Shown here: positions 1 through 64,000 of the stretch, one piece after another | Numbering within the stretch: the first letter of the stretch is position 1 | Layout of the letters: each line of letters starts with the position of its first letter | IMG/VR virus record: IMGVR_UViG_3300037963_002079 | Strand: one strand, 5' to 3' | Length of the DNA stretch: 64,000 nt | Origin: an uncultured virus (IMG/VR IMGVR_UViG_3300037963_002079) | Taxonomy: Duplodnaviria; Heunggongvirae; Uroviricota; Caudoviricetes | Made by a program: the position numbers and the translations under genes | The notes under the pieces: generated by a model | Seen by the model: only the letters and a program-made list of their open reading frames with translations | Told to the model about the DNA's origin: nothing | Database searches by the model: none

Positions 1-140
1 CACATACTTTGTATGTTCATTCTTATTACATATTGGACATATTTATCTAAACTTACGAACACACACACAACTAACATTAGGTGTTTCAAGTAAAGACAAT
101 GTCCTTTTTTTGCTTAAATATTAACTTAAATATATATATT

Positions 141-362
141 ATGAACTTATTTGTTATTTCTTTCTTTACCGCAATTGGATACTTTATTATTATGTACAAA
201 ATGTTGGGTAGAGAAAAACTTGTTAAAACACAGGTATTGTGGGACATAGTGTTTACACTTGGTTTACCAATACTATTCATTGGAACATTTAGTGGTCTAG
301 CTACCGCTGTTATGGCTGGTGTACTATTCTCTATCTTCACCAGTTTATTACCTAAGTCTTGA
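141..362 (+). CDS. small multi-pass membrane protein, early region
   Basis: Hydrophobic ORF with about 3 TM-like segments; ATG at 141 after an A/T-rich leader is preferred over the GTG at 81. Confidence 0.6.
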   Translation: MNLFVISFFTAIGYFIIMYKMLGREKLVKTQVLWDIVFTLGLPILFIGTFSGLATAVMAGVLFSIFTSLLPKS

Positions 363-600
363 AACTTCGTTTCTAGATTTTATTACTAATTACATATATA
401 TGTGTGGCCCAATAACACCAGAGTGACTAAGTAACTACGACTAAAACTCAAACACAATATATGTCTAATAATATATTAGGTTAATAATATAGGTCGAGTT
501 GACACTTGTAAAAAGAATAAATGTCTTTAAAGTAAATAATTTACGAGTGTCTTCTCTTCCTTTTGCAATTAAATAAATGTATAAACAAAATTAAATAATT

Positions 601-843
601 ATGAAAACTATAAGTATAATAGTAGCGATACTATTGGGTATAGGTATATCTAATACCCAAAAACAAAACATTGTATGTGTAACAGATTATGAATATAATG
701 TAGATACAATCTATACAGATACTATCTATAAATTTAGTATGGATAGTACATGGTTGTATATACACAAACTTTGTAGACATAAATTAATTATTAATCAAGA
801 TACAGTTATAAAATTAGATACAGTATGGACAAAAAAACAGTAA
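601..843 (+). CDS. hypothetical protein with signal-peptide-like N-terminus
   Basis: MKTISIIVAILLGIGIS N-terminus; repeated DT[IVW] motifs. Confidence 0.55.
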   Translation: MKTISIIVAILLGIGISNTQKQNIVCVTDYEYNVDTIYTDTIYKFSMDSTWLYIHKLCRHKLIINQDTVIKLDTVWTKKQ

Positions 844-1016
844 GTAAAATGAAATCGTTTCAAAAAATATTAAATGTTATAGGTGATAGTACTACAAAAC
901 ATCATCAAGATGTAGCTTATATAATGATAGAAAGATTTGGTAATTTGTTTTACGATGAATCATTAACAGAAATATTATTAGAAACAGCTAATAAAACATT
1001 CGGTTACACAGATTAG
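825..1016 (+). CDS. hypothetical protein
   Basis: 63-aa ORF overlapping the previous gene, followed by a hairpin. Confidence 0.55.
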   Translation: MDKKTVSKMKSFQKILNVIGDSTTKHHQDVAYIMIERFGNLFYDESLTEILLETANKTFGYTD

Positions 1017-1035
1017 AACACTTTGTGTTCTTTTT
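1015..1035 (+). terminator. hairpin plus T-tract (intrinsic terminator or hairpin promoter)
   Basis: agaacac-ttt-gtgttct followed by tttt. Confidence 0.5.
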
Positions 1036-1070
1036 ACATTATTAATAAGTATTAATTTAAATAAATAAAA

Positions 1071-1418
1071 ATGGCAAAAACAAAAAAAGTTACAAAAAAA
1101 GTAGAAGCAGAAACTACTAAGAAACAAGGTAAATTAGTTCCTAACATTAAAATTGCACCACACACATTTAAGAATGGGACTACAATATTAAATATCAGTT
1201 GTAAAATACCTGACTTTATAGACTTCTTAAGAAACAACGCAGTAGTCGGTAAAGACGGTAGTTCGTGGGTTAATATGAAAGCTCTACCATCTTCACAAAA
1301 TGATAGATACACAGTTATATTAAACGATTATTTTCACGATGCACAACAACTTGCAGACCAAGTATTTAGTGAAGACTTCGAATTAGAAAGTAGAAAACAA
1401 GAAAACAAAGTTTCTTAA
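1071..1418 (+). CDS. hypothetical protein, possible small ssDNA-binding-like protein
   Basis: 115-aa ORF; basic N-terminus, WVN motif, acidic C-terminal part. Confidence 0.6.
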   Translation: MAKTKKVTKKVEAETTKKQGKLVPNIKIAPHTFKNGTTILNISCKIPDFIDFLRNNAVVGKDGSSWVNMKALPSSQNDRYTVILNDYFHDAQQLADQVFSEDFELESRKQENKVS

Positions 1419-1473
1419 TAATTTACTTAAATTTCACACTATGATTTGTCCATTTAGGACCATTGAGTGTGTA

Positions 1474-1507
1474 GAAGAGAGAGTCCATGTGACTCTTTCT
1501 TTTTTCT
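1474..1507 (+). terminator. intrinsic terminator
   Basis: agagagagtc-catgt-gactctttct followed by a T-run. Confidence 0.7.
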
Positions 1508-1569
1508 TACAAGTCTTTCAGACTTGGTGTTTTATTCTCTATTACTATTAATCCCTTAAATTTATATTT

Positions 1570-1935
1570 ATGAACAAACAACTAGAACTAACTGATGATT
1601 ACATTAAAAAATTAAAAACACTATTGCGTATGAAAAAAATTACTTCTTACGATGTTGCACACGCATCTTTTCGTAAAGCTAACCAACACTGTATAATCAG
1701 TTCAGTAGACAAAACAAAACTAGTAATTACTTATCTTAATGGTGATACGAAAAAGTTTTTATCTTTTAATAAACTTATGTCTGAAGTACAAATAGTAAAT
1801 AAATGGTATAAGTCAGCTAGAAGAAAGTATATAAAAAGATATTACAAAGTAATAACTAAATGGAACAATAGGCACCAAACCAAAGAACCTATTGAAAATA
1901 AAATTGAAAAATTAATCTTAAAGTATAATGTATGA
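1570..1935 (+). CDS. hypothetical basic protein
   Basis: 121-aa ORF in a tightly packed operon. Confidence 0.6.
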   Translation: MNKQLELTDDYIKKLKTLLRMKKITSYDVAHASFRKANQHCIISSVDKTKLVITYLNGDTKKFLSFNKLMSEVQIVNKWYKSARRKYIKRYYKVITKWNNRHQTKEPIENKIEKLILKYNV

Positions 1936-2099
1936 TTGTAACTGAAGAGTTAAAACTAAAATCTAACATAAGAACAAGGTGTGCAAGAATTATTGCCACC
2001 TTGAATTCACCTTATGAACAACAAACAGTTGAACAACTTATTAAAGAAACTGAAAAATTAGTAAAATATTGTATGTATAACCAAATAGATAATAAATAA
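1932..2099 (+). CDS. hypothetical protein (55 aa, not in ORF track)
   Basis: MIVTEELKLKSNIRTRCARII...QIDNK*; ATGA overlap with the upstream stop and fills the gap to 2100. Confidence 0.6.
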   Translation: MIVTEELKLKSNIRTRCARIIATLNSPYEQQTVEQLIKETEKLVKYCMYNQIDNK

Positions 2100-2471
2100 A
2101 TGGAAACTAAAGAACAATTACAAACAAAAATTGAAACATTAGAATCACAAATTAATAATCTTACACACTCGCTTAACAGAGAGAAAAAAGTTTTGGAAGA
2201 TATTAACAAACCTGTATTAAGTCGTAAGGTTTATGACCTTATTTCAGACGCTGTAAAAAATGCGTTATATGATGTAAGTTTTTCAGAACAAGATTTTGAT
2301 TATGAACTATCTATGGAATATGATAATAGAGTAGAAATATCTCACATGTCATTTAACGAACATGATAGTTTAATTGATGATGTTATACGTCATATAGATA
2401 ACATGTTTAAAGTAGAAGAAGAAGAAGAAGAAGTAGAATTAGTAGAATCAAAGTTAGATTATGAATCTTAA
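2100..2471 (+). CDS. hypothetical acidic coiled-coil protein
   Basis: 123-aa ORF; heptad-like N-terminus, poly-Glu near the C-terminus. Confidence 0.65.
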   Translation: METKEQLQTKIETLESQINNLTHSLNREKKVLEDINKPVLSRKVYDLISDAVKNALYDVSFSEQDFDYELSMEYDNRVEISHMSFNEHDSLIDDVIRHIDNMFKVEEEEEEVELVESKLDYES

Positions 2472-2655
2472 TTACGAAGATTGGTATAAATCTACATATC
2501 AACATTGTGACGACCCTACAGAACACGATGAAGTAAAAAAATACACAGAAGATAATGTAGAATTAAATATGTGTTTAGATTATTTAGACGAACACAATAT
2601 GTTAGAAGATTTTTTAATATGGGTAAATAAAAATTATGAATATGAAAACGACTGA
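2461..2655 (+). CDS. hypothetical acidic protein
   Basis: 64-aa ORF overlapping both neighbours. Confidence 0.55.
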   Translation: MNLNYEDWYKSTYQHCDDPTEHDEVKKYTEDNVELNMCLDYLDEHNMLEDFLIWVNKNYEYEND

Positions 2656-3517
2656 ACAAATTTTAAATGAATGTAATCTTAATTGGAATGTGGTTAAAAA
2701 ACCACTTATATACGCTGGTGAGTGTACTCCAGAAGCTAATAATGGTTTGCATAAAACTGATTATTATGGTATTGTACGTGAAGATACTGGTGAAGTATTT
2801 ACTACAGTAAAAGAAGGTTATACACCTACACAAAACAGTACTATTATAGAAACTATGCAAAATATAGCTGGTAATAATGACTTAATAATTACTAAAGCTA
2901 TGTCTATTAATGGTGGTAGAAAAATACTTGTACAAATGCAAAAACCAAACAACAATGTAACTATTGCTAATCAAGATACGAAACAATATGTATACGCAAT
3001 TAATTCACATGACGGTACATCAGCACTTAAATTTGGATTTATGAATACTGTAATATTTTGTCAAAATCAGTATAGTTGGTTAAATAGCAATGGTCTTAAA
3101 GGTTATGTACACAAACAATCTATACAAGATAAAGTAAAAGATTTACCTACAATATTAAATTTTGACGGACAAGAAGAACGTATTGCAAAACTACATGAAA
3201 TGAGTTTTAATCCTGTAACCGCTAAAGACATTATTGGACTTATTGATTATCTAACTGGTATGGATTCTACACAATATGGTTGGGCTGATAACTACACTAC
3301 AAGAAAAATGAACATCAGAGACCATTTACATATGTGTATATCTAGAGAAACAGATAGACTAGGTAGAAACAAATGGGGTTTATTTAACGGTGTAACTATG
3401 TATACAACACATTATAAGTCTGTTCCAAATAGAGAAAACGGTAGAGAAGAATCTATATACACAGGTACAGGACAAAAAATGTGTGATAATGCATTTAATT
3501 GGTTATCAAAAAATTAA
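2636..3517 (+). CDS. DUF932 family phage/plasmid protein
   Basis: LNWNVVKKPL, YTPTQN, NGGRK, NSHDGTSA, VIFCQN and WGLFNGVT motifs typical of DUF932. Confidence 0.85.
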   Translation: MNMKTTEQILNECNLNWNVVKKPLIYAGECTPEANNGLHKTDYYGIVREDTGEVFTTVKEGYTPTQNSTIIETMQNIAGNNDLIITKAMSINGGRKILVQMQKPNNNVTIANQDTKQYVYAINSHDGTSALKFGFMNTVIFCQNQYSWLNSNGLKGYVHKQSIQDKVKDLPTILNFDGQEERIAKLHEMSFNPVTAKDIIGLIDYLTGMDSTQYGWADNYTTRKMNIRDHLHMCISRETDRLGRNKWGLFNGVTMYTTHYKSVPNRENGREESIYTGTGQKMCDNAFNWLSKN

Positions 3518-3519
3518 CA

Positions 3520-3669
3520 ATGATAAAATTTTCATTAACAAAGTTCAAATATTTTTTAGACACAAGTGGATATGATATAATAGTATACAAAAAACTATTT
3601 TTATTTGTGTTTTATAAACATAAATCATTTGAAGAATTAGATGATGCAATAAAATATATTAATCAATAA
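3520..3669 (+). CDS. hypothetical protein (49 aa, not in ORF track)
   Basis: MIKFSLTKFKYFLDTSGYDIIVYKKLFLFVFYKHKSFEELDDAIKYINQ*. Confidence 0.5.
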   Translation: MIKFSLTKFKYFLDTSGYDIIVYKKLFLFVFYKHKSFEELDDAIKYINQ

Positions 3670-3673
3670 TAAT

Positions 3674-3849
3674 AAGAGAGTATAGTACGAACATAAGTAC
3701 CGCCCCACTACGTGTAGTTAGAAGACGCTACTATAGAAGGTCCTGATAAAACGGATGCACTTATTGAAGGAAGACTAGTTAGTACTTTACTGCAAATATG
3801 GTGAGCAGTTTAGGATAAGTGTGAATCAACGGCAAGTCTATACTCTCTT
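3674..3849 (+). ncRNA. putative structured non-coding RNA of unknown family
   Basis: Intergenic, about 40% GC by hand count inside very AT-rich flanks; perfect 12-bp closing stem and nested inner stems; strand assumed from operon context. Confidence 0.55.
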
Positions 3850-3873
3850 TATTATAAATATAAATTGTGAATT

Positions 3874-4029
3874 ATGACTAAAGATATAAATTTTTATATA
3901 GAATGTTTGAAAAGAGAATTAAATAAACCTTTAAACAAACAAGACTTTATGTATATGAGACATTTAGATAAAATTATTAATAAACTCAAATATGACAAAA
4001 TTAGTAGATACACCAAAAAATCAACATGA
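3874..4029 (+). CDS. hypothetical protein (51 aa, not in ORF track)
   Basis: MTKDINFYIECLKRELNKPL...KKST*. Confidence 0.45.
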   Translation: MTKDINFYIECLKRELNKPLNKQDFMYMRHLDKIINKLKYDKISRYTKKST

Positions 4030-4246
4030 AGCTGTCTTATGGCATCTTAATGAATATAATCGTATAACATCATGGGAAGCAATAAAAGAATATGGAGCTA
4101 CAAGATTATCAGCTATCATATATAATTTAAGAAATGATGGATATATAATTGACACAAATATGAAAACTTCTATTAATAGATTTAATAGAAAAGTAAATTA
4201 TTCAGAATATGTATTAATCGCTAAAGGCGGAAAAGTAAAATTATGA
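3992..4246 (+). CDS. helix-turn-helix DNA-binding protein (HTH_39-like)
   Basis: ITSWEAIKEYGATRLSAIIYNLRNDGY motif. Confidence 0.75.
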   Translation: MTKLVDTPKNQHEAVLWHLNEYNRITSWEAIKEYGATRLSAIIYNLRNDGYIIDTNMKTSINRFNRKVNYSEYVLIAKGGKVKL

Positions 4247-4515
4247 CAGGACAAGAAGTTGAAGAATATTTAACAGCAACATACGGGGTGTGTAGACATA
4301 ACCCTGATTATCTAGCAGAAGCTATAAATCAAACACAACTAGATATAGACTACGAAAATGACTGGGATTTATTTCGTTTATTAGTAGAAAACGAACCTAT
4401 ACCATCTTTACATACACACAGTTATGGTTTTCATACTGCAAACGGTAGAGGTATTATAGAAAAAATTAAAAGTTATTATTATGAATACGAAAATTTAGAA
4501 ATTTATGGAGAATAA
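4243..4515 (+). CDS. hypothetical protein
   Basis: 90-aa ORF overlapping the upstream stop. Confidence 0.6.
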   Translation: MTGQEVEEYLTATYGVCRHNPDYLAEAINQTQLDIDYENDWDLFRLLVENEPIPSLHTHSYGFHTANGRGIIEKIKSYYYEYENLEIYGE

Positions 4516-4699
4516 TTTTAATGACATGACTAATGCAAAATTAGTAGATTTAATTGTATTGATTGACCAAAAGGTTATTGATATAAAAAACTCTGGTATC
4601 GAAAACGATAAATTGACAGAGAAACAAATCGATAAATGGAAAACAATTAGAAAATCAATAATTAAAAGTTATAATGTATTATGGGAACAAGAAGTTTAA
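4505..4699 (+). CDS. hypothetical protein
   Basis: 64-aa ORF overlapping both neighbours. Confidence 0.55.
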   Translation: MENNFNDMTNAKLVDLIVLIDQKVIDIKNSGIENDKLTEKQIDKWKTIRKSIIKSYNVLWEQEV

Positions 4700-5100
4700 C
4701 AAAAATAATAGAAAAATGTGATGATGGTTCTAAAAAAACTATTACCACCATGTATCGTCAATATGACGGTTATCCTAGTGGACATGGTATAGAATTGGCA
4801 GAATGGTTATCAAAATATCATGTTGTAAACGGTATTAGTTTAAATGATACAAGATTGATAGCTAATGGTATGGATTGTTTAGCTGCTCAAATGTTTGCAC
4901 ATTTCAAAGATGGTCCAGGTGGTATATATTGTATGCGTCCTGACGCTAAAGACTATGGTGAAGAATATATTTATGAAATACTAGGTAATGATAGTGAAAA
5001 TCTATTAATTACAATACGTGATGTATGGAAGAAAAAAATTATATTTAAAGGTTCACCAGAACAATTATTAACTTTATATGAAAATGTAGAAACAAATTAA
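4681..5100 (+). CDS. conserved phage protein (MGTRS...YDGYP family)
   Basis: MGTRS start, MYRQYDGYPSGHG, NGMDCLAAQ and EEYIYEI motifs. Confidence 0.7.
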   Translation: MGTRSLTKIIEKCDDGSKKTITTMYRQYDGYPSGHGIELAEWLSKYHVVNGISLNDTRLIANGMDCLAAQMFAHFKDGPGGIYCMRPDAKDYGEEYIYEILGNDSENLLITIRDVWKKKIIFKGSPEQLLTLYENVETN

Positions 5101-5114
5101 TAATATAAATATTT

Positions 5115-5143
5115 GGGGGTCTTTGACCCCCTTTTATTTTTTT
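5115..5143 (+). terminator. intrinsic terminator ending the early operon
   Basis: gggggtc-ttt-gaccccc followed by ttttatttttt. Confidence 0.8.
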
Positions 5144-5172
5144 ATAGTATATTTACCGTCCCAAAAACAATT

Positions 5173-6450
5173 ATGGATACAAACAATATAGAACAAATAC
5201 TATTAGGTAAATTAATACTAGAACCAGAATTATTAGAAAAATATAATTTTCACGTAGATATATTTCAAACTCCACTAAATAAAGAAATATATACAATTAT
5301 AGATAAGTATAAACAAAATGGTACTACTATTGATATTATTACAATCAGTAAAAAATTAAATCATTTAGATAATTGTACATCGTATTTGTCATCATTATTA
5401 GACAAAGGTCATATATATGCCGATGTACAATCATTGATTTTAGAATTAGACGAAATATCTAAAACTAATAAATTATTACATATAGCACAAGATATTGATA
5501 ATAGTGTATCAAATCATAAAACTACAAGTGCAATAATGTATGAAATACAAAAAAACTTAGAAGGTATAAATGATAACACTACACAAGAGTTATCAAGTCT
5601 ATCTGATTTGTTAAAAAATACACTTGAAGATATTAATAAACGAATGTCTACAGATGGATTGTTAGGTATAGCTACAGGTTTTGATAAAATAGATAAATTT
5701 ACAGGGGGATGGCAAGAGTCAGACTTAGTTATTATAGGTGGAGCATCATCTATGGGTAAAACTAGTTTTGCTCTTGCGTTATTATTAAACGCCTGTGTAT
5801 ATTCTAATTGTCCATCTGTAATATTCTCATATGAAATGAGTGGTACACAATTACTTAAACGATTAATATCTATGGAATCAGGTGTAAATAATTCGTATAT
5901 AATTAATGGTACGTTGGGTAAAGACGAATACTTACATGTCAATCAAGCTATAGCTAAAATAGAAAAGTTACCACTTAATATAGACGAATGTAATATAACT
6001 TCATTAAATTATCTTATTAAAAAAACAAAAGAATATGTACGTGTAAAAAATGTTAAACTTGTGTTAGTAGATTATTTACAACTGGTATCATACTCTAATA
6101 AAAACTCTACAAGAGAACAAGAAGTTAGTAAAGTTGCAAGAACTCTAAAGAATCTAGCAAAAGAACTTAATATTACAATCATAGCATTATCACAGTTAAA
6201 TCGTGGTGTTGGTATGCGTGCAATGGGTAAACCTACATTATCAGATTTACGTGAATCTGGTGAAATAGAACAAGCATCCGACGTTGTTATACTAATACAT
6301 AGACCTGAGTACTATGGAATAGAACATGACGATAAAGGAGAACCAACTAAAGGTATGGCTAACATAATATTTGCTAAAGGTAGAAATATAGGTGTTGGTG
6401 AAATACCACTTAGATTTAATAGTAGTTTAACTAAATTTGAAAATCTATGA
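5173..6450 (+). CDS. dnaB: replicative DNA helicase, DnaB family
   Basis: Walker A GGASSMGKTS, VDYLQL, LSQLNR, SDLRESGEIEQASD, AKGRN; start moved to ATG 5173 because the track's extension runs through a terminator. Confidence 0.95.
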   Translation: MDTNNIEQILLGKLILEPELLEKYNFHVDIFQTPLNKEIYTIIDKYKQNGTTIDIITISKKLNHLDNCTSYLSSLLDKGHIYADVQSLILELDEISKTNKLLHIAQDIDNSVSNHKTTSAIMYEIQKNLEGINDNTTQELSSLSDLLKNTLEDINKRMSTDGLLGIATGFDKIDKFTGGWQESDLVIIGGASSMGKTSFALALLLNACVYSNCPSVIFSYEMSGTQLLKRLISMESGVNNSYIINGTLGKDEYLHVNQAIAKIEKLPLNIDECNITSLNYLIKKTKEYVRVKNVKLVLVDYLQLVSYSNKNSTREQEVSKVARTLKNLAKELNITIIALSQLNRGVGMRAMGKPTLSDLRESGEIEQASDVVILIHRPEYYGIEHDDKGEPTKGMANIIFAKGRNIGVGEIPLRFNSSLTKFENL

Positions 6451-6599
6451 AAATACAAACTAAAATTATTCTTGCATTTGCATTATTAATGGTGTTTATA
6501 TATATATCATATACATTAATTTTATACACAGCTATTGGACTTATATTTATATATGGGTGTCAACATTTTGTCAATAAAGTTATGAAATATATAAAATAA
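6447..6599 (+). CDS. small membrane protein (50 aa, not in ORF track)
   Basis: MKIQTKIILAFALLMVFIYISYTLILYTAIGLIFIYG...; ATGA overlap with dnaB stop. Confidence 0.55.
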   Translation: MKIQTKIILAFALLMVFIYISYTLILYTAIGLIFIYGCQHFVNKVMKYIK

Positions 6600-6603
6600 A
6601 TGA

Positions 6604-6611
6604 TATATTTG
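6604..6611 (+). promoter_or_regulatory. Bacteroidetes sigma70 -7 element (TAnnTTTG)
   Basis: TATATTTG in the intergenic gap upstream of the recombination operon. Confidence 0.65.
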
Positions 6612-6636
6612 CGGACTCAATCACTTAAATAAATAA

Positions 6637-6885
6637 GTGTATAATATGAGAACTACTAAGTTTAAACAAATTATTAATGAAATATCACACGATTTAGGTG
6701 TAGAAAAACAACTGGTAAGAGATGTACTTATACTACTCTTTAAAGAAATTGCAATAACACTTATCCTGAAGGGTAAGCCAGTGTTGATAAGAAGATTCGT
6801 AAAACTTGTAATTGCATTACGTGGATTACGAAAAATCAAAGATGATATAAACAATGTGAAAACTAATGAAGATGAATCTAAATGA
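6637..6885 (+). CDS. HU/IHF-like DNA-binding protein (short)
   Basis: KQIINEISHDLGVEKQLVRDVL...IAITLILKGKPVLIRRF resembles the HU helical body; the beta-arm looks absent. Confidence 0.55.
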   Translation: MYNMRTTKFKQIINEISHDLGVEKQLVRDVLILLFKEIAITLILKGKPVLIRRFVKLVIALRGLRKIKDDINNVKTNEDESK

Positions 6886-7333
6886 ACTAAGAAAAGAACT
6901 ACCATTTAAATGGAGAGTACAATCTGCAAAATATGGTAAAGCTACATGTGTCGCTTACATAGACGCACGTGACGCACAAGATTTACTTGACGAAATAGTT
7001 GGACCTGATAAATGGTCTACAGAATACTATGAATCATGTGGTTTATTAATGTGTCGTGTAGGTATACATACAGATAACGGTTGGGTTTGGAAATCAGACA
7101 CTGGTTCTGAATCTAATGTTGAAAAACAAAAAGGTCACGCATCAGATGCGTTTAAACGTGCTTGTGTATCATGGGGTATAGGTAGATTTTTATACAGATT
7201 ACCAATACAAACTCTTAAAACTAAAGAATACAAAGGTAGAGAGTATCCATACGCACCTGAGAAAGATAAAATAATATTTGATGGTGACACATTGACTAAA
7301 TATATTAATTGGAAATTAAAAAATAATAAATAA
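6866..7333 (+). CDS. Rad52/Sak-family single-strand annealing protein
   Basis: AYIDAR...LLDEIVG, WVWKSDTG, KGHASDAFKRACVSWGIGRFLY. Confidence 0.9.
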   Translation: MKMNLNELRKELPFKWRVQSAKYGKATCVAYIDARDAQDLLDEIVGPDKWSTEYYESCGLLMCRVGIHTDNGWVWKSDTGSESNVEKQKGHASDAFKRACVSWGIGRFLYRLPIQTLKTKEYKGREYPYAPEKDKIIFDGDTLTKYINWKLKNNK

Positions 7334-7911
7334 TGAAAGTATTACCTTTTGACCTAAATACTACTAGTACGAAACCTAGTGGTAAACAAGAGTACATAAA
7401 ACCTGGTGCACATCAGTGTAAGGTTGTAAGTATTACAACATCTGACCTTATTGATAACTATAAAGGTTCACCATTTATTACATTTAATGTAGAAAGTAAT
7501 GGTAAACTTGGTAGAGTACAAATGTGGGCAGTAAAACAAACAGATAAACCATCTACACAAGATTGGAAAAAGAAACAAATGAAAGACTTTCTTGTAAATG
7601 CTGGTGTTACAGATTTTTCTGATGATTCTAAAGCTATGAATGATGTAATAGGTAAAGAACTTATGATTACATTTATATCAGAAGAATACGTAACTACTAA
7701 TAAAGAAACAGGAGAACCTGTTATACGTGAATCTGTAAAATATAGATGGAGTAATAAATTAGGAGCTAAGTGTGCATATAATTCTGATATGAACAAAAAA
7801 CTTTCTAATGAAGATAGAGGTAAATATCAAACTATGATGGAACAATATAATAGTGTTAGTTCCTCAGTAGAAAACGCAGACGGTAATACATTTGAAGACT
7901 TACCGTTTTAA
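7333..7911 (+). CDS. putative ssDNA-binding protein (DUF669-like)
   Basis: PGAHQCKV N-terminal motif, acidic EDLPF C-terminal tail, directly after the annealing protein. Confidence 0.65.
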   Translation: MKVLPFDLNTTSTKPSGKQEYIKPGAHQCKVVSITTSDLIDNYKGSPFITFNVESNGKLGRVQMWAVKQTDKPSTQDWKKKQMKDFLVNAGVTDFSDDSKAMNDVIGKELMITFISEEYVTTNKETGEPVIRESVKYRWSNKLGAKCAYNSDMNKKLSNEDRGKYQTMMEQYNSVSSSVENADGNTFEDLPF

Positions 7912-7923
7912 TTAATACTCTAT

Positions 7924-8292
7924 ATGGTAAACGAAATATTTATAAAGGGAAATGTTCCAAGTTCTAAGAATGGAAAAAGATGGACAGGGAAATATCTTAT
8001 ACATTCTAAAACTACTATGAAGTATATTCAAAATACAATGGAACAATACATGGAAAACAAAGAAGTATTCATATATTTAGTTAATAATTTGAAACCCCCT
8101 TATAACATTTCGTTTACCTTTTATAGAGGTTCTAGACGTAAGTTCGATTACATTAATCCTGCACAAACAGTACAAGATTTGATGGTTAGGTATCAATGGA
8201 TAGAAGATGACAACTGTGATTACATTATACCACACTTTAAACCATATGTATACGACAAAGAGAACCCTGGAGTAAAAATAGAAATATTATGA
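7924..8292 (+). CDS. RusA-like Holliday junction resolvase
   Basis: VPSSKN, RRKFDYIN, DLMV, IEDDN, DKENPGVKIEI. Confidence 0.8.
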   Translation: MVNEIFIKGNVPSSKNGKRWTGKYLIHSKTTMKYIQNTMEQYMENKEVFIYLVNNLKPPYNISFTFYRGSRRKFDYINPAQTVQDLMVRYQWIEDDNCDYIIPHFKPYVYDKENPGVKIEIL

Positions 8293-8723
8293 ATATATCA
8301 AGTATAAATCAATTTATAGAAGATTTTTGTGAATTACATGAAATTAGTAATCATGAATTATTTTCTAATAGAAGACATAGAGAGACAGTAGAAAAACGAA
8401 TGATTCTTGCATATTTCTTACGTAAAGGTACACAATTAAGTTGGTCACACATAGGTAAAATTATGAATAGAAATCATGCTTCTATGATACATTATGTAAA
8501 TAAAATTACAGATTTAATCGAAGGGTATCCATATATGAAAGAAATGTTTGATAAAACTAATAATTTATATGCAGAATATGAATTTAAACTTAAAGAACAT
8601 AATAATATATACCAAGAATTACTATCAGAAAATGATAAACTTAGAGCAAGAATTGATAGAAACGAAATTATGATTAAAGAAATTATAGATGATAAAAGAA
8701 AAAATTATTTATTAACGACATGA
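8289..8723 (+). CDS. DnaA C-terminal-domain-like HTH protein
   Basis: SNRRHRETVEKRMILAYFLR...SWSHIGKIMNRNHASMIH matches the DnaA domain IV pattern. Confidence 0.75.
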   Translation: MNISSINQFIEDFCELHEISNHELFSNRRHRETVEKRMILAYFLRKGTQLSWSHIGKIMNRNHASMIHYVNKITDLIEGYPYMKEMFDKTNNLYAEYEFKLKEHNNIYQELLSENDKLRARIDRNEIMIKEIIDDKRKNYLLTT

Positions 8724-9022
8724 CAAAAAAACAAACAAAAACTAAAATTAAAATACAAGGTAAAAACCACATGGTTCCTGTAGAGGTAAAAGATACTATA
8801 GACTTTCTTAGTAGAATTATTAGAGCTCACGAAGTAGCTTTACTTACATGGTGTCACAAAATATATAATAATAAAGCTGTAGATAAAAAAGATATAGATA
8901 CACTTTATGATGAAATGCATAAATATATTATGAGAATACCTGATGCAAAAAACATTTTAAAAGAAATGGAAAAAGTAGATGAAAACAATAAAGTTGTTAA
9001 AGATGAGTCTGACGCATCATAA
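8720..9022 (+). CDS. hypothetical protein
   Basis: 100-aa ORF with ATGA overlap. Confidence 0.6.
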   Translation: MTKKQTKTKIKIQGKNHMVPVEVKDTIDFLSRIIRAHEVALLTWCHKIYNNKAVDKKDIDTLYDEMHKYIMRIPDAKNILKEMEKVDENNKVVKDESDAS

Positions 9023-9788
9023 TTACTACGAAGACAGGGAGTATGTATCTAACAGTATGTTAAGTAATATATCTGTATCTCCTGAGTATTTTAAACATAT
9101 GTATGACAATCAACAAAGTCCAACGCCTGCAATGAAACTAGGTAGTGCAATACATATGATGATATTAGAACCTATGAAGTTTACACAACACTATGCTATA
9201 CAACCTAAATTTGACAAACGTACAAAACAAGGTAAAATAGATAGTGCGGAGTTTGAAAAACAAAATCAATTTAAAACTATTATTAGTGAGTCAGATTATG
9301 CTTTGTGCGAACAAATATGTTTTACCGTTATGAGAGACGATACAGTTTCTAAGTTGTTACAAAACGGTGAAGCAGAAAAAATTATTACTTGGACTAATAA
9401 ATCATATAACGTTAAATGTAAGGGTATGTTAGACTATCATAGAGATAATATGATAATAGACATCAAAACAACTAAAGATTGTTCTTACAATGGTTTTATG
9501 AAGTCTATGAGACAATATAAATATCACAAACAAGCTGCGTTCTATATGGATGCTGTTAAAGCAGATAGATTCTTTATAATTGCTATAGAAAAAACTGCAC
9601 CATTTGCTATTAATATATTTGAACTAGGTGATGATATGATAGAGGATGGTCGTGATATGTACAATAGTGAATTAGAAATATACAAATATTGTATGGACAA
9701 TGATTATTGGCCTGGTACAGGTTATGACCCATTGAATAATAAATCAGAAAGAACAATACATATATTAAGTAATAACTATGAAATCTAA
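8979..9788 (+). CDS. PD-(D/E)XK exonuclease, RecE/DUF3799-like
   Basis: SNSML, MKLGSAIH, CKGMLD, IIDIKTT, YHKQAAFY. Confidence 0.9.
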   Translation: MKTIKLLKMSLTHHNYYEDREYVSNSMLSNISVSPEYFKHMYDNQQSPTPAMKLGSAIHMMILEPMKFTQHYAIQPKFDKRTKQGKIDSAEFEKQNQFKTIISESDYALCEQICFTVMRDDTVSKLLQNGEAEKIITWTNKSYNVKCKGMLDYHRDNMIIDIKTTKDCSYNGFMKSMRQYKYHKQAAFYMDAVKADRFFIIAIEKTAPFAINIFELGDDMIEDGRDMYNSELEIYKYCMDNDYWPGTGYDPLNNKSERTIHILSNNYEI

Positions 9789-10188
9789 ATCAGTATTATT
9801 CGAAGGCGGGGTAGAAAAAATATCTACCCTTGCCGACGGTTCATTAAGAGTACATATAGGTACACCTGAACTATCAGATGAAACTATGGTAAATTTATTT
9901 AAAATGAACAGAAAGACAGGATATGTATTACTATCACCATACCCTGTAAATAAAGACCAACAAGAAGCTGTAGAAAAAGCTAGTAGTTCTATAGAACACG
10001 AGTCTACAGAATTTGGTAACAAAACACCAAGTCAAAGACTAAGAAATGTATTGTATGTACATTGGGAACAAACACAACCAAAACAAATCAATCCTGATAA
10101 TGGACAATTAGAATTGGTTGAATTTGATTTATTTTACAAAAGACAATTAAATAAAATTGTAGAACATTATAAAACTAAACTAAACTAA
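9778..10188 (+). CDS. conserved phage protein
   Basis: STLADGSLR...TPE and KTPSQRLRNVLY motifs. Confidence 0.65.
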   Translation: MKSKSVLFEGGVEKISTLADGSLRVHIGTPELSDETMVNLFKMNRKTGYVLLSPYPVNKDQQEAVEKASSSIEHESTEFGNKTPSQRLRNVLYVHWEQTQPKQINPDNGQLELVEFDLFYKRQLNKIVEHYKTKLN

Positions 10189-10442
10189 TGAAAAAGAAAG
10201 ATTTATTACAAGATTGGGAGATAGTTCAACAAGAATACTACGAACAATTTAATCGTTCAGAATTAGAAGAACTTTGGGGAGAATGGTTTGGAATGAATGA
10301 AGAAATTCCTGAACCATACCAAAACAAAGATGACTTAATTAAAGAACTTATTGAAGATGAGTTAAGACACAGAAAAGAAGATACTATTGAAGAACTTAAA
10401 GAAACAATAAATTATATAGAAAAATTAAATTTTATTAAATAA
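10188..10442 (+). CDS. hypothetical acidic protein
   Basis: 84-aa ORF with TAATG coupling. Confidence 0.6.
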   Translation: MKKKDLLQDWEIVQQEYYEQFNRSELEELWGEWFGMNEEIPEPYQNKDDLIKELIEDELRHRKEDTIEELKETINYIEKLNFIK

Positions 10443-10565
10443 ATGGCAGTAAAAAACTTTATATTTAAGGGTAATGGTAGAAAAAAACGCCCAGGGGTAC
10501 ATTCAAAAAACGCTAGTAAAAGTCAAACTAAATTTAAAAAAAAATATCGTGGACAAGGTAGATAA
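10443..10565 (+). CDS. small basic peptide ending KKKYRGQGR (40 aa, not in ORF track)
   Basis: MAVKNFIFKGNGRKKRPGVHSKNASKSQTKFKKKYRGQGR*; starts right after the upstream stop. Confidence 0.7.
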   Translation: MAVKNFIFKGNGRKKRPGVHSKNASKSQTKFKKKYRGQGR

Positions 10566-10872
10566 AAAACACAACAAGTATTATTATGAATTTGATAGAA
10601 ATTTAGATAATGCAAAACAAAGTAATACAAACCAGTATAATGGTAAAACAAGAACAGGTGGTTTACAAAGTGACCATAGAATACCAAAATACTATAAAGG
10701 TAAAGAAGGTTATGAAGCTAGAAAAGTATGTGATAATTTTGATTTGTCTTATCATTGCGGTACAGCTGTAACATACATTTTGCGAGCTTATAAAAAACAT
10801 GATACACCAATTAATTGTATTGAAAAAGCTATAGCTCACTTAGAGTTTGAATTAGAAAAACTAAAACAATGA
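10549..10872 (+). CDS. DUF3310 family protein (related to T7 gp1.7)
   Basis: PKYYKG...EARKV...GTAVTYILRAYKK...IEKAIAHL; in-frame GTG at 10549 preferred over 10474. Confidence 0.7.
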   Translation: MDKVDKKHNKYYYEFDRNLDNAKQSNTNQYNGKTRTGGLQSDHRIPKYYKGKEGYEARKVCDNFDLSYHCGTAVTYILRAYKKHDTPINCIEKAIAHLEFELEKLKQ

Positions 10873-10970
10873 TAGCAATAATAACATTTGTAACAGGATT
10901 TGTGTCAGGTATGTATGTATCTACACAAATAGAAAAAGAAATAGATAAAAATATAAATAACAATGATTAG
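10869..10970 (+). CDS. small single-TM peptide (33 aa)
   Basis: MIAIITFVTGFVSGMYVSTQIEKE...; overlaps both neighbours. Confidence 0.5.
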   Translation: MIAIITFVTGFVSGMYVSTQIEKEIDKNINNND

Positions 10971-11781
10971 TTATATAGGTGGTAAAAGTCGTATGGCTAA
11001 ATGGATAAACCAATATATACCAGAAGACATAGAAAACTATGTTGAAGTATTTGGAGGAGCATTCTGGGTATATATAAAGAACAACATACATCAATTACCA
11101 AATATTAATAAAATCGTTTACAATGACGTAAATAGATATATGGTTAATTTATTCCAATGTTGTACAGAACCACATTTTTTCTTAAAACATATTATAGAAA
11201 GTGGTATTAAATCACAAGACAAAGAATTGTTTTACAAATATCAAGAAGAAATCAAAAATACTTGTAACCTTGGATTTAGTGATTATTCATTTGATATGGC
11301 TATGAAATACGCATACATAGCTACACAGGTCTTTAGTGGTAGTAAAATCATGAAATCTAAATTTATAGATTTAAAAGGTAAATATACAAGTAAATTTGAT
11401 ACATTTGTCAAAAAATTAAATGACCCAGATATAATGCAAAAACTACATGCAATAACTGATTGTACTAATTATGACTATACAGAATGTATAGCAAAGTATG
11501 ACACGAACAAAACTTTTTTCTATTTAGACCCACCATATTACAAAACAGAAAACTATTATAGTAATCATGATTTTGATTCTATGGACCATGAAAATTTGTC
11601 TGTGTGGTTAAAAAATATACATGGTAAATTTGCACTATCATATTATTATTTTGAAGGTTTAGAAGAAATGTACCCACAGAAAGATTTTAGATGGGTTGCA
11701 AAAGAATTTACTAAAGCTGCAGGTGCAACTAAAGGTAAAAAACAAAACAAAGGTGAAGAACTCTTAATAATGAACTACTAA
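10963..11781 (+). CDS. DNA adenine methyltransferase, Dam/D12 class
   Basis: YIGGKS, YVEVFGG, YND, YLDPPY, ELLIMNY. Confidence 0.92.
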   Translation: MISYIGGKSRMAKWINQYIPEDIENYVEVFGGAFWVYIKNNIHQLPNINKIVYNDVNRYMVNLFQCCTEPHFFLKHIIESGIKSQDKELFYKYQEEIKNTCNLGFSDYSFDMAMKYAYIATQVFSGSKIMKSKFIDLKGKYTSKFDTFVKKLNDPDIMQKLHAITDCTNYDYTECIAKYDTNKTFFYLDPPYYKTENYYSNHDFDSMDHENLSVWLKNIHGKFALSYYYFEGLEEMYPQKDFRWVAKEFTKAAGATKGKKQNKGEELLIMNY

Positions 11782-11873
11782 TGACTGAAGTATTTTACGT
11801 ATTTTGTGCAATTGGATTTATCATGATTGGATTTGCCTGGGGTTTTGATGAAGGAAGAAAAGAAAATAAATAA
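11781..11873 (+). CDS. small single-TM peptide (30 aa)
   Basis: MTEVFYVFCAIGFIMIGFAWGFDEGRKENK*; TAATG coupling. Confidence 0.5.
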   Translation: MTEVFYVFCAIGFIMIGFAWGFDEGRKENK

Positions 11874-11883
11874 GTTGTTTGTC

Positions 11884-11962
11884 AACAGGCGGGGTTAGTA
11901 ATATTTAATAATAACACTGCTGTTATACTTTGGGGTAATTACATTTCCTCGCCTGTTTTTTT
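11884..11962 (+). terminator. long nested hairpin plus T7 (terminator or small structured RNA)
   Basis: aacaggcgggg pairs with cctcgcctgtt; two inner stems. Confidence 0.5.
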
Positions 11963-11966
11963 AATT

Positions 11967-12296
11967 ATGGATAATATACAATTAGGAGAAATAGTGTTTT
12001 GTGATATTACGTACCAATGGCAACGTAAATTTAGAAACAGAACAAAAACTGAAACAAAAACATTGTACAATGTAGTATTTGGAATTGAGTACGATGATAC
12101 ATACCCACATTTAGATTATATAACACATAAAAGAGATATACATAAAATAAACCCTAAAAAACCTCTAGAACAAGATGTTGTGGTTATTGGTTTAAAGATA
12201 CATGCTCGTGTTGGATTTAAAAATAGAACAAAAGAATACACTGAAGTTCAACGTAATGAACAAATTAGAGATAACATAACTGGAGCTTATATCTAA
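11967..12296 (+). CDS. hypothetical protein, last gene of the + arm
   Basis: 109-aa ORF; its stop overlaps the stop of the convergent gene. Confidence 0.6.
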   Translation: MDNIQLGEIVFCDITYQWQRKFRNRTKTETKTLYNVVFGIEYDDTYPHLDYITHKRDIHKINPKKPLEQDVVVIGLKIHARVGFKNRTKEYTEVQRNEQIRDNITGAYI

Positions 12297-13576
12297 TTAA
12301 TTTCTACATTATAATTAAGTATACCTTGTAAACCGTTTATTCTATGGTAAAGAAAAGCTTGTGCTTTCTTAATATTACCTATGTAACCTTTACTATCGTG
12401 CCAATAGTCTGTAGCAGACATAGACGATAGATTACGAACTGTAATGCCTTGCAGTTCTTCAATTGCTTGTAGTTTTGTGGACTTGTTAGTGTGTAAATGA
12501 CCTCTATGTACTTCAACATAGTCTACATCACTCCAAGCGTTTTTATATCGTTGTGATATAATACCTGGTAAATCGTTTGTTTTAGGCCCATCACCATGGT
12601 CTGATACAACCATATTTTTACCATATACTAACATCTTCATTAAACTATCACCATTGTCTACTTTAACATCTTTATGATTTTCAAAATACAGTTCTAATGT
12701 ATCACCTAAATGCATCATAGATTCTCTATCATGATTACCTGGTATAATCATAACATGTACAGGGGCTACTTCTGCTAAATAGTTTATAACTTTTATTAAT
12801 AACTTCCTACCTGCTCTATACATGTCTATATGATAGTCACTATTAAACTGTGGTGTACCTTTTGTAGTAGCTGGTATAGGCCAGTCACCATCTGCATTTA
12901 AAAAGTCATGACCCGCAATAAACAATATTTTATCTATATAATAACCCTGTGCTCTATATAATAAGTGTTCTACTGCATTTACTAATCTTTCTTCAGCGAT
13001 TTTTAAATCGTATTTGTCACCTTTAATACCTATTTTACCTAAATGTAAATCAAACGCAGATATTTCTAATAGATATTTATCTTTTTTATCATTTCTATTC
13101 CTTTCTTTTTTTGCCACTAAAGGTGATATATCTGATAAATCTTCTTTAATTTGTTCTTTAATTAACTTTACATTGAACTCTTCTTGTACAGGTTTAAGAA
13201 ACGCTTTACTTCTATACATAGTAATAGTAACAGGATTACGTTCTTTGTCAAAACCTGTTACCTCATAAGTACCTATATCATATTTCTCTACATACCATTT
13301 ATCCAAATCAACTTTACATTGTATAAGTAAATCTTCTAAAGATTTTACACGTGTACAGTTTTCTGCTGTAGCTATAGCTTGTTGTTTTGATTCTTGGAAA
13401 TTATATACCTCTTTTTCTTTCGGCATATTATCAGGATTCTTTTCTCTTATTCTTCTCGCTATAGCTCTTATTTGTTCGTAATTAGTCCCAAATTTTTTTG
13501 CAGTATCTGCATATTTACTAGTCAAAAGATGAGGATTGTCTGTGAGATATTTCTTTATTTTATCAACTAAATTCAT
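12293..13576 (-). CDS. calcineurin-like metallophosphoesterase with N-terminal HTH-like region
   Basis: DLHLG, GHD, GNHD, HGD and GHLH metal-binding motifs. Confidence 0.88.
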   Translation of the reverse strand: MNLVDKIKKYLTDNPHLLTSKYADTAKKFGTNYEQIRAIARRIREKNPDNMPKEKEVYNFQESKQQAIATAENCTRVKSLEDLLIQCKVDLDKWYVEKYDIGTYEVTGFDKERNPVTITMYRSKAFLKPVQEEFNVKLIKEQIKEDLSDISPLVAKKERNRNDKKDKYLLEISAFDLHLGKIGIKGDKYDLKIAEERLVNAVEHLLYRAQGYYIDKILFIAGHDFLNADGDWPIPATTKGTPQFNSDYHIDMYRAGRKLLIKVINYLAEVAPVHVMIIPGNHDRESMMHLGDTLELYFENHKDVKVDNGDSLMKMLVYGKNMVVSDHGDGPKTNDLPGIISQRYKNAWSDVDYVEVHRGHLHTNKSTKLQAIEELQGITVRNLSSMSATDYWHDSKGYIGNIKKAQAFLYHRINGLQGILNYNVEIN

Positions 13577-13665
13577 AAATTTATAGGTTTTTGTTATATG
13601 TCTATAAAATTATTTTTTAAATGACTGAAAAAGAAATGATTAAAAAAAAGTTATTAACAAAGTTA

Positions 13666-14208
13666 TTAACGTGTAGTTGTATATGTTACAGCAAACTGGT
13701 CTTCTGTTCTTATTATAAAATATACAGTTTTGTTTACATTGTTAAACACACTAATTTCTGTTGTACTCCTTGCATTTTCTATTTGTGATTTTAAAGACAC
13801 AGTCCCAGCAGCTGCTACTGTAGCTCTAAACAATGGTGCAATTAATGCATCTACAACTACAGTGTCACCAGCAAAAGTTATTGATTCTGGATTTGTATGT
13901 GTCCATCCGAACTCTACCACAGCATTACCACTGCTCATATTGTACATTATAACATCTATCAAAGATTGATTTTGATTAATTGATGTTAGTGTTTGTACAG
14001 TACTTGACGTGGGTGTAATTAAGGATTCTACAAAATTATTGTTATTTGAAACAGAAATGACCTCTGACTTTTGTTTGTCAGTGGCCATCTGTCTATTTCG
14101 TTGTGTGACGTTAGTTACTACGTTACCAGTTTGTCTAGGTTCGTAGGTTTTTGTTTTATCTACGTTAACTAACTTTTTATACCTATCCTTGTCTTTAATT
14201 AAAGGCAT
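13666..14208 (-). CDS. hypothetical, probable virion protein
   Basis: 180-aa T/S/V-rich ORF in the late operon. Confidence 0.55.
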   Translation of the reverse strand: MPLIKDKDRYKKLVNVDKTKTYEPRQTGNVVTNVTQRNRQMATDKQKSEVISVSNNNNFVESLITPTSSTVQTLTSINQNQSLIDVIMYNMSSGNAVVEFGWTHTNPESITFAGDTVVVDALIAPLFRATVAAAGTVSLKSQIENARSTTEISVFNNVNKTVYFIIRTEDQFAVTYTTTR

Positions 14209-14216
14209 ACTATGTA

Positions 14217-14645
14217 TTAGTCGTCAGAACTTATACCTGTATCTGGACCATCACATATAAGGTATTGTACTTTTTGTGCAGCTGTTGTAGCAGCAAGGTC
14301 TAAATTTGCAGAACCATCTCCAGCTCCATCAACATGTATAGGTGAAAAGAAACATTCACCTGGTTTTAAATCTGCTATAACATCTCCATCTGGTTTAACT
14401 GCAACAGGATAATCTGTATCTACGTTTTTAATAAATGTATATATTAAGTCTTTATTGTGACTAGCTAAATTAATTGTAGTATCACTTGTACCATTTGTTA
14501 ATATTTCTCCTGTAGATATTAAAGCTGAATCTACAGTAGTGCTTGCCGTCGTAAAACTAGGTGAAAATGTAAATACTGTATTTCCATCTGAATCAACTAA
14601 TGATAAACTAGCTGAAACTGTTACTGATAATGATTGTGTTGCCAT
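14217..14645 (-). CDS. small beta-rich virion protein (paralog of 14661-15050)
   Basis: FIKNVD...LKPGECF motif. Confidence 0.6.
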   Translation of the reverse strand: MATQSLSVTVSASLSLVDSDGNTVFTFSPSFTTASTTVDSALISTGEILTNGTSDTTINLASHNKDLIYTFIKNVDTDYPVAVKPDGDVIADLKPGECFFSPIHVDGAGDGSANLDLAATTAAQKVQYLICDGPDTGISSDD

Positions 14646-14660
14646 ATTTAAATATTTTTA

Positions 14661-15050
14661 TTATGCGTTTGCGTCTATTTCTACTGCAGCATATTCAATT
14701 GTTACTGTAGCTGTATCTGCTTTTGCTGTTGTTGTTCCTGTTCCTCTTATAATTGTACATAAAAATTCACCTGGTCTTAATATACCAATTAAATCATTAG
14801 CACTTGAAGCTCCGTCATATATTTTTACAAAATTAGTATCATCTAAATTTTTAACATATATTACCCTACCACTACCTGGGGCTGCCATTACTGTTGAGTC
14901 ACCATCATGAGCTACATCTATTCTACCTGTAGCTATTTGGTCTACACCTGTAATATTTAATGTATATGAACCACTCTGTGACTGACTGTATCCAGTAGAT
15001 GAGTTGGCTGTCATATTTATATTTGCGTTAAATGTATAATTTTTAGGCAT
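14661..15050 (-). CDS. small beta-rich virion protein
   Basis: YVKNLD...LRPGEFL motif. Confidence 0.6.
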   Translation of the reverse strand: MPKNYTFNANINMTANSSTGYSQSQSGSYTLNITGVDQIATGRIDVAHDGDSTVMAAPGSGRVIYVKNLDDTNFVKIYDGASSANDLIGILRPGEFLCTIIRGTGTTTAKADTATVTIEYAAVEIDANA

Positions 15051-15065
15051 TTTTTTAATTTTTTA

Positions 15066-15073
15066 CAAAGTTA
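15066..15073 (-). promoter_or_regulatory. TAnnTTTG -7 promoter element
   Basis: TAACTTTG on the - strand just upstream of the ATG at 15050. Confidence 0.6.
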
Positions 15074-15337
15074 AGAATTTTTATTATTATATATACTATC
15101 TTTTATTTTTTTTATATCTGCACACTTCTCGTATTCTTCAGTAGTTATAAAGTGATTTATTATATCATCATATATTTCTTCTTTAATTTCATCATTCTTA
15201 GAATATGGTATAAATGGTAATGCACAACCATTATAATCCAACAAATCATCTACAACTAATCTTCCCATAATAATATAATATGCATTTTTATACATGTCAT
15301 TAAAAATTACACCCTTTTGATTTGTCTTTTTTTTCAT
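15071..15337 (-). CDS. hypothetical protein with UVR-like C-terminal motif
   Basis: EEYEKCADIK resembles the UvrB/UvrC (UVR) motif. Confidence 0.55.
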   Translation of the reverse strand: MKKKTNQKGVIFNDMYKNAYYIIMGRLVVDDLLDYNGCALPFIPYSKNDEIKEEIYDDIINHFITTEEYEKCADIKKIKDSIYNNKNS

Positions 15338-15350
15338 GTATAAAATTATT

Positions 15351-15845
15351 TTATTTATTTTTTAAATAATCCTCTATATCTTTAATATACTTAGTTCTAC
15401 CATTTTTTTTGATAGCAATTACTTCTTGTTTTCTATTTGGTCTATGTGATACCCAGCTAATATGTACCCAGTTAGGGTTACCATCAGGATACTCACCACC
15501 AAACTCCCATACCATTTGGTCAAATTCTAGATTATCTTTTATATAATGATACATTTCTGCGTTTGTTTTATGTCCAAACGTGTCATCTATATCTATAGCT
15601 TGACCTTTCATGTGTTGTGAATGTTTACTACCGCCTATAGCTGTATTTACAGGTTCCCCCCTAAAAAAACTATTTACTTTTATAGGTCCACCAACCCACT
15701 TACGTAATGGTTCAAACAGATTTTCTGCTACTTCTGCCATACATTTTAATTGTTTAGGATTCGGTGTATTGTCTAAATTTAATCTTTCACCAGTTCTACT
15801 GTACGTAGCCTCGTGATATGTTATGTGGTCGCTTATTTTTGCCAT
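15351..15845 (-). CDS. endolysin, peptidase M15 family
   Basis: SFFR...NTAIGGS, SQHMKGQAID, WVHIS zinc-peptidase motifs. Confidence 0.9.
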   Translation of the reverse strand: MAKISDHITYHEATYSRTGERLNLDNTPNPKQLKCMAEVAENLFEPLRKWVGGPIKVNSFFRGEPVNTAIGGSKHSQHMKGQAIDIDDTFGHKTNAEMYHYIKDNLEFDQMVWEFGGEYPDGNPNWVHISWVSHRPNRKQEVIAIKKNGRTKYIKDIEDYLKNK

Positions 15846-16180
15846 TAGTCTAGTTGTGGTCTCATTGATGAATAATTATTTTTTCTAGGCATTGCACATC
15901 CATGTGCACAATTCCATTTTCTTAATGCTTTATTAATTCTTGAATTAGGGTCTCTAGCTGTTTTTGCAGATGTTAATCTTTTTTTCATACCCTTCATACG
16001 TGCACAAAAAGATTTTCTACGTTTTGCAGCTTTAGAACCTTTTTTTAGTTTAGAAGGTTTAGTTGTTACAGGTGCTTTTATATTTTGTCCTTTAGCTCTT
16101 AATGATGCACGACCTTTTGCGTTCAAACCACCTGAAGGATTTTTACCTTCTTTTCTTTGCCAAGCTGGTGTTTTTGCCAT
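15845..16180 (-). CDS. small basic phage protein (DUF6321-like) ending QLD
   Basis: PAWQRKEGKNPSGGLNAKGR...RRKSFCARM...ALRKWNC. Confidence 0.7.
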   Translation of the reverse strand: MAKTPAWQRKEGKNPSGGLNAKGRASLRAKGQNIKAPVTTKPSKLKKGSKAAKRRKSFCARMKGMKKRLTSAKTARDPNSRINKALRKWNCAHGCAMPRKNNYSSMRPQLD

Positions 16181-16183
16181 AAT

Positions 16184-16609
16184 TTATTTTTTTACAGGTT
16201 CACTTTTCTTACTACTACCACCAAAGAAAAAGTCTATTATCGTATTAACTTTAGATGACATAGCACCAAAAATTGTAGATATAAAACTTATTTCAAACTC
16301 ACCTAAGTCTATTGATTTAGTTACAAAATAACTAAACATTACAAATGTAATACCAAAGTATGCTACCGTAAACAATGTTGCAAGAATTTTTTGTATCATT
16401 GCATCATCTTTATACATATCACGTGCAGACTTTCTATCTTCTACTTCTTTAGCAAAAGCATCTTTTTCTGCTTCTAATAGTACTTTCTGTATAGCTAACT
16501 TAGCTGCGTCTTTTTCTTCCTGTGTAGTTATTACCTCGTCTAATACGTTACCGACAGAATTAATTATCTTGTCAGCACTCCCTGTAAATATTTTTGTAAA
16601 GATACTCAT
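16184..16609 (-). CDS. putative holin
   Basis: Two TM segments after DRKSAR, FFFGGS end motif, located near the endolysin. Confidence 0.7.
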   Translation of the reverse strand: MSIFTKIFTGSADKIINSVGNVLDEVITTQEEKDAAKLAIQKVLLEAEKDAFAKEVEDRKSARDMYKDDAMIQKILATLFTVAYFGITFVMFSYFVTKSIDLGEFEISFISTIFGAMSSKVNTIIDFFFGGSSKKSEPVKK

Positions 16610-16625
16610 AATTTTTTAATTTTTA

Positions 16626-18017
16626 TTAATATACAAAATTTCTATCTGTTGTTGTAAATCTCCCAGGCCTCGTGTTATATATTGTCATTTCATTCAAACC
16701 ACCTTGTGGATTATATATTACTTCTTTTGTTCTTTTTACATTAAATCTACCAGGGTCAAATACATTTGCATATGGTGGTAATAATGGTATTGGTGTTTCA
16801 AATGACGCTCCATAGGGATATCCAAATGACCTTAAATTTTTATCTAAACCACCTTTATATACATATTGTCCTATATCTTTAAAAATATTACCACTATAAT
16901 CTGGAGCTCCTTTATCATCACCTCCTATAGTATATCTACCTGTAAAAGGAATTAGTGGATGTATTTTGGAAAGTCTTTGATTACTATATCGTTGATTACT
17001 ATATTGACTGCCGTATACTCCCATATCTATTATATTTTTTTGGCCTCTATTTGTAGAAACTCCTAAAATAGGTATATTTAAACTACCTCCATAATTCGTA
17101 ACTGTAACATCGTCCCTACCACTTGGACTGTCTCCTTGTGCTGCATAATCTTCAAAACCTGGAAATATAGTATTTAAAAATTTATTTTTAGTAAACCTAC
17201 CTTTAATAGGTAGATTTAAATAACTTTGTTCAGAACCACTAGCAGGAAAAAGTGTACCAAATCCTGCCATTCCACCCAAAGTCATTCCTAATACTGTATT
17301 AAAAGGACTACTACCTCCTCTTTTTTTTGTCCCTTCAAGTCCATACGTAATATTAGGATTTAATCTTCCTCTAGTAAATAACGAAAAACCATCAGACGGA
17401 TTAACATTTGTTCTTGTAACATCTGTATAATCACCACCTGCTATTGGACCATACTCTCCACCTAATTGCATACCTCTTTTAGTAAAACTTACTAATCTAT
17501 TTATTAAGTCTGGAGCTTGACCAATAACAGGTACATGTAATCTATATGGTTCTGTATCAGGGTCTAATATTTTTTTATAACCCTTACTAGATAATGGACT
17601 TTGAAACCCTTTTTTTCTTAATCTATTAAACCTTCTAACATCTCTTGTACTATAATCTCCTTGATAATTAAAATCTTCTGTAAATCTTCTTTTTCTTGTA
17701 CGTTGTAATGGAGTTTCTTTTACTTTAATTGTCGCTCCTAATTCATTAGGTTTATACTTAACAGTTTGTTGTTTAGCTAATGGTCTGTATTCACCTTTTT
17801 TCTTACCTTTTTTATAAGTAGGTCTGACTACAGGTCCTGTAAAAGTTATTCTACCATCTCTTCCTAATTTTGCCTCAGGTGGTCCAAACTCACCAAAATC
17901 ATATTGAAATGGTATATTTTTCATCATACCAAATTCAACAGGAAACTGATACCTTCTATCTGGTCCTGGTCCTAAACCTTCTCCTGAAGTTGTTAATGTA
18001 TATGGTCCATTACTCAT
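16626..18017 (-). CDS. hypothetical Gly-rich protein, possible virion cargo
   Basis: Long ORF; start moved to MSNGPY at 18017, next to the upstream stop. Confidence 0.6.
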   Translation of the reverse strand: MSNGPYTLTTSGEGLGPGPDRRYQFPVEFGMMKNIPFQYDFGEFGPPEAKLGRDGRITFTGPVVRPTYKKGKKKGEYRPLAKQQTVKYKPNELGATIKVKETPLQRTRKRRFTEDFNYQGDYSTRDVRRFNRLRKKGFQSPLSSKGYKKILDPDTEPYRLHVPVIGQAPDLINRLVSFTKRGMQLGGEYGPIAGGDYTDVTRTNVNPSDGFSLFTRGRLNPNITYGLEGTKKRGGSSPFNTVLGMTLGGMAGFGTLFPASGSEQSYLNLPIKGRFTKNKFLNTIFPGFEDYAAQGDSPSGRDDVTVTNYGGSLNIPILGVSTNRGQKNIIDMGVYGSQYSNQRYSNQRLSKIHPLIPFTGRYTIGGDDKGAPDYSGNIFKDIGQYVYKGGLDKNLRSFGYPYGASFETPIPLLPPYANVFDPGRFNVKRTKEVIYNPQGGLNEMTIYNTRPGRFTTTDRNFVY

Positions 18018-18018
18018 A

Positions 18019-18303
18019 TTAATATCCTCCTTTTTCACCACCACCAAAAGACGGAGCTCCTTGTGAACCACTACTTGAACTACCTTCTGGTGTACTACTA
18101 CTACCTGTACTAATAAAATTACTTGTCATACTACCCTGTGAACCTGAAGCGGCTTGACCATGTGTTGGCCCTGCCATATATCCAACAACACCATTTATAT
18201 TGTGTGTATGGTATCCAACTAATCCATTGGTATTACCATACTGTAAAGCTTCTATTGGTGTTTCAAACACTGGTATATTATCTACATATCCTATTATTGC
18301 CAT
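18019..18303 (-). CDS. hypothetical protein with Ser/Gly-rich tail
   Basis: GYHTH...YMAG core and low-complexity tail ending GGY. Confidence 0.6.
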   Translation of the reverse strand: MAIIGYVDNIPVFETPIEALQYGNTNGLVGYHTHNINGVVGYMAGPTHGQAASGSQGSMTSNFISTGSSSTPEGSSSSGSQGAPSFGGGEKGGY

Positions 18304-19337
18304 TATCTTATTACGTAATTTAATCCTAATTTAAAATCATACCATTCTCTATTCCAATACTTATTGTATTTACCTTCTACAAAGATACCAAATTGTTTTG
18401 TAAATTTCTGTCCAAATATCAAACCTCCTGAATAATCGTACCATTGTCCATCTACATCATAATGATAATTAAAATCATTACCATCATTATAATGCCAAGG
18501 CAATAAGTTACCCCAACTATGTATCCAAAAATCTTTTTTATAGTAATAATAATCAAAACCAATAACTATAGAATGATTCCATATTCTATCTAATTCATTT
18601 CTCTTTCTTTCTGTATATTGAGATAGTACATCTGGTATTACCACTTGTTCCCAAACATCATTAGATGTAGCTACTAAATCACCATTAGAGTTATAATACA
18701 TTTCATGATATACATCTACATTATATCCTTCTTGTAATGCTAAGTATGTATAATGTATACCACCATTATCTAACTTCCATTGGTCTAATGGGTCATATCC
18801 ATATGGTTCTGCTATACGTTGTACAATACCACCATTAAAAACAAACCCCCCTACCTTATACTTATATCTTTGTGATGTTTCAAAATATTCTACATCTGCA
18901 AAACCATCAACAAGATACTCAGCTTTTAATATGTAGTCATATACTGTGTGTCTAACAAAATGATGTTGGTCCAAATACTCTACACCCTCTTGTCTTTTGT
19001 AATCTATTTGAAATAAAAACTCAGGTCCTTTTACTTTACCAATAGTAGCAGCGTCACTATAATTAGATTCTGTACCATCATAAAATGTATTTGCTTTGTT
19101 TTCGTAACCAAACCTAGCTATCTTTCTGATACCTACAGTAAGATTAAAGTCATACGGTGTTTGTATTGTTTCAGTAGTTAAACCATCTTGTACAGAAAAT
19201 ATTTCAACATCTGAAACAGATGTACCACCATTAACAGCTGCATAGAATGTAGAAAATTTAAAAATCTTTTCTATATCTATTTGTGATTTACCAAACAAAG
19301 GTAGTAATAGAAAAATAAATATTAATATTTTTTTCAT
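18303..19337 (-). CDS. putative outer-membrane beta-barrel protein
   Basis: Sec signal ending near Gln; aromatic-rich amphipathic strands; C-terminal YDFKLGLNY resembles a beta-signal. Confidence 0.65.
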   Translation of the reverse strand: MKKILIFIFLLLPLFGKSQIDIEKIFKFSTFYAAVNGGTSVSDVEIFSVQDGLTTETIQTPYDFNLTVGIRKIARFGYENKANTFYDGTESNYSDAATIGKVKGPEFLFQIDYKRQEGVEYLDQHHFVRHTVYDYILKAEYLVDGFADVEYFETSQRYKYKVGGFVFNGGIVQRIAEPYGYDPLDQWKLDNGGIHYTYLALQEGYNVDVYHEMYYNSNGDLVATSNDVWEQVVIPDVLSQYTERKRNELDRIWNHSIVIGFDYYYYKKDFWIHSWGNLLPWHYNDGNDFNYHYDVDGQWYDYSGGLIFGQKFTKQFGIFVEGKYNKYWNREWYDFKLGLNYVIR

Positions 19338-21520
19338 TGTTTTAAATTTTTCTCTACACTACCATCGTCATATATATAAAACAATAGTTGATTTTTATTT
19401 TCTACTACAGGTCTACCTAATATATCTACAATCATAATTAACTGTTTCGTTCGTTTTGGTAACGGCCCTGTCCAAGTACCTTCACAATAGTCATATGTTA
19501 ATTGACATATATTGTCCCATTCATTTTCACAACAATACTCATCAACATCTATAACCCAAGCATAACAAGGGTCATTTAACCAATATGGTTCTCCAGGTCC
19601 TGTTATACATTCTGCGTCATAAAAACATGAATCTTCTATATTTACATTAGCTAGTTCATTATATGTGTGCGCATCTTGGTCCATACATCCTTCAACCACA
19701 TCAATACACGAACCATTGTCAGTATTAGCTTCTGGATTATAATTAAGAGCAGTACTATCAGTACAACCATAGATATAATCAATACAACTAAAATCTTCTG
19801 TATTAGCTTCGGGGTTGTAATTAAGTGCAGTAGGGTCAGTACACCCGATAATATAAGGAACACAAGAATTATTGTCAGCATTTGCAAGTGGATTAAAATT
19901 AAACATTGTTGAATCTGTACATCCATATACAAATGGTTCGCAACTTCCATCATCTGTATTACAACTATCACAATAGTTAAACATAGTTGGGTCTGTGCAA
20001 CCATATATCAATGGTATACATGTAGAATCGTCTACGTTTGCATTAGGATTATAATTAAATGCTAATGGATTCATACATCCATATATTATATCTATACAAC
20101 TACCAGGTAATTCTACATTTGCATTTGGGTTGTAATTTAAAGCTGTACTATCCATACATCCTAAAACTATTAAAGTTTCACAAGAACCATTATCATAATC
20201 GGCTGTAGAATCATATTCTAAAAATAGAGGATTCATACAACCTGGATTATAATAACAACTACCGTCATCAGTGTTGACAGAGTCAGTATAATTAACAGCT
20301 GTACTATCAGTACAACCGAATAGTTTTTCTTCACATGTATTACCACAGTTTGTTATTATATGATATGGTAATAATGGTTGTATAAATGGAGGCATAATAC
20401 TTATCAAAGTATCACCCTCTGGATTTATAAATGTAAAACCACATTCTATTGTAGTTAAACTTGCCTGTGACGATATATGAAATCTAAATGTTACTGGGTC
20501 AGGCGCGGTTAATCCTATTTGATATTCATCTATAAAACCACCTGTATGTGTAAATTGATAAGATGTATCTGGATGTATCACTTTTAAATGTGAACCAACC
20601 CATCCATTACCCATAAGGTCATGTAGTATCAATGTATACTCACAAGTATCTATAAGTTCCATAGTATTTGCTGTACTATCATAATTGTACATTGTACTGT
20701 CTATACATCCAAATATTTTTAATGTTTGACAACTCCCGTCATCTATATCTGCAAATGGATTCCATTCTACATAATCATCATCTGTACACCCATATATAGG
20801 TGGACAAGAATCTGAAACAAATATATGTGATGTGTCGTTACCAAAAGCTGGGTTTGTACCATACACTAATGTATCATTACATTGTTTTACAAAATACGAA
20901 CCATCTTGACCCTGCCACAAACTCCCATTTAAACCATCACCGTACGTATCATATATAGTAAATATTAAATTACCTTTAGGTATTTGTACAGGAATTACTA
21001 TTGTAGAGTAATCTGGTTGTGTATTATAATTACCACCCATAGCATATACATTACCATTTGTATCCTTTATATCCCAAGATGTTTCACTTTGATACTGGTC
21101 TAAGTTTATTATAACTTTAGCTGGAACTAACTGAACTGGTGGTGGTTGTGGCATACATTGTGGTACAACTCTATTATGTATTAATCCTGAAGTAAATGTA
21201 CTAGTAGGATAATCAACTACGGTGTCTCCACATATACTTACATAATACTCCCCATTAGTTATACCGTCTCCATAAGAATCGAATATAACAAAAGATATAT
21301 TAGTAATACTATCTGGAATGTACACTGTATCACTATTAACAGTATTGTTTTGTGTATAATACCCATAAGGAACATGGGCTAATGTATCACCTTGATAAAC
21401 AGAATCATATAACACCCATTTTGTTTCTCCTGGATATACATCTGTTTTAATAGTTATAATGACTTCCTTTTGTCCGAAAGTTAACAATGGTAATAATAAA
21501 AATAATAATAATTTTTTCAT
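19334..21520 (-). CDS. secreted Cys-rich repeat protein with T9SS-like C-terminal sorting domain
   Basis: Signal peptide; two DxYGDG domains; 11 GC[TMI][DN]...C repeats; C-terminus DILGR...YIYDDGSVEK. Confidence 0.75.
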   Translation of the reverse strand: MKKLLLFLLLPLLTFGQKEVIITIKTDVYPGETKWVLYDSVYQGDTLAHVPYGYYTQNNTVNSDTVYIPDSITNISFVIFDSYGDGITNGEYYVSICGDTVVDYPTSTFTSGLIHNRVVPQCMPQPPPVQLVPAKVIINLDQYQSETSWDIKDTNGNVYAMGGNYNTQPDYSTIVIPVQIPKGNLIFTIYDTYGDGLNGSLWQGQDGSYFVKQCNDTLVYGTNPAFGNDTSHIFVSDSCPPIYGCTDDDYVEWNPFADIDDGSCQTLKIFGCIDSTMYNYDSTANTMELIDTCEYTLILHDLMGNGWVGSHLKVIHPDTSYQFTHTGGFIDEYQIGLTAPDPVTFRFHISSQASLTTIECGFTFINPEGDTLISIMPPFIQPLLPYHIITNCGNTCEEKLFGCTDSTAVNYTDSVNTDDGSCYYNPGCMNPLFLEYDSTADYDNGSCETLIVLGCMDSTALNYNPNANVELPGSCIDIIYGCMNPLAFNYNPNANVDDSTCIPLIYGCTDPTMFNYCDSCNTDDGSCEPFVYGCTDSTMFNFNPLANADNNSCVPYIIGCTDPTALNYNPEANTEDFSCIDYIYGCTDSTALNYNPEANTDNGSCIDVVEGCMDQDAHTYNELANVNIEDSCFYDAECITGPGEPYWLNDPCYAWVIDVDEYCCENEWDNICQLTYDYCEGTWTGPLPKRTKQLIMIVDILGRPVVENKNQLLFYIYDDGSVEKNLKQ

Positions 21521-21867
21521 TAAAAGTCTTCCATTAATAGTTCATCTATATATTCTTGCAACTCTTCTCTAGTTGCTTTTATAGCAAACGATATGTCTGC
21601 TTGTAATCTTTTTACTTCTTCTCCGTCCTTATATATTACAATAGTAGGAACTACTACTATTTCATGTTTTTGTTGTGCTTTAGTGTTTTCTGCTATATCT
21701 ATATATTTTATTTTATCTACATCAGATAACTTGTTTAACCACTCTACATCATTTGAAGAGTTCCAACTTGCATTAAACTGGGTTATCGTTATCTGCGAAT
21801 ATAGCAATGATGGACACAAGTAACAAAATAAAAGCAACGAATAAATTTTCCATACAGAATTTTCCAT
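21520..21867 (-). CDS. exported thioredoxin-fold protein lacking CxxC
   Basis: Signal-like N-terminus; FNASWNSSN where WCxxC is expected; VPTIVIYKDGEEVKR cis-Pro strand. Confidence 0.7.
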   Translation of the reverse strand: MENSVWKIYSLLLFCYLCPSLLYSQITITQFNASWNSSNDVEWLNKLSDVDKIKYIDIAENTKAQQKHEIVVVPTIVIYKDGEEVKRLQADISFAIKATREELQEYIDELLMEDF

Positions 21868-22157
21868 TATCTTCTGGTTAGTTCATCAATTTTTTCTTCT
21901 ATTCTGTCTAAATCTTCTTTTATCTCTTCAACATCTTCTTGAGTATTTTCGATAGTTAGGCGTATGTTTTTATCCTTCATATCAAATTCCATCCTAGTTA
22001 CATCTGGTGGAGGTGGTACTGGTAATTCTTTCGCTTCTGCTATATCTGCTTGTAGTGTAAACCACATACCAGCAATTGTAGCTACTGCAAAACCTAGTCC
22101 TATAATTGTTTTAATGCTTAATACAAAACCAGTATCCTCGTTTAATTCTTTTGCCAT
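21867..22157 (-). CDS. single-TM coiled-coil protein
   Basis: TM IIGLGFAVATIAGMWF, Pro linker, heptad C-terminus. Confidence 0.65.
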   Translation of the reverse strand: MAKELNEDTGFVLSIKTIIGLGFAVATIAGMWFTLQADIAEAKELPVPPPPDVTRMEFDMKDKNIRLTIENTQEDVEEIKEDLDRIEEKIDELTRR

Positions 22158-22161
22158 AATA

Positions 22162-22266
22162 TTATTTTTTACAACAGTTATCTAATTTACAACAACACTC
22201 ACACCATTTAAAACATACTAGTCCAAATGTTATAGCTTGAACCCATTTACATATTTTATTTTTCAT
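22162..22266 (-). CDS. 34-aa Cys-rich peptide (not in ORF track)
   Basis: MKNKICKWVQAITFGLVCFKWCECCCKLDNCCKK*; 8 Cys; fills the intergenic gap. Confidence 0.6.
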   Translation of the reverse strand: MKNKICKWVQAITFGLVCFKWCECCCKLDNCCKK

Positions 22267-22282
22267 AATTTTATTTTATTTA

Positions 22283-23080
22283 TTATTCTTCTGCATTTAT
22301 TTCAGAAAATACTGGTTCATTACCTGTTGAACCAAATGTACCGACAAATCCTTGTTTTGAATCTGTTACTGTATTTCCTGTTCCTTCATTAAACTTCCAA
22401 TGCGCAATCAATGTTCCTACTGTTCTTACATTAGATGGATTTGATTTACCACTATTATATAGGGTAGTTACATTACTTGCTGTAAGCACATCACTATAAA
22501 CCGCAAAGTCATCTAAATAACCATTATAATCTGCATTACCATTGAATGATGTACCAGATAAAAATTCTACACCACTAGCACCAGCTTGACCAAGGGTACT
22601 ATCAGCAGTGTCATCAAAATCTCCAGTTAAAGTAGCTGGCAAAGTCTGAGTTGCTCTTAAACTACCATCATAGTATATCTTTAGTTCGTTTTCACCAGCT
22701 CTATCCCAAGTCACTACTATATGGTGAAAATTACCGTCACCTTCTTGTGTTCCTGATGGATTGTGGTTTACTGTTCTGTTAGTACCACCCGCTCTATATG
22801 TTCCTGTAAAACTATCGTCACCATGTTTGTACTGTAGTTGTATTCTATTATCTTCATCTATAGCAAAGTCCCACATCTGTCCGTTAGAACCCGTCACATT
22901 AACTCTAGCCCATATAGACACAGAACCTGTTAATTTAAAATTACCATCAACTAAAGCTGCTTGAAAACCAGTAGAAGTAAAATCTACTTCATCGTTACTA
23001 CCATCGAATAATAACGAATAGTTTTTTTCCGCGACACTAACTACGTTAGTAGATACAGTACTTGATATACCAACTCTCAT
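22283..23080 (-). CDS. LamG/concanavalin-like domain protein, probable head fibre
   Basis: SLLFDGSND, SVSIW, HHIVVTWD, GYLDDFAVY, HWKFNEGTG. Confidence 0.8.
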   Translation of the reverse strand: MRVGISSTVSTNVVSVAEKNYSLLFDGSNDEVDFTSTGFQAALVDGNFKLTGSVSIWARVNVTGSNGQMWDFAIDEDNRIQLQYKHGDDSFTGTYRAGGTNRTVNHNPSGTQEGDGNFHHIVVTWDRAGENELKIYYDGSLRATQTLPATLTGDFDDTADSTLGQAGASGVEFLSGTSFNGNADYNGYLDDFAVYSDVLTASNVTTLYNSGKSNPSNVRTVGTLIAHWKFNEGTGNTVTDSKQGFVGTFGSTGNEPVFSEINAEE

Positions 23081-23081
23081 A

Positions 23082-23324
23082 TTAAAATACTACTAAAATA
23101 TTAGATGCTGTTGTCCCTGTACTAAATACTTTTTTTACAAATATAGGATGTACTATACCAGCCGCAATACTATTAAATGTTAAAGTATCGCCTTCTGTAG
23201 TAGTAACTTTAATATTTCCTGAAGTTCCTACATATAGAAAACCTGGTTTATCTAAATCTGCACTATCTGAAGCAGTTACCGCAGCTCCTCTTGTAGCGTA
23301 TGTATCATTTAAATTTCTTGCCAT
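23082..23324 (-). CDS. head spike base protein (RcGTA Rcc01079-like)
   Basis: AVTASD..DL...LYVGTSGNI.V...GDTLTF...AG...PI.V..V..TGTTA pattern. Confidence 0.75.
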   Translation of the reverse strand: MARNLNDTYATRGAAVTASDSADLDKPGFLYVGTSGNIKVTTTEGDTLTFNSIAAGIVHPIFVKKVFSTGTTASNILVVF

Positions 23325-23347
23325 TTTTTTTAATTTATATTATTTTA

Positions 23348-23355
23348 CAAAGATA
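23348..23355 (-). promoter_or_regulatory. TAnnTTTG -7 promoter element
   Basis: TATCTTTG in the intergenic gap after the RNAP gene. Confidence 0.65.
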
Positions 23356-23362
23356 ATAAAAC

Positions 23363-26300
23363 TTATCGTATTATTTCGCTTTCTCTTTCAGAAGTACTTT
23401 CTAATGAACTTTCTAACTTTCTTCTAGTCTTACCAAATGGAGCAACATCATACTTTAATTCTGTTTCCCATTTTTCTGTATTACCTTCTGACATACCATC
23501 TAAAATCTTACCAATACTTTCTATTAAACCTACACTAGAAGGTATAAAAGTATAATTAATATGTCTATTGTAATCTGATATTACATTAATATCTTTATTA
23601 AGTTTTTTAAGATTTCTTAATACTGTACCATCAGTTTCATCTTCTTCATCCATAACTAATATAAGTGTCGCTACAATTCCTGCTAACGCCACACCTCTTA
23701 TATAGGCACCCATTTCTCTTTGTTGTTCTACACTCATTTTATTATACGCGTCTTGCATTTGTTCTAAGGTAATTTCACCTTCTCTAAACTGTCTATACAA
23801 ATCTTTTATATAATTACCAGTTGCAGTATAACTACCTATTTGCACTTCTCCAAACCTGTCTATATCGTGTTGTTGGAATCTGTCACCTATTAAAGTAACA
23901 AACCATTTTTTAAATTGTAAAGCCGCCCTACCTAAAGCGTAAGTACCTAATAACCTACCATCTAGAGCTGTATAACCTTCACCATGTAAAGTAGCTATTC
24001 TAGAATTTATTTGTGCAACTCTTCTTTGTGATATTTCACCTGATATATATTCTTCTTCAGTTAACATACTAAGAAAGGCAGCACCTTGTATATAGTTTTC
24101 CGTTTTATCCATAAATACATACGAAGCTCTTTCTATCTTACCAAACACTCCTTTTTTGTTGTCAAGATGTACAAAGTCACTAAAACTATATTCTATAATT
24201 CTGTATTTTTCTAATAACTTTTGTGAGTATCCCCAATCTTTCCAATACCTTTTTTCACCTAATTTAAATGTTTTACCACCACGTTTTCTATACTCCTGAT
24301 ATTTACCAGCTAATACATTACCCACTGCTACTAATGGATTAAAACCTAATACATTTAAAGATGTAAGTCTTACTAAAAAGTCTATTATTTTTTCTACTGT
24401 ATTTAATCTAGGTTTTTTCTTTTCTAAAAATGAATCTTTCCAAACCCTAGTTAAATATTCTGCCGCGTTTTTATTTCCATTTTCTTTATTAAATTCTATT
24501 ACAGCGTCTACTAATACAGACATGTTAGACATACCTACAAAAGGATTTTCATCTAAGTTGTTTGGTTTTCCATTTCTATCTCTAGTTACATCTCCATATT
24601 TAAATAACATACCTCTAACATATTCTAACAGAGCTCCATTTAAATCCATCGACATATGTTCAAATTCTGTAAGTTGTCTTCTTTTTATTTCTTGTATCAA
24701 TGCTTTATCTGCTTCAGATAATTCACCTTCGTATCCATTAGCCATTCTCATAATTGCATCACCATCATCTATAAGTGCGTCAATTTCTGCATCAGTAAGT
24801 GTAATATCACTACCGTCCTCATGTTTACCTTGTTTTTTTAATCTAGTTGCTTTTCTTTTAAGTTTTTCTAATGTTTCTACATTCTTTATTCTTTCTTTTG
24901 CTGTAGCTCCACTACTCTTTAAATATGTTCTTATAGTACTGAGTGGCATTAAAACTTGTGTACCACCAACATCAAAATATAGTTTTACATTTTCTACGTA
25001 CATATTTTTACCCATTCTCATATCATACAAACCAAACAAACCTTCTCTACCAAACATTTCTAAATCACCCATTTTTATATTTTTAATAAAATCAGTTTTT
25101 TCTTGTTTTATAATATCAGAAAATCTTTTGTTTATATCTTGATACATTTTCCAGTAGTTGTATTCTTGTTGTGTTATAGAACTACGTTTACTTTTCATTT
25201 GTTCTTTAGACAACAATACAATTCTACCATTTTTATCTCTATTAGTTATGTTACCATACAATAACTCATATCTTTGAGCCATGTTTAACCTTCCTTTTAT
25301 TTTTTCTATTGTAGATATACCAGCTAATTTACTATCAATTAACTCATTATGTACTTTATTTATTTCAGCTACATACTTTCTATTTCTTTGTAAATAGTTA
25401 TAATAATTTTTTTCTATTTCATTAATCATGTATTGTATTTCTGGTCTACGTGATGTCATATTATTAGAACCTAACCACTTTCTAAACCAAGTTATATCAT
25501 CTGATTTTGCTGGTTTAACAAATTTAAATGATTGTATATCTGCTTGTTCTTGTAAAAAGTCTGACTGTTCTCTAAATGCTCTTTGTGCTATTTCTTTTCT
25601 AACTAAATGTTTTGCTCTATTACTTGCACTACCATCTAACTTATTTAACTTTTTAACCGCATTAAATAAATCATCCATAGACATCTTTTTAATTTTTGCA
25701 TCAGTAAGTTTTTCTACGATAAAATCTTCTGACAAATTGTAGTCTATAACATATTGTTTATATCTTTGTTGTAGTCTTTTATATATAATAGAACCTTTTG
25801 TTAAGGACTTTATAGTTATACCTTTATCTTGTAACCACTCATCAAATGACAAAAGATTTGTTTCTTCCATATATTCTACACTCTCAGTAACATTTCTGTC
25901 AAAAGCTTTTTTAGCTCTTCTGTTTTCTGTAGCTGTAGAGGGTTTACCAACAATCTTGTGTATGTATATTGGTTTTTTACCTTCTATAAAATCTTTATGA
26001 TACTTCGTACCATTTTCTTTCATATCTTGAAAGTTGTCATATCCTTCAGACCTAGCAAATGCATCTTTATCTGTAATCTCATCCAAACTATTTCTTTTAA
26101 TAGCAGGTGATATTTCAACCAAAGTACTACCAGGTGTAATTAACTTAACTATATTACCACCAGTGTCATTATAACTGAAACCATGCGCTATTGTTTTTTT
26201 GTTGCCAGATATAATAGACTGTTCTTCTGAAGTTGTTAATTTCATTTTACCATCAAAAGTATCTCCTGATTCTCTTTCTTTTGTTGATTCTTCTATAAGT

Positions 26301-29300
26301 CTATCTTCTATATTTTTTATTTCTTTTAACTCTTGTTGAATTTCAGATTCTGCTTGTTCAATAATATCAATACCCTTAACACCCGTTGGTATTGCTTCTT
26401 GCATATAATTTATAGCCTTTTGTATATCTTTATTTAAAAGTTGTATTTCTACATTATCAAACAAAGGTATTATAGATTCTTCTTTAAAACCAAAATCAAA
26501 AAATCTATATTCAATATTTATCATTGTGTCTTTTTGTTCTGCAGTCAACTGACTGAAATCTTTTTTGATTTCTTGTATTTCTGATTCTGTAAGAAATTCA
26601 TTAAGTATTTGTTTGTTTGTAACTATAATTTCCCTACCCTTACTATTAGTTACAACTTTTAAAGACTGTAAAAATTTATTATTAGGATTCTCTTCTTTCA
26701 TTGTCTTAAAGTCTTCAACTAAACTAGACAATCTTCTACTAGAGTTTATAACATCAATATACTCTGCGAGTTTTTCTTTTATTATATGATTTATTATTTT
26801 GTTTTTTTGTTGGTCTGAATAATAGAAAAATTTACTATTTGCGTCTGTATACACTTCTTCTGTAATAGATTGCATATAAGGTGTGTATCTTATATCAGTA
26901 GAACTAGCTCTTGTTAAAACTAACTCCATCAACTCTTGAGCATGTGTTAATATAGGATTTGTAAATAAATTACCAAGTTTATTTTCTTTGTAATTTTTAA
27001 TACTTGGTTTTATTCTGTTATTTTTTATTAATTCTATTTTTCTTAAAGTAGCTCTTAACTCTAAAGGATTTTTAATTATACCTTGATGTACAGTAAACAT
27101 TTGACCTATAGGTTGTGCTATAGTTTTATTAAACTCTTGTAAATTATATATTATAGTTAATATTTTATTTTCTTCTTTGGTAAGGTTTCTACCTAAAAAC
27201 TTTATAAAATCACTAGATTTTTTACCTGGTCGTTTTGTTTTACCAATTAACTGTTGTATCGTATTTTTAGACGAAGTAAACTTTTTACCATTTGTAGTGT
27301 CTAACCAATCGAAATATGATTTAGCTACATCAGATGTATATATATCTTTTACTTGTTGTAAAGAATATCCCAGTCTTCTCAACATTACAAAACCCGCAGC
27401 TGAATTAAAATTAATACCCAAACCTTCTGCATACTGATGTTTTGCGTTGTCTAATACTATGTTAAGAATCTGTGCTAGACCAAACCAGTTACCCTTACCA
27501 TCTTCTAATGCTACATCATCAAAAAACCTATCTACCTTTCTACCCTCTATATCTATTTCAAAACCTAACTCTACTCCAGAATTAGAAAATACATTTAATG
27601 TTCTTTGTAATGCAGCTACAATACCAACTAACTTTTTTGTTGGTACATTTTCTTTAAAAGTTTGACTATCACCTGTTGGTGTAAGTTGTGATTCAGGTCT
27701 TTTTCTGTCTTCTCCTAGTATGTTATTAACTTCGTTTTCAAATTCTATATCAGCTGTTATTTCTTTTCTTACATCTTGTTTACTAACTAAATCAACATAC
27801 AAATCAAAAAACTCATTACTATCATTTCTCCAATCATCTGCACTTTTTATTTCGTTTTCATTGTATTTAAAATTCATGTGTATAGAATCTCCATCTAAGT
27901 CAGCTCCCCAATATTTAGACACTTTAGCTGGTATAGTTATCTTAGATGTAGGTGTACCTTCTAGTTGTTGATGAAAACCTTTTACTACAAATACAGATGT
28001 ACTTACCTTACCATGTGATGGTATTCTAGTACCTAAAAACAAATCTCCTACCTTAACACCTTGTTGTTGTAAATAACCAGGAACAAACGCTTCCGAAACT
28101 ACTACATCTCTACCATCTATATTACGTGTAACAAACGATTCTAGACCCATACCTAAAGAAGATGATTGATAAGCTATACTACCTTTTGTATACATTTTAG
28201 TCCCTTTCTTTTGTACTCTACCTCTAGCTATTGCATTATATATGTCATTCATAGCTGGGTATCTACCATCTATATCTCCAAACAAAGACGATAACAACTG
28301 ACCATATATACCTGGGTCTACAGAACTTTTAAAACTTTCCATCTCTTTAAATATTTGTTCTGTTGTAGCTCCTAACTCACTTATCATTCCTTCATCAAAG
28401 TTTCTTTCTTGATTACTTTTTTCCATCACATTTTTTCTTAACTGTAACATTCTGTTAAGTATTTCAACATTTGCAGGACTATACATGTTGTTATTCAAAT
28501 GATAAAATAATTGTGACGGATAATATCTTTCGTCTGTTTGTTTGTCTAATTCTAACTGTATACCTAATCCCTTACCATCTAAACCTACAAAAACTCTATT
28601 AGCATCGTTAATATCTCCCTCCATAAATATTTCATCTTGTTTGCTTAATATGTTTTGTAAATTCGTGTCATCCAAATTACGTACATCATACACATACTGC
28701 CCACCCTTTTTACCACTCACACCATCAAACCAAAGTTTTGCAGATGATTCTGAAGCAGCTATTACCAAATTTCCATGTGCAAACATATCTATAAACTCTA
28801 AATTTGGTATAGTTGCATCAGCTATACTCATGTTTCTTTCTCTAAGTAGAGTTGCTATATTTCTATGCACTTCACTTGTTTGTTCCATCTCTGGTGTTAA
28901 TACCTGTACAGCGAACTTTAAATACACTGTACTTCCATCTTCTTGTCTATAGTTATAAACAAACTTATAAACACCACCAACATCTCTAACACCAGCATAT
29001 TTATCTGTAATTATTTTAGCTTGTTCTGGTAATATATAACCAGCAGCATCATTTTCAATTGACACATCTACACCTTCTGGTATTTCATCTTCTGTATATA
29101 AATTACCGTTATCATCTACATAATAATCTTTAACAATTATAGGTTCAAAAGAAGTATTGTGGTCATATGTCATATGTGACGCAATAGTACCCGCCAATCT
29201 TTTTACGTAATCTACTTCGTTCTTAGCTTGTTTATGGTCATATGCTAACAGTTGTTGAGCCATAAATCTATTACCTATATAACTAATTAGGTAGTTCTCA

Positions 29301-32300
29301 ATCGTTTCTTGTGTAGCTTTCCTGAATAATTCATGTCCTTCGTATAGTTCACTATTTTTTCTTATATCAGATTTGAATTTTTCAACTAATTCTGTTAAGT
29401 TTTCTATTTGATATTCACCATTTTTATTACGTATAATATCAAAAGGTAAAACTCTATCACCTTTTATATATGTATCATTTTTTGCTGGATTATTATACAA
29501 TCTAGACAAAATCATTTGTCTTGTATTTTTATCTATAGCTGCTATAGATTTAACATAATACCTTCTACTTTTGTCTGAAAACGTACCAATACTTTGGTCG
29601 TAAAATACTATGTCACCTTTTTCTGCATTTTTAATAGCTGTTAAAAAACTAAAGAAATCCATTGATTGTATTTCAGCTGGATTAATATTAGTCATATTTC
29701 TTGCTCCTTCATCCCATCTTTCTATTAGTTCTTGTCCTGGATAGTATCTATACATACCTGTTTGTATACTAATATCAAATGGATTGTCTAATATCTCTCC
29801 ATTTTGTTTGTTCAACAATATATTCATTTCAAATTTATCTTGTATTATTTGCGCGAATATATTGTTCTTTGGATTAAATATACTTTTCTTTCTCTTATCT
29901 ACATTTATTATTTTTTCTACACTGTCGTAAGCTTGATTGTGTAACGCATTGTTATTGTTAAATATACTCATTGCGTCACCTGTAACATTGTCTACCACTG
30001 ATAAGTAGTTATAAGGCCTAGAAACTATCATTAATTCTTCTAACACAGTTTTATATGATGATAAATTATTGTTATAATATTCGAAAGCTTTTCTATCACC
30101 TACCTTATATGACCATCTTTTAGATTTGTTATTGTACAACATCCATTCTTTGTTAGTAAGCTTAGGACCATATTGTGTACTTTTAGTATCAAAAAATACA
30201 TCCATCAAATACATAGGTTTGTTATTATAAACTATTAACTCATTCATCATCGCTTCTGTATCAAGTCTTTCATAACCATCAGTATCTTTAAATAGTATTT
30301 CTAATATAGCTACTGTACCTTCGGCTTTTGCTTTATCACTAAAATTATTTTGACTAACTGTATTATAGACATTTTCTAATGCAATCCTTTTTTGTTCTTT
30401 TTTAGTTTCTGATAAATTTTTCCAAGAATCCAACATTCTCTTTACTACAGTTTTTTCTGTAGTTCTACTCATTAATGGTTTGTTTATCCATTTGTAATCA
30501 GTTTCGTTTTGTATTAACAACATATTACCTGTTAGTCTTTCAATTACCATACTTCTAAATATGTTATTGATTTGTAATAGTTTTGCGTCTGTTAAATTTT
30601 GATTTTTAAATACTTTGTTATCTAATATATCTAACATCTGTTGTATTTCCGTAAACTTACTGTTTCTTATCGCAGAAATAAATTCGTATGGGTTTTTTCT
30701 AGTATTTCTAGAAATAGTACGCAATTGATACATTAATTTTTTTCTTTCGAATGGTGACTCTGACTTAACATTATATATTTCTGCAATGCCCTTAAAAAAA
30801 TTAGTCATTGTCTTAGGCATGTTTATCTGTTTCTTTTCTTCATTATACTTATCTACATCACTTGGGTCGTCTTCATTTAACGACTCTTCTTCATATTTTT
30901 CTTTTGCCTGTTGTTCTTGTACACTACCTTCTTTAAAACCTTTTTCTCGTATAATAGCGTCTATTAATAAATCATTACTTGTAAGTAATAATTGTTTGTA
31001 TTCAGGTTTTGTTGTATACAACACTGATTCAATATAACTAGTTACTTCTTTTTTTAATTTTTTATCTAAACTTTTTAAATTTACTAAACCAGATTTTTCT
31101 ATACGTTTTATTACATTGTCAATAATTTCTTGGTCTGTTAAATCTTTTCCTAATTCATAGTTTATATAAGTATGTATTAGACCAAATTCAGTTGCTTTAG
31201 TTATGTTTTTTTTCTTTGCTCTATTTATTCCTGCATATCCAGAATTTCTTATACCACCTTTCTTCCCAAACTTTAACAATATGTGTTTCATAGCCGCGTC
31301 TAAACTTAGTGTTGGTACCACATCATCCACTAAATCTAAAAATTGTCTTGCTTCTTCGTCTGTAGTAAGTTGTTTTGCTTCTTTATAATACTTAATTAAC
31401 TCTTCTTCTATTTTCTTTTGTGTAGAACTATCTTTAATAATAGCGTCTAATCTACCAAAAGAGTTAGCTTCTAATGTTCTTACAAAAGACTCTTCTAATA
31501 AATGTGTTTGTTCTAAGTCTGTTAATCGTTTAGCTATTGCTCCACCCCTACGTTTTGTAGTTAATTGTGTTAATAAAGATATGTAAAAGTTATTTGTTTT
31601 GGTGTCGTCTACACCTTCCACTTCTGTTATACTTTTAATAATACTTTTTATATCACCATCTAAATCATTTCTTTGATTTAACACACCTTTTTGTATTTCT
31701 ACATACTGTCCTAGAGTCATAACAGTCCCTCCGACATCTATAAGTGTTAGTTCTGGATATTCTATAGTAGTAAGGTCGTATATATCTGTTCCTATTAAAA
31801 GTTCGTTAATTCTTTTAATAAGTGGTGTACCCGCAAACATACGGTAATATATATGTCCGCCTTCGTGTATTATATCTGTCCCTACGGTACCACCCTCTTG
31901 TATGAAAATACTATTACCTATAGCTAAAGATACCGCTTCATTACCAAAACTATCTAATAGTTCTGAACTAACTATATAGGCTCTGTCAGCTGGTATTTGA
32001 TTTCTTTCTAATATTTTATTAAGTAAAACATATTCTGCTAATCCTGAATTTGTATATACTTCAAAATTTCTTCTAGGTACAGTTCCATCATATTTTTTAA
32101 ATAAATTATCATCTTTTGATTTATCTTTAGATGGTGTTACTTTAGATTTTATTTTATCAAAATATTTTTTTATAACATCTTTAGTTTTTTTAACCTGTCT
32201 TTCTGACTTCGTTTTCTTTGCTCTTGTTATTTGTTCGTCTTTAATATCATAATCTCTATATTCAATTGTACCAATAGTCTGTCCATCTATACTAGCTTCC

Positions 32301-34906
32301 ATTTTATATTGATACAAGTCATTATTATATTGAAAAAACAACTGTCCATCAATCTTAACAACATTAGCTTCACCATCTTGTGGTAAAATGATTTTTATTT
32401 TTACATCTGTAGATTTATCTTTGATATATTTAGATAAAAAGTTTTCTATTGATTGATTACCAACCTTACCAGTTCTATTAAAAAACTTTATAGTTTTTCC
32501 TTTACTGTCTGTTATTGTGTAACTCGTACCACCTGGTGTAGGTATTATACTAGAAGCTTTAACAATTAACTCACCTCCTTTGTCAACTATAGCTTTAGCT
32601 AACTTTTTTACTTTATCTTTTATTGGTATTTTTCGTCTAACTTTTTCAGACTTAGGTGGTTCAGGTAGTTCAATTACCGCTTTTTTTTTAGCTTCTTGTT
32701 GCGGTGTTATGTCTGTATCTGTAGTTTTTGATTCTGTAGGTTTTATTTCTGGTTCTCTAAAATCTTTAATTTTTTGAGATACTATATCTCTACCTTTTTT
32801 AAATCTATCTTTAATACTTTCTACAACATTTCTAAAAGTACCCTGTTCTTTTTTTCTTTTATTATATTCTTTATATTGTTCAACAGACATGCCCATTTCT
32901 TGCGCTTGTGATGCTGTTAATCTTTCTTGACCCTGTGTTGTAAACTGTTCAAACTCATCAGCTGTCATTCTTTTTTTGTACCTCTTATCTACCTTACCAT
33001 CTTTAGTCATTACCTCTTCTTTTAGGTAATAAAAACTTTCTATTCTATTTTCTAATTCTTTCTTTTCTTGGTCTAATATATTTATTACAGCATTCTCTTC
33101 CATTGTTATTTCGTCAAGAAGTTCTTTTTGTTTTGCTGGGTCTTTTACATTTTGTTTTACTCTTTTTCTTTCTTCGTTGAATATATTTTTTGTGTCTTGT
33201 CTTTGTTGTTTATTTCTTTCTAATCTGACTTCAGTATAAAATGCCTGTTCTTGTCCTGACTCTGTAAGTGTGGTACTTAATGAATGTTTATCATAAGTAG
33301 TAACCATTTGGTCTATAGTGTTGTTCAAAGCCTCTCCCGCTTCTGGTGTAATCTTTCCCTCTTCTACTTGTTTACTAATTACTTGTTTTAACGGTGTACC
33401 ATCTCCATTATAGTTATATATGTGTTCAGCAATAACTTCGTCTGCAAATTGTTGAAACATCATTTGCGCTTCGTCACTATACTTACCCTCTTCTTGTAAG
33501 TTTATCCCTAATGCCGTTTTTTCTAATCTTTCTTGAATAGTTGATTGTCTTTCTGCTGCTCCATCGACATATCCCCTAACACTACCCATAGCTCCACCTA
33601 AACCAACAGAAGTCCAAAATACATCCCTCGCTTCTTTTGTAAATTTACCATCCGCAGTTTTTAACCAATTAGTATAAGATTGATAATCCTTACCTTGTTG
33701 TTTATGAATAGCTTTGTATTTAATCCACTCTTGGTATGTTTCTTGTACACCCTCTGAAAAACCTTCGATACCAGCATACGTTCCTACCGTTGGTAAATTT
33801 ATTAGTCCTCTTTGAACTAAAGGATTAATTAAACCTTTAACACTAAAACCAAACCTTTTTGGGTCGGGTGTAAGATTTGCTAATCTACTTAATCTAAATG
33901 TCTTCCCTAAACCACCAAACAATAAACCATATTGAGCCATATCTACCCACATGTATTGTGCGTTATCATACACTACATCACTAGCAGCGGCAGAAGCTTG
34001 TTCCATAGTTAAACCGTCTTTCATTCCCTGATTGTAAGCTTCTCCACCTAAATATACTCCTTCCATCATGTTAGCCGCAAAACCCCCTCCAACAGCTTGT
34101 GATAAACTTTTTACACCTCTTGTTAATTCTAATGCTTGTTTACCTTTTATTCCTTTATCTACTAAAGATACCCCAGCTAAACCACTACCACCTATTCTGT
34201 TTTTTCCAAATAGATATTTTGCTTTTTTGGACTTTGACGCAGTCCCTATTACTCTACTAGCGTTTCCTATAATACCTCGTTTAGCCGCTCCAATTAATAA
34301 TTTACTTGTAAATCTTGTAGCTAATGCAGCTCCTCCAGCATATGGTATTAGAAAAGACGCTGCATATGGAACTAATCTTGCTACTTTTGATGACCAAAAT
34401 TCTGCTTTAAACATATCGTCCCAAGTTAAATCTTGTAGGTCTTCTGATATAACTAAAAAGTTTTCGTTTTGATATTTTTCTCCAACACCTCTCATCCAAT
34501 TTCCAACACTTGTTGATGGGTCTGGGTCATTAGGATTAAACCATGCGTTTAACACATCAATTGTATCTCCAGTACCAGCAACTAAATCACCCCAACCAGC
34601 TTTTATAGACCTTGTCGTATCTTGCGCAAATGTTCCTATTACTGCATCTGGGTCTACACCAAACATTCCTGACTCTTGTCCTGGTTGTATAGGACTAGTA
34701 GACAATCCTTCAAACTGTTGTTGTTGCACATCAGTAACAGCTTGTGACCTCATATAAGCGTCCATCTGTCTATTTTGTTGTGGAGCAGGATTTAATAATC
34801 CTTCTGCAAGTTGTGATGCATTTTGATAATTATTATCATATTCTACTATATCTATACCTGGTACAGATACATTTTCATCTTGTGCCAATGGTGTTTTTTC
34901 TGCCAT
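23363..34906 (-). CDS. giant virion RNA polymerase / polyvalent ejected protein (3847 aa)
   Basis: RIP...GADLDGD two-barrel catalytic motif (27887-27901); HEGGH zincin (31853-31867); ASCH-like segment; crAss-type gene context. Confidence 0.85.
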   Translation of the reverse strand: MAEKTPLAQDENVSVPGIDIVEYDNNYQNASQLAEGLLNPAPQQNRQMDAYMRSQAVTDVQQQQFEGLSTSPIQPGQESGMFGVDPDAVIGTFAQDTTRSIKAGWGDLVAGTGDTIDVLNAWFNPNDPDPSTSVGNWMRGVGEKYQNENFLVISEDLQDLTWDDMFKAEFWSSKVARLVPYAASFLIPYAGGAALATRFTSKLLIGAAKRGIIGNASRVIGTASKSKKAKYLFGKNRIGGSGLAGVSLVDKGIKGKQALELTRGVKSLSQAVGGGFAANMMEGVYLGGEAYNQGMKDGLTMEQASAAASDVVYDNAQYMWVDMAQYGLLFGGLGKTFRLSRLANLTPDPKRFGFSVKGLINPLVQRGLINLPTVGTYAGIEGFSEGVQETYQEWIKYKAIHKQQGKDYQSYTNWLKTADGKFTKEARDVFWTSVGLGGAMGSVRGYVDGAAERQSTIQERLEKTALGINLQEEGKYSDEAQMMFQQFADEVIAEHIYNYNGDGTPLKQVISKQVEEGKITPEAGEALNNTIDQMVTTYDKHSLSTTLTESGQEQAFYTEVRLERNKQQRQDTKNIFNEERKRVKQNVKDPAKQKELLDEITMEENAVINILDQEKKELENRIESFYYLKEEVMTKDGKVDKRYKKRMTADEFEQFTTQGQERLTASQAQEMGMSVEQYKEYNKRKKEQGTFRNVVESIKDRFKKGRDIVSQKIKDFREPEIKPTESKTTDTDITPQQEAKKKAVIELPEPPKSEKVRRKIPIKDKVKKLAKAIVDKGGELIVKASSIIPTPGGTSYTITDSKGKTIKFFNRTGKVGNQSIENFLSKYIKDKSTDVKIKIILPQDGEANVVKIDGQLFFQYNNDLYQYKMEASIDGQTIGTIEYRDYDIKDEQITRAKKTKSERQVKKTKDVIKKYFDKIKSKVTPSKDKSKDDNLFKKYDGTVPRRNFEVYTNSGLAEYVLLNKILERNQIPADRAYIVSSELLDSFGNEAVSLAIGNSIFIQEGGTVGTDIIHEGGHIYYRMFAGTPLIKRINELLIGTDIYDLTTIEYPELTLIDVGGTVMTLGQYVEIQKGVLNQRNDLDGDIKSIIKSITEVEGVDDTKTNNFYISLLTQLTTKRRGGAIAKRLTDLEQTHLLEESFVRTLEANSFGRLDAIIKDSSTQKKIEEELIKYYKEAKQLTTDEEARQFLDLVDDVVPTLSLDAAMKHILLKFGKKGGIRNSGYAGINRAKKKNITKATEFGLIHTYINYELGKDLTDQEIIDNVIKRIEKSGLVNLKSLDKKLKKEVTSYIESVLYTTKPEYKQLLLTSNDLLIDAIIREKGFKEGSVQEQQAKEKYEEESLNEDDPSDVDKYNEEKKQINMPKTMTNFFKGIAEIYNVKSESPFERKKLMYQLRTISRNTRKNPYEFISAIRNSKFTEIQQMLDILDNKVFKNQNLTDAKLLQINNIFRSMVIERLTGNMLLIQNETDYKWINKPLMSRTTEKTVVKRMLDSWKNLSETKKEQKRIALENVYNTVSQNNFSDKAKAEGTVAILEILFKDTDGYERLDTEAMMNELIVYNNKPMYLMDVFFDTKSTQYGPKLTNKEWMLYNNKSKRWSYKVGDRKAFEYYNNNLSSYKTVLEELMIVSRPYNYLSVVDNVTGDAMSIFNNNNALHNQAYDSVEKIINVDKRKKSIFNPKNNIFAQIIQDKFEMNILLNKQNGEILDNPFDISIQTGMYRYYPGQELIERWDEGARNMTNINPAEIQSMDFFSFLTAIKNAEKGDIVFYDQSIGTFSDKSRRYYVKSIAAIDKNTRQMILSRLYNNPAKNDTYIKGDRVLPFDIIRNKNGEYQIENLTELVEKFKSDIRKNSELYEGHELFRKATQETIENYLISYIGNRFMAQQLLAYDHKQAKNEVDYVKRLAGTIASHMTYDHNTSFEPIIVKDYYVDDNGNLYTEDEIPEGVDVSIENDAAGYILPEQAKIITDKYAGVRDVGGVYKFVYNYRQEDGSTVYLKFAVQVLTPEMEQTSEVHRNIATLLRERNMSIADATIPNLEFIDMFAHGNLVIAASESSAKLWFDGVSGKKGGQYVYDVRNLDDTNLQNILSKQDEIFMEGDINDANRVFVGLDGKGLGIQLELDKQTDERYYPSQLFYHLNNNMYSPANVEILNRMLQLRKNVMEKSNQERNFDEGMISELGATTEQIFKEMESFKSSVDPGIYGQLLSSLFGDIDGRYPAMNDIYNAIARGRVQKKGTKMYTKGSIAYQSSSLGMGLESFVTRNIDGRDVVVSEAFVPGYLQQQGVKVGDLFLGTRIPSHGKVSTSVFVVKGFHQQLEGTPTSKITIPAKVSKYWGADLDGDSIHMNFKYNENEIKSADDWRNDSNEFFDLYVDLVSKQDVRKEITADIEFENEVNNILGEDRKRPESQLTPTGDSQTFKENVPTKKLVGIVAALQRTLNVFSNSGVELGFEIDIEGRKVDRFFDDVALEDGKGNWFGLAQILNIVLDNAKHQYAEGLGINFNSAAGFVMLRRLGYSLQQVKDIYTSDVAKSYFDWLDTTNGKKFTSSKNTIQQLIGKTKRPGKKSSDFIKFLGRNLTKEENKILTIIYNLQEFNKTIAQPIGQMFTVHQGIIKNPLELRATLRKIELIKNNRIKPSIKNYKENKLGNLFTNPILTHAQELMELVLTRASSTDIRYTPYMQSITEEVYTDANSKFFYYSDQQKNKIINHIIKEKLAEYIDVINSSRRLSSLVEDFKTMKEENPNNKFLQSLKVVTNSKGREIIVTNKQILNEFLTESEIQEIKKDFSQLTAEQKDTMINIEYRFFDFGFKEESIIPLFDNVEIQLLNKDIQKAINYMQEAIPTGVKGIDIIEQAESEIQQELKEIKNIEDRLIEESTKERESGDTFDGKMKLTTSEEQSIISGNKKTIAHGFSYNDTGGNIVKLITPGSTLVEISPAIKRNSLDEITDKDAFARSEGYDNFQDMKENGTKYHKDFIEGKKPIYIHKIVGKPSTATENRRAKKAFDRNVTESVEYMEETNLLSFDEWLQDKGITIKSLTKGSIIYKRLQQRYKQYVIDYNLSEDFIVEKLTDAKIKKMSMDDLFNAVKKLNKLDGSASNRAKHLVRKEIAQRAFREQSDFLQEQADIQSFKFVKPAKSDDITWFRKWLGSNNMTSRRPEIQYMINEIEKNYYNYLQRNRKYVAEINKVHNELIDSKLAGISTIEKIKGRLNMAQRYELLYGNITNRDKNGRIVLLSKEQMKSKRSSITQQEYNYWKMYQDINKRFSDIIKQEKTDFIKNIKMGDLEMFGREGLFGLYDMRMGKNMYVENVKLYFDVGGTQVLMPLSTIRTYLKSSGATAKERIKNVETLEKLKRKATRLKKQGKHEDGSDITLTDAEIDALIDDGDAIMRMANGYEGELSEADKALIQEIKRRQLTEFEHMSMDLNGALLEYVRGMLFKYGDVTRDRNGKPNNLDENPFVGMSNMSVLVDAVIEFNKENGNKNAAEYLTRVWKDSFLEKKKPRLNTVEKIIDFLVRLTSLNVLGFNPLVAVGNVLAGKYQEYRKRGGKTFKLGEKRYWKDWGYSQKLLEKYRIIEYSFSDFVHLDNKKGVFGKIERASYVFMDKTENYIQGAAFLSMLTEEEYISGEISQRRVAQINSRIATLHGEGYTALDGRLLGTYALGRAALQFKKWFVTLIGDRFQQHDIDRFGEVQIGSYTATGNYIKDLYRQFREGEITLEQMQDAYNKMSVEQQREMGAYIRGVALAGIVATLILVMDEEDETDGTVLRNLKKLNKDINVISDYNRHINYTFIPSSVGLIESIGKILDGMSEGNTEKWETELKYDVAPFGKTRRKLESSLESTSERESEIIR

Positions 34907-34907
34907 A

Positions 34908-36938
34908 TTATTTGCTTAATCTGAAATATTTATTCCAATCCCTGTTAACTGCTGTAAATTTACTAAAAGTTTTCTTATCCATGTTCTTTTTTAAGAAGTT
35001 TATAAACGCATCAGGTCCCTCTTGCATGGCTTTTCTCATTTGTTGATAATTACTTGTATTTAATAAATTAGGTAAATTGGTTGTCATTTGTCTGAAGTTT
35101 TCATTTACTTTATCTGTATCTCCTTCAGATATTCTTTCGGCTTCAGCTAACAAATAACTCATCATAATAGGTTGTAATTTTACAGATTCTTGTAAATCAA
35201 ATCCAGATATTACTAAACTACCACCTATAGATTGTGAATATGATTGAGCTACTTGGTCTAATACTTCATTATCTCCATTTGTATATACATCTGCAAGTTG
35301 TGTCGTTATTTGTAATCTTTTCTTATTTTTTATTTCTTGTAATTTAATTTTTTCTTCGTTACTTAAAGATTGATTTATTACTGCACTCAAACCTTCTGGG
35401 TTCGTATTTTTATTTAATTCTTGTCTAAACGCCACATTATCTAACTCTATAACATCATAATATGGGTCATCAGAACTTAAAGCATCTTCATCTATTAATT
35501 CATTTATCATTACAAACTCTACAGGTTTATCTCCATATTGTTCTCTTATTTTTTTAATATCTGAAGCATCACTATCCCTAGTTAACAATATAGACTCTTC
35601 TTTACCTGACTGATTGTTTATGAACTTAATTCTCATTCCTATAAATGTACCATTGTATTTAAAATCCATATTTTGTTGTTCATATCCAAATATAGTTTGT
35701 GTAAAATTCCAATTTGGATTTGCTATATCATCTTCTCCAATTCTGTTACCATTTTCAGCGTACAACCCGTTTACATTTAAATTTTGTATTGTACCATCTG
35801 GACTATATCTTTCGCCATATTGACTTTTTAATACACCTACTTGTAAAGCTCTGTCTGTAAGTATTTGTCCAGAGGTTATACCCTGATGACCCTGGTATAC
35901 CAAATTAGTACCACCTAATTTACTATGTGCTTGTTTACCAGAATTGTATCCTCCCATTCTTTCCCAATTGTCACTGTAAAATGTTCCTTCAAATGGTAAT
36001 TCAAATAATTGTTTTAGTGTAACACCCTCATCTTCTAAATCATATATATCTTCAACAGTTAATATAGCCTTACCTACATTATCACCAAGATGTTTTGGTA
36101 ACTTTTCTAAACTATTTTTAAACTCACTTGCGTAATCTGTGCTTATATCTTTTTGACCCACACCAACAACATTTTGATTAATTCCCATTTCTCTAACAAA
36201 CCATTGTTTTAAGTTGTGTCGGTTGTTCATAAAATGTTCTGCAGGCAAACCAGTTATTCTTGAAGCGTCGTGTATAACAGCGTTTATGTTTGCGTCAATC
36301 ATATCGTCAACTGTTATATCAGTGCCTCGGGTTGTAGCTTCCATAAGTGACTCAATATCATACTCATTTCTTTGTCCATTATATACAAAATCATCTATTT
36401 CACCTGCTTGCCACTTTTGATAATTTATTATATCGTCTTTAAACAGAAGGCCTCTATCTTCTGGACTCATATAGGTAGTTAAAAATTGTGTAAGATTATT
36501 TGTGTTTTGTTGTACTCTTTGTAATATAGGATTACCCTGCATTGGGTCTGAATCAGGGTTGTTAATTTTCATTTTATACAAATTAACATAATGGTCTAAG
36601 TTACCATATGTTCTTGCGGCAGTATAGTCACCATTATAATCTTTAATAATTTGTTTTATGTCATTCCACCCAGAGTATTCAGACGACCACTTTTTCATAT
36701 CGTCTATATCTTTTTGTCTACCAAATTTACTTCCAGTTATCTTTTGAACCAACTGTTCCGCCTGCATTATCTGCTGTTGCATTTGTTGTTGGTTTTGTAC
36801 ATTTTGTTGCTGTTGTTGTTGCAACATTTGTAATTGTTGTAACTGTCTATTTTCTTCTTGTTGTCTAATCGCTCTACGTTGTTGTGAGTTTTGGTACCCA
36901 CTAGTTAAAGCATTGTAGTATGAAAAATCTAATGCCAT
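34908..36938 (-). CDS. putative ejected virion cargo protein
   Basis: 676 aa, Gln-rich helical N-terminus, directly upstream of the RNAP gene. Confidence 0.6.
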   Translation of the reverse strand: MALDFSYYNALTSGYQNSQQRRAIRQQEENRQLQQLQMLQQQQQQNVQNQQQMQQQIMQAEQLVQKITGSKFGRQKDIDDMKKWSSEYSGWNDIKQIIKDYNGDYTAARTYGNLDHYVNLYKMKINNPDSDPMQGNPILQRVQQNTNNLTQFLTTYMSPEDRGLLFKDDIINYQKWQAGEIDDFVYNGQRNEYDIESLMEATTRGTDITVDDMIDANINAVIHDASRITGLPAEHFMNNRHNLKQWFVREMGINQNVVGVGQKDISTDYASEFKNSLEKLPKHLGDNVGKAILTVEDIYDLEDEGVTLKQLFELPFEGTFYSDNWERMGGYNSGKQAHSKLGGTNLVYQGHQGITSGQILTDRALQVGVLKSQYGERYSPDGTIQNLNVNGLYAENGNRIGEDDIANPNWNFTQTIFGYEQQNMDFKYNGTFIGMRIKFINNQSGKEESILLTRDSDASDIKKIREQYGDKPVEFVMINELIDEDALSSDDPYYDVIELDNVAFRQELNKNTNPEGLSAVINQSLSNEEKIKLQEIKNKKRLQITTQLADVYTNGDNEVLDQVAQSYSQSIGGSLVISGFDLQESVKLQPIMMSYLLAEAERISEGDTDKVNENFRQMTTNLPNLLNTSNYQQMRKAMQEGPDAFINFLKKNMDKKTFSKFTAVNRDWNKYFRLSK

Positions 36939-36939
36939 A

Positions 36940-39900
36940 TTATTCTGGATTTATTGTACTTGTAAGATACGGATTTGTTTTATCTGTATTAAACATATAG
37001 TTATACCTATTAAACATTTCGTTTTTTAAAGCTCTATTAATTTCATTATCAGCTAAATCACTTAATCTTGACATAGTATCTCCCAGTGCAATACCAGCAA
37101 ATTGTGAGGCTGCTTTTTTATTTGCTAACGCCAACTCAAGATTTTCACTTCTTAAACTTTCTTTTTGTTGTGCGTCAAATGTTTCTTTAAATTGTAATAA
37201 TTGATTATATCTATCTTGATTTGCAATCTGTTGTTGTGAATCTAACGCTGCAAACTCTAACAATGCCGAAGCTCTATTTCTATCTAAAATTCCTGACGTA
37301 GCTAAAAACTTTGCTCTGTCTCCAGCTGTACCTCTTACAGCATTGTCCAAACCTTGATTGTAAGCTTGTGATATATCCTTTCTTATTTTTCTTTCTTGTG
37401 ATGGGTGAAATCCTCTCTTAGTTAACTCTTTAGACTGTCTTAACTGTTCGTTAAACATAGGACTTAATTTAGCTTTCTCTTGTGGGTTTAAATCTTGCAT
37501 TGCTACACCTAAAGCTTTTTTACCCATTACAGCACTAACTAAAGCGTCTGGACCACCAAAAGCATCTAGAACACCTCTTGCTGCCGCCATAGTACCTTTT
37601 AAAACCTCTTGCCCTATATCTCCCAAAGTTCTTACATCTTCTCTAGTAACTACAGGTGGTATTTGTTGTTTATCTGTATCTGTTGTTGGCGGTCCCGTTA
37701 CAGTAGTTGTAACATCTGAAGGTGTTGTTAAAAATTCATCTCCTTCATATGTGATTCTGCCATCCTCATCTACTATCTGTGTTCTGTAAACAATAGGTTG
37801 ATTGTAAAATATTTCAAAATCTGTTTCTAAATTGGATTCATCATAGTTTTCATCTATAACCTTATTGTATATTTCTGTTTGTTCAGGCGATAATTGTATT
37901 TCTGGGTCTTTACCAGTTTCAATTATTAATGTTCTTCTATTATTTATAAATTGATTAACCTCTTCTAAACCTCCTGTATATTGTTTTGTTTGACCTCCAG
38001 GATGTCCTTTTGTATTCATATATACGTCAGCCCTTGTCAATACATCACGTATGTGATAACCAGTATCTAATTTTTCTAACTCTTCTATTTCCTCTGCAGT
38101 TATAGAGCCCGATTCTCTTTTTCTACGTAAATCATTAGCTCTTTGTCCTTCAGACCTATTTATCCAATCCGTTCTAATGTAAAAAGACTCCCCCGTGTTC
38201 CAGTCTATAACTTCTGTGTAATCATTTCTTAGACTAGAGTCTAATTCGTAATATTGTTCTGATGTAACTTTTCCAGAACCCGCCGTGTCTTCGTCTGCCG
38301 CTTTTAATATTTTATCATTACCTACTTTATTTTTGGTAATAAAATTTCTATCTTTTTTTAATTGTTTTAATTTATCTAAATCTTCATCCGAAGCTTGAAA
38401 AATATAATCTAGTATTTCTCTTTCCGAATCACCATATCTTTCTCCTTCAAATTCTGTTGTTTCTGTATCTCCAGTTGTTTCGACAGTTCCTGTTGTTTCA
38501 TTTTCAACAGTCTTTTGTTCGGTATCCCCAACTACTATATTGTCATAAATATCTGCAAAATCATTACCAAAAGTAGGAGACATAATAATATCATTAATGT
38601 CCATACCTTGATATTTTTCTTGTAAGTATGTATCCCCTCTTATTTTATCTTGTACTTGTTTTTTTACTGCTTCTTCATCCAATGAAGCGTTTTCTAATTC
38701 TGCTTGTATAAATTGTTTGTCTTCTTCAGTTAATTGGTCTTCACTAGTATAACCCTTATCATTCATATAGTCATTCTTGACTACTTCTTCGATTGATATT
38801 ACTGTTTCTTCTGTTTCTTCTGTTTCTTTTGTTTCCTGTTTCTCATCTTCTTCAACAGTTACTACTTTATTATTTTCTAACCTTTTGTTACTACCTGCTT
38901 CTTCAGCTATTTTATTTAATTCATTGGTTAAAAATTCGTTGTCACTATCGTCTTCAGCTATAATATTACGATTTTCATCAGTGTCAGATGGTGTTACAGT
39001 AGTTGTTTCTCTTTTAACTCTTTCTTCCCTTTCTTTTCGTTCTGCTTCTTGTTTGTTATATTCTTCTAAAGCTTCATTATATGTCTTACCTTTTGTAAGG
39101 GGATTAAACCTACCTTCACTTTTTTTGTTTGGGTCAAGTGGATAATCTGTTCTATTTGGTTTAGATATTGGTTCAGGAAATTCTTCTTCTGGTTCTATTA
39201 TTTCTTCAACATCTTCATTTTCTCTCGATTTTCCTCTATTTTCAAATTCTTTTATCGCGTCACCTGGGTCTTCAGGTGTTGGTACTGGTAATTCATCAAA
39301 TTCTAGGTCGTCAATTACAGTAGGGAACTGTCTTTGGTCATCGAATGTACGACTTTCTCTATCGTACTCATGAACTGAATCATCGAAACCTTTTTTATAT
39401 AAAACACCATCAATTATAAACAAAGAATTATAAGGTAATTTTCCGTCTTTAAAATCTTGTTTTAATTGGTCACTATCTCTTTGATAATTGACTACATTCT
39501 GTACTTCTTCTTTTGTTATTGGGTTTTCTTCAAAATCTCTATTATTTTCTACAACAATTGTTATTTGATTATTTGTTGTTTCAGGTGTAGTAGTTTCAGG
39601 TGTAGTAGTTTCATCTGTAGGTTGTTGTGTTGTTGTTTGTATTTTTTGTGTATAAACATCTAAACTACCATCATATGTAACTTGATTTCTTACATAATCC
39701 CTCGCTTTGTTTGCGTCTTCTTCATTTTCAAAATAAATAACATCTTGATTTAACTTACCATTTTTGTCTTTTCTTGTTTCTACCTTATACCCTTTTGATT
39801 CTAAATCTGATATTATACTTGGTAACAAATTACTACCTCGTTCGTCAGTATAAGTGTCTAAAACAAGTTCATGCGTGTTGGTTGGTGTACTTTCAAATGT

Positions 39901-40680
39901 CGGGATGTCGTTATTATCTACACGAGTTTTTGCGTCTTCAGATAACTTATCTATATCTATATATATTTCATCTTTTAAACCTTTATTATAATCGTGGTCA
40001 TCAGCATTTTGTTCTATATTTTCTTTGTACTCTGGTGTTGAGTTATATTCATTGGTTGTAAATTGTTCATCGTTTTGTCCCCAATATCCTGTACCCTCAT
40101 AAACATCTTTGTAAGCACCATACCCATCGTCCATTGTTCTATTGAGGTTTTTTCTTTCACCAAAATTTTCATCATAATCAGTTCTTATTTTTGTTTTGCC
40201 CTGTCTACGTATTGAGTTTCCATCTTTTGTTTGAACCTCAATATGTAAATGGTCGGAAATTACCCTCCTACCTCCTTTTCCACTGTTTGGAACATTATAC
40301 TCATCAAAAACCATGATATTGTGTTTTTTACACCATACCTCTGCTTTTGGAGATAATTTCCAATTTTTCATATCTTTTGAATTGAAATTATCCTTATCAA
40401 ATTGTATTAAAGGTGGGTCAGCGTTTGGGTCGTTAAATAAAAACTCAAAAAATGCACTGTTATCACTATGCACTAAATCAAAAGCTGCGCCTGTACTATG
40501 CGCGCTGTGTATCCATCTTGACCTGTCTCCCCTTTCTACCCTTCGTAGACTTGTTACGCTAATATCTATTCCATAAGCTAATAAGTCTTTTAGAGCCTCA
40601 GCTAATTCTGGTCTGACAACTCTTTCAGTGTCACCAGAATACTTTTCAGTTATTTTACCTGACTTTTTCTTTTCTGCCAT
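36940..40680 (-). CDS. virion cargo protein with N-terminal M15-like peptidase domain
   Basis: TSLRR...SAHSTGAAFD...DHLHIE; long acidic middle; helical C-terminus. Confidence 0.7.
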   Translation of the reverse strand: MAEKKKSGKITEKYSGDTERVVRPELAEALKDLLAYGIDISVTSLRRVERGDRSRWIHSAHSTGAAFDLVHSDNSAFFEFLFNDPNADPPLIQFDKDNFNSKDMKNWKLSPKAEVWCKKHNIMVFDEYNVPNSGKGGRRVISDHLHIEVQTKDGNSIRRQGKTKIRTDYDENFGERKNLNRTMDDGYGAYKDVYEGTGYWGQNDEQFTTNEYNSTPEYKENIEQNADDHDYNKGLKDEIYIDIDKLSEDAKTRVDNNDIPTFESTPTNTHELVLDTYTDERGSNLLPSIISDLESKGYKVETRKDKNGKLNQDVIYFENEEDANKARDYVRNQVTYDGSLDVYTQKIQTTTQQPTDETTTPETTTPETTNNQITIVVENNRDFEENPITKEEVQNVVNYQRDSDQLKQDFKDGKLPYNSLFIIDGVLYKKGFDDSVHEYDRESRTFDDQRQFPTVIDDLEFDELPVPTPEDPGDAIKEFENRGKSRENEDVEEIIEPEEEFPEPISKPNRTDYPLDPNKKSEGRFNPLTKGKTYNEALEEYNKQEAERKEREERVKRETTTVTPSDTDENRNIIAEDDSDNEFLTNELNKIAEEAGSNKRLENNKVVTVEEDEKQETKETEETEETVISIEEVVKNDYMNDKGYTSEDQLTEEDKQFIQAELENASLDEEAVKKQVQDKIRGDTYLQEKYQGMDINDIIMSPTFGNDFADIYDNIVVGDTEQKTVENETTGTVETTGDTETTEFEGERYGDSEREILDYIFQASDEDLDKLKQLKKDRNFITKNKVGNDKILKAADEDTAGSGKVTSEQYYELDSSLRNDYTEVIDWNTGESFYIRTDWINRSEGQRANDLRRKRESGSITAEEIEELEKLDTGYHIRDVLTRADVYMNTKGHPGGQTKQYTGGLEEVNQFINNRRTLIIETGKDPEIQLSPEQTEIYNKVIDENYDESNLETDFEIFYNQPIVYRTQIVDEDGRITYEGDEFLTTPSDVTTTVTGPPTTDTDKQQIPPVVTREDVRTLGDIGQEVLKGTMAAARGVLDAFGGPDALVSAVMGKKALGVAMQDLNPQEKAKLSPMFNEQLRQSKELTKRGFHPSQERKIRKDISQAYNQGLDNAVRGTAGDRAKFLATSGILDRNRASALLEFAALDSQQQIANQDRYNQLLQFKETFDAQQKESLRSENLELALANKKAASQFAGIALGDTMSRLSDLADNEINRALKNEMFNRYNYMFNTDKTNPYLTSTINPE
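39578..39614. repeat. 15-nt tandem repeat encoding ETTTP
   Basis: gtttcaggtgtagta twice plus a partial third copy. Confidence 0.8.
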
Positions 40681-41911
40681 TATGAATACATATTATTTTT
40701 TTTCCACTTTTTTATATTCTTCATTGCCACCTTTGCAATTTGTTTATCTGACATATCTTCTTTAAACTGGTCAGTAGCATGGTCATATATACCAGCTCCA
40801 TCACCTACTTTGAATTTTAATGGTCCACCTCCAGCATATATAGTACCGTCTGATGTAACAGGCATCGGATTGTTTTTGTGTGACTCTTCACCAGGTGTAA
40901 TCATTCCACCTTTCATAGCTTTTCTTATTGGTCCAGCCGCTTTCTTAAANNNNNNNNNNTATCCTGGTCATTTACTATCAATTCGTTTCCAGTAAACTCT
41001 GCTGTAATATTATTCAATTTTTTACCACCAGTATTATACATATATCCTCCATACATAGTATTTCCAACATCACCTCTAGACGCCATTTGGTTATTTGATA
41101 TACGTCTTCTTTGTTCATCTACAAGATTTTCATATCTACTTTGAACATCACCCTGCGCACTAGCTTCTTCTTTTTGTTTTCTTCTTGACCTTCCTTTTCT
41201 AAATAAATACCCTAACCCTGCCGCTACTAAAGGAACATATGGAGCGGCTGCCATTAATGCTGGGTTTGAAGTTAAACCTAATAAAGATGAAGCTTTTGCT
41301 CCTGTCATGTAATCTCCTATACCCATACCTATAGCTTCTTTTGTATCGTAAGTATATGGATTGTTATCACTTGCTAAACCATAAGCTATAGCCGCTATAG
41401 CTCCAGTGTTACTAGGGTTTATTATACCCTCAGGATTCAATCCTGGTATATTATATGATACAACATCTTTCGCTGTATACATATCAAGTGGATTTACTGT
41501 TGCAGCTGTTTCCGTTGCTGCATATGGGCCTGTAAATCCTTGTGTCGCAATTTCAGTATATTCTTTTCCTACATTATACAATGGGTTATTTGGATTTAAT
41601 GGTACATTTACTTTTGTTTGTCCTCCAATTTTTTCTGCTATATTTTGTATGCCTTCACTTTCAGTTATTTTATCCAATCTACCTATGTTTTCATAAGCTG
41701 ACATAGCTCTATCTACATTTGTAGGCTCTGTATACATGTCACTCGTAATCATAGGATTCATCTGAGCTTCTTCTGTTCTAGCTTGAGAAAGAGCATCTGT
41801 TGCTCCCTCGTCCATATATGCTGATGAAGAAAATGGATTGGTAGGTTGATATTGTCTTGTGACTCTATTCCTATCTTGGTATTGTCTTAGTATATCTACG
41901 TAACTTGGCAT
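40680..41911 (-). CDS. virion cargo protein split by an assembly gap
   Basis: Frame is open on both sides of the N-run: ...EFTGNELIVNDQD [gap] FKKAAGPIRKAMKGGMITPGEESH... Confidence 0.7.
40950..40959. other. scaffold gap (N10)
   Basis: Ten N bases. Confidence 1.
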
Positions 41912-41916
41912 AATTA

Positions 41917-44900
41917 TTAATTAAATGATTGTCTATACTTTGCAAGTATTGCAAAGATATTAAATTTTTCGGTACTTTTAGTACTGTATTTTATATTTAC
42001 ATATGTTCCTCTCATTCTTGGTAAATTTCTTTGTGCTTGTCTAAGCGGAAATCTTAACACCCCCTCTCTATATTTTACTGAAGTATCTGTACCTAATATA
42101 AGTTGTTGAGCAGTTATTTCTGTATTGAAATCTATTGTACTGTCATCTATAGTTTGATTTGTACCAATCATTATAATTCTACAATTATCAAACACTTTAC
42201 TTATTTGTGGAGCTTCTGCAATAGTTTTTAATATATAACTTTCTTCAACTTTTGTCGTGTCTGTATCCTCAAAGAACAATGTCTTATAGTCACTAACGTG
42301 GTCGTCCCATTTCCATAAAGATAAAAAGTCTTTATCATAAACACCCAGTGCGTTTGCAGCATTATCAACTAAACTAACATTTGCTTTTGCTGTTACTAAA
42401 TATCCTCCAATTTCATACCACTTTCTAGGGGTGTGACTATAATAAGATGAAAAAGCGTTTAAAGCTTCACTAAAAACTATTGTTTTAGATTTTGTATTAA
42501 AAGTATGTTGGTTTCCTAAATTATCATATGATGTTTTTCTAGAAGTATATCTTGCATTTGTATTATCTTTTTCTAAAGTAGAACTATGTAATGTTATTAT
42601 AAGTTCATTATTTTTATAATCAAAAGCGCTGGTTATACCATTGTATTTCAAATGATTATCACAGAAAAAGTTTCTTCCAAATTTATCTGTGTCAGCTAAC
42701 GCTCCGTATCCTGGTATGCTTGATGACTCTAAATTATTGTCAGTTATAGTTTTCTTAAAAAAATCTCTTTGTCCTAAAGTGTCTGACAATATATTTAAGG
42801 ACTCACCATTAAAAGCTAAAAGTTTGCCATAATTATTGTCTACAAAATACAAATTGTTTTGCGAGGCTACAACACTGTCCATGTGTCTTGTACCAAACTT
42901 AGTAGATATATATAAATGATTTTCAATAGTATCCCCTGTTCCTACATTAATGGTAGTACCTAAATCATCTTTTATCATAGATATTGGATTTACTAAAAGT
43001 TTAGATATAGACGATTCTTGTAATACATACAACTCGTTTCTAAAGTTCACTAGTCTAGTTATCTCACCATATGAACTTTCCATATCGTGAAAATTCGCCC
43101 ATTCAAATACTCTAAAAGAATCTTCTTTTTCTCCTGATATTTTTGTATTACTATATGCTATTTCGTATCTTAAATCCAAAGACTTACATATCTCATCTTC
43201 ATTTACCATGATAGCTGATTTAAGGTTGTTTTGTTGTGAGTATACATCATTATATTGCCACTCATTAGTAACGAATTGACCATCTGATGTACTTTCATTT
43301 CCTGTATTTACATCACCAGCTGATAGGTGTCTACCCATTCTCATGTCTGTGTTTGTTTCAGATTCTACAGGAAATATTTGCCATCTTGCAGCAGAATTGC
43401 CTTCATATACACAAGCTGTTTTTTGATGGGTATAAAATGTTATATACGTGTCTCCACCATAAACAGAAGATAAATGAGCTTCATCTGAACTTCCAGAACT
43501 ATCTTTTGTTATTGGATGAAAATTACCACAAGGTATAAACCTAGTGTTTTCTATTGCTGATTTTGAATCTCCTCCATATGGCGTTACATTACGTACAATA
43601 CTACATAAAAATTTAAATGGTATATAACTTCTATTTCCATATTCTCCTTTCAGTTCGTTCGCATTGCCATTTGGATTTCCTAAAGCAGATTGCCAAAGTG
43701 TTGGTTTTTCTATAGTAGCAGTTGAATTTTGACCATCTGTACCTCTCGAATGCCAATTTCTATTTTCTAAAACTGCTGATAAATTTCTGGGATTTAATAA
43801 TCCCCTTTTGTTACCTGTGTGTCCTCCGTCACCATCTATTTGTAAAACTATACTCCTTAACCCCTGCTGTATCGTAGACATGGTGTCATATGTATAGTCC
43901 GCATTTTTTACATCACTAGGTGGGGTTGTAAGATTTCCATATATGTGAGCAAATTTTACTGACCACCCAGCTGTTTTATACGAACCGTCAAGAAAAGATA
44001 GACTATTCTCGTTTTGTAATTTTCTACCCCACTGACAGTATCCTAAAGTATTGTTTGAAAATCCGCTTAATCTTCCTAAATCGAATCCTGAAACTCCCGA
44101 TTTAAAATAAGAATTAGATAATATTTCTCCATCTCCAATCTCTTTTGCAGCTAAAATATCTAAAGTGTACTTATCATGATGTTGTGACGGTCTATATCCT
44201 GTATCACCTCTACTTGTTGCAGAAGAAGCATGTGCACCTGAGGTATATATATTACCTCCATCTACCGACATTCCTATTCCATAATACGTATCGTAGATAT
44301 AATACTTACCGTATAGAGCAAAGTTTTTTTCTCGACCATCTTCACTTCTCATATCACTATACTTGATAGCACTTGTTCTACCAGTTACTTTCAAATCATG
44401 CTCATCGTGTTCAGCTGACCCACTAACTGTAGTTAAAGCGTCATCCTGTACAACATCAATGTTTGGACCCGTAAAAGAAGATGGTGGCGGAGATGGGTCC
44501 GTTGGTGAGGATTCTGGAACATTATTACCACTGTGATTTCTATATCCAAAAGGATAAGTACCTCCAGCATTATTTTGTTGATTGGAGTCTGTTCTATTAT
44601 CATAGACCAACTTCATTACAGCGTCTATTCTTATTTGGTCTCCCGACCTATAATTATATGGATTCATACCAAATGCACTATCTGGACTGTCTAATGTAAA
44701 TATACTTCCCTGTACAGGCAGAGAGATACCTCCCTGACTTACATGTTCAGGGTAAGTTGTAGTGTTACCAGTGCCATCTACACCAGCTTCTAAATTTAAA
44801 ACTTTCTGATAGTCAGTATTAGGTATAACTTCGTAACTACCAAAGTAAGCGCTATGTCTTCTCTGTTTATGTTGTGTACCTGGTGTTCTAGTGTCTCCTG

Positions 44901-47634
44901 AATTAAACTTAGTATAGTCTGAATCACGATGGTAAACCATCGCGCCACCCGTTCCATGTACACTGGCTTCTTCATAGTCACTTTTACCAAATACATTGTT
45001 ATCCTGGTCAGCTCCTGTTATAAGTTTTGTTCCCTCACTATAATTTACTTCCTGTCTTGCATAATTAGAATTTTCAGCTAAACCTATGTACCCATTTAAA
45101 TAACTGTCATAATTGAGATGTTTTGTAGGTTCACTATTATCATCATTTGCTATAGCGTCCGTTCCGTCTGCATGATGTTCACTTTTTATTTTTGACATTT
45201 GGTCGTAACCACGGCTTAATTTTGTATGACCATATGCAATTGTTTGATTTAAAATTCCTTGTTGTATTATACTTTTATCTGAACTAGTTCGCTCAGCTCT
45301 AACAACTCTAAATCCTGAAATTTTATCTCTTACATCTTCTGGTATTCTAAATTCAAAGTTTACGTACAGGTCTAGCGCGTAATGCGTGTCATCATGTCCA
45401 GTCATCGACTGTCTAAAAGTAAATTCTTTTGGCCTTGCACTATTTGAAACACTCGCTTGGGCAGCTATAGTTTTTGGTGTAGGCACTGATATATCTCCAT
45501 GTGTAGAACTACCATTTAAATTAACATATGTTTCATGCAAATCTACACCACCTCCACTATTGGTAATTGTGTTTGGTGATATATTTATATCATTATAATT
45601 TGTTCCATATGTTAATTGAGCGCCTGGTGTTTGAAATCTTTTTGTATAATTGTTTGCTTTAGTAAGCCACGCTACCTCACAACCTGGTACTACTGAACCA
45701 TAAATAAAACTTGTTCTGTGGTCCTGTGCATACTTCGAGGATTTTAACAAACTGTTACTTAGTAAATCTGAGGTAGAAAGGTCTGGAGAATACGTACTTG
45801 CATTAGTCCTTAACATTCTTAATGGGTCGTATTGTTCTGGCATTTCTATATCACCTATCCATAAGACGTTTCCTGGCCTCCCCTTTTTATCATATATTTG
45901 TACACCAAATCTATATAATTCTCCTCTTCTGTATCCCACTCTGTCTCCTATAGCTGGGTCTTTAGAGCCACCAAGATTTATACTTGATTGATACACATTA
46001 TCTGTATTATTTGTACCTCCATCGGTTATATTGTCTGTTTGTATATCTTGATACGACCCCGCATTTATAAAAGGAATTTTATTTGTATTATTTTGACTAT
46101 CTAACTCTCTTTCTCGTATACCAAAAGTTATTCTACATCCACCAAGTTCATTAGAATCATAATTATAACTTTCAGCTCCCAAAGTTATACCATCACTTAA
46201 ATATCTAAATTCGTGTGATTGTTTTTTTTGCACATCTACACGACCATCATCTCTTATATTAGAGTTTGTACTTATCGAACCTTGACCTTTGTATGTTCTC
46301 CATTTCGGACTACCATCATCCCATGTCTGTCCTAATGAAGGTGTAACTTCAGTTACTACACCACTAGTTTTTTGATATTCTTTTATATCTGAATCTGTTG
46401 TTGTTATTCTACCTACATTTCCTGAACCACTTGGTTCTACAACATTATACCTCCTAACTTTAACATTCCATTCTCTTTCAGATATGGAGTTGTCTCTTGT
46501 TCTTAAATTACCAGCAAATAAAATATTATCCTTAATAGCTATATCTTTTGTTACATCCCAAGTATTATTTTCTATTAATATAGCGTCTATACCGTTTTCT
46601 AAATCTCCACTCCAATTAGTATGTGAAAATGTAACCTCAGTAGAATTAGGTTGATAGTTTTGTACTGAAACAAATGCGACACGTATACCACCATTATTTT
46701 GTTCATGTAATATAGCGTATAGTTCAATAGCATCAAAACTATCGTCTAAGTCATATATAGTTATTTCGAAACCCTGAGCTCCGACATCTACCGCTGGGTC
46801 ACCTGATGGCGCTCCGTAGAAACCAGAGTATGTACCAGACTTATTTGTTGTGTGGTATAAATTACTGAATGGACTCATTACAGATTCTCCACCATTCCTA
46901 GACACATATTTATAACAATACTGTATTTTACCTATTGGTAAACTTCCAGACAATGTTCTTTCAATCACAGGCTGTGATGGACTATGCATTGGTGTTAAAT
47001 CTAAAACATCTGGTGACAATAAATTTTTACCTCTTTGATTTATATTTAGAGAACGCAAAGGATTTATGTTGTCTGTCCAATATATTCTAGATATACATTC
47101 GTTTTCTATTAAACCCTCCACTCTTACTGGGTGGTCTAATCTCATGTTCAATCTAGGATACCGACTCACATTTTGATGGTCGTAACAAACATATAAGTCT
47201 GTAACTGATTCTACCTCTAAATTTGCATTAAATTTTACATCTAAAAATATAGTTTCTGTTACTGCATCCCAATCGTAATTACTTACAGTTTTCAGTACAA
47301 TAAAAATTACATTAGAACTATAAGAATAGTGTCCAACTATAGAAGCGTCGTGACCACTAAATGTATTTACTGTTTGGTTTGGACCAATTTCATTATTATT
47401 TGAATCTAAAGTTTTAGGGTCTTTGTATATAGTAATATCTGTTAAATCTAAAAACTTTTTGTTACCCTCTATATTTTCTACACTAAATGTATTACCTTCA
47501 TCATTAATTATACGAATATTTAAAGCGTCCCTATAACTACCCTTTGGTTGAAACCTAGGATTTGCATCTGACACCATACCACCTGTAAAAGCTTGTGGTT
47601 GTGATACAGGTTTATTACCTCTTTGTTCTGCCAT
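41917..47634 (-). CDS. tail stabilization / muzzle protein (crAss-type)
   Basis: FTGGMVSD...YRDALNIR, RIYWTDNINPLR, GYRRGELYRFGV, YGGDTY, YGEITRL, KYREG motifs. Confidence 0.85.
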   Translation of the reverse strand: MAEQRGNKPVSQPQAFTGGMVSDANPRFQPKGSYRDALNIRIINDEGNTFSVENIEGNKKFLDLTDITIYKDPKTLDSNNNEIGPNQTVNTFSGHDASIVGHYSYSSNVIFIVLKTVSNYDWDAVTETIFLDVKFNANLEVESVTDLYVCYDHQNVSRYPRLNMRLDHPVRVEGLIENECISRIYWTDNINPLRSLNINQRGKNLLSPDVLDLTPMHSPSQPVIERTLSGSLPIGKIQYCYKYVSRNGGESVMSPFSNLYHTTNKSGTYSGFYGAPSGDPAVDVGAQGFEITIYDLDDSFDAIELYAILHEQNNGGIRVAFVSVQNYQPNSTEVTFSHTNWSGDLENGIDAILIENNTWDVTKDIAIKDNILFAGNLRTRDNSISEREWNVKVRRYNVVEPSGSGNVGRITTTDSDIKEYQKTSGVVTEVTPSLGQTWDDGSPKWRTYKGQGSISTNSNIRDDGRVDVQKKQSHEFRYLSDGITLGAESYNYDSNELGGCRITFGIRERELDSQNNTNKIPFINAGSYQDIQTDNITDGGTNNTDNVYQSSINLGGSKDPAIGDRVGYRRGELYRFGVQIYDKKGRPGNVLWIGDIEMPEQYDPLRMLRTNASTYSPDLSTSDLLSNSLLKSSKYAQDHRTSFIYGSVVPGCEVAWLTKANNYTKRFQTPGAQLTYGTNYNDINISPNTITNSGGGVDLHETYVNLNGSSTHGDISVPTPKTIAAQASVSNSARPKEFTFRQSMTGHDDTHYALDLYVNFEFRIPEDVRDKISGFRVVRAERTSSDKSIIQQGILNQTIAYGHTKLSRGYDQMSKIKSEHHADGTDAIANDDNSEPTKHLNYDSYLNGYIGLAENSNYARQEVNYSEGTKLITGADQDNNVFGKSDYEEASVHGTGGAMVYHRDSDYTKFNSGDTRTPGTQHKQRRHSAYFGSYEVIPNTDYQKVLNLEAGVDGTGNTTTYPEHVSQGGISLPVQGSIFTLDSPDSAFGMNPYNYRSGDQIRIDAVMKLVYDNRTDSNQQNNAGGTYPFGYRNHSGNNVPESSPTDPSPPPSSFTGPNIDVVQDDALTTVSGSAEHDEHDLKVTGRTSAIKYSDMRSEDGREKNFALYGKYYIYDTYYGIGMSVDGGNIYTSGAHASSATSRGDTGYRPSQHHDKYTLDILAAKEIGDGEILSNSYFKSGVSGFDLGRLSGFSNNTLGYCQWGRKLQNENSLSFLDGSYKTAGWSVKFAHIYGNLTTPPSDVKNADYTYDTMSTIQQGLRSIVLQIDGDGGHTGNKRGLLNPRNLSAVLENRNWHSRGTDGQNSTATIEKPTLWQSALGNPNGNANELKGEYGNRSYIPFKFLCSIVRNVTPYGGDSKSAIENTRFIPCGNFHPITKDSSGSSDEAHLSSVYGGDTYITFYTHQKTACVYEGNSAARWQIFPVESETNTDMRMGRHLSAGDVNTGNESTSDGQFVTNEWQYNDVYSQQNNLKSAIMVNEDEICKSLDLRYEIAYSNTKISGEKEDSFRVFEWANFHDMESSYGEITRLVNFRNELYVLQESSISKLLVNPISMIKDDLGTTINVGTGDTIENHLYISTKFGTRHMDSVVASQNNLYFVDNNYGKLLAFNGESLNILSDTLGQRDFFKKTITDNNLESSSIPGYGALADTDKFGRNFFCDNHLKYNGITSAFDYKNNELIITLHSSTLEKDNTNARYTSRKTSYDNLGNQHTFNTKSKTIVFSEALNAFSSYYSHTPRKWYEIGGYLVTAKANVSLVDNAANALGVYDKDFLSLWKWDDHVSDYKTLFFEDTDTTKVEESYILKTIAEAPQISKVFDNCRIIMIGTNQTIDDSTIDFNTEITAQQLILGTDTSVKYREGVLRFPLRQAQRNLPRMRGTYVNIKYSTKSTEKFNIFAILAKYRQSFN
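41952..41959 (-). promoter_or_regulatory. TAnnTTTG -7 element upstream of the cargo/RNAP operon
   Basis: TATCTTTG about 40 nt upstream of the ATG at 41911, inside the 3' end of the tail gene. Confidence 0.45.
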
Positions 47635-47636
47635 TT

Positions 47637-48713
47637 TTAAAAGTCAATTAATCCTCTATTGTTATTCAATGGAACTAATGTATTCCATATTCTACCAATT
47701 TGTTTTAGTTCTTCTGATGTCGGCATATTATCATCACCTCTTGCTTTACTACATAAAAAATACCACCTTTTTTCTATTTCTTTTACAATATACATAGGTA
47801 ATTGTCCATTTATAAATTCTATGTTTTTATATTGCCACATTATATATTGTGCTACAGCAGTAGCGTGACTTTCTTTAATCATGGGAAAACCATTAGAATC
47901 TGTAGGATACGCAGAATATACTATTGTTATTTCTATAAACTCATCATGTTGTACATTAAGTCTATTACCCCTAACATAGTATCTAAGGGACTTTTGGTCT
48001 GTTTCATCGTCATTCATACCAACTCTACCTTTATGTACAGCTGTGGGTTTAAATAACTCTCTGTGTTTATGTTTTGTGTCTCCTTTACCTACACGTACGC
48101 CTAGTAATTTTACTAAATTGTCTGGTAATCTTAATTGTTGATTTGCATATATTCCTTTACCTCCTGTTAAATGACTACCACTACATTTTGCATTTACCTC
48201 ATTAGAAGATAAGGTAAACTTATTACCATGTAATCCTACTTCGTCTGCTGTAATAGTAAGTGTAGTTGAATCTACTGTATATGTACAATTTTCTAACAGA
48301 TTTGCATATACAAGACCTGGTGAACTTGCTGTATTAGTTGTAGTCGTACCATTTAACTCTGCAGCTAACTCTGTTAAGGTTTCTGCTAATGTAGATTGTA
48401 TACGTACCGTGTTAGTTTCGTTTTGTTGATTTAAATTTGTTGCAGGAGTACCACCATCTCTAAAAAATATTGTAACTCCATTAAGCGTTATACTGTCCCC
48501 ATATGATGGATTAGCTGTAAATGTGATAGTACCTGTAGCCGCTTCACCTGTAGCTGTAAATGTAGACTCGATTTCTTCAAAAGTATCTCTACTACCTATA
48601 AGTAATTCTGCTTCGAAAGCCCATTCCACCCAACTGTTGATGTGTGAACTGTAATCTTTTAATCCTAAGTTACGTGCTACTGTATTATATATTCTTTCTA
48701 TATGTACGTACAT
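47637..48713 (-). CDS. tail ring/tubular protein with inserted beta domain
   Basis: EWAFEA N-terminus, YSAYPTDSNGFPMI...AVAQYI C-terminus, Thr-rich insertion. Confidence 0.65.
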   Translation of the reverse strand: MYVHIERIYNTVARNLGLKDYSSHINSWVEWAFEAELLIGSRDTFEEIESTFTATGEAATGTITFTANPSYGDSITLNGVTIFFRDGGTPATNLNQQNETNTVRIQSTLAETLTELAAELNGTTTTNTASSPGLVYANLLENCTYTVDSTTLTITADEVGLHGNKFTLSSNEVNAKCSGSHLTGGKGIYANQQLRLPDNLVKLLGVRVGKGDTKHKHRELFKPTAVHKGRVGMNDDETDQKSLRYYVRGNRLNVQHDEFIEITIVYSAYPTDSNGFPMIKESHATAVAQYIMWQYKNIEFINGQLPMYIVKEIEKRWYFLCSKARGDDNMPTSEELKQIGRIWNTLVPLNNNRGLIDF

Positions 48714-48717
48714 AATT

Positions 48718-49179
48718 TTATACTGACGCTATAAATACTTCTAATTGATGACCAGCCACTCCTTTTACTTTTAATGCAGTAGCATTGTCTAATGTCGAAC
48801 CTCCGTTACCACCTTCTACCGTAGTTCCTGTATACATAATACTTGTAGCTGGAGCTAGTGATGTGTAAGCTGCGTCTGAATCTTCATCATCTAATCCAAC
48901 TTGTAAAGCGTCTGTTCCGTCTAAATTAGTAACTCTTATATATTTTACATCTGCTCTTTTAAATGTTCCTACAGATTCTGCAGAACCAAATGTTGCAACT
49001 TCAGTTAGATTTGTGTTTGCTAGTTTTAATACTCTTTTAGAAACATTAGCTATTGAAGCAAATGTATGTGTGCATGTTTGTGCAAAGTCTCTATCATTAC
49101 CAGAAACATCATGTCCAACTGATAAGGCTTCTGTTATTGTAACTGTTAGGGTGCCTGCATTTACATCAGTATCTGCCAT
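48718..49179 (-). CDS. small beta-rich virion protein
   Basis: VKYIRVTNLD motif. Confidence 0.6.
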   Translation of the reverse strand: MADTDVNAGTLTVTITEALSVGHDVSGNDRDFAQTCTHTFASIANVSKRVLKLANTNLTEVATFGSAESVGTFKRADVKYIRVTNLDGTDALQVGLDDEDSDAAYTSLAPATSIMYTGTTVEGGNGGSTLDNATALKVKGVAGHQLEVFIASV

Positions 49180-49185
49180 AATTTT

Positions 49186-49581
49186 TTATTTTAAATTATT
49201 AATTACTCTTTTATATATACCTAGTGGCATTATCTTACAATTCTTATATTGTTTAGGTCTTACCCATACAAGTTTATGATAAAAATCGTCTAGTATAGGA
49301 ACCTTATATTTTACTAACTCCCCTTTCTCTTTACTTGCTTTCTGGTCCACGCGCACGTGAAAAGCTCTTTTATGTTTTCTTTTGTCTAAATATACATAAC
49401 CCATTTTATTAGGTAAATATATTTTATCTTCTTTTACAACTAAATCTCTCAATACTATTTCAAAATATCTTTTTACTATTTTGTAAAATGTACTGTAATC
49501 TATTTTCTTTATTAATTTATCTCTAACATTCTTGTACATTTCTCGTACTTGAACATACTTGTGTTTATATTTACTGCTCAT
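49186..49581 (-). CDS. crAss-type IHF/HU-like basic protein
   Basis: FYKIVKRYFEIVLRDLV...IYLPNKMGYVYL; position among tail genes. Confidence 0.55.
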   Translation of the reverse strand: MSSKYKHKYVQVREMYKNVRDKLIKKIDYSTFYKIVKRYFEIVLRDLVVKEDKIYLPNKMGYVYLDKRKHKRAFHVRVDQKASKEKGELVKYKVPILDDFYHKLVWVRPKQYKNCKIMPLGIYKRVINNLK

Positions 49582-50452
49582 TACCTATCTTTATTTTTGT
49601 TGTATCCACATTGTCTTCTACTAAATCATTAGGTGTTTTTAATACAAGATTCATTTCTACTTCTGCTACTCTTGAATTTAACAATGGTATATCTTCCTCG
49701 GCTATCGGATAGTAACTACTACTATGACTAAAGTTTTCGTATGTCGTTACACCACTAGATACACTTTGTACTTTTTTTGCTTGTGTTGGGTCTGTTAATA
49801 TACCCCAAACATCAACCCAATAATCGTATATGTTTGTATTGTTATTTTCTACAACCTGATACCTTAATCCTGATATTTCTAAATTTAAATTATTGAGGTC
49901 TGTATACAATACGGCGTATGGTTCTAAAGTTTTTGTAAATTTATTAGCCCATGCAAATTTTACATCATCTTTTGATTTTATAGTTAGTTTTTTCCAACCA
50001 GTCCACCTACCAAATGTAGTAGAACCACCTGATGAACTTATTACTCTTTTTCTTAATCTAATATCTGTTACACCATCTATATTTCCTACATTTATAGTAC
50101 TTGGTATAGCTAGGTGTTTAGAAAATGTATTAAACTGTTTACCTTCATTCCAGTCTACACCATTATAATCATTCAAAGCAAAACCATAACTATCTTCTAC
50201 AGAATTTGATAAAGAAGATTGATTACCATATAACTCGTCTTTATCTGAATATTCTATTCTTTCTGACGCTATAGGTTGTATGTATCTTCTGTCTATAGGT
50301 TGTCTCGATTTTAATTTTTCCTCTATTATTTTTGCTCTATGATAATGTACCCAATATTTTATTTGTCTTGTGTCTATGTTGTTTTCCAACTTCTCGTCAC
50401 CACCAGACATTAATTCTTTAATATTGTATGCTATTTCGTTTAATGTTGCCAT
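49571..50452 (-). CDS. tail ring protein
   Basis: TLNEIAYNI...RQIKYWVHYHRAKII, ILTDP and YPI motifs. Confidence 0.65.
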   Translation of the reverse strand: MATLNEIAYNIKELMSGGDEKLENNIDTRQIKYWVHYHRAKIIEEKLKSRQPIDRRYIQPIASERIEYSDKDELYGNQSSLSNSVEDSYGFALNDYNGVDWNEGKQFNTFSKHLAIPSTINVGNIDGVTDIRLRKRVISSSGGSTTFGRWTGWKKLTIKSKDDVKFAWANKFTKTLEPYAVLYTDLNNLNLEISGLRYQVVENNNTNIYDYWVDVWGILTDPTQAKKVQSVSSGVTTYENFSHSSSYYPIAEEDIPLLNSRVAEVEMNLVLKTPNDLVEDNVDTTKIKIGNEQ

Positions 50453-50468
50453 ATGTGTATATTATTTA

Positions 50469-50476
50469 CAAAATTA
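50469..50476 (-). promoter_or_regulatory. TAnnTTTG -7 promoter element
   Basis: TAATTTTG just downstream of a terminator and upstream of the ATG at 50452. Confidence 0.65.
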
Positions 50477-50489
50477 CAAATTTTATCTC

Positions 50490-50567
50490 AATAAACAGAA
50501 ATAGGCCCTCACAAATTAATGTTTAGACCTATTTCCTTTGCACAGGGAGCAAAATATTTTTACCCTG
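50490..50567 (-). terminator. two hairpins ending the capsid operon
   Basis: caggg/ccctg and gaaatagg/cctatttc stems followed by tgtttatt. Confidence 0.55.
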
Positions 50568-50569
50568 AA

Positions 50570-51172
50570 TTATTGTTTTTGTTCTGCGTTTATTATCTGA
50601 TAATTTGGATTTTCAATATTAGCTGTCATTTTTCTTACAACTATTTTTAGAATATCATGTTGATAATGTTCTGGAATATCTTCCCACTCACTAACAGTTA
50701 GGTGTGATAAAAATCTTATACTGAACTCGTCAGTAGATGTAAAGTCAATAGACCCGCCATTATTAAAGAATAACTTAGGTTCTCCTGATTCCTGTGTTAC
50801 CGCACATATTGGATTGTTTTCGTCTACACTTTTAAACGGATTACTTGTACGTGTTAATTCACTAAATTCGTCATCTGATACTATTTTACATGTTACACCA
50901 TTTAACACAGCATTTGTTAAGTGTAAATAGGATATATCAAATGTAACACTATCTGTTGACGCTGTAACATTACCAGTACTTTCAGTTGCTGAATATCTAT
51001 TTCCAATTATTTCAGAATAATCTTGATTTATTCTCATAAGAGCATACCTAGAGTTTAAAAACTCTGTTATAGACATATTGATAAATTTATCTTTTTCATC
51101 ATCTTGAAAATATGGTTGATTTGCTTTATCTAATAATAAATCTAAATATTCGTACGCATCTGTGAGTGTCAT
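50570..51172 (-). CDS. head-tail adaptor / ring protein
   Basis: LLLDK...YF...EKDKFIN and IPEHYQHDIL motifs. Confidence 0.65.
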   Translation of the reverse strand: MTLTDAYEYLDLLLDKANQPYFQDDEKDKFINMSITEFLNSRYALMRINQDYSEIIGNRYSATESTGNVTASTDSVTFDISYLHLTNAVLNGVTCKIVSDDEFSELTRTSNPFKSVDENNPICAVTQESGEPKLFFNNGGSIDFTSTDEFSIRFLSHLTVSEWEDIPEHYQHDILKIVVRKMTANIENPNYQIINAEQKQ

Positions 51173-51178
51173 TCGTTA

Positions 51179-51916
51179 TTACTTTTTTAAATTATCTATT
51201 TCTTTTTCTATTTCAGAAATTGCAGAACCAGCTCTTAGTGGATGTTGTTCCACTTCTTCTAATTCAATAGTTTCTTCTACAGGTGTTACTCCAGTTCTAA
51301 GTTGGTGTTTTAATAATGCGTATGTATCACCATTATCTTTTAACCATACAATAGCCTGGTCATCTGTCATACCTATATTAAGTGTATTATGTTTCCATAC
51401 ACCATTTACTTTTGTTAAAAGTTTTTCATTAAAAGCTTTTTTCAAAAATATTCTATGTTCTTTATCAATGTCGTTTAATTGTTCTAAGAACTTTGCTGGT
51501 TTTGTACTCGCGTGTTGTATTATTTTAGCTCTTAACAACATTTCTTGTAAAGTACTATCCAGTCCAAGTAATAAAGCAAAATCTTTTAATTCTTGTTCTT
51601 TTAGTTGTGAAGCTGTTGTCACAGCTTGTGCTGACAAAATTGATGTTTCTGCATTCTGTCTTTCTGTTGCAGACACATCTTCAACTATAAACTTTTTTAT
51701 TAGAGGATGGTCTTTTAAAAACTCATATACAGACTTGTCGTACTCGTCATTTATATTAAGTGATACAACTGCGTTAAACATTTCATATCCACTTGTTTCT
51801 AATCCATTTATGTCTATTAATTTTTGTATTTTACCTCTTTTATCTTTGTAAGTACCAAACTTACAGTAATTAAATTTTTCTGGTTTTCTTGCTTTAATTA
51901 ATACGATGTGTTTCAT
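51179..51916 (-). CDS. conserved crAss-type structural-module protein
   Basis: YEFLKDHP, PAKFL and AIVWLKD motifs; downstream of the capsid gene. Confidence 0.6.
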   Translation of the reverse strand: MKHIVLIKARKPEKFNYCKFGTYKDKRGKIQKLIDINGLETSGYEMFNAVVSLNINDEYDKSVYEFLKDHPLIKKFIVEDVSATERQNAETSILSAQAVTTASQLKEQELKDFALLLGLDSTLQEMLLRAKIIQHASTKPAKFLEQLNDIDKEHRIFLKKAFNEKLLTKVNGVWKHNTLNIGMTDDQAIVWLKDNGDTYALLKHQLRTGVTPVEETIELEEVEQHPLRAGSAISEIEKEIDNLKK

Positions 51917-51945
51917 TTTATTTATTTTTTATTAATACTCCCTAT

Positions 51946-52149
51946 TTATTTGGATAATTTCTTACCCTTATTTTCTTTAATTATTCTTCCGTTTTCTACC
52001 CATGTTTTATTGGCAGACTCTGTTCTCCATTTGAATCCAGACTGCCCGCCTATGTAAAATCTTTTTTTGTTTTTATCAGCTTCTGCAGCTTTCTTTTTTA
52101 AGTAATCTGGGTCACCTGATAAATCTTGTAAATATTTCATTAAATTCAT
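51946..52149 (-). CDS. hypothetical basic protein
   Basis: 67-aa ORF in the operon. Confidence 0.5.
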   Translation of the reverse strand: MNLMKYLQDLSGDPDYLKKKAAEADKNKKRFYIGGQSGFKWRTESANKTWVENGRIIKENKGKKLSK

Positions 52150-52206
52150 GGTCTTCGTTTTAAGAATTTGGGGGAGCCTAAACTCCCCCTAAACTCTAAT
52201 TATCTA

Positions 52207-52761
52207 TTAAGATTCAGCATCAGCAAAAGGTGTAGCCAATGTACCATCTCCAACTAGTACTCCAGAAACTAACCAATTAGTTCCATCACATACTATTCGA
52301 ATATGACCACCTGGGTCGTTACCCTTTGTAGCAGCGTCTAAATTAATAAAATCATTACTGTCATTGTCAGAATTAAAATGTTCTGATTTATCGGAAGTAT
52401 CTTTATCAACAAGGACAAGTCCTCCAATAAAGTAACCATCACCAACTGTAATGTGTGTCGCATTAGAAGCTTGAGCGTGATTTATCATAATATCTACATA
52501 CCAACCAGCTCCTGCTTGAGCAGCAGTTGGTAAAGTCAAGATACCAGCACTAGTATCACCTGTTACAACGATACTACCACTATCACCGTTCTCTATACTC
52601 AAAGCAGAACTCCATGTAATAATGTTAGCTTTTGCTGCTCTTAATTGTGGAACAAAGATAGCTTCTTTTCCACTTGCAACCGCGGAACCGTCAGATTGAG
52701 AACCAGGTAAAAAACCTCTAATTGCAGTTCTTAGTTTGTTAAAATCAAATTTTATTGCCAT
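52207..52761 (-). CDS. capsid decoration / auxiliary capsid protein
   Basis: DSG...LTLPTAA..G, DGTNWLVSG, LATPFAD; start moved to MAIKFD at 52761. Confidence 0.6.
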   Translation of the reverse strand: MAIKFDFNKLRTAIRGFLPGSQSDGSAVASGKEAIFVPQLRAAKANIITWSSALSIENGDSGSIVVTGDTSAGILTLPTAAQAGAGWYVDIMINHAQASNATHITVGDGYFIGGLVLVDKDTSDKSEHFNSDNDSNDFINLDAATKGNDPGGHIRIVCDGTNWLVSGVLVGDGTLATPFADAES

Positions 52762-52845
52762 TTTTTTTAAATTTTTAAAGTTTATAAATAGGAGACCTGC
52801 ATTAAGGCACAATCTTCTACAGGCCCCCGTTAATTAATTATATGC

Positions 52846-53142
52846 TTACGCAGATATTGCAACAGCAGCACACGCAGTAACATTTGGCATAAATACACTA
52901 TTTATGTCGTCAGCAACTGTATACACTCCTCTTGTTTCAGTTAATATTCTACCAAGTTCTTTTAAGACCTCATCACCTTTTCCAGAATCTACAGTAATAT
53001 CAGCGGTTCCGATTCCGTTGTCGTCACCAGCAAATGATATTTCAATATTAGTGTCTGATGTAGCGGAAATAAATCTTACAGCATTACCAGGTATTAGAAT
53101 TTTTTCATCTGCGTCTTTTATTAAAACTAAACAATTTTTCAT
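52846..53142 (-). CDS. small capsid-associated protein
   Basis: 98-aa ORF immediately after the major capsid gene. Confidence 0.55.
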   Translation of the reverse strand: MKNCLVLIKDADEKILIPGNAVRFISATSDTNIEISFAGDDNGIGTADITVDSGKGDEVLKELGRILTETRGVYTVADDINSVFMPNVTACAAVAISA

Positions 53143-53168
53143 TTTTTAAATTTTTTAAAGGTTAATAA

Positions 53169-54716
53169 TTACGATACAGAAAGGATACCACAAGATAATG
53201 GGTTTCTAACTACGATACCAGTTTCAGAAAGCACGTGTGCTTCAAACTTGTCATCAGCGTTAGCAGCCAACATTGAACTTTGGTCATAAGGGTTTACCAT
53301 TCCAGAAACATATTTCTTAATCATACTTCTGTTAGTTCCCTCAGCTCCTTTAGTAACTAACTCAACATTAGATACACCAGAAGTACTTCCGAAGTCCATG
53401 AATACCATCTTAGCAGACTCTTTTAATCTGTTGTCACCAAATGAATTAGTTCCACCAGCAGTAGAGTGTAAGTGTGGGTCATCGAACACTGGACAGTAAG
53501 CGATTGTAATTTTGTTTCCTAAAGCTTGGTATGAAACGAAGTTAGCTCCTAAGTCTACATTTCCGCTTACACCTGACATAGAACCACCAGTAAACGCACC
53601 CGCTGGGGCAACGATTAATTCTTTCATAGCTCTATGGAACGCTAATCTACCTTCAGTACCAGTAAATACTACATACTCGTTACCTTCTGATTGAGTTGCG
53701 TTAAGTGATAATTTAGCAATAAACTCAGTGATTATATCTTCAGTTAAAGACCCCATTGAATATGAAGCTTGGTTTGAAGAATCAATTTGAGCTAATAAAC
53801 CATCACCTGTAATAATAGAAGCACCTGCAGTTCCTGAAGTTCCTAAAGCAGAAGAAACCAAAGCTCCTGGTCTTGCTACAGTGTTTACACCTCCTTCATT
53901 AGTTACAGACTTTCTTCCGTACCATCTTTGTAATTCTTGTTGGTACATGAACTCGTCCATCATCATTTGTTCTCTTGTAAAGTACCATAATCTAGAACCA
54001 TTGTTTTCAATCCAAGAAATATCGGTAAGGTCTTTACCTGTTACTGTACATTTCTTTCTCATTGTAGTTAAATAGTTCTTATGTGTTGATGGGTAGTAGA
54101 AGTTCTCACCTACATCAGCTCCGTTGGAACCATTTGGAAATGCAGAACCGATAGAAGCAATAATAGCTTCGTCAGCTACATCTGTTTCTAATAAAGGTTG
54201 AGCAGACGCGTCTACCATTTCAAATTTTACAACGAAATCTGTAGAAGCTGCTGAAGCAGTTGTGTTAGCAATTGGGTCTTCTACAACGATAGCAGTTGCT
54301 CCTGATTGGAATCTTACCATATCGAACTTGTTTAAGAAGTCACCAGTTCTATCTGTAGCTGTACCATCAATTATAATTTCGAATACATCACCATTAGCAT
54401 CAGCTCCATCTAAAATAATACCTGTAGTTGATGTTGGTGTATTCGTAAATGCTGTATCAGCAGATACTCCTTTAAAGAAACCTGTAGAATATGATGGTCT
54501 ATTGTATCTTCCCATTACCTTCCACTCAAAAGAGTTGTCTCCTAATACTTTTTCTTGTGCGAACCTTCCAGTTCTTTCTAATAAATACGTAGCTGAGTAT
54601 CTTGGATATTGCTGAATTAAAGTTCTAGCAATTTCTGGATACTGCATTAAAGCTGTATTTAGGGCGTTTTCTGCGGTAGTACCATTTCCGTACTCACCTG
54701 AATAAACTTTTGCCAT
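53169..54716 (-). CDS. major capsid protein
   Basis: 515 aa after portal and scaffold; FEWKV, NYLTTMRK, GDGLLAQI, VFTG, PVFDD, GIVVRNPLSCG. Confidence 0.85.
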   Translation of the reverse strand: MAKVYSGEYGNGTTAENALNTALMQYPEIARTLIQQYPRYSATYLLERTGRFAQEKVLGDNSFEWKVMGRYNRPSYSTGFFKGVSADTAFTNTPTSTTGIILDGADANGDVFEIIIDGTATDRTGDFLNKFDMVRFQSGATAIVVEDPIANTTASAASTDFVVKFEMVDASAQPLLETDVADEAIIASIGSAFPNGSNGADVGENFYYPSTHKNYLTTMRKKCTVTGKDLTDISWIENNGSRLWYFTREQMMMDEFMYQQELQRWYGRKSVTNEGGVNTVARPGALVSSALGTSGTAGASIITGDGLLAQIDSSNQASYSMGSLTEDIITEFIAKLSLNATQSEGNEYVVFTGTEGRLAFHRAMKELIVAPAGAFTGGSMSGVSGNVDLGANFVSYQALGNKITIAYCPVFDDPHLHSTAGGTNSFGDNRLKESAKMVFMDFGSTSGVSNVELVTKGAEGTNRSMIKKYVSGMVNPYDQSSMLAANADDKFEAHVLSETGIVVRNPLSCGILSVS

Positions 54717-54799
54717 TTTTTTAAATTTATTAATTAAACATTATTTTATTTTGTTCAATTAACTTTCAACTCTAGCAGACTTTGTCTTACTTTTTTTAT

Positions 54800-55798
54800 C
54801 TACTCGCTCATGAACGCTTTTGGGTCAAAACCTTTACTTTTCGGTTGATAAGTATTTCGGCTTCTTCCCGTGTTAAGGCTTGGCGATTGTATTTTGTCCA
54901 TAAGACTCTTACTACCCTCGTTACGACCTTGTGAACGAAGAATGTCTTTAATTTGGTCTTTGTATAACATAAACATGGCCACATCTGCAACATTGGCATG
55001 GTCTGACCATAATTCTTTTGACATACTATTAACAGCAAATCTGTACGCTTCTTCTTTCTGTTGTTTCGTTATTTTCCCGCCCATAAACCTGTCCATATTT
55101 TTAAATTGTTTTTGCAATCCTTTTCTAGCTTCCTGAACTCTTCTATTTTGTTCTTCCTTAGTTTGTTTTGTTTCTCTTACTAAATCTTGTCTTTGTTGTT
55201 TTATAGCGTTTTTAATGGTTCTTTTGATTTCTCTACCTTTTAAAGCAATCATACCATTTTTCATCATTTTGTCTACAGTGTCATCTATTTCGTCATCTGT
55301 TAGACCATCTGCTTTTAGTTCTTCTATAACTAAATCTTTGTTTGAGAAAGACAAATAAGTTTCTAATGTTCTTATTTGTTCGTTTGAAACTTCTTCAGTT
55401 TGTGGTTCCTCTTGTTTATTGTTAAGAGCGTTAAGACTTTCTCTTATCTCATCTTTTGAAGCTCCTTCCATTCCGAGTTGTTTTGAAACTAAGTCCCAAT
55501 TAATTTCATCTCCTGATTCATTAGTCTCTTCTGTACCGTCCCAGTTATAAGTTTCTTCTTCTACTTCTGATTCTTCTTTTTCTTTTTTTTCCCAAGACCA
55601 TCCGTCTTCTTCTTCTTCTTCTGTTTCTACAGATTCATCTGTAGTTTCTGTTGTTGTTTCCGTAGCTATTGGACCAACTTCTCCTGTTGGTTCGTCTTGT
55701 GTAAAAGCTAGTGGATTAAACTTGTTTAAATCGTTTTCTTCTGTAGCAGGCGTATCATTTACAACCTCTTCTACTAATTTTGAATTTTCTTCTGACAT
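54800..55798 (-). CDS. putative scaffolding protein
   Basis: Very acidic N-terminus, helical core, between portal and capsid genes. Confidence 0.7.
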   Translation of the reverse strand: MSEENSKLVEEVVNDTPATEENDLNKFNPLAFTQDEPTGEVGPIATETTTETTDESVETEEEEEDGWSWEKKEKEESEVEEETYNWDGTEETNESGDEINWDLVSKQLGMEGASKDEIRESLNALNNKQEEPQTEEVSNEQIRTLETYLSFSNKDLVIEELKADGLTDDEIDDTVDKMMKNGMIALKGREIKRTIKNAIKQQRQDLVRETKQTKEEQNRRVQEARKGLQKQFKNMDRFMGGKITKQQKEEAYRFAVNSMSKELWSDHANVADVAMFMLYKDQIKDILRSQGRNEGSKSLMDKIQSPSLNTGRSRNTYQPKSKGFDPKAFMSE

Positions 55799-55825
55799 AT
55801 TATTTTATTTTTTGTTCCCTATCTG

Positions 55826-55833
55826 CAAATATA
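55826..55833 (-). promoter_or_regulatory. TAnnTTTG -7 promoter element for the capsid operon
   Basis: TATATTTG in the intergenic gap. Confidence 0.7.
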
Positions 55834-55837
55834 CAAA

Positions 55838-58099
55838 TTAATTTACATTTTTTTCTTTTGCTCTTATAATATCTTGTATTGATGGTTTTTCACTAGGTGG
55901 ACCTTGACTCTCCGCTGACTTAGAAGCAGCTTCTTTTCTCATGTCTGCCTCTACGTCACTATCATGCATATCACGCTTGTCATCTGACGACATACGAGCA
56001 ACTTCTAATCTAGACTCAGCTCCGATTTCCGCCACTCTTATCTTAGCTTCATTATCTATCTGTTTCAATTGAGCTTCTCTTTCAAACTTTTGTTGTTCCA
56101 TTTGTTCTTGCATTTGCATTTGTTGCATTGCTTGTTGTTGTTGTTGTGCAGCTTGTTCTTTTATTTGGTCCATACCTTTTTCTAAAACTTTTTCAGCTTC
56201 AGTCATTGTATCAGCTTTAATAACTTTTAATATATTTAAGAAATCTATTTGACCTGATTGTAAAGCTGATTGTGCTAATTGTTGTACCACTTGTTTCATA
56301 GCGTCATCTTTACCACTGTCTCCAACATATACACCATAATCCTGTAAAGCAATATCAGGCATTACACTGATAAATTTATACGCACCATCTCCTAATATTA
56401 AAGCTGCTTTCTTTCCGTCCGCCCAAGCAATCTTCATATAGTTTGCTAGTCTTTCTAAAACTCTTTGTTTTACTTCTGCATGTGAATAGAACCATGACTC
56501 TGTTATAGTAGAAGATTGTACTACACTTCTTTGTACATTACCTACATATTCATATTGACCTACAGCACCTTCTCTTTGTCTTGTAACACCAGATAACTGA
56601 CCAGCCATATCCTCTAACATAATTTTTAAATTAATTAGTTGTTGTACAGATTGTGATAATGTAAAATCGACTTGTTGAAACTGATTAAATGAACTTACTT
56701 GTCCTCCTTCGTCTTTAGAGTTGATTGGTATAATACCATCTGTTTTTAAATGATACAATACAGTCTGCATGTCCATACCTACATTGGTTGGTATTTGTGA
56801 AGTATCGTATACCACAGCTTTACCACCTGAACGAGCCATAGCTAATTCTATTTGATATATAACTATATTATATAACATCTGTGTATTGTGTAATAAATCT
56901 ACCATAGATGTATTTGTACCAGTTGTGTTTCCATATATACACCCTACATATGATAGTGGTGTTCTACCTGGGTCATCAACTGACCTTACTTGATTATCTC
57001 TACGTTTTGCTTTTGTTAAGATTTTACCACCAATTTTTGTAGCTTCCCAAATGTCATCCACCCATTTTATTTCTATTTCTTCTCCCTTTCTTTTTCTGTA
57101 TGTATCCTTTACCATTTTTCTAAATGGTCTGTCTGGGTCATATTTGTTAGGTGACACCTTAAACTTAATAGCTCTAAGTGATTTCCATTCACATGTTACT
57201 ACACGTATACGATTTTCTCTACCTCTAGAACTGTCTATCCACATAAACTGTGTGTTATAGTCATCTAGGTCTTGTCCATACGCGTGTCTCATTTCGTCTA
57301 TTAACCTTAAGTCTTCTTCTGACAAGAATTGTTTGTATTCATCAGCTATTTCGTTTGCAGATAAAAATCTCTCTTCACCCACCCAAGCTGCATCATCTAT
57401 ATAATCTGAATGTACACTTGAATCGTATATTATAGCTCTTGGGTCTATCCTACGCGCGTGTGGGTCTCCATTTAGTATCTCTACTTTGTAAAACTCCTTA
57501 CCTGTTACAAGTAAATCTCTAAAACCTTCTTTAAACTTATCTTTTAAGTTGTATCTATTTAACACATATTCCAAACCATCCTGTGCAACTTCTTCTACCA
57601 TTTCTCGGTAGTTATATTTCATAAATGTATCTATATCATCAGGAACTGGCATACCTTGTCCTTCGTCAGTAATTGGAGCTCCATAATTCTCTTCAAACTC
57701 TTTGTGTATATCCTGTAATAAATTTTTCATTTTCAAAGCTACCTTGTAATCTAGTTTTCTAACTACAGCTTCTTTATTGACAGTAGAGACTTTCATGTCT
57801 ATAGGTCTTTTAAGGTCTTCACCTACCAATAAGTCAATCTTTGGCGTAATAATAGGATAATTAACCAGTCTAGCTGGATAGGTTAATCCATACTGTTCTG
57901 TTATATATGTATAGTCGTCTTGGTTTATTTGACCATTATAAATACTATAATTTTTAATGTCTTTAGTTCTAGAACTTTCATATGGACTTTCTCCATATGT
58001 CATATAACTTATGACCGCCTCTAGAACTCTATTACACCATTCGTCATTTTTTTCTTTTTCAGAAACCATCATAGATGGAAAACTAGTATTGTATGCCAT
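55838..58099 (-). CDS. portal protein
   Basis: 753 aa after TerL; NYPIITPKIDLLVGE, SGVTRQREG; Gln-rich coiled C-terminus. Confidence 0.9.
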   Translation of the reverse strand: MAYNTSFPSMMVSEKEKNDEWCNRVLEAVISYMTYGESPYESSRTKDIKNYSIYNGQINQDDYTYITEQYGLTYPARLVNYPIITPKIDLLVGEDLKRPIDMKVSTVNKEAVVRKLDYKVALKMKNLLQDIHKEFEENYGAPITDEGQGMPVPDDIDTFMKYNYREMVEEVAQDGLEYVLNRYNLKDKFKEGFRDLLVTGKEFYKVEILNGDPHARRIDPRAIIYDSSVHSDYIDDAAWVGEERFLSANEIADEYKQFLSEEDLRLIDEMRHAYGQDLDDYNTQFMWIDSSRGRENRIRVVTCEWKSLRAIKFKVSPNKYDPDRPFRKMVKDTYRKRKGEEIEIKWVDDIWEATKIGGKILTKAKRRDNQVRSVDDPGRTPLSYVGCIYGNTTGTNTSMVDLLHNTQMLYNIVIYQIELAMARSGGKAVVYDTSQIPTNVGMDMQTVLYHLKTDGIIPINSKDEGGQVSSFNQFQQVDFTLSQSVQQLINLKIMLEDMAGQLSGVTRQREGAVGQYEYVGNVQRSVVQSSTITESWFYSHAEVKQRVLERLANYMKIAWADGKKAALILGDGAYKFISVMPDIALQDYGVYVGDSGKDDAMKQVVQQLAQSALQSGQIDFLNILKVIKADTMTEAEKVLEKGMDQIKEQAAQQQQQAMQQMQMQEQMEQQKFEREAQLKQIDNEAKIRVAEIGAESRLEVARMSSDDKRDMHDSDVEADMRKEAASKSAESQGPPSEKPSIQDIIRAKEKNVN

Positions 58100-58100
58100 T

Positions 58101-59918
58101 TTAATTCATTTTTATTGGTATGCCGTTTCTACCACGTTTATAATATTTCAATCCTATATCTATTACTTCTTCTTTTTCATGTACTCTCATTCTAAAGTTG
58201 TCTATATTATGTATTAGACATATACCAAAAGCCATAGCTCGGTCAGTATTTTGTAAACCATAATTTGCCAACTCATCTATCAAATCTAAAAACCATATGT
58301 CTCTCACATTTTCTCTAATGTAATCATCTATCAAATCTTCCAACAAACTCTTAACCTGTTTATTCATATGGACACCATATTGGTTTCTTGTCCTAGAATT
58401 AGGGTTGTGAGCTGACTTAGGTTTTTCTTTCAAATATTTCAACGCGTTCATACGTTTAAAGTAATCTAAAATACCTATCTTTGTATATTCAACTAACATC
58501 TTAGCATTATAATACACAGCTAACTTTAAACAACCGTCCCAAAAATCTTCTTTTTTAGGCGGTCTATCAGTATATTCAGCTACCACGTAATCACTTGGTA
58601 TATTTGTATTTGCAAATCTACGATAAATTATTGCACTTCCCAAAGAATTTGACGCTCCAGCGGTATCTTGGTCGTAAGAATCGACTCCACCAATGTCAAT
58701 TCCCTCGTATTCTGTCATTGGGTGAGCTAAAATTTTGTATGGACCCTCTGGGTGTGGTTTCCATTTTACTTTCATTTCTCCACTATCTGTAAACACCCAA
58801 TCTAAATATCCGTTTTGTATTTGACTTGTATAGTCTTTACTACTTAGTATTCTACTTCTTTGTGCATTTAACAATGATATATCAAACCTACTTTGTTTAG
58901 TATTCAAAAAAGCTTCTTGTATAGTTAATGGATAGTTTTGTATATGTAGATTGTAAGCTTCATTATCACCAGATTGTCTAATATTTTCTCTTTCTTCTTG
59001 TAATGTTTCTTCAGCTCCAATGACATCTTCTACACCTGTTTCTACATCAAAGAAACCATAGTAGGCTTTTGAAGCTGGTATAAACATAGGTATTAAATTA
59101 TAGGCGTCATGACTATAATACATATCCATAAAATCTTTAGACGCTCTTGATATATCACCTCCAGTACCTCCAATTATCGGTACACCAAACTGTACATTAC
59201 CATCCATAAAACATGCCTTAGACGACATGTATGCATTTTTCAAATGTTTAAACTCTCCAGCTTCTTCGAATACCATTAATGACAAACGCTCTCCCTTAAA
59301 TACTTCTGGATTATCCATCGTTCTGCATATAACTGTGGACTGGTAACCACCAATCTCCCACTTACCATCTTTGTTTTTCTGTTTATAGCCCGAACGTAAT
59401 ATACCATCTGTATCCTTTAGTACTGAGTGTTTGAAATTAGGATGAATACCATTCAACCCTTTTTTAGTCTTATCAAAAAATGCGTCAGCAGTGGCCTGCA
59501 AACCTGCCGCTACACCAATATCATTGTATGGAAAGAAAGTATACTCATGAGCTACCATACCAGAGTTCATATAAGAAAACCCTTTATCTCTGGCTTTAAT
59601 AATAATCATACCCTTTCCTTCCTCTTTACAAGTTTCAAAAAGGTTAAAATACTCTCTATCCATTTCCCTGTACCATGGATGTATTAATGACTTTCTTCCA
59701 CCTTTGGAACCGTCATTACCCAATATATAATAAAAATTCAGGTAGAAGTAATACTTACCTGAAATAGCTGGCATACCTTTTGGTTTAAAACCATTTATAC
59801 ACCTATCTTGTTGTTCAGACCACCATTCCTGGTATTGAACTGAGTTTTCGTCTAAATCTGGAAAACCGTTGTTTGGAATTGGCCTGTACCTTTGTGGATT
59901 AAATTTAATTTTACCCAT
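58101..59918 (-). CDS. terL: terminase large subunit
   Basis: KARDKGFSY Walker A, FEEAG Walker B, GGTGG, GVDSYD nuclease motif, DRAMA. Confidence 0.93.
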   Translation of the reverse strand: MGKIKFNPQRYRPIPNNGFPDLDENSVQYQEWWSEQQDRCINGFKPKGMPAISGKYYFYLNFYYILGNDGSKGGRKSLIHPWYREMDREYFNLFETCKEEGKGMIIIKARDKGFSYMNSGMVAHEYTFFPYNDIGVAAGLQATADAFFDKTKKGLNGIHPNFKHSVLKDTDGILRSGYKQKNKDGKWEIGGYQSTVICRTMDNPEVFKGERLSLMVFEEAGEFKHLKNAYMSSKACFMDGNVQFGVPIIGGTGGDISRASKDFMDMYYSHDAYNLIPMFIPASKAYYGFFDVETGVEDVIGAEETLQEERENIRQSGDNEAYNLHIQNYPLTIQEAFLNTKQSRFDISLLNAQRSRILSSKDYTSQIQNGYLDWVFTDSGEMKVKWKPHPEGPYKILAHPMTEYEGIDIGGVDSYDQDTAGASNSLGSAIIYRRFANTNIPSDYVVAEYTDRPPKKEDFWDGCLKLAVYYNAKMLVEYTKIGILDYFKRMNALKYLKEKPKSAHNPNSRTRNQYGVHMNKQVKSLLEDLIDDYIRENVRDIWFLDLIDELANYGLQNTDRAMAFGICLIHNIDNFRMRVHEKEEVIDIGLKYYKRGRNGIPIKMN

Positions 59919-60186
59919 ACCTTAACTTTCTTGGTTTGTCAAAACCAAAAACATTTTTGTTACTTAATTTATTTTGCTCCTTTGTTTCGTACCAATTTCT
60001 TAAATCTAATTGATACTGTTTTAAACTATAATCATTATACTTATTTGCCTTTTCTAAATTCCCTGTAGTATAATGTTTTTTAAACTGTGACTTTAAATAG
60101 GTTACAATTCTTTTTTTATCTTTACCTTTTATAGATATATCTTGTTCTTTAAACTGTATTGGTTTTCTGACACTTTTCTTAAACAT
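59911..60186 (-). CDS. hypothetical basic protein
   Basis: 91-aa ORF overlapping terL. Confidence 0.6.
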   Translation of the reverse strand: MFKKSVRKPIQFKEQDISIKGKDKKRIVTYLKSQFKKHYTTGNLEKANKYNDYSLKQYQLDLRNWYETKEQNKLSNKNVFGFDKPRKLRYG

Positions 60187-60511
60187 GTTGTTCTTTTAAT
60201 CTAAACATTCTACCCTGACAACAACACATTCCATTTGGTTTTACGTTACCTCTGTATCTCATGCCATGTGCAGCTTTTTTTGTTTTTTTGTATCTAGAAA
60301 CTCTACCTTTTTTATTTTTTTCTTTTTTTGCTCTAGCTTTTTCAGATGGTGATAATTCTGACCATGTAGCAGGTGTATCTTTGCTTATACGTTTAGTTGG
60401 CCTAAAAGTATTTTCACCTCCAGAATAATCTTTCTTACCTCTAGGTGTTCTCCAATCTTCCTTAAACCATCTTTTTAATCTAAGTCCAGCTTTTGTTTTT
60501 CTTACAGCCAT
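60179..60511 (-). CDS. small basic phage protein (DUF5872-like) ending QHV
   Basis: LKRWFKEDW...RPTKRISKDTP motif. Confidence 0.65.
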   Translation of the reverse strand: MAVRKTKAGLRLKRWFKEDWRTPRGKKDYSGGENTFRPTKRISKDTPATWSELSPSEKARAKKEKNKKGRVSRYKKTKKAAHGMRYRGNVKPNGMCCCQGRMFRLKEQHV

Positions 60512-60513
60512 AA

Positions 60514-60843
60514 TTAATCGTGTTGTGGGTTATTTCTAAAATGCACTTTACCTCCTTTATTCCATTTCTTTACTGCTTTTGCAAAATCTGAACCAGGAGG
60601 AAAATTTTTTTTAACTGTAGTTTTTATACCTTTTTTTACATCTCTTTTAACGTCTCTATAAACTCTTTTTCCTTCTTTGAGTCCTCCTTTTAAACTTTTC
60701 ATAGCGCTATCAAAACTTCCCATTTCAAGATTTGAAAAAAGTCCATGTTCTTTCCAATTGTAAGGTTTTCCACTTACGTGACTATACCCTTTTTCAGAAA
60801 ATGATTTTTTCTTTTTCTTTTTCTTTTTCTTTCCGTCACTCAT
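60514..60843 (-). CDS. Lys-rich protein ending QHD
   Basis: Poly-Lys N-terminus; WNKGGK...PQHD*. Confidence 0.6.
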   Translation of the reverse strand: MSDGKKKKKKKKKSFSEKGYSHVSGKPYNWKEHGLFSNLEMGSFDSAMKSLKGGLKEGKRVYRDVKRDVKKGIKTTVKKNFPPGSDFAKAVKKWNKGGKVHFRNNPQHD

Positions 60844-60845
60844 AA

Positions 60846-61034
60846 TTAATCGTGTTGTGAGTAGAATACTCCTCCAGATTTATATTTCATTCCTTTTGCT
60901 CCTTTCTTTTTGGATTTGTTCCCCCAATTTGCAGCTCCTACTTTACGGCATTTGGCCATAGCTCCACTTCTATAAGCAGATGTTTTAGGTCCATAACGAG
61001 CTACTACTTTATGATAACAAGCATCTTTTGGCAT
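60846..61034 (-). CDS. small basic protein ending QHD
   Basis: KDACYHKV...SAYRSGAMAKCRKVG...YKSGGVFYSQHD*. Confidence 0.65.
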   Translation of the reverse strand: MPKDACYHKVVARYGPKTSAYRSGAMAKCRKVGAANWGNKSKKKGAKGMKYKSGGVFYSQHD

Positions 61035-61204
61035 TATTTTTTCTTTTTAGATTTATGTACTTTTTGTATATCAAAACTGGCGGACAAACTTCCACCAGGG
61101 TGTTTTTTGAATCCACCCGCAGGGTTTTTCATTAATTTGTAGGTATTGTTACCTTTTTTCATCCAGTGAAATCCAGCTGGTGCTTTAACAGTTTTTCTTG
61201 CCAT
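61034..61204 (-). CDS. small basic protein (56 aa, not in ORF track)
   Basis: MARKTVKAPAGFHWMKKG...KVHKSKKKK*; TAATG coupling to the next gene. Confidence 0.65.
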   Translation of the reverse strand: MARKTVKAPAGFHWMKKGNNTYKLMKNPAGGFKKHPGGSLSASFDIQKVHKSKKKK

Positions 61205-61205
61205 T

Positions 61206-61736
61206 TTATAATTCTTTAATTTTTTTTCTATTTTCTAAGAAAGACAATCCTTTGTCTCCCGCAATTTTTTGTCTTTCTCCTCTTCTTTCTATAGCGTCAA
61301 GTAATGCTTGTCTAGTTTTTAATATTTTTTCTACACCAATCATTAACTTCTGCAACATTTCTGCGTTCTCATCATTCAAGAAGGTATTATTAATAAGATT
61401 TGTGAACTCGTTTATTTTTTTATTAAACGCAATTAATTGTTCGTCTAATGGGTCAAACTGTAGTTCTTTATACTTATTTATAGCTGATTTCATTTCAGGT
61501 TTATTTGCACCCGACCAACTATAAGTATCGTACAAATCTTTTGATACTACCTTTATTCTTTCATTTTCTATGTAGTGTCTGTATGGACTTTCGTAGTCAA
61601 ATACAAGAGCTATCCACTTCATAGCTGTTTGTCCTAATTTTTCAGTGTCTAACACTTTTTTAAATTCTGGTATTAAAACAATTCCAGAATCGTCTTTATA
61701 AATATCTCCCTTTTTATTAATTTGTAATAAATACAT
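61206..61736 (-). CDS. conserved packaging-region protein, terminase small subunit candidate
   Basis: IPEFK...DYESPY...AINKY..LQ motifs; upstream of terL. Confidence 0.55.
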   Translation of the reverse strand: MYLLQINKKGDIYKDDSGIVLIPEFKKVLDTEKLGQTAMKWIALVFDYESPYRHYIENERIKVVSKDLYDTYSWSGANKPEMKSAINKYKELQFDPLDEQLIAFNKKINEFTNLINNTFLNDENAEMLQKLMIGVEKILKTRQALLDAIERRGERQKIAGDKGLSFLENRKKIKEL

Positions 61737-61999
61737 TATATTGTTACGTGTAATAATTTAAATGTATTTTTATACAAATATTTTACAGTTTTCTTACCAT
61801 ACAATAAATCTAATTCAAGGTGTGGATTTTTGTATGTTGATATAGAATTGTCTAAATATATAAAGTTATTTTCTTCAATTCTATCTATAATTTTATCCAC
61901 TTCTTGCATTAGTTTATCTAATTGTTTGTAGTTCTTTTCTAGATAAAAAAATTCACCTTCCTTAACTATCCTTCCGTACTTTTCATTTATTATGTTCAT
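61736..61999 (-). CDS. hypothetical protein
   Basis: 87-aa ORF with TAATG coupling. Confidence 0.55.
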   Translation of the reverse strand: MNIINEKYGRIVKEGEFFYLEKNYKQLDKLMQEVDKIIDRIEENNFIYLDNSISTYKNPHLELDLLYGKKTVKYLYKNTFKLLHVTI

Positions 62000-62003
62000 A
62001 CTA

Positions 62004-62011
62004 CAAAGATA
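62004..62011 (-). promoter_or_regulatory. TAnnTTTG -7 element, likely leaderless transcript
   Basis: TATCTTTG-tagt-ATG. Confidence 0.6.
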
Positions 62012-62025
62012 ATAATAATTTTTTG

Positions 62026-62057
62026 TAAAAAGAAAAACCCCTCAAAAAATAAGGGGT
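62026..62057 (-). terminator. intrinsic terminator
   Basis: acccct-N9-aggggt followed by ttttcttttt on the - strand. Confidence 0.8.
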
Positions 62058-62098
62058 CCTCCAAAACAAGTATGAAAACATGGAAAATAAAGAAGTTG

Positions 62099-62132
62099 CA
62101 AAATTACAAAAATTTTTTGTATTTCACACAAA
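62099..62132 (-). promoter_or_regulatory. Bacteroidetes-type promoter (-33 TTTG / -7 TAATTTTG)
   Basis: TTTG-N22-TAATTTTG, intergenic. Confidence 0.6.
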
Positions 62133-62147
62133 TAATCTTAAACTTTA

Positions 62148-63908
62148 TTATTCTGAAGTATATTTGTCCATTAATTGGTTTTCAAACGAATCAGGAGCGG
62201 TGTGTGTTTGATACTCAAAGTGATATGGGTCAGAATAAGATTGTTCCATGTCTTCTCCAGCAAAATATCTATTGATGTCTCTAGAAAAACTATATGGTAC
62301 ATCAAATATTGACCTTAATCTATAAAACTGTGGAAAATGTGCAGACTCCGCTATAAGGTCAGATACATATTCTTGCATATTTATATTTTCTACAAATTTG
62401 CTACCTGATTTTGATGGTTCTGGGAATGCTATATGTATATTTCTTGTAAAAGGATTAAAATGAGGTCTGAATCGTGAAAATCGGGTTCCCATTTTTTTAG
62501 GAAATTGTTTAGCCAACATATGTGGTTCATTTATAATTTTATCCATACCCAAATCTTCTACCATTTTCATAAGTTTTGTATAATGGACTAATCTGCCGTC
62601 AGGCATTTCTACGAATTGGGCTTGACCATCTGAAGCTTTAAAAGCATCATATATATTTTTTTGTGGTTGTGATAGTTTGTTATATGATTCTTCTTTTAAA
62701 TCAACAAACTCTATTTCAGGTAGCATTACGTTAGTAACTGGTTCGTCTAAATTTTTTTTTTTACCTCCGTTCTTAAATTTACCACCCTTTTTAAAATTCA
62801 TAACCATTGTGTTCATATCTTGATTCATAGGTAATGAAACCATTGTGTTCATGTTTTGGTTCATTGGTAAAGACACAACGCCTGGTATATATCCTTTATC
62901 TTCTCCTCCATGACGTTTTATCCAGTCCCCTAGATATGAATTGTAAAAAACTTTATTTCTACCCAACTCTCTTTTTATTTCGTTTGGTTTTCCTTTGTTT
63001 TTATATGAATGTCTTTTGTACTCTGCTGCCGCTTTTTTTACATTTCCAGTCCTAATAGCGTCCATAAACTTTGGAAACTTTTTAACTGCGTTTCCTAAAT
63101 TGTATTCAAAATCTACCAACATAAGTTTTTCTATTTCGGACAGTTTTTCAAATTCACCCTCCCCAAATTTACCATCGAAATCTTCACTTAAACTTTTCAT
63201 ATTAGAGTTAATGTCTTGTCGAAGAAAATCATTCGCTTCTTTTACAGTAATACCGTTTTTATAATCATTTTCTATATCCAATCCTTTGACAGCACTATTA
63301 GTTCTTCCAAAACCTATAGTAACTTTACCTCCAACATCTTTGTATGGATAATATCTTCCGTTTTCAAAAGCTTTATAAAATCCTCCACCTGGTTTTGGTA
63401 TAATAGAAGGTGTTTTCTTCATTACAGCGTCGGAAGCTTCTACTGATTTTACATAATTTGTATAATACCCATAGTTATCAACTTTAGGAGTTTCTTCTGT
63501 TGTAGTTCCTCCGTTCTCATACATCATCACACTAGGATTTACAAATGGATTTTCGATTGTAGTATCTATATTGTATGGTGTTAAAGACAGAGAGCCACCA
63601 CCCTTAGTGGCTTTTCTATCTATAATTCCTGACTGCCTAGACACTGAGGTCCCTACACCAGCCTCTGTTACACCAGAATCACCAACTCTTGGTTCTAAAC
63701 CATCTCTTGGGTCACCTACATCACCTCTTTCTTGCGGATTGTCTAAAGTAACATCAGTAAAGGTAGGTCCACCCATGTTTTGATTGTAAGGGTCAAAGGT
63801 ACCTCCAGTATTCATTATCTGACGACTTTTTAATATAGCGTCCTCTATTATCATAGGTACGTGTTTAACATTACCTATCATGTTAATCATGTCCTTATAT
63901 GAACCCAT
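62148..63908 (-). CDS. virion protein with lysozyme-like (GH24-type) domain
   Basis: PYKDVGGKVTIGFG, ITVKEANDFLRQD, DFEYNLG...FPKF. Confidence 0.75.
   Translation of the reverse strand: MGSYKDMINMIGNVKHVPMIIEDAILKSRQIMNTGGTFDPYNQNMGGPTFTDVTLDNPQERGDVGDPRDGLEPRVGDSGVTEAGVGTSVSRQSGIIDRKATKGGGSLSLTPYNIDTTIENPFVNPSVMMYENGGTTTEETPKVDNYGYYTNYVKSVEASDAVMKKTPSIIPKPGGGFYKAFENGRYYPYKDVGGKVTIGFGRTNSAVKGLDIENDYKNGITVKEANDFLRQDINSNMKSLSEDFDGKFGEGEFEKLSEIEKLMLVDFEYNLGNAVKKFPKFMDAIRTGNVKKAAAEYKRHSYKNKGKPNEIKRELGRNKVFYNSYLGDWIKRHGGEDKGYIPGVVSLPMNQNMNTMVSLPMNQDMNTMVMNFKKGGKFKNGGKKKNLDEPVTNVMLPEIEFVDLKEESYNKLSQPQKNIYDAFKASDGQAQFVEMPDGRLVHYTKLMKMVEDLGMDKIINEPHMLAKQFPKKMGTRFSRFRPHFNPFTRNIHIAFPEPSKSGSKFVENINMQEYVSDLIAESAHFPQFYRLRSIFDVPYSFSRDINRYFAGEDMEQSYSDPYHFEYQTHTAPDSFENQLMDKYTSE
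62802..62879. repeat. 36-nt imperfect tandem duplication encoding VSLPMNQ[N/D]MNTM
   Basis: Two adjacent 12-aa units with synonymous differences. Confidence 0.8.
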
Positions 63909-63909
63909 A

Positions 63910-63999
63910 TTAGTCTAATTGTCTATAAGTACCTCCAGATTTATAAGTAGTTTTCATTTTTCCACCACCCATATAGGTCATCATATTGTTCATCATTCT
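63910..63999 (-). CDS. 3' end of a gene truncated by the window edge, ending QLD
   Basis: ...RMMNNMMTYMGGGKMKTTYKSGGTYRQLD*. Confidence 0.65.
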   Translation of the reverse strand, partial: RMMNNMMTYMGGGKMKTTYKSGGTYRQLD

Positions 64000-64000
64000 T

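Follow-up and report, generated by a model that had tools for sequence, protein, structure and literature searches.

A conserved Q-x-D tail at the C-terminus of small basic late proteins in a single clade of marine crass-like phages, a possible capsid address

The window, by which we mean the whole 64,000-nt stretch of DNA analysed, derives from a genome that its gene content identifies as that of a marine Crassvirales-like phage. It carries a Crassvirus major capsid protein (PF23898), a P22-like portal protein (PF16510) and a crAss-type terminase. The genome also matches phrog_6681 and phrog_6547 in PHROGs, and in Pfam CrAss_Ring_1 is above and CrAss_Ring_2 below the cut-off. Record L001 matches positions 50849-64000 at 100% and contains the complete gene for a 191-aa protein (6550-7125 in L001). 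The genes and features of interest are listed in Table 1. The cargo-protein-1-like region consists of two ORFs split by an N gap and is a single gene in relatives, and the 586-aa cargo-like protein has three internal [YF]xxGG sites (130, 372, 378).

Table 1. Tailed genes, neighbouring genes and candidate tail receptors in the window.
Feature	Coordinates	Strand	Remarks
DUF6321 small basic protein, 111 aa	15845..16180	-	Lysis cassette, between holin and M15 endolysin; PF19846 E 1e-18
Tail module C-AHGC...PQLD-stop of DUF6321 protein	15845..15910	-	Q-L-D-stop at 15845-15856
Probable virion RNA polymerase polyprotein, 3847 aa	23363..34906	-	Identity from size and position
Cargo-protein-1-like region, YNTGG before conserved C-terminal domain	40680..41911	-	Gene position and motif pattern
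Crassvirus major capsid protein, candidate receptor	53169..54716	-	PF23898 E 5e-37
Acidic probable scaffold protein, candidate receptor	54800..55798	-	Label from position and composition; weak match to crAss001 gp31, E 0.004
P22-like portal protein, candidate receptor	55838..58099	-	PF16510
Terminase large subunit (TerL)	58101..59918	-	phrog_6681
Untailed basic gene before TerL, 91 aa	59911..60186	-	Own ATG overlaps EQHV end
DUF5872 small basic protein, 110 aa	60179..60511	-	PF19197 E 7e-13; core ends GRVSRYK
Cysteine-rich long tail AAHGM...EQHV-stop of DUF5872 protein	60179-60274	-	8-base overlap with next gene
Lysine-rich protein, no known family, 109 aa	60514..60843	-	Pfam and PHROGs scans
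Tail WNKGG...PQHD-stop of 109-aa protein	60514-60564	-	Same tail in one relative (L087)
Basic protein, 62 aa	60846..61034	-	phrog_727 E 6e-15; module also in phrog_727 cyanophage proteins (alignment)
Tail YKSGG-VFYS-QHD-stop of 62-aa protein	60846-60884	-	
Small basic gene without tail inside array, 56 aa	61034..61204	-	Internal control
Probable small terminase (TerS), conserved 176-aa gene	61206..61736	-	Identity from position and conservation
Cargo-like protein, 586 aa, lysozyme domain	62148..63908	-	Pfam Phage_lysozyme; no QxD end
3' end of 191-aa Met/Lys/Gly-rich protein, repeated xxG[GM] sites	63910..64000	-	Runs off window
Tail YKSGG-TYR-QLD-stop of 191-aa protein	63910-63945	-	

An earlier note on this DNA had described four small basic late proteins ending in Q-[HL]-D and a fifth ending in Q-H-V. 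We found all five on the minus strand: PQLD as CAA CTA GAC TAA (15845-15856), PQHD and SQHD both as CAA CAC GAT TAA (60514-60525 and 60846-60857), RQLD as CAA TTA GAC TAA (63910-63921) and EQHV as CAA CAT GTT TAA (60179-60190). These 12-base spans cover Q-x-D-stop, and the P, S, R or E before the Gln falls just outside them. A six-frame scan of the window yielded six Q[HL]D-stop words, four of which end real genes and two of which lie in open stretches of 9-10 codons. Two of the ends are bridged by an independent contig from another study, the 60514 end by one spanning 60405-60597 with 1 difference (X8 record 28) and the 60179 end by one spanning 60100-60434 with 0 differences (X7 record 17). 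An RNA run (X20) contains a 168-base contig over 60507-60674, which gives no evidence of transcription.

The proteins had been described as having no visible similarity apart from their ends. Their bodies are indeed unrelated, but in every one the QxD is preceded by an xxG[GCM] site. In the DUF6321 protein the tail comes after the family core, which ends at WNC; 101 of the best 120 homologues stop there, and in 14/14 Q-tailed homologues the tail is preceded by WNC-xx-GC. Among the best 120 homologues of the DUF5872 protein, 30 end in Q[HLY]x. The last codon of EQHV was thought to be constrained by the overlapping ATG of the next gene; the overlap is real but fixes only the first base of that codon. 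Relatives in this DUF5872 subfamily end in about ten different residues (A, S, G, N, T, E, R, K, Q or D), indicating that the last residue is relaxed there. Likewise, the 45 kb that separate the copy in the lysis cassette from the others exist but are ordinary, since tailed genes occupy two recurrent spots, one beside the holin and one beside TerS/TerL. The latter is marked by the probable TerS gene, which is present in 10/10 clade records.

The full unit is longer than Q[HL]D. It consists of [YFCA]-x-x-G-[GCM], a spacer usually of 2-14 residues (range 2-23), and Q-[HLYFKN]-D with a free carboxylate; the small proteins often have GC or GM in place of the GG. Tailed ends were found on 40 of the 869 ORFs in 11 related records, where 0.65 were expected, and on 0/333 ORFs in four outgroup records. 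For Q[HL]D alone there were 21 among 633 ORFs of eight related records versus 0.16 expected, and 0/268 in three outgroup records. Thus, these ends are enriched and not a product of chance. All 40 tailed ORFs are small basic genes on the late strand, which is that of the capsid genes (40/141 small basic genes versus 0/728 others); 15 flank TerS/TerL and 24 are near the holin or a phosphoesterase. A single record has up to seven Q-x-D genes, and another tailed gene was present at 38/41 loci with a tailed query versus 1/35. The 189 tailed proteins collected form 27 body clusters, 16 of them singletons. Distinct occurrences of GG..QxD were terminal in 130 cases, all at the C-terminus, and internal in 3, and Asp is the last residue of 121/146 Q[HLYF]x ends. 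A tail-profile search of 1.84 billion proteins, with a profile too short for a census, gave four hits, all of them ending at the last residue. The motif thus depends on being at the end of the chain.

All 12 tailed records fall on a single branch of a quick TerL tree (SH-aLRT 99), which defines the clade, and their capsid proteins are only 50% identical. No isolate or virion proteome for this clade was found in the collection searched, all 205 TerL matches being below 60% identity. A search of genome contigs found no host, and the DUF5872 protein matched nothing in cultured phages. Outside the clade, the same families occur without the tail or with other tails. Another lineage has the suffix GG-F-[IL]-x-P, and HTVC033P has the same families in tandem without any common tail, so the tailed families do not always need one. 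No prior description of the QxD end was found in the literature searched.

We examined the codons of 133 ends of the form CAN-NNN-GAN-stop. All 133 have CAR and GAY, with zero CAY or GAR (His or Glu), and the same was true of 39/39 new ends. Of 125 distinct DNA words, 97 are in-frame ORF ends or are cut by a contig edge. The earlier claim of selection on the peptide is therefore upheld; conservation at the DNA level only did not appear. In one clade, purifying selection maintains [YFCA]xxG[GCM]-(spacer)-Q-x-D as the free C-terminal end of many small late proteins that are rich in lysine and arginine and unrelated to each other. The codon test refutes the idea, exceedingly improbable in our view, that the tail is a nucleic-acid signal (a promoter, or an element for translation coupling, readthrough or a junction) that reads as QxD by accident. 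An ATG does overlap the stop or lie within two bases of it in 99/133 tails, and His codons are skewed to CAC (32/49 versus a background of 0.29). However, the gap to the next ATG varies between -1 and at least 34, with all three frames represented and no fixed register, the middle codon varies (CAC, TTA, TAT, AAA), Gln and Asp codon usage equals background, five junctions have no stable RNA fold (z -0.45 to +1.78), and the signal is absent from the 728 other gene ends.

Tails could also be neutral relics: a single gene end together with its junction would have been copied by duplication or recombination, and the copies would survive through descent or gene conversion. Consistent with this, the two QHD junctions of the window have 19 identical bases in common, similarity among tails is slightly higher within a record than between records (0.208 vs 0.173, p 0.008), and CAA CAC GAT TAA is the most frequent of 32 words (34/133). 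By contrast, synonymous positions have no within-record excess (p 0.445), Gln and Asp are constant while spacer residues and length change and capsid proteins diverge to 50% identity, and third-position changes giving His or Glu number 0/133. The codon test on the 133 ends has largely refuted this explanation already, and we give it only a slight chance. Recombination may account for the spread of the tail, not for its retention.

Because the ends are enriched, are conserved as peptide and are missing from homologues outside the clade, the modular C-terminal address that the earlier note proposed is well supported. Among the three functions it named, capsid loading is the best inference and degradation the weakest, with protease recognition possible via the GG. 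Judging from composition, gene position and the annotations of homologues, the tailed proteins probably condense DNA inside the virion. We see about an even chance that the tail corresponds, at the C-terminus, to the T4 capsid-targeting sequence (CTS) and is bound by a procapsid component. The CTS of IPI, IPII and IPIII is a proposed mechanism for bringing varied proteins into the capsid; it is N-terminal, 10-19 residues long, removed by gp21 and proven by fusions (PMC9026906). Both are short terminal peptides common to divergent small basic proteins (27 body clusters here). Unlike the CTS, the tail is at the C-terminus, and the two sequences are not alike. Scans of Pfam and PHROGs gave no match to a gp21-type prohead protease family, and the tail has no conserved Glu. 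The restriction of 12/12 records to one branch is what would be expected if the reader of the tail were phage-encoded.

In the mechanism we propose, the aromatic-x-x-Gly-Gly part would fold as a short beta-hairpin, a general cargo motif, which large cargo proteins also have internally and at their ends. A further contact would come from the terminal Gln-x-Asp and its free carboxylate, which would sit in a pocket of some procapsid component, perhaps the scaffold, the portal or the inner face of the capsid protein. A basic polypeptide that gained the tail would be loaded into the procapsid, and the loaded proteins would neutralise DNA and may be ejected with it. The tail would work as the CTS does, at the opposite end of the chain. 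In a single-sequence model of the 191-aa protein (mean pLDDT 65), the GG is at the turn of a predicted terminal hairpin (pLDDT 70-74), and the chain of xxG[GM] repeats is modelled as successive hairpins. Large proteins end in [YF]TxGG plus two residues in 5/11 records, which suits a binding motif. Also in favour of this reading are the xxGG sites around the resolved pieces of crAss001 gp45 and the occurrence of two tailed-protein modules in S-SCSM1 gp29, a protein annotated in RefSeq as 'virion protein'. The tail is not universal as a loading signal, given that the large cargo proteins have no QxD end and several small basic genes of the same arrays are untailed. The untailed tandem families of HTVC033P and the relaxed last residue in one DUF5872 subfamily also count against this reading. 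A complex prediction with capsid protein, scaffold (95-332) and tail (30-62 of the 62-aa protein) scored 0.00 with controls that did not fold, and speaks neither for nor against such binding. The scaffold has an invariant FMGG that is one residue short of the tail-type motif and is replaced by FTGI in crAss001 gp31, leading us to read it as a structural turn. More tentatively, and with considerable doubt, we suggest a crassvirus cargo code in two parts, an order-wide aromatic-x-x-Gly-Gly hairpin and a lineage-specific C-terminal suffix, each read by a co-evolving procapsid pocket. If so, ~10 residues of tail would be enough to bring any basic polypeptide into the head, even the product of a newly arisen ORF.

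The xxGG may instead be a cleavage site. The GG-to-QxD part would then be a clip-off C-terminal propeptide or an exosite ligand of a protease, cut away in the course of maturation or following ejection, possibly by a zincin domain of the probable virion RNA polymerase (vRNAP) polyprotein. We regard this as unlikely; it is compatible with a targeting role before the cut. Up to eight [YF]xxGG sites separate the variable domains of large cargo, and in the T4-like cyanophage S-SCSM1 the modules also present in the tailed proteins are divided by xxE borders resembling the consensus of gp21 sites. The one conserved protease candidate seen is the HExxH motif of the vRNAP polyprotein (residue 1014), and HExxH occurs in this ORF in 7/11 records; a zincin at this position has been proposed to process the polyprotein (bioRxiv 2020.03.07.982082). 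In crAss001, of the same viral order, the resolved pieces of gp45 (cargo protein 1), 214-245 and 425-552, tail-bound and portal-bound, are 420 A apart, with xxGG sites around and between them (260, 424 and 559). In the available portion of the structure paper, however, there is no mention of protease, cleavage or proteolysis, no such motif or loading signal is described for gp45, and its portal-bound domain is modelled from 425, upstream of GG 427-428 (PMC10172136). Neither gp45 nor any of the 25 crAss001 proteins translated has a QxD end. A profile of the cargo-protein-1-like C-terminal domain left gp45 unmatched and had no significant match to these 25 proteins among the matches listed. Further against cleavage, many xxGG sites are two residues from the C-terminus, GC or GM often stands in for GG, and no head-maturation or clan CE protease was found among 46 proteins scanned with Pfam (all but four of the late ORFs and a minority of the early ones) or 19 with PHROGs.

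Adenovirus, African swine fever virus and giant viruses have Gly-Gly maturation sites near basic peptides in core proteins and clan CE proteases. Here, too, Gly-Gly is at module borders of cargo proteins, often as GC/GM in the small ones; unlike those systems, conservation continues here as far as a fixed C-terminal Q-x-D, and no clan CE protease was found among the proteins scanned. DUF5872 occurs in an algal giant virus (PMC12085832). The module chains of T4-like cyanophages (phrog_727; S-SCSM1 gp29, 'virion protein' at the level of RefSeq annotation) have two modules of the tailed proteins, DUF6321 and DACYH, near the terminase gene, but fused in one chain that lacks both the GG and the QxD tail. 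Polyvalent proteins with zincin MPTase domains resemble the large cargo in being variable, multi-domain and virion-delivered with lysozyme and zincin-like domains; the available part of their description has no GG or QxD motif (PMC5512222), and here the tail is on small separate genes.

Rather than docking to the shell, the tail could mediate contacts among the basic proteins, or with other cargo or terminase, and so build an inner core or tune packaging. The modelled hairpin chain of the 191-aa protein, the 15 tailed genes beside TerS/TerL and the tail-like C-termini of some TerL proteins (QIN, QLS, QLN) point in this direction. But the 24 tailed genes near the holin or phosphoesterase are not beside terminase, and we think such contacts quite unlikely to be its role. 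The tail matrix gives TerL ends low scores (rank 4-29 in eight records, at or near the top of untailed genes in only three), and we rejected TerL mimicry of the tail as weak. It is similarly improbable that the host reads the tail, as a degron or as a stabilising acidic end that shields disordered basic proteins from C-terminal proteases. The tail is strictly C-terminal and confined to small, probably disordered proteins, and terminal Asp stabilises proteins in E. coli. Yet the invariant Gln at -3 and the coupling to an upstream GG exceed what stabilisation needs, and other marine phage lineages have the same proteins without the tail. Known bacterial C-degrons end in small non-polar residues, as in ssrA, whereas Asp predominates here.

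The motif is thus under strict peptide-level selection on dozens of unrelated proteins in one clade, and other lineages have different suffixes in its place. As a loading signal it would be a parallel to the T4 CTS, since developed into a protein-delivery tool, and would give a role to DUF6321, DUF5872 and related families common in marine phages. To our knowledge it would be the first C-terminal capsid-targeting sequence of such kind in a tailed phage. If it is a cut site, it implies an unrecognised crassvirus protease. The crAss001 structure has a cargo space of about 5.5 MDa, and the available text gives no rule for cargo selection (PMC10172136). Sequence searches of the PDB with the cargo-protein-1-like and 191-aa proteins gave nothing meaningful. 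A search of the ESM Atlas with a 78-aa ORF gave a best score of 0.78, a lead only, and a related-locus search with the 191-aa protein found seven loci.

Translation of the sequence recovered, all on the minus strand and at the given positions, the five similar C-terminal ends that the earlier note had reported on otherwise unrelated proteins. Reading the window in six frames gave six Q[HL]D-stop words, four of which are the ends of real genes and two of which lie in stretches of 9-10 codons. Every QxD in the window has a [YFCA]-x-x-G-[GCM] site upstream, and we call the site, the spacer and the terminal QxD together the tail. The gene ending at 63910 is complete in a related record, L001, where it encodes a Met/Lys/Gly-rich protein of 191 aa. 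Since L001 matches both 50849-64000 (100%) and 1-5428 (99.8%) of the window, the genome is probably circular with ~1.6 kb lying outside the window. The ends at 60514 and 60179 are spanned by contigs from two other studies with 1 and 0 differences respectively, and the best-matching samples are marine metagenomes. Pfam and PHROGs profiles identified a crassvirus capsid protein, a P22-like portal, a terminase and ring proteins, making the genome Crassvirales-like; it has no close cultured phage, since a search of the phage collection gave 205 terminase matches, every one <60% identical. In the cargo-1-like gene (40680-41911), ORFs of 328 and 78 aa flank a 10-base N gap, a split that is probably an assembly artefact because relatives have one gene of 381-530 aa.

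Tailed proteins of the window
Feature	Position	Strand	Basis
DUF6321 tailed protein	15845-16180	-	profile match
DUF5872 protein, tail-bearing	60179-60511	-	profile match
phrog_727 module protein, tailed	60846-61034	-	profile match
Orphan tailed protein, 109 aa		-	no family match
Tailed 191-aa repeat protein	ends at 63910, runs off window	-	

Purifying selection maintains the tail, a portable peptide at the C-terminus that occurs only on small basic late proteins of a single clade. The enrichment of Q[HL]D ends expected in relatives was found in the window and seven related records, where 21 of 633 ORFs end in this way (0.16 expected; the records are akin, so ORF counts are not independent), and three outgroup records had none among 268 ORFs. 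A wider census, which took in a further three relatives at greater distance (their capsid proteins are 50-57% identical) and allowed H, L, Y, F, K or N as the middle residue, found 40 tailed ends among 869 ORFs (0.65 expected) on 20-kb pieces of the records, in which border-crossing ORFs were cut or missed. All 40 were among the 141 small basic ORFs (<=260 aa, K+R >=0.19) and none among the 728 others, this cut-off and the widened middle residue being post hoc, unlike the strict Q[HL]D count. Four outgroup records gave 0/333. The 40 tailed genes all lie on the capsid strand, near the holin (20), TerS or TerL (15) or the phosphoesterase (4), with one elsewhere. Using a homology-free DNA-pattern scan of all viral contigs we obtained 36 matches at 33 loci, 21 at the ends of small basic genes and 15 at the end of no ORF of 40 aa.

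A terminase match was present in 17 of 24 records searched. The five with 59-79% identity were all tailed, and the 12 with 27-30% identity had no tails in the loci examined (a single fetched locus for 11 of the 12). Homologues beyond the clade, which the earlier note had proposed to check, are tail-free there. A quick tree built from 28 terminases places the 12 tailed records together on one side of a single branch (SH-aLRT 99). Metagenome loci with a tailed query gene contained a second tailed gene in 38/41 cases and those with an untailed query in 1/35, four loci being incomplete. By body sequence the 189 tailed proteins sort into 27 clusters; 16 of these are singletons that share nothing but the tail. 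Two tails from one record resemble each other slightly more than tails from different records do (p 0.008), with no such excess at synonymous sites (p 0.445), so the tails are not accounted for by recent gene conversion. Because some untailed small basic genes occur beside tailed ones, and seven consecutive genes of this kind in the Pelagibacter phage HTVC033P have no common tail, the tail is not a universal signal.

The earlier note had proposed selection on the peptide, and the codons bear this out. From 257 distinct small basic gene ends with G[GCM] nearby, 133 read CAN-NNN-GAN-stop; every one uses CAR (111 CAA, 22 CAG) and GAY (105 GAT, 28 GAC), with no CAY or GAR among them, in proteomes where Glu is as frequent as Asp. 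A fresh metagenome set gave the same outcome in 39/39. Gln and Asp codons match background usage, and His is skewed to CAC (32/49). The distance from the tail stop to the next ATG ranges from -1 to >34 bases in every frame, and fold computation detected no RNA folding at the junctions. Conservation is thus not at the DNA level only, and a nucleic-acid signal is an extremely improbable account of the tail; that it is a neutral relic is very unlikely. Counted over 160 loci, Q[HLY]D-stop occurs as 125 different words in the DNA: 94 are in-frame ORF ends, 3 stand at contig edges and 28 are scattered. YG-stop ends on unrelated genes (window 59911-59918 and crAss001 gp42) are, as read from the sequence, only a DNA-level imitation of a shared tail, produced by an 8-base stop/start overlap (T-ATG-GN-TAA).

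Among 152 distinct tails, the spacer between G[GCM] and QxD is 2-4 residues in 84 and longer (up to 23) in 65, and three have no [YFCA]-x-x-G-[GCM] site. The GG..QxD motif has 130 distinct terminal occurrences versus 3 internal. In the best 120 of 7999 DUF6321 homologues, 101 end at WNC and 14 continue as WNC-xx-GC...Q[HLY][DNS]; in the best 120 of 564 for DUF5872, 30 end in Q[HLY]x and others have a stop near the core, a DUF6321-like domain fusion or other post-GG tails. Judging by these homologues, the tail is an appendage added to a widespread core. For the 191-aa protein, AlphaFold2 run on the single sequence predicts a C-terminal hairpin (strands 176-183 and 186-190, turn at the GG) with pLDDT 70-74 locally and 65 on average. 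Within the DUF5872 tail (60179-60274) there is a run of three cysteines, CCC, and other tails have GC or CC; a thioredoxin-like protein is encoded in the late region (21520-21867) and in 9/10 clade records. It is possible that the core proteins are disulfide cross-linked.

The QxD pattern is solid and seemingly undescribed: full-text searches, which covered few subscription journals and no figures or bioRxiv supplements, gave no paper on the tail, and the names DUF6321, DUF5872 or phrog_727 turned up in a single paper, as a table entry. As to function, we infer, with about even chances of being right, a loading address that a procapsid component would read. At best the tail would work as a capsid-targeting sequence like that of T4 (PMC9026906), but it sits at the opposite end of the chain and no gp21 was recognised, placing it outside the T4 family. 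Alternatively, GG could be a cut site and the tail a propeptide that is clipped off. Pfam revealed no maturation protease among 46 scanned proteins, the sole protease candidate being the HExxH motif that the probable vRNAP polyprotein has in 7/11 records (cf. bioRxiv 2020.03.07.982082), and we regard cleavage as unlikely. Contact of the tail with other cargo or with terminase appears distinctly unlikely given the weak scores of TerL ends on the tail matrix, and we give little credence to a host degron or stabiliser.

Large variable proteins near TerS have up to eight [YF]xxGG sites each and frequently end in [YF]TxGG plus two residues (5/11 whole records). One such highly variable protein of 150-610 aa with many sites lies directly upstream of the TerS block (related loci L096, L097, L116, L121 and others); in many members of the clade its end is [YF]TxGGR[FL]-stop, and in the window's subgroup the large neighbour often has INPY-xx there. 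Across whole late proteomes the xxGG motif is at ~1.1 to 2.2x expectation, concentrated in cargo-like genes. The crAss001 cargo protein gp45 has sites at 17, 260, 370, 388, 424 and 559; in the published model, its residues 214-245 lie in the phage tail and its residues 425-552 on the portal wing (PMC10172136), and the available text of that structure paper mentions neither protease nor cleavage. Residues 381-424 form a small basic module between two sites, immediately before the portal-bound domain. In the window's 62148-63908 protein, residues ~490-570, beyond the last GG site, resemble a zincin with AExxH replacing HExxH. S-SCSM1 gp29 (RefSeq name 'virion protein') carries DACYH and DUF6321 modules in one chain with xxE borders; mass spectrometry is reported to have detected 45 proteins (PMC9602691). 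In S-CREM1, TerS and TerL flank the DUF6321 gene, whose best match is named 'structural protein' (PMC9964418).

Other lineages carry different post-GG suffixes. GG-F-[IL]-x-P tails on two distinct small basic families in L010 and L012-L014, a second crAss-like lineage (TerL 27-30% identical), are by their sequence a parallel suffix. The DACYH protein ends in GCG-x-V...RRK-x-TK-[YM] in podovirus-like loci (L029-L033, L038, L039, L050, L051, L055, L064), as does one further small protein in L064. TerL C-termini of the clade, G-[VIL]-P-x-[QKE]-[ILM]-[NKS] (window 58101-58130), were rejected as tail mimics, the likeness being loose and weak on the tail matrix. At the C-terminus of the probable scaffold (54800-54830), FDPKAFMxE is strongly conserved and is likely a coat-binding motif.
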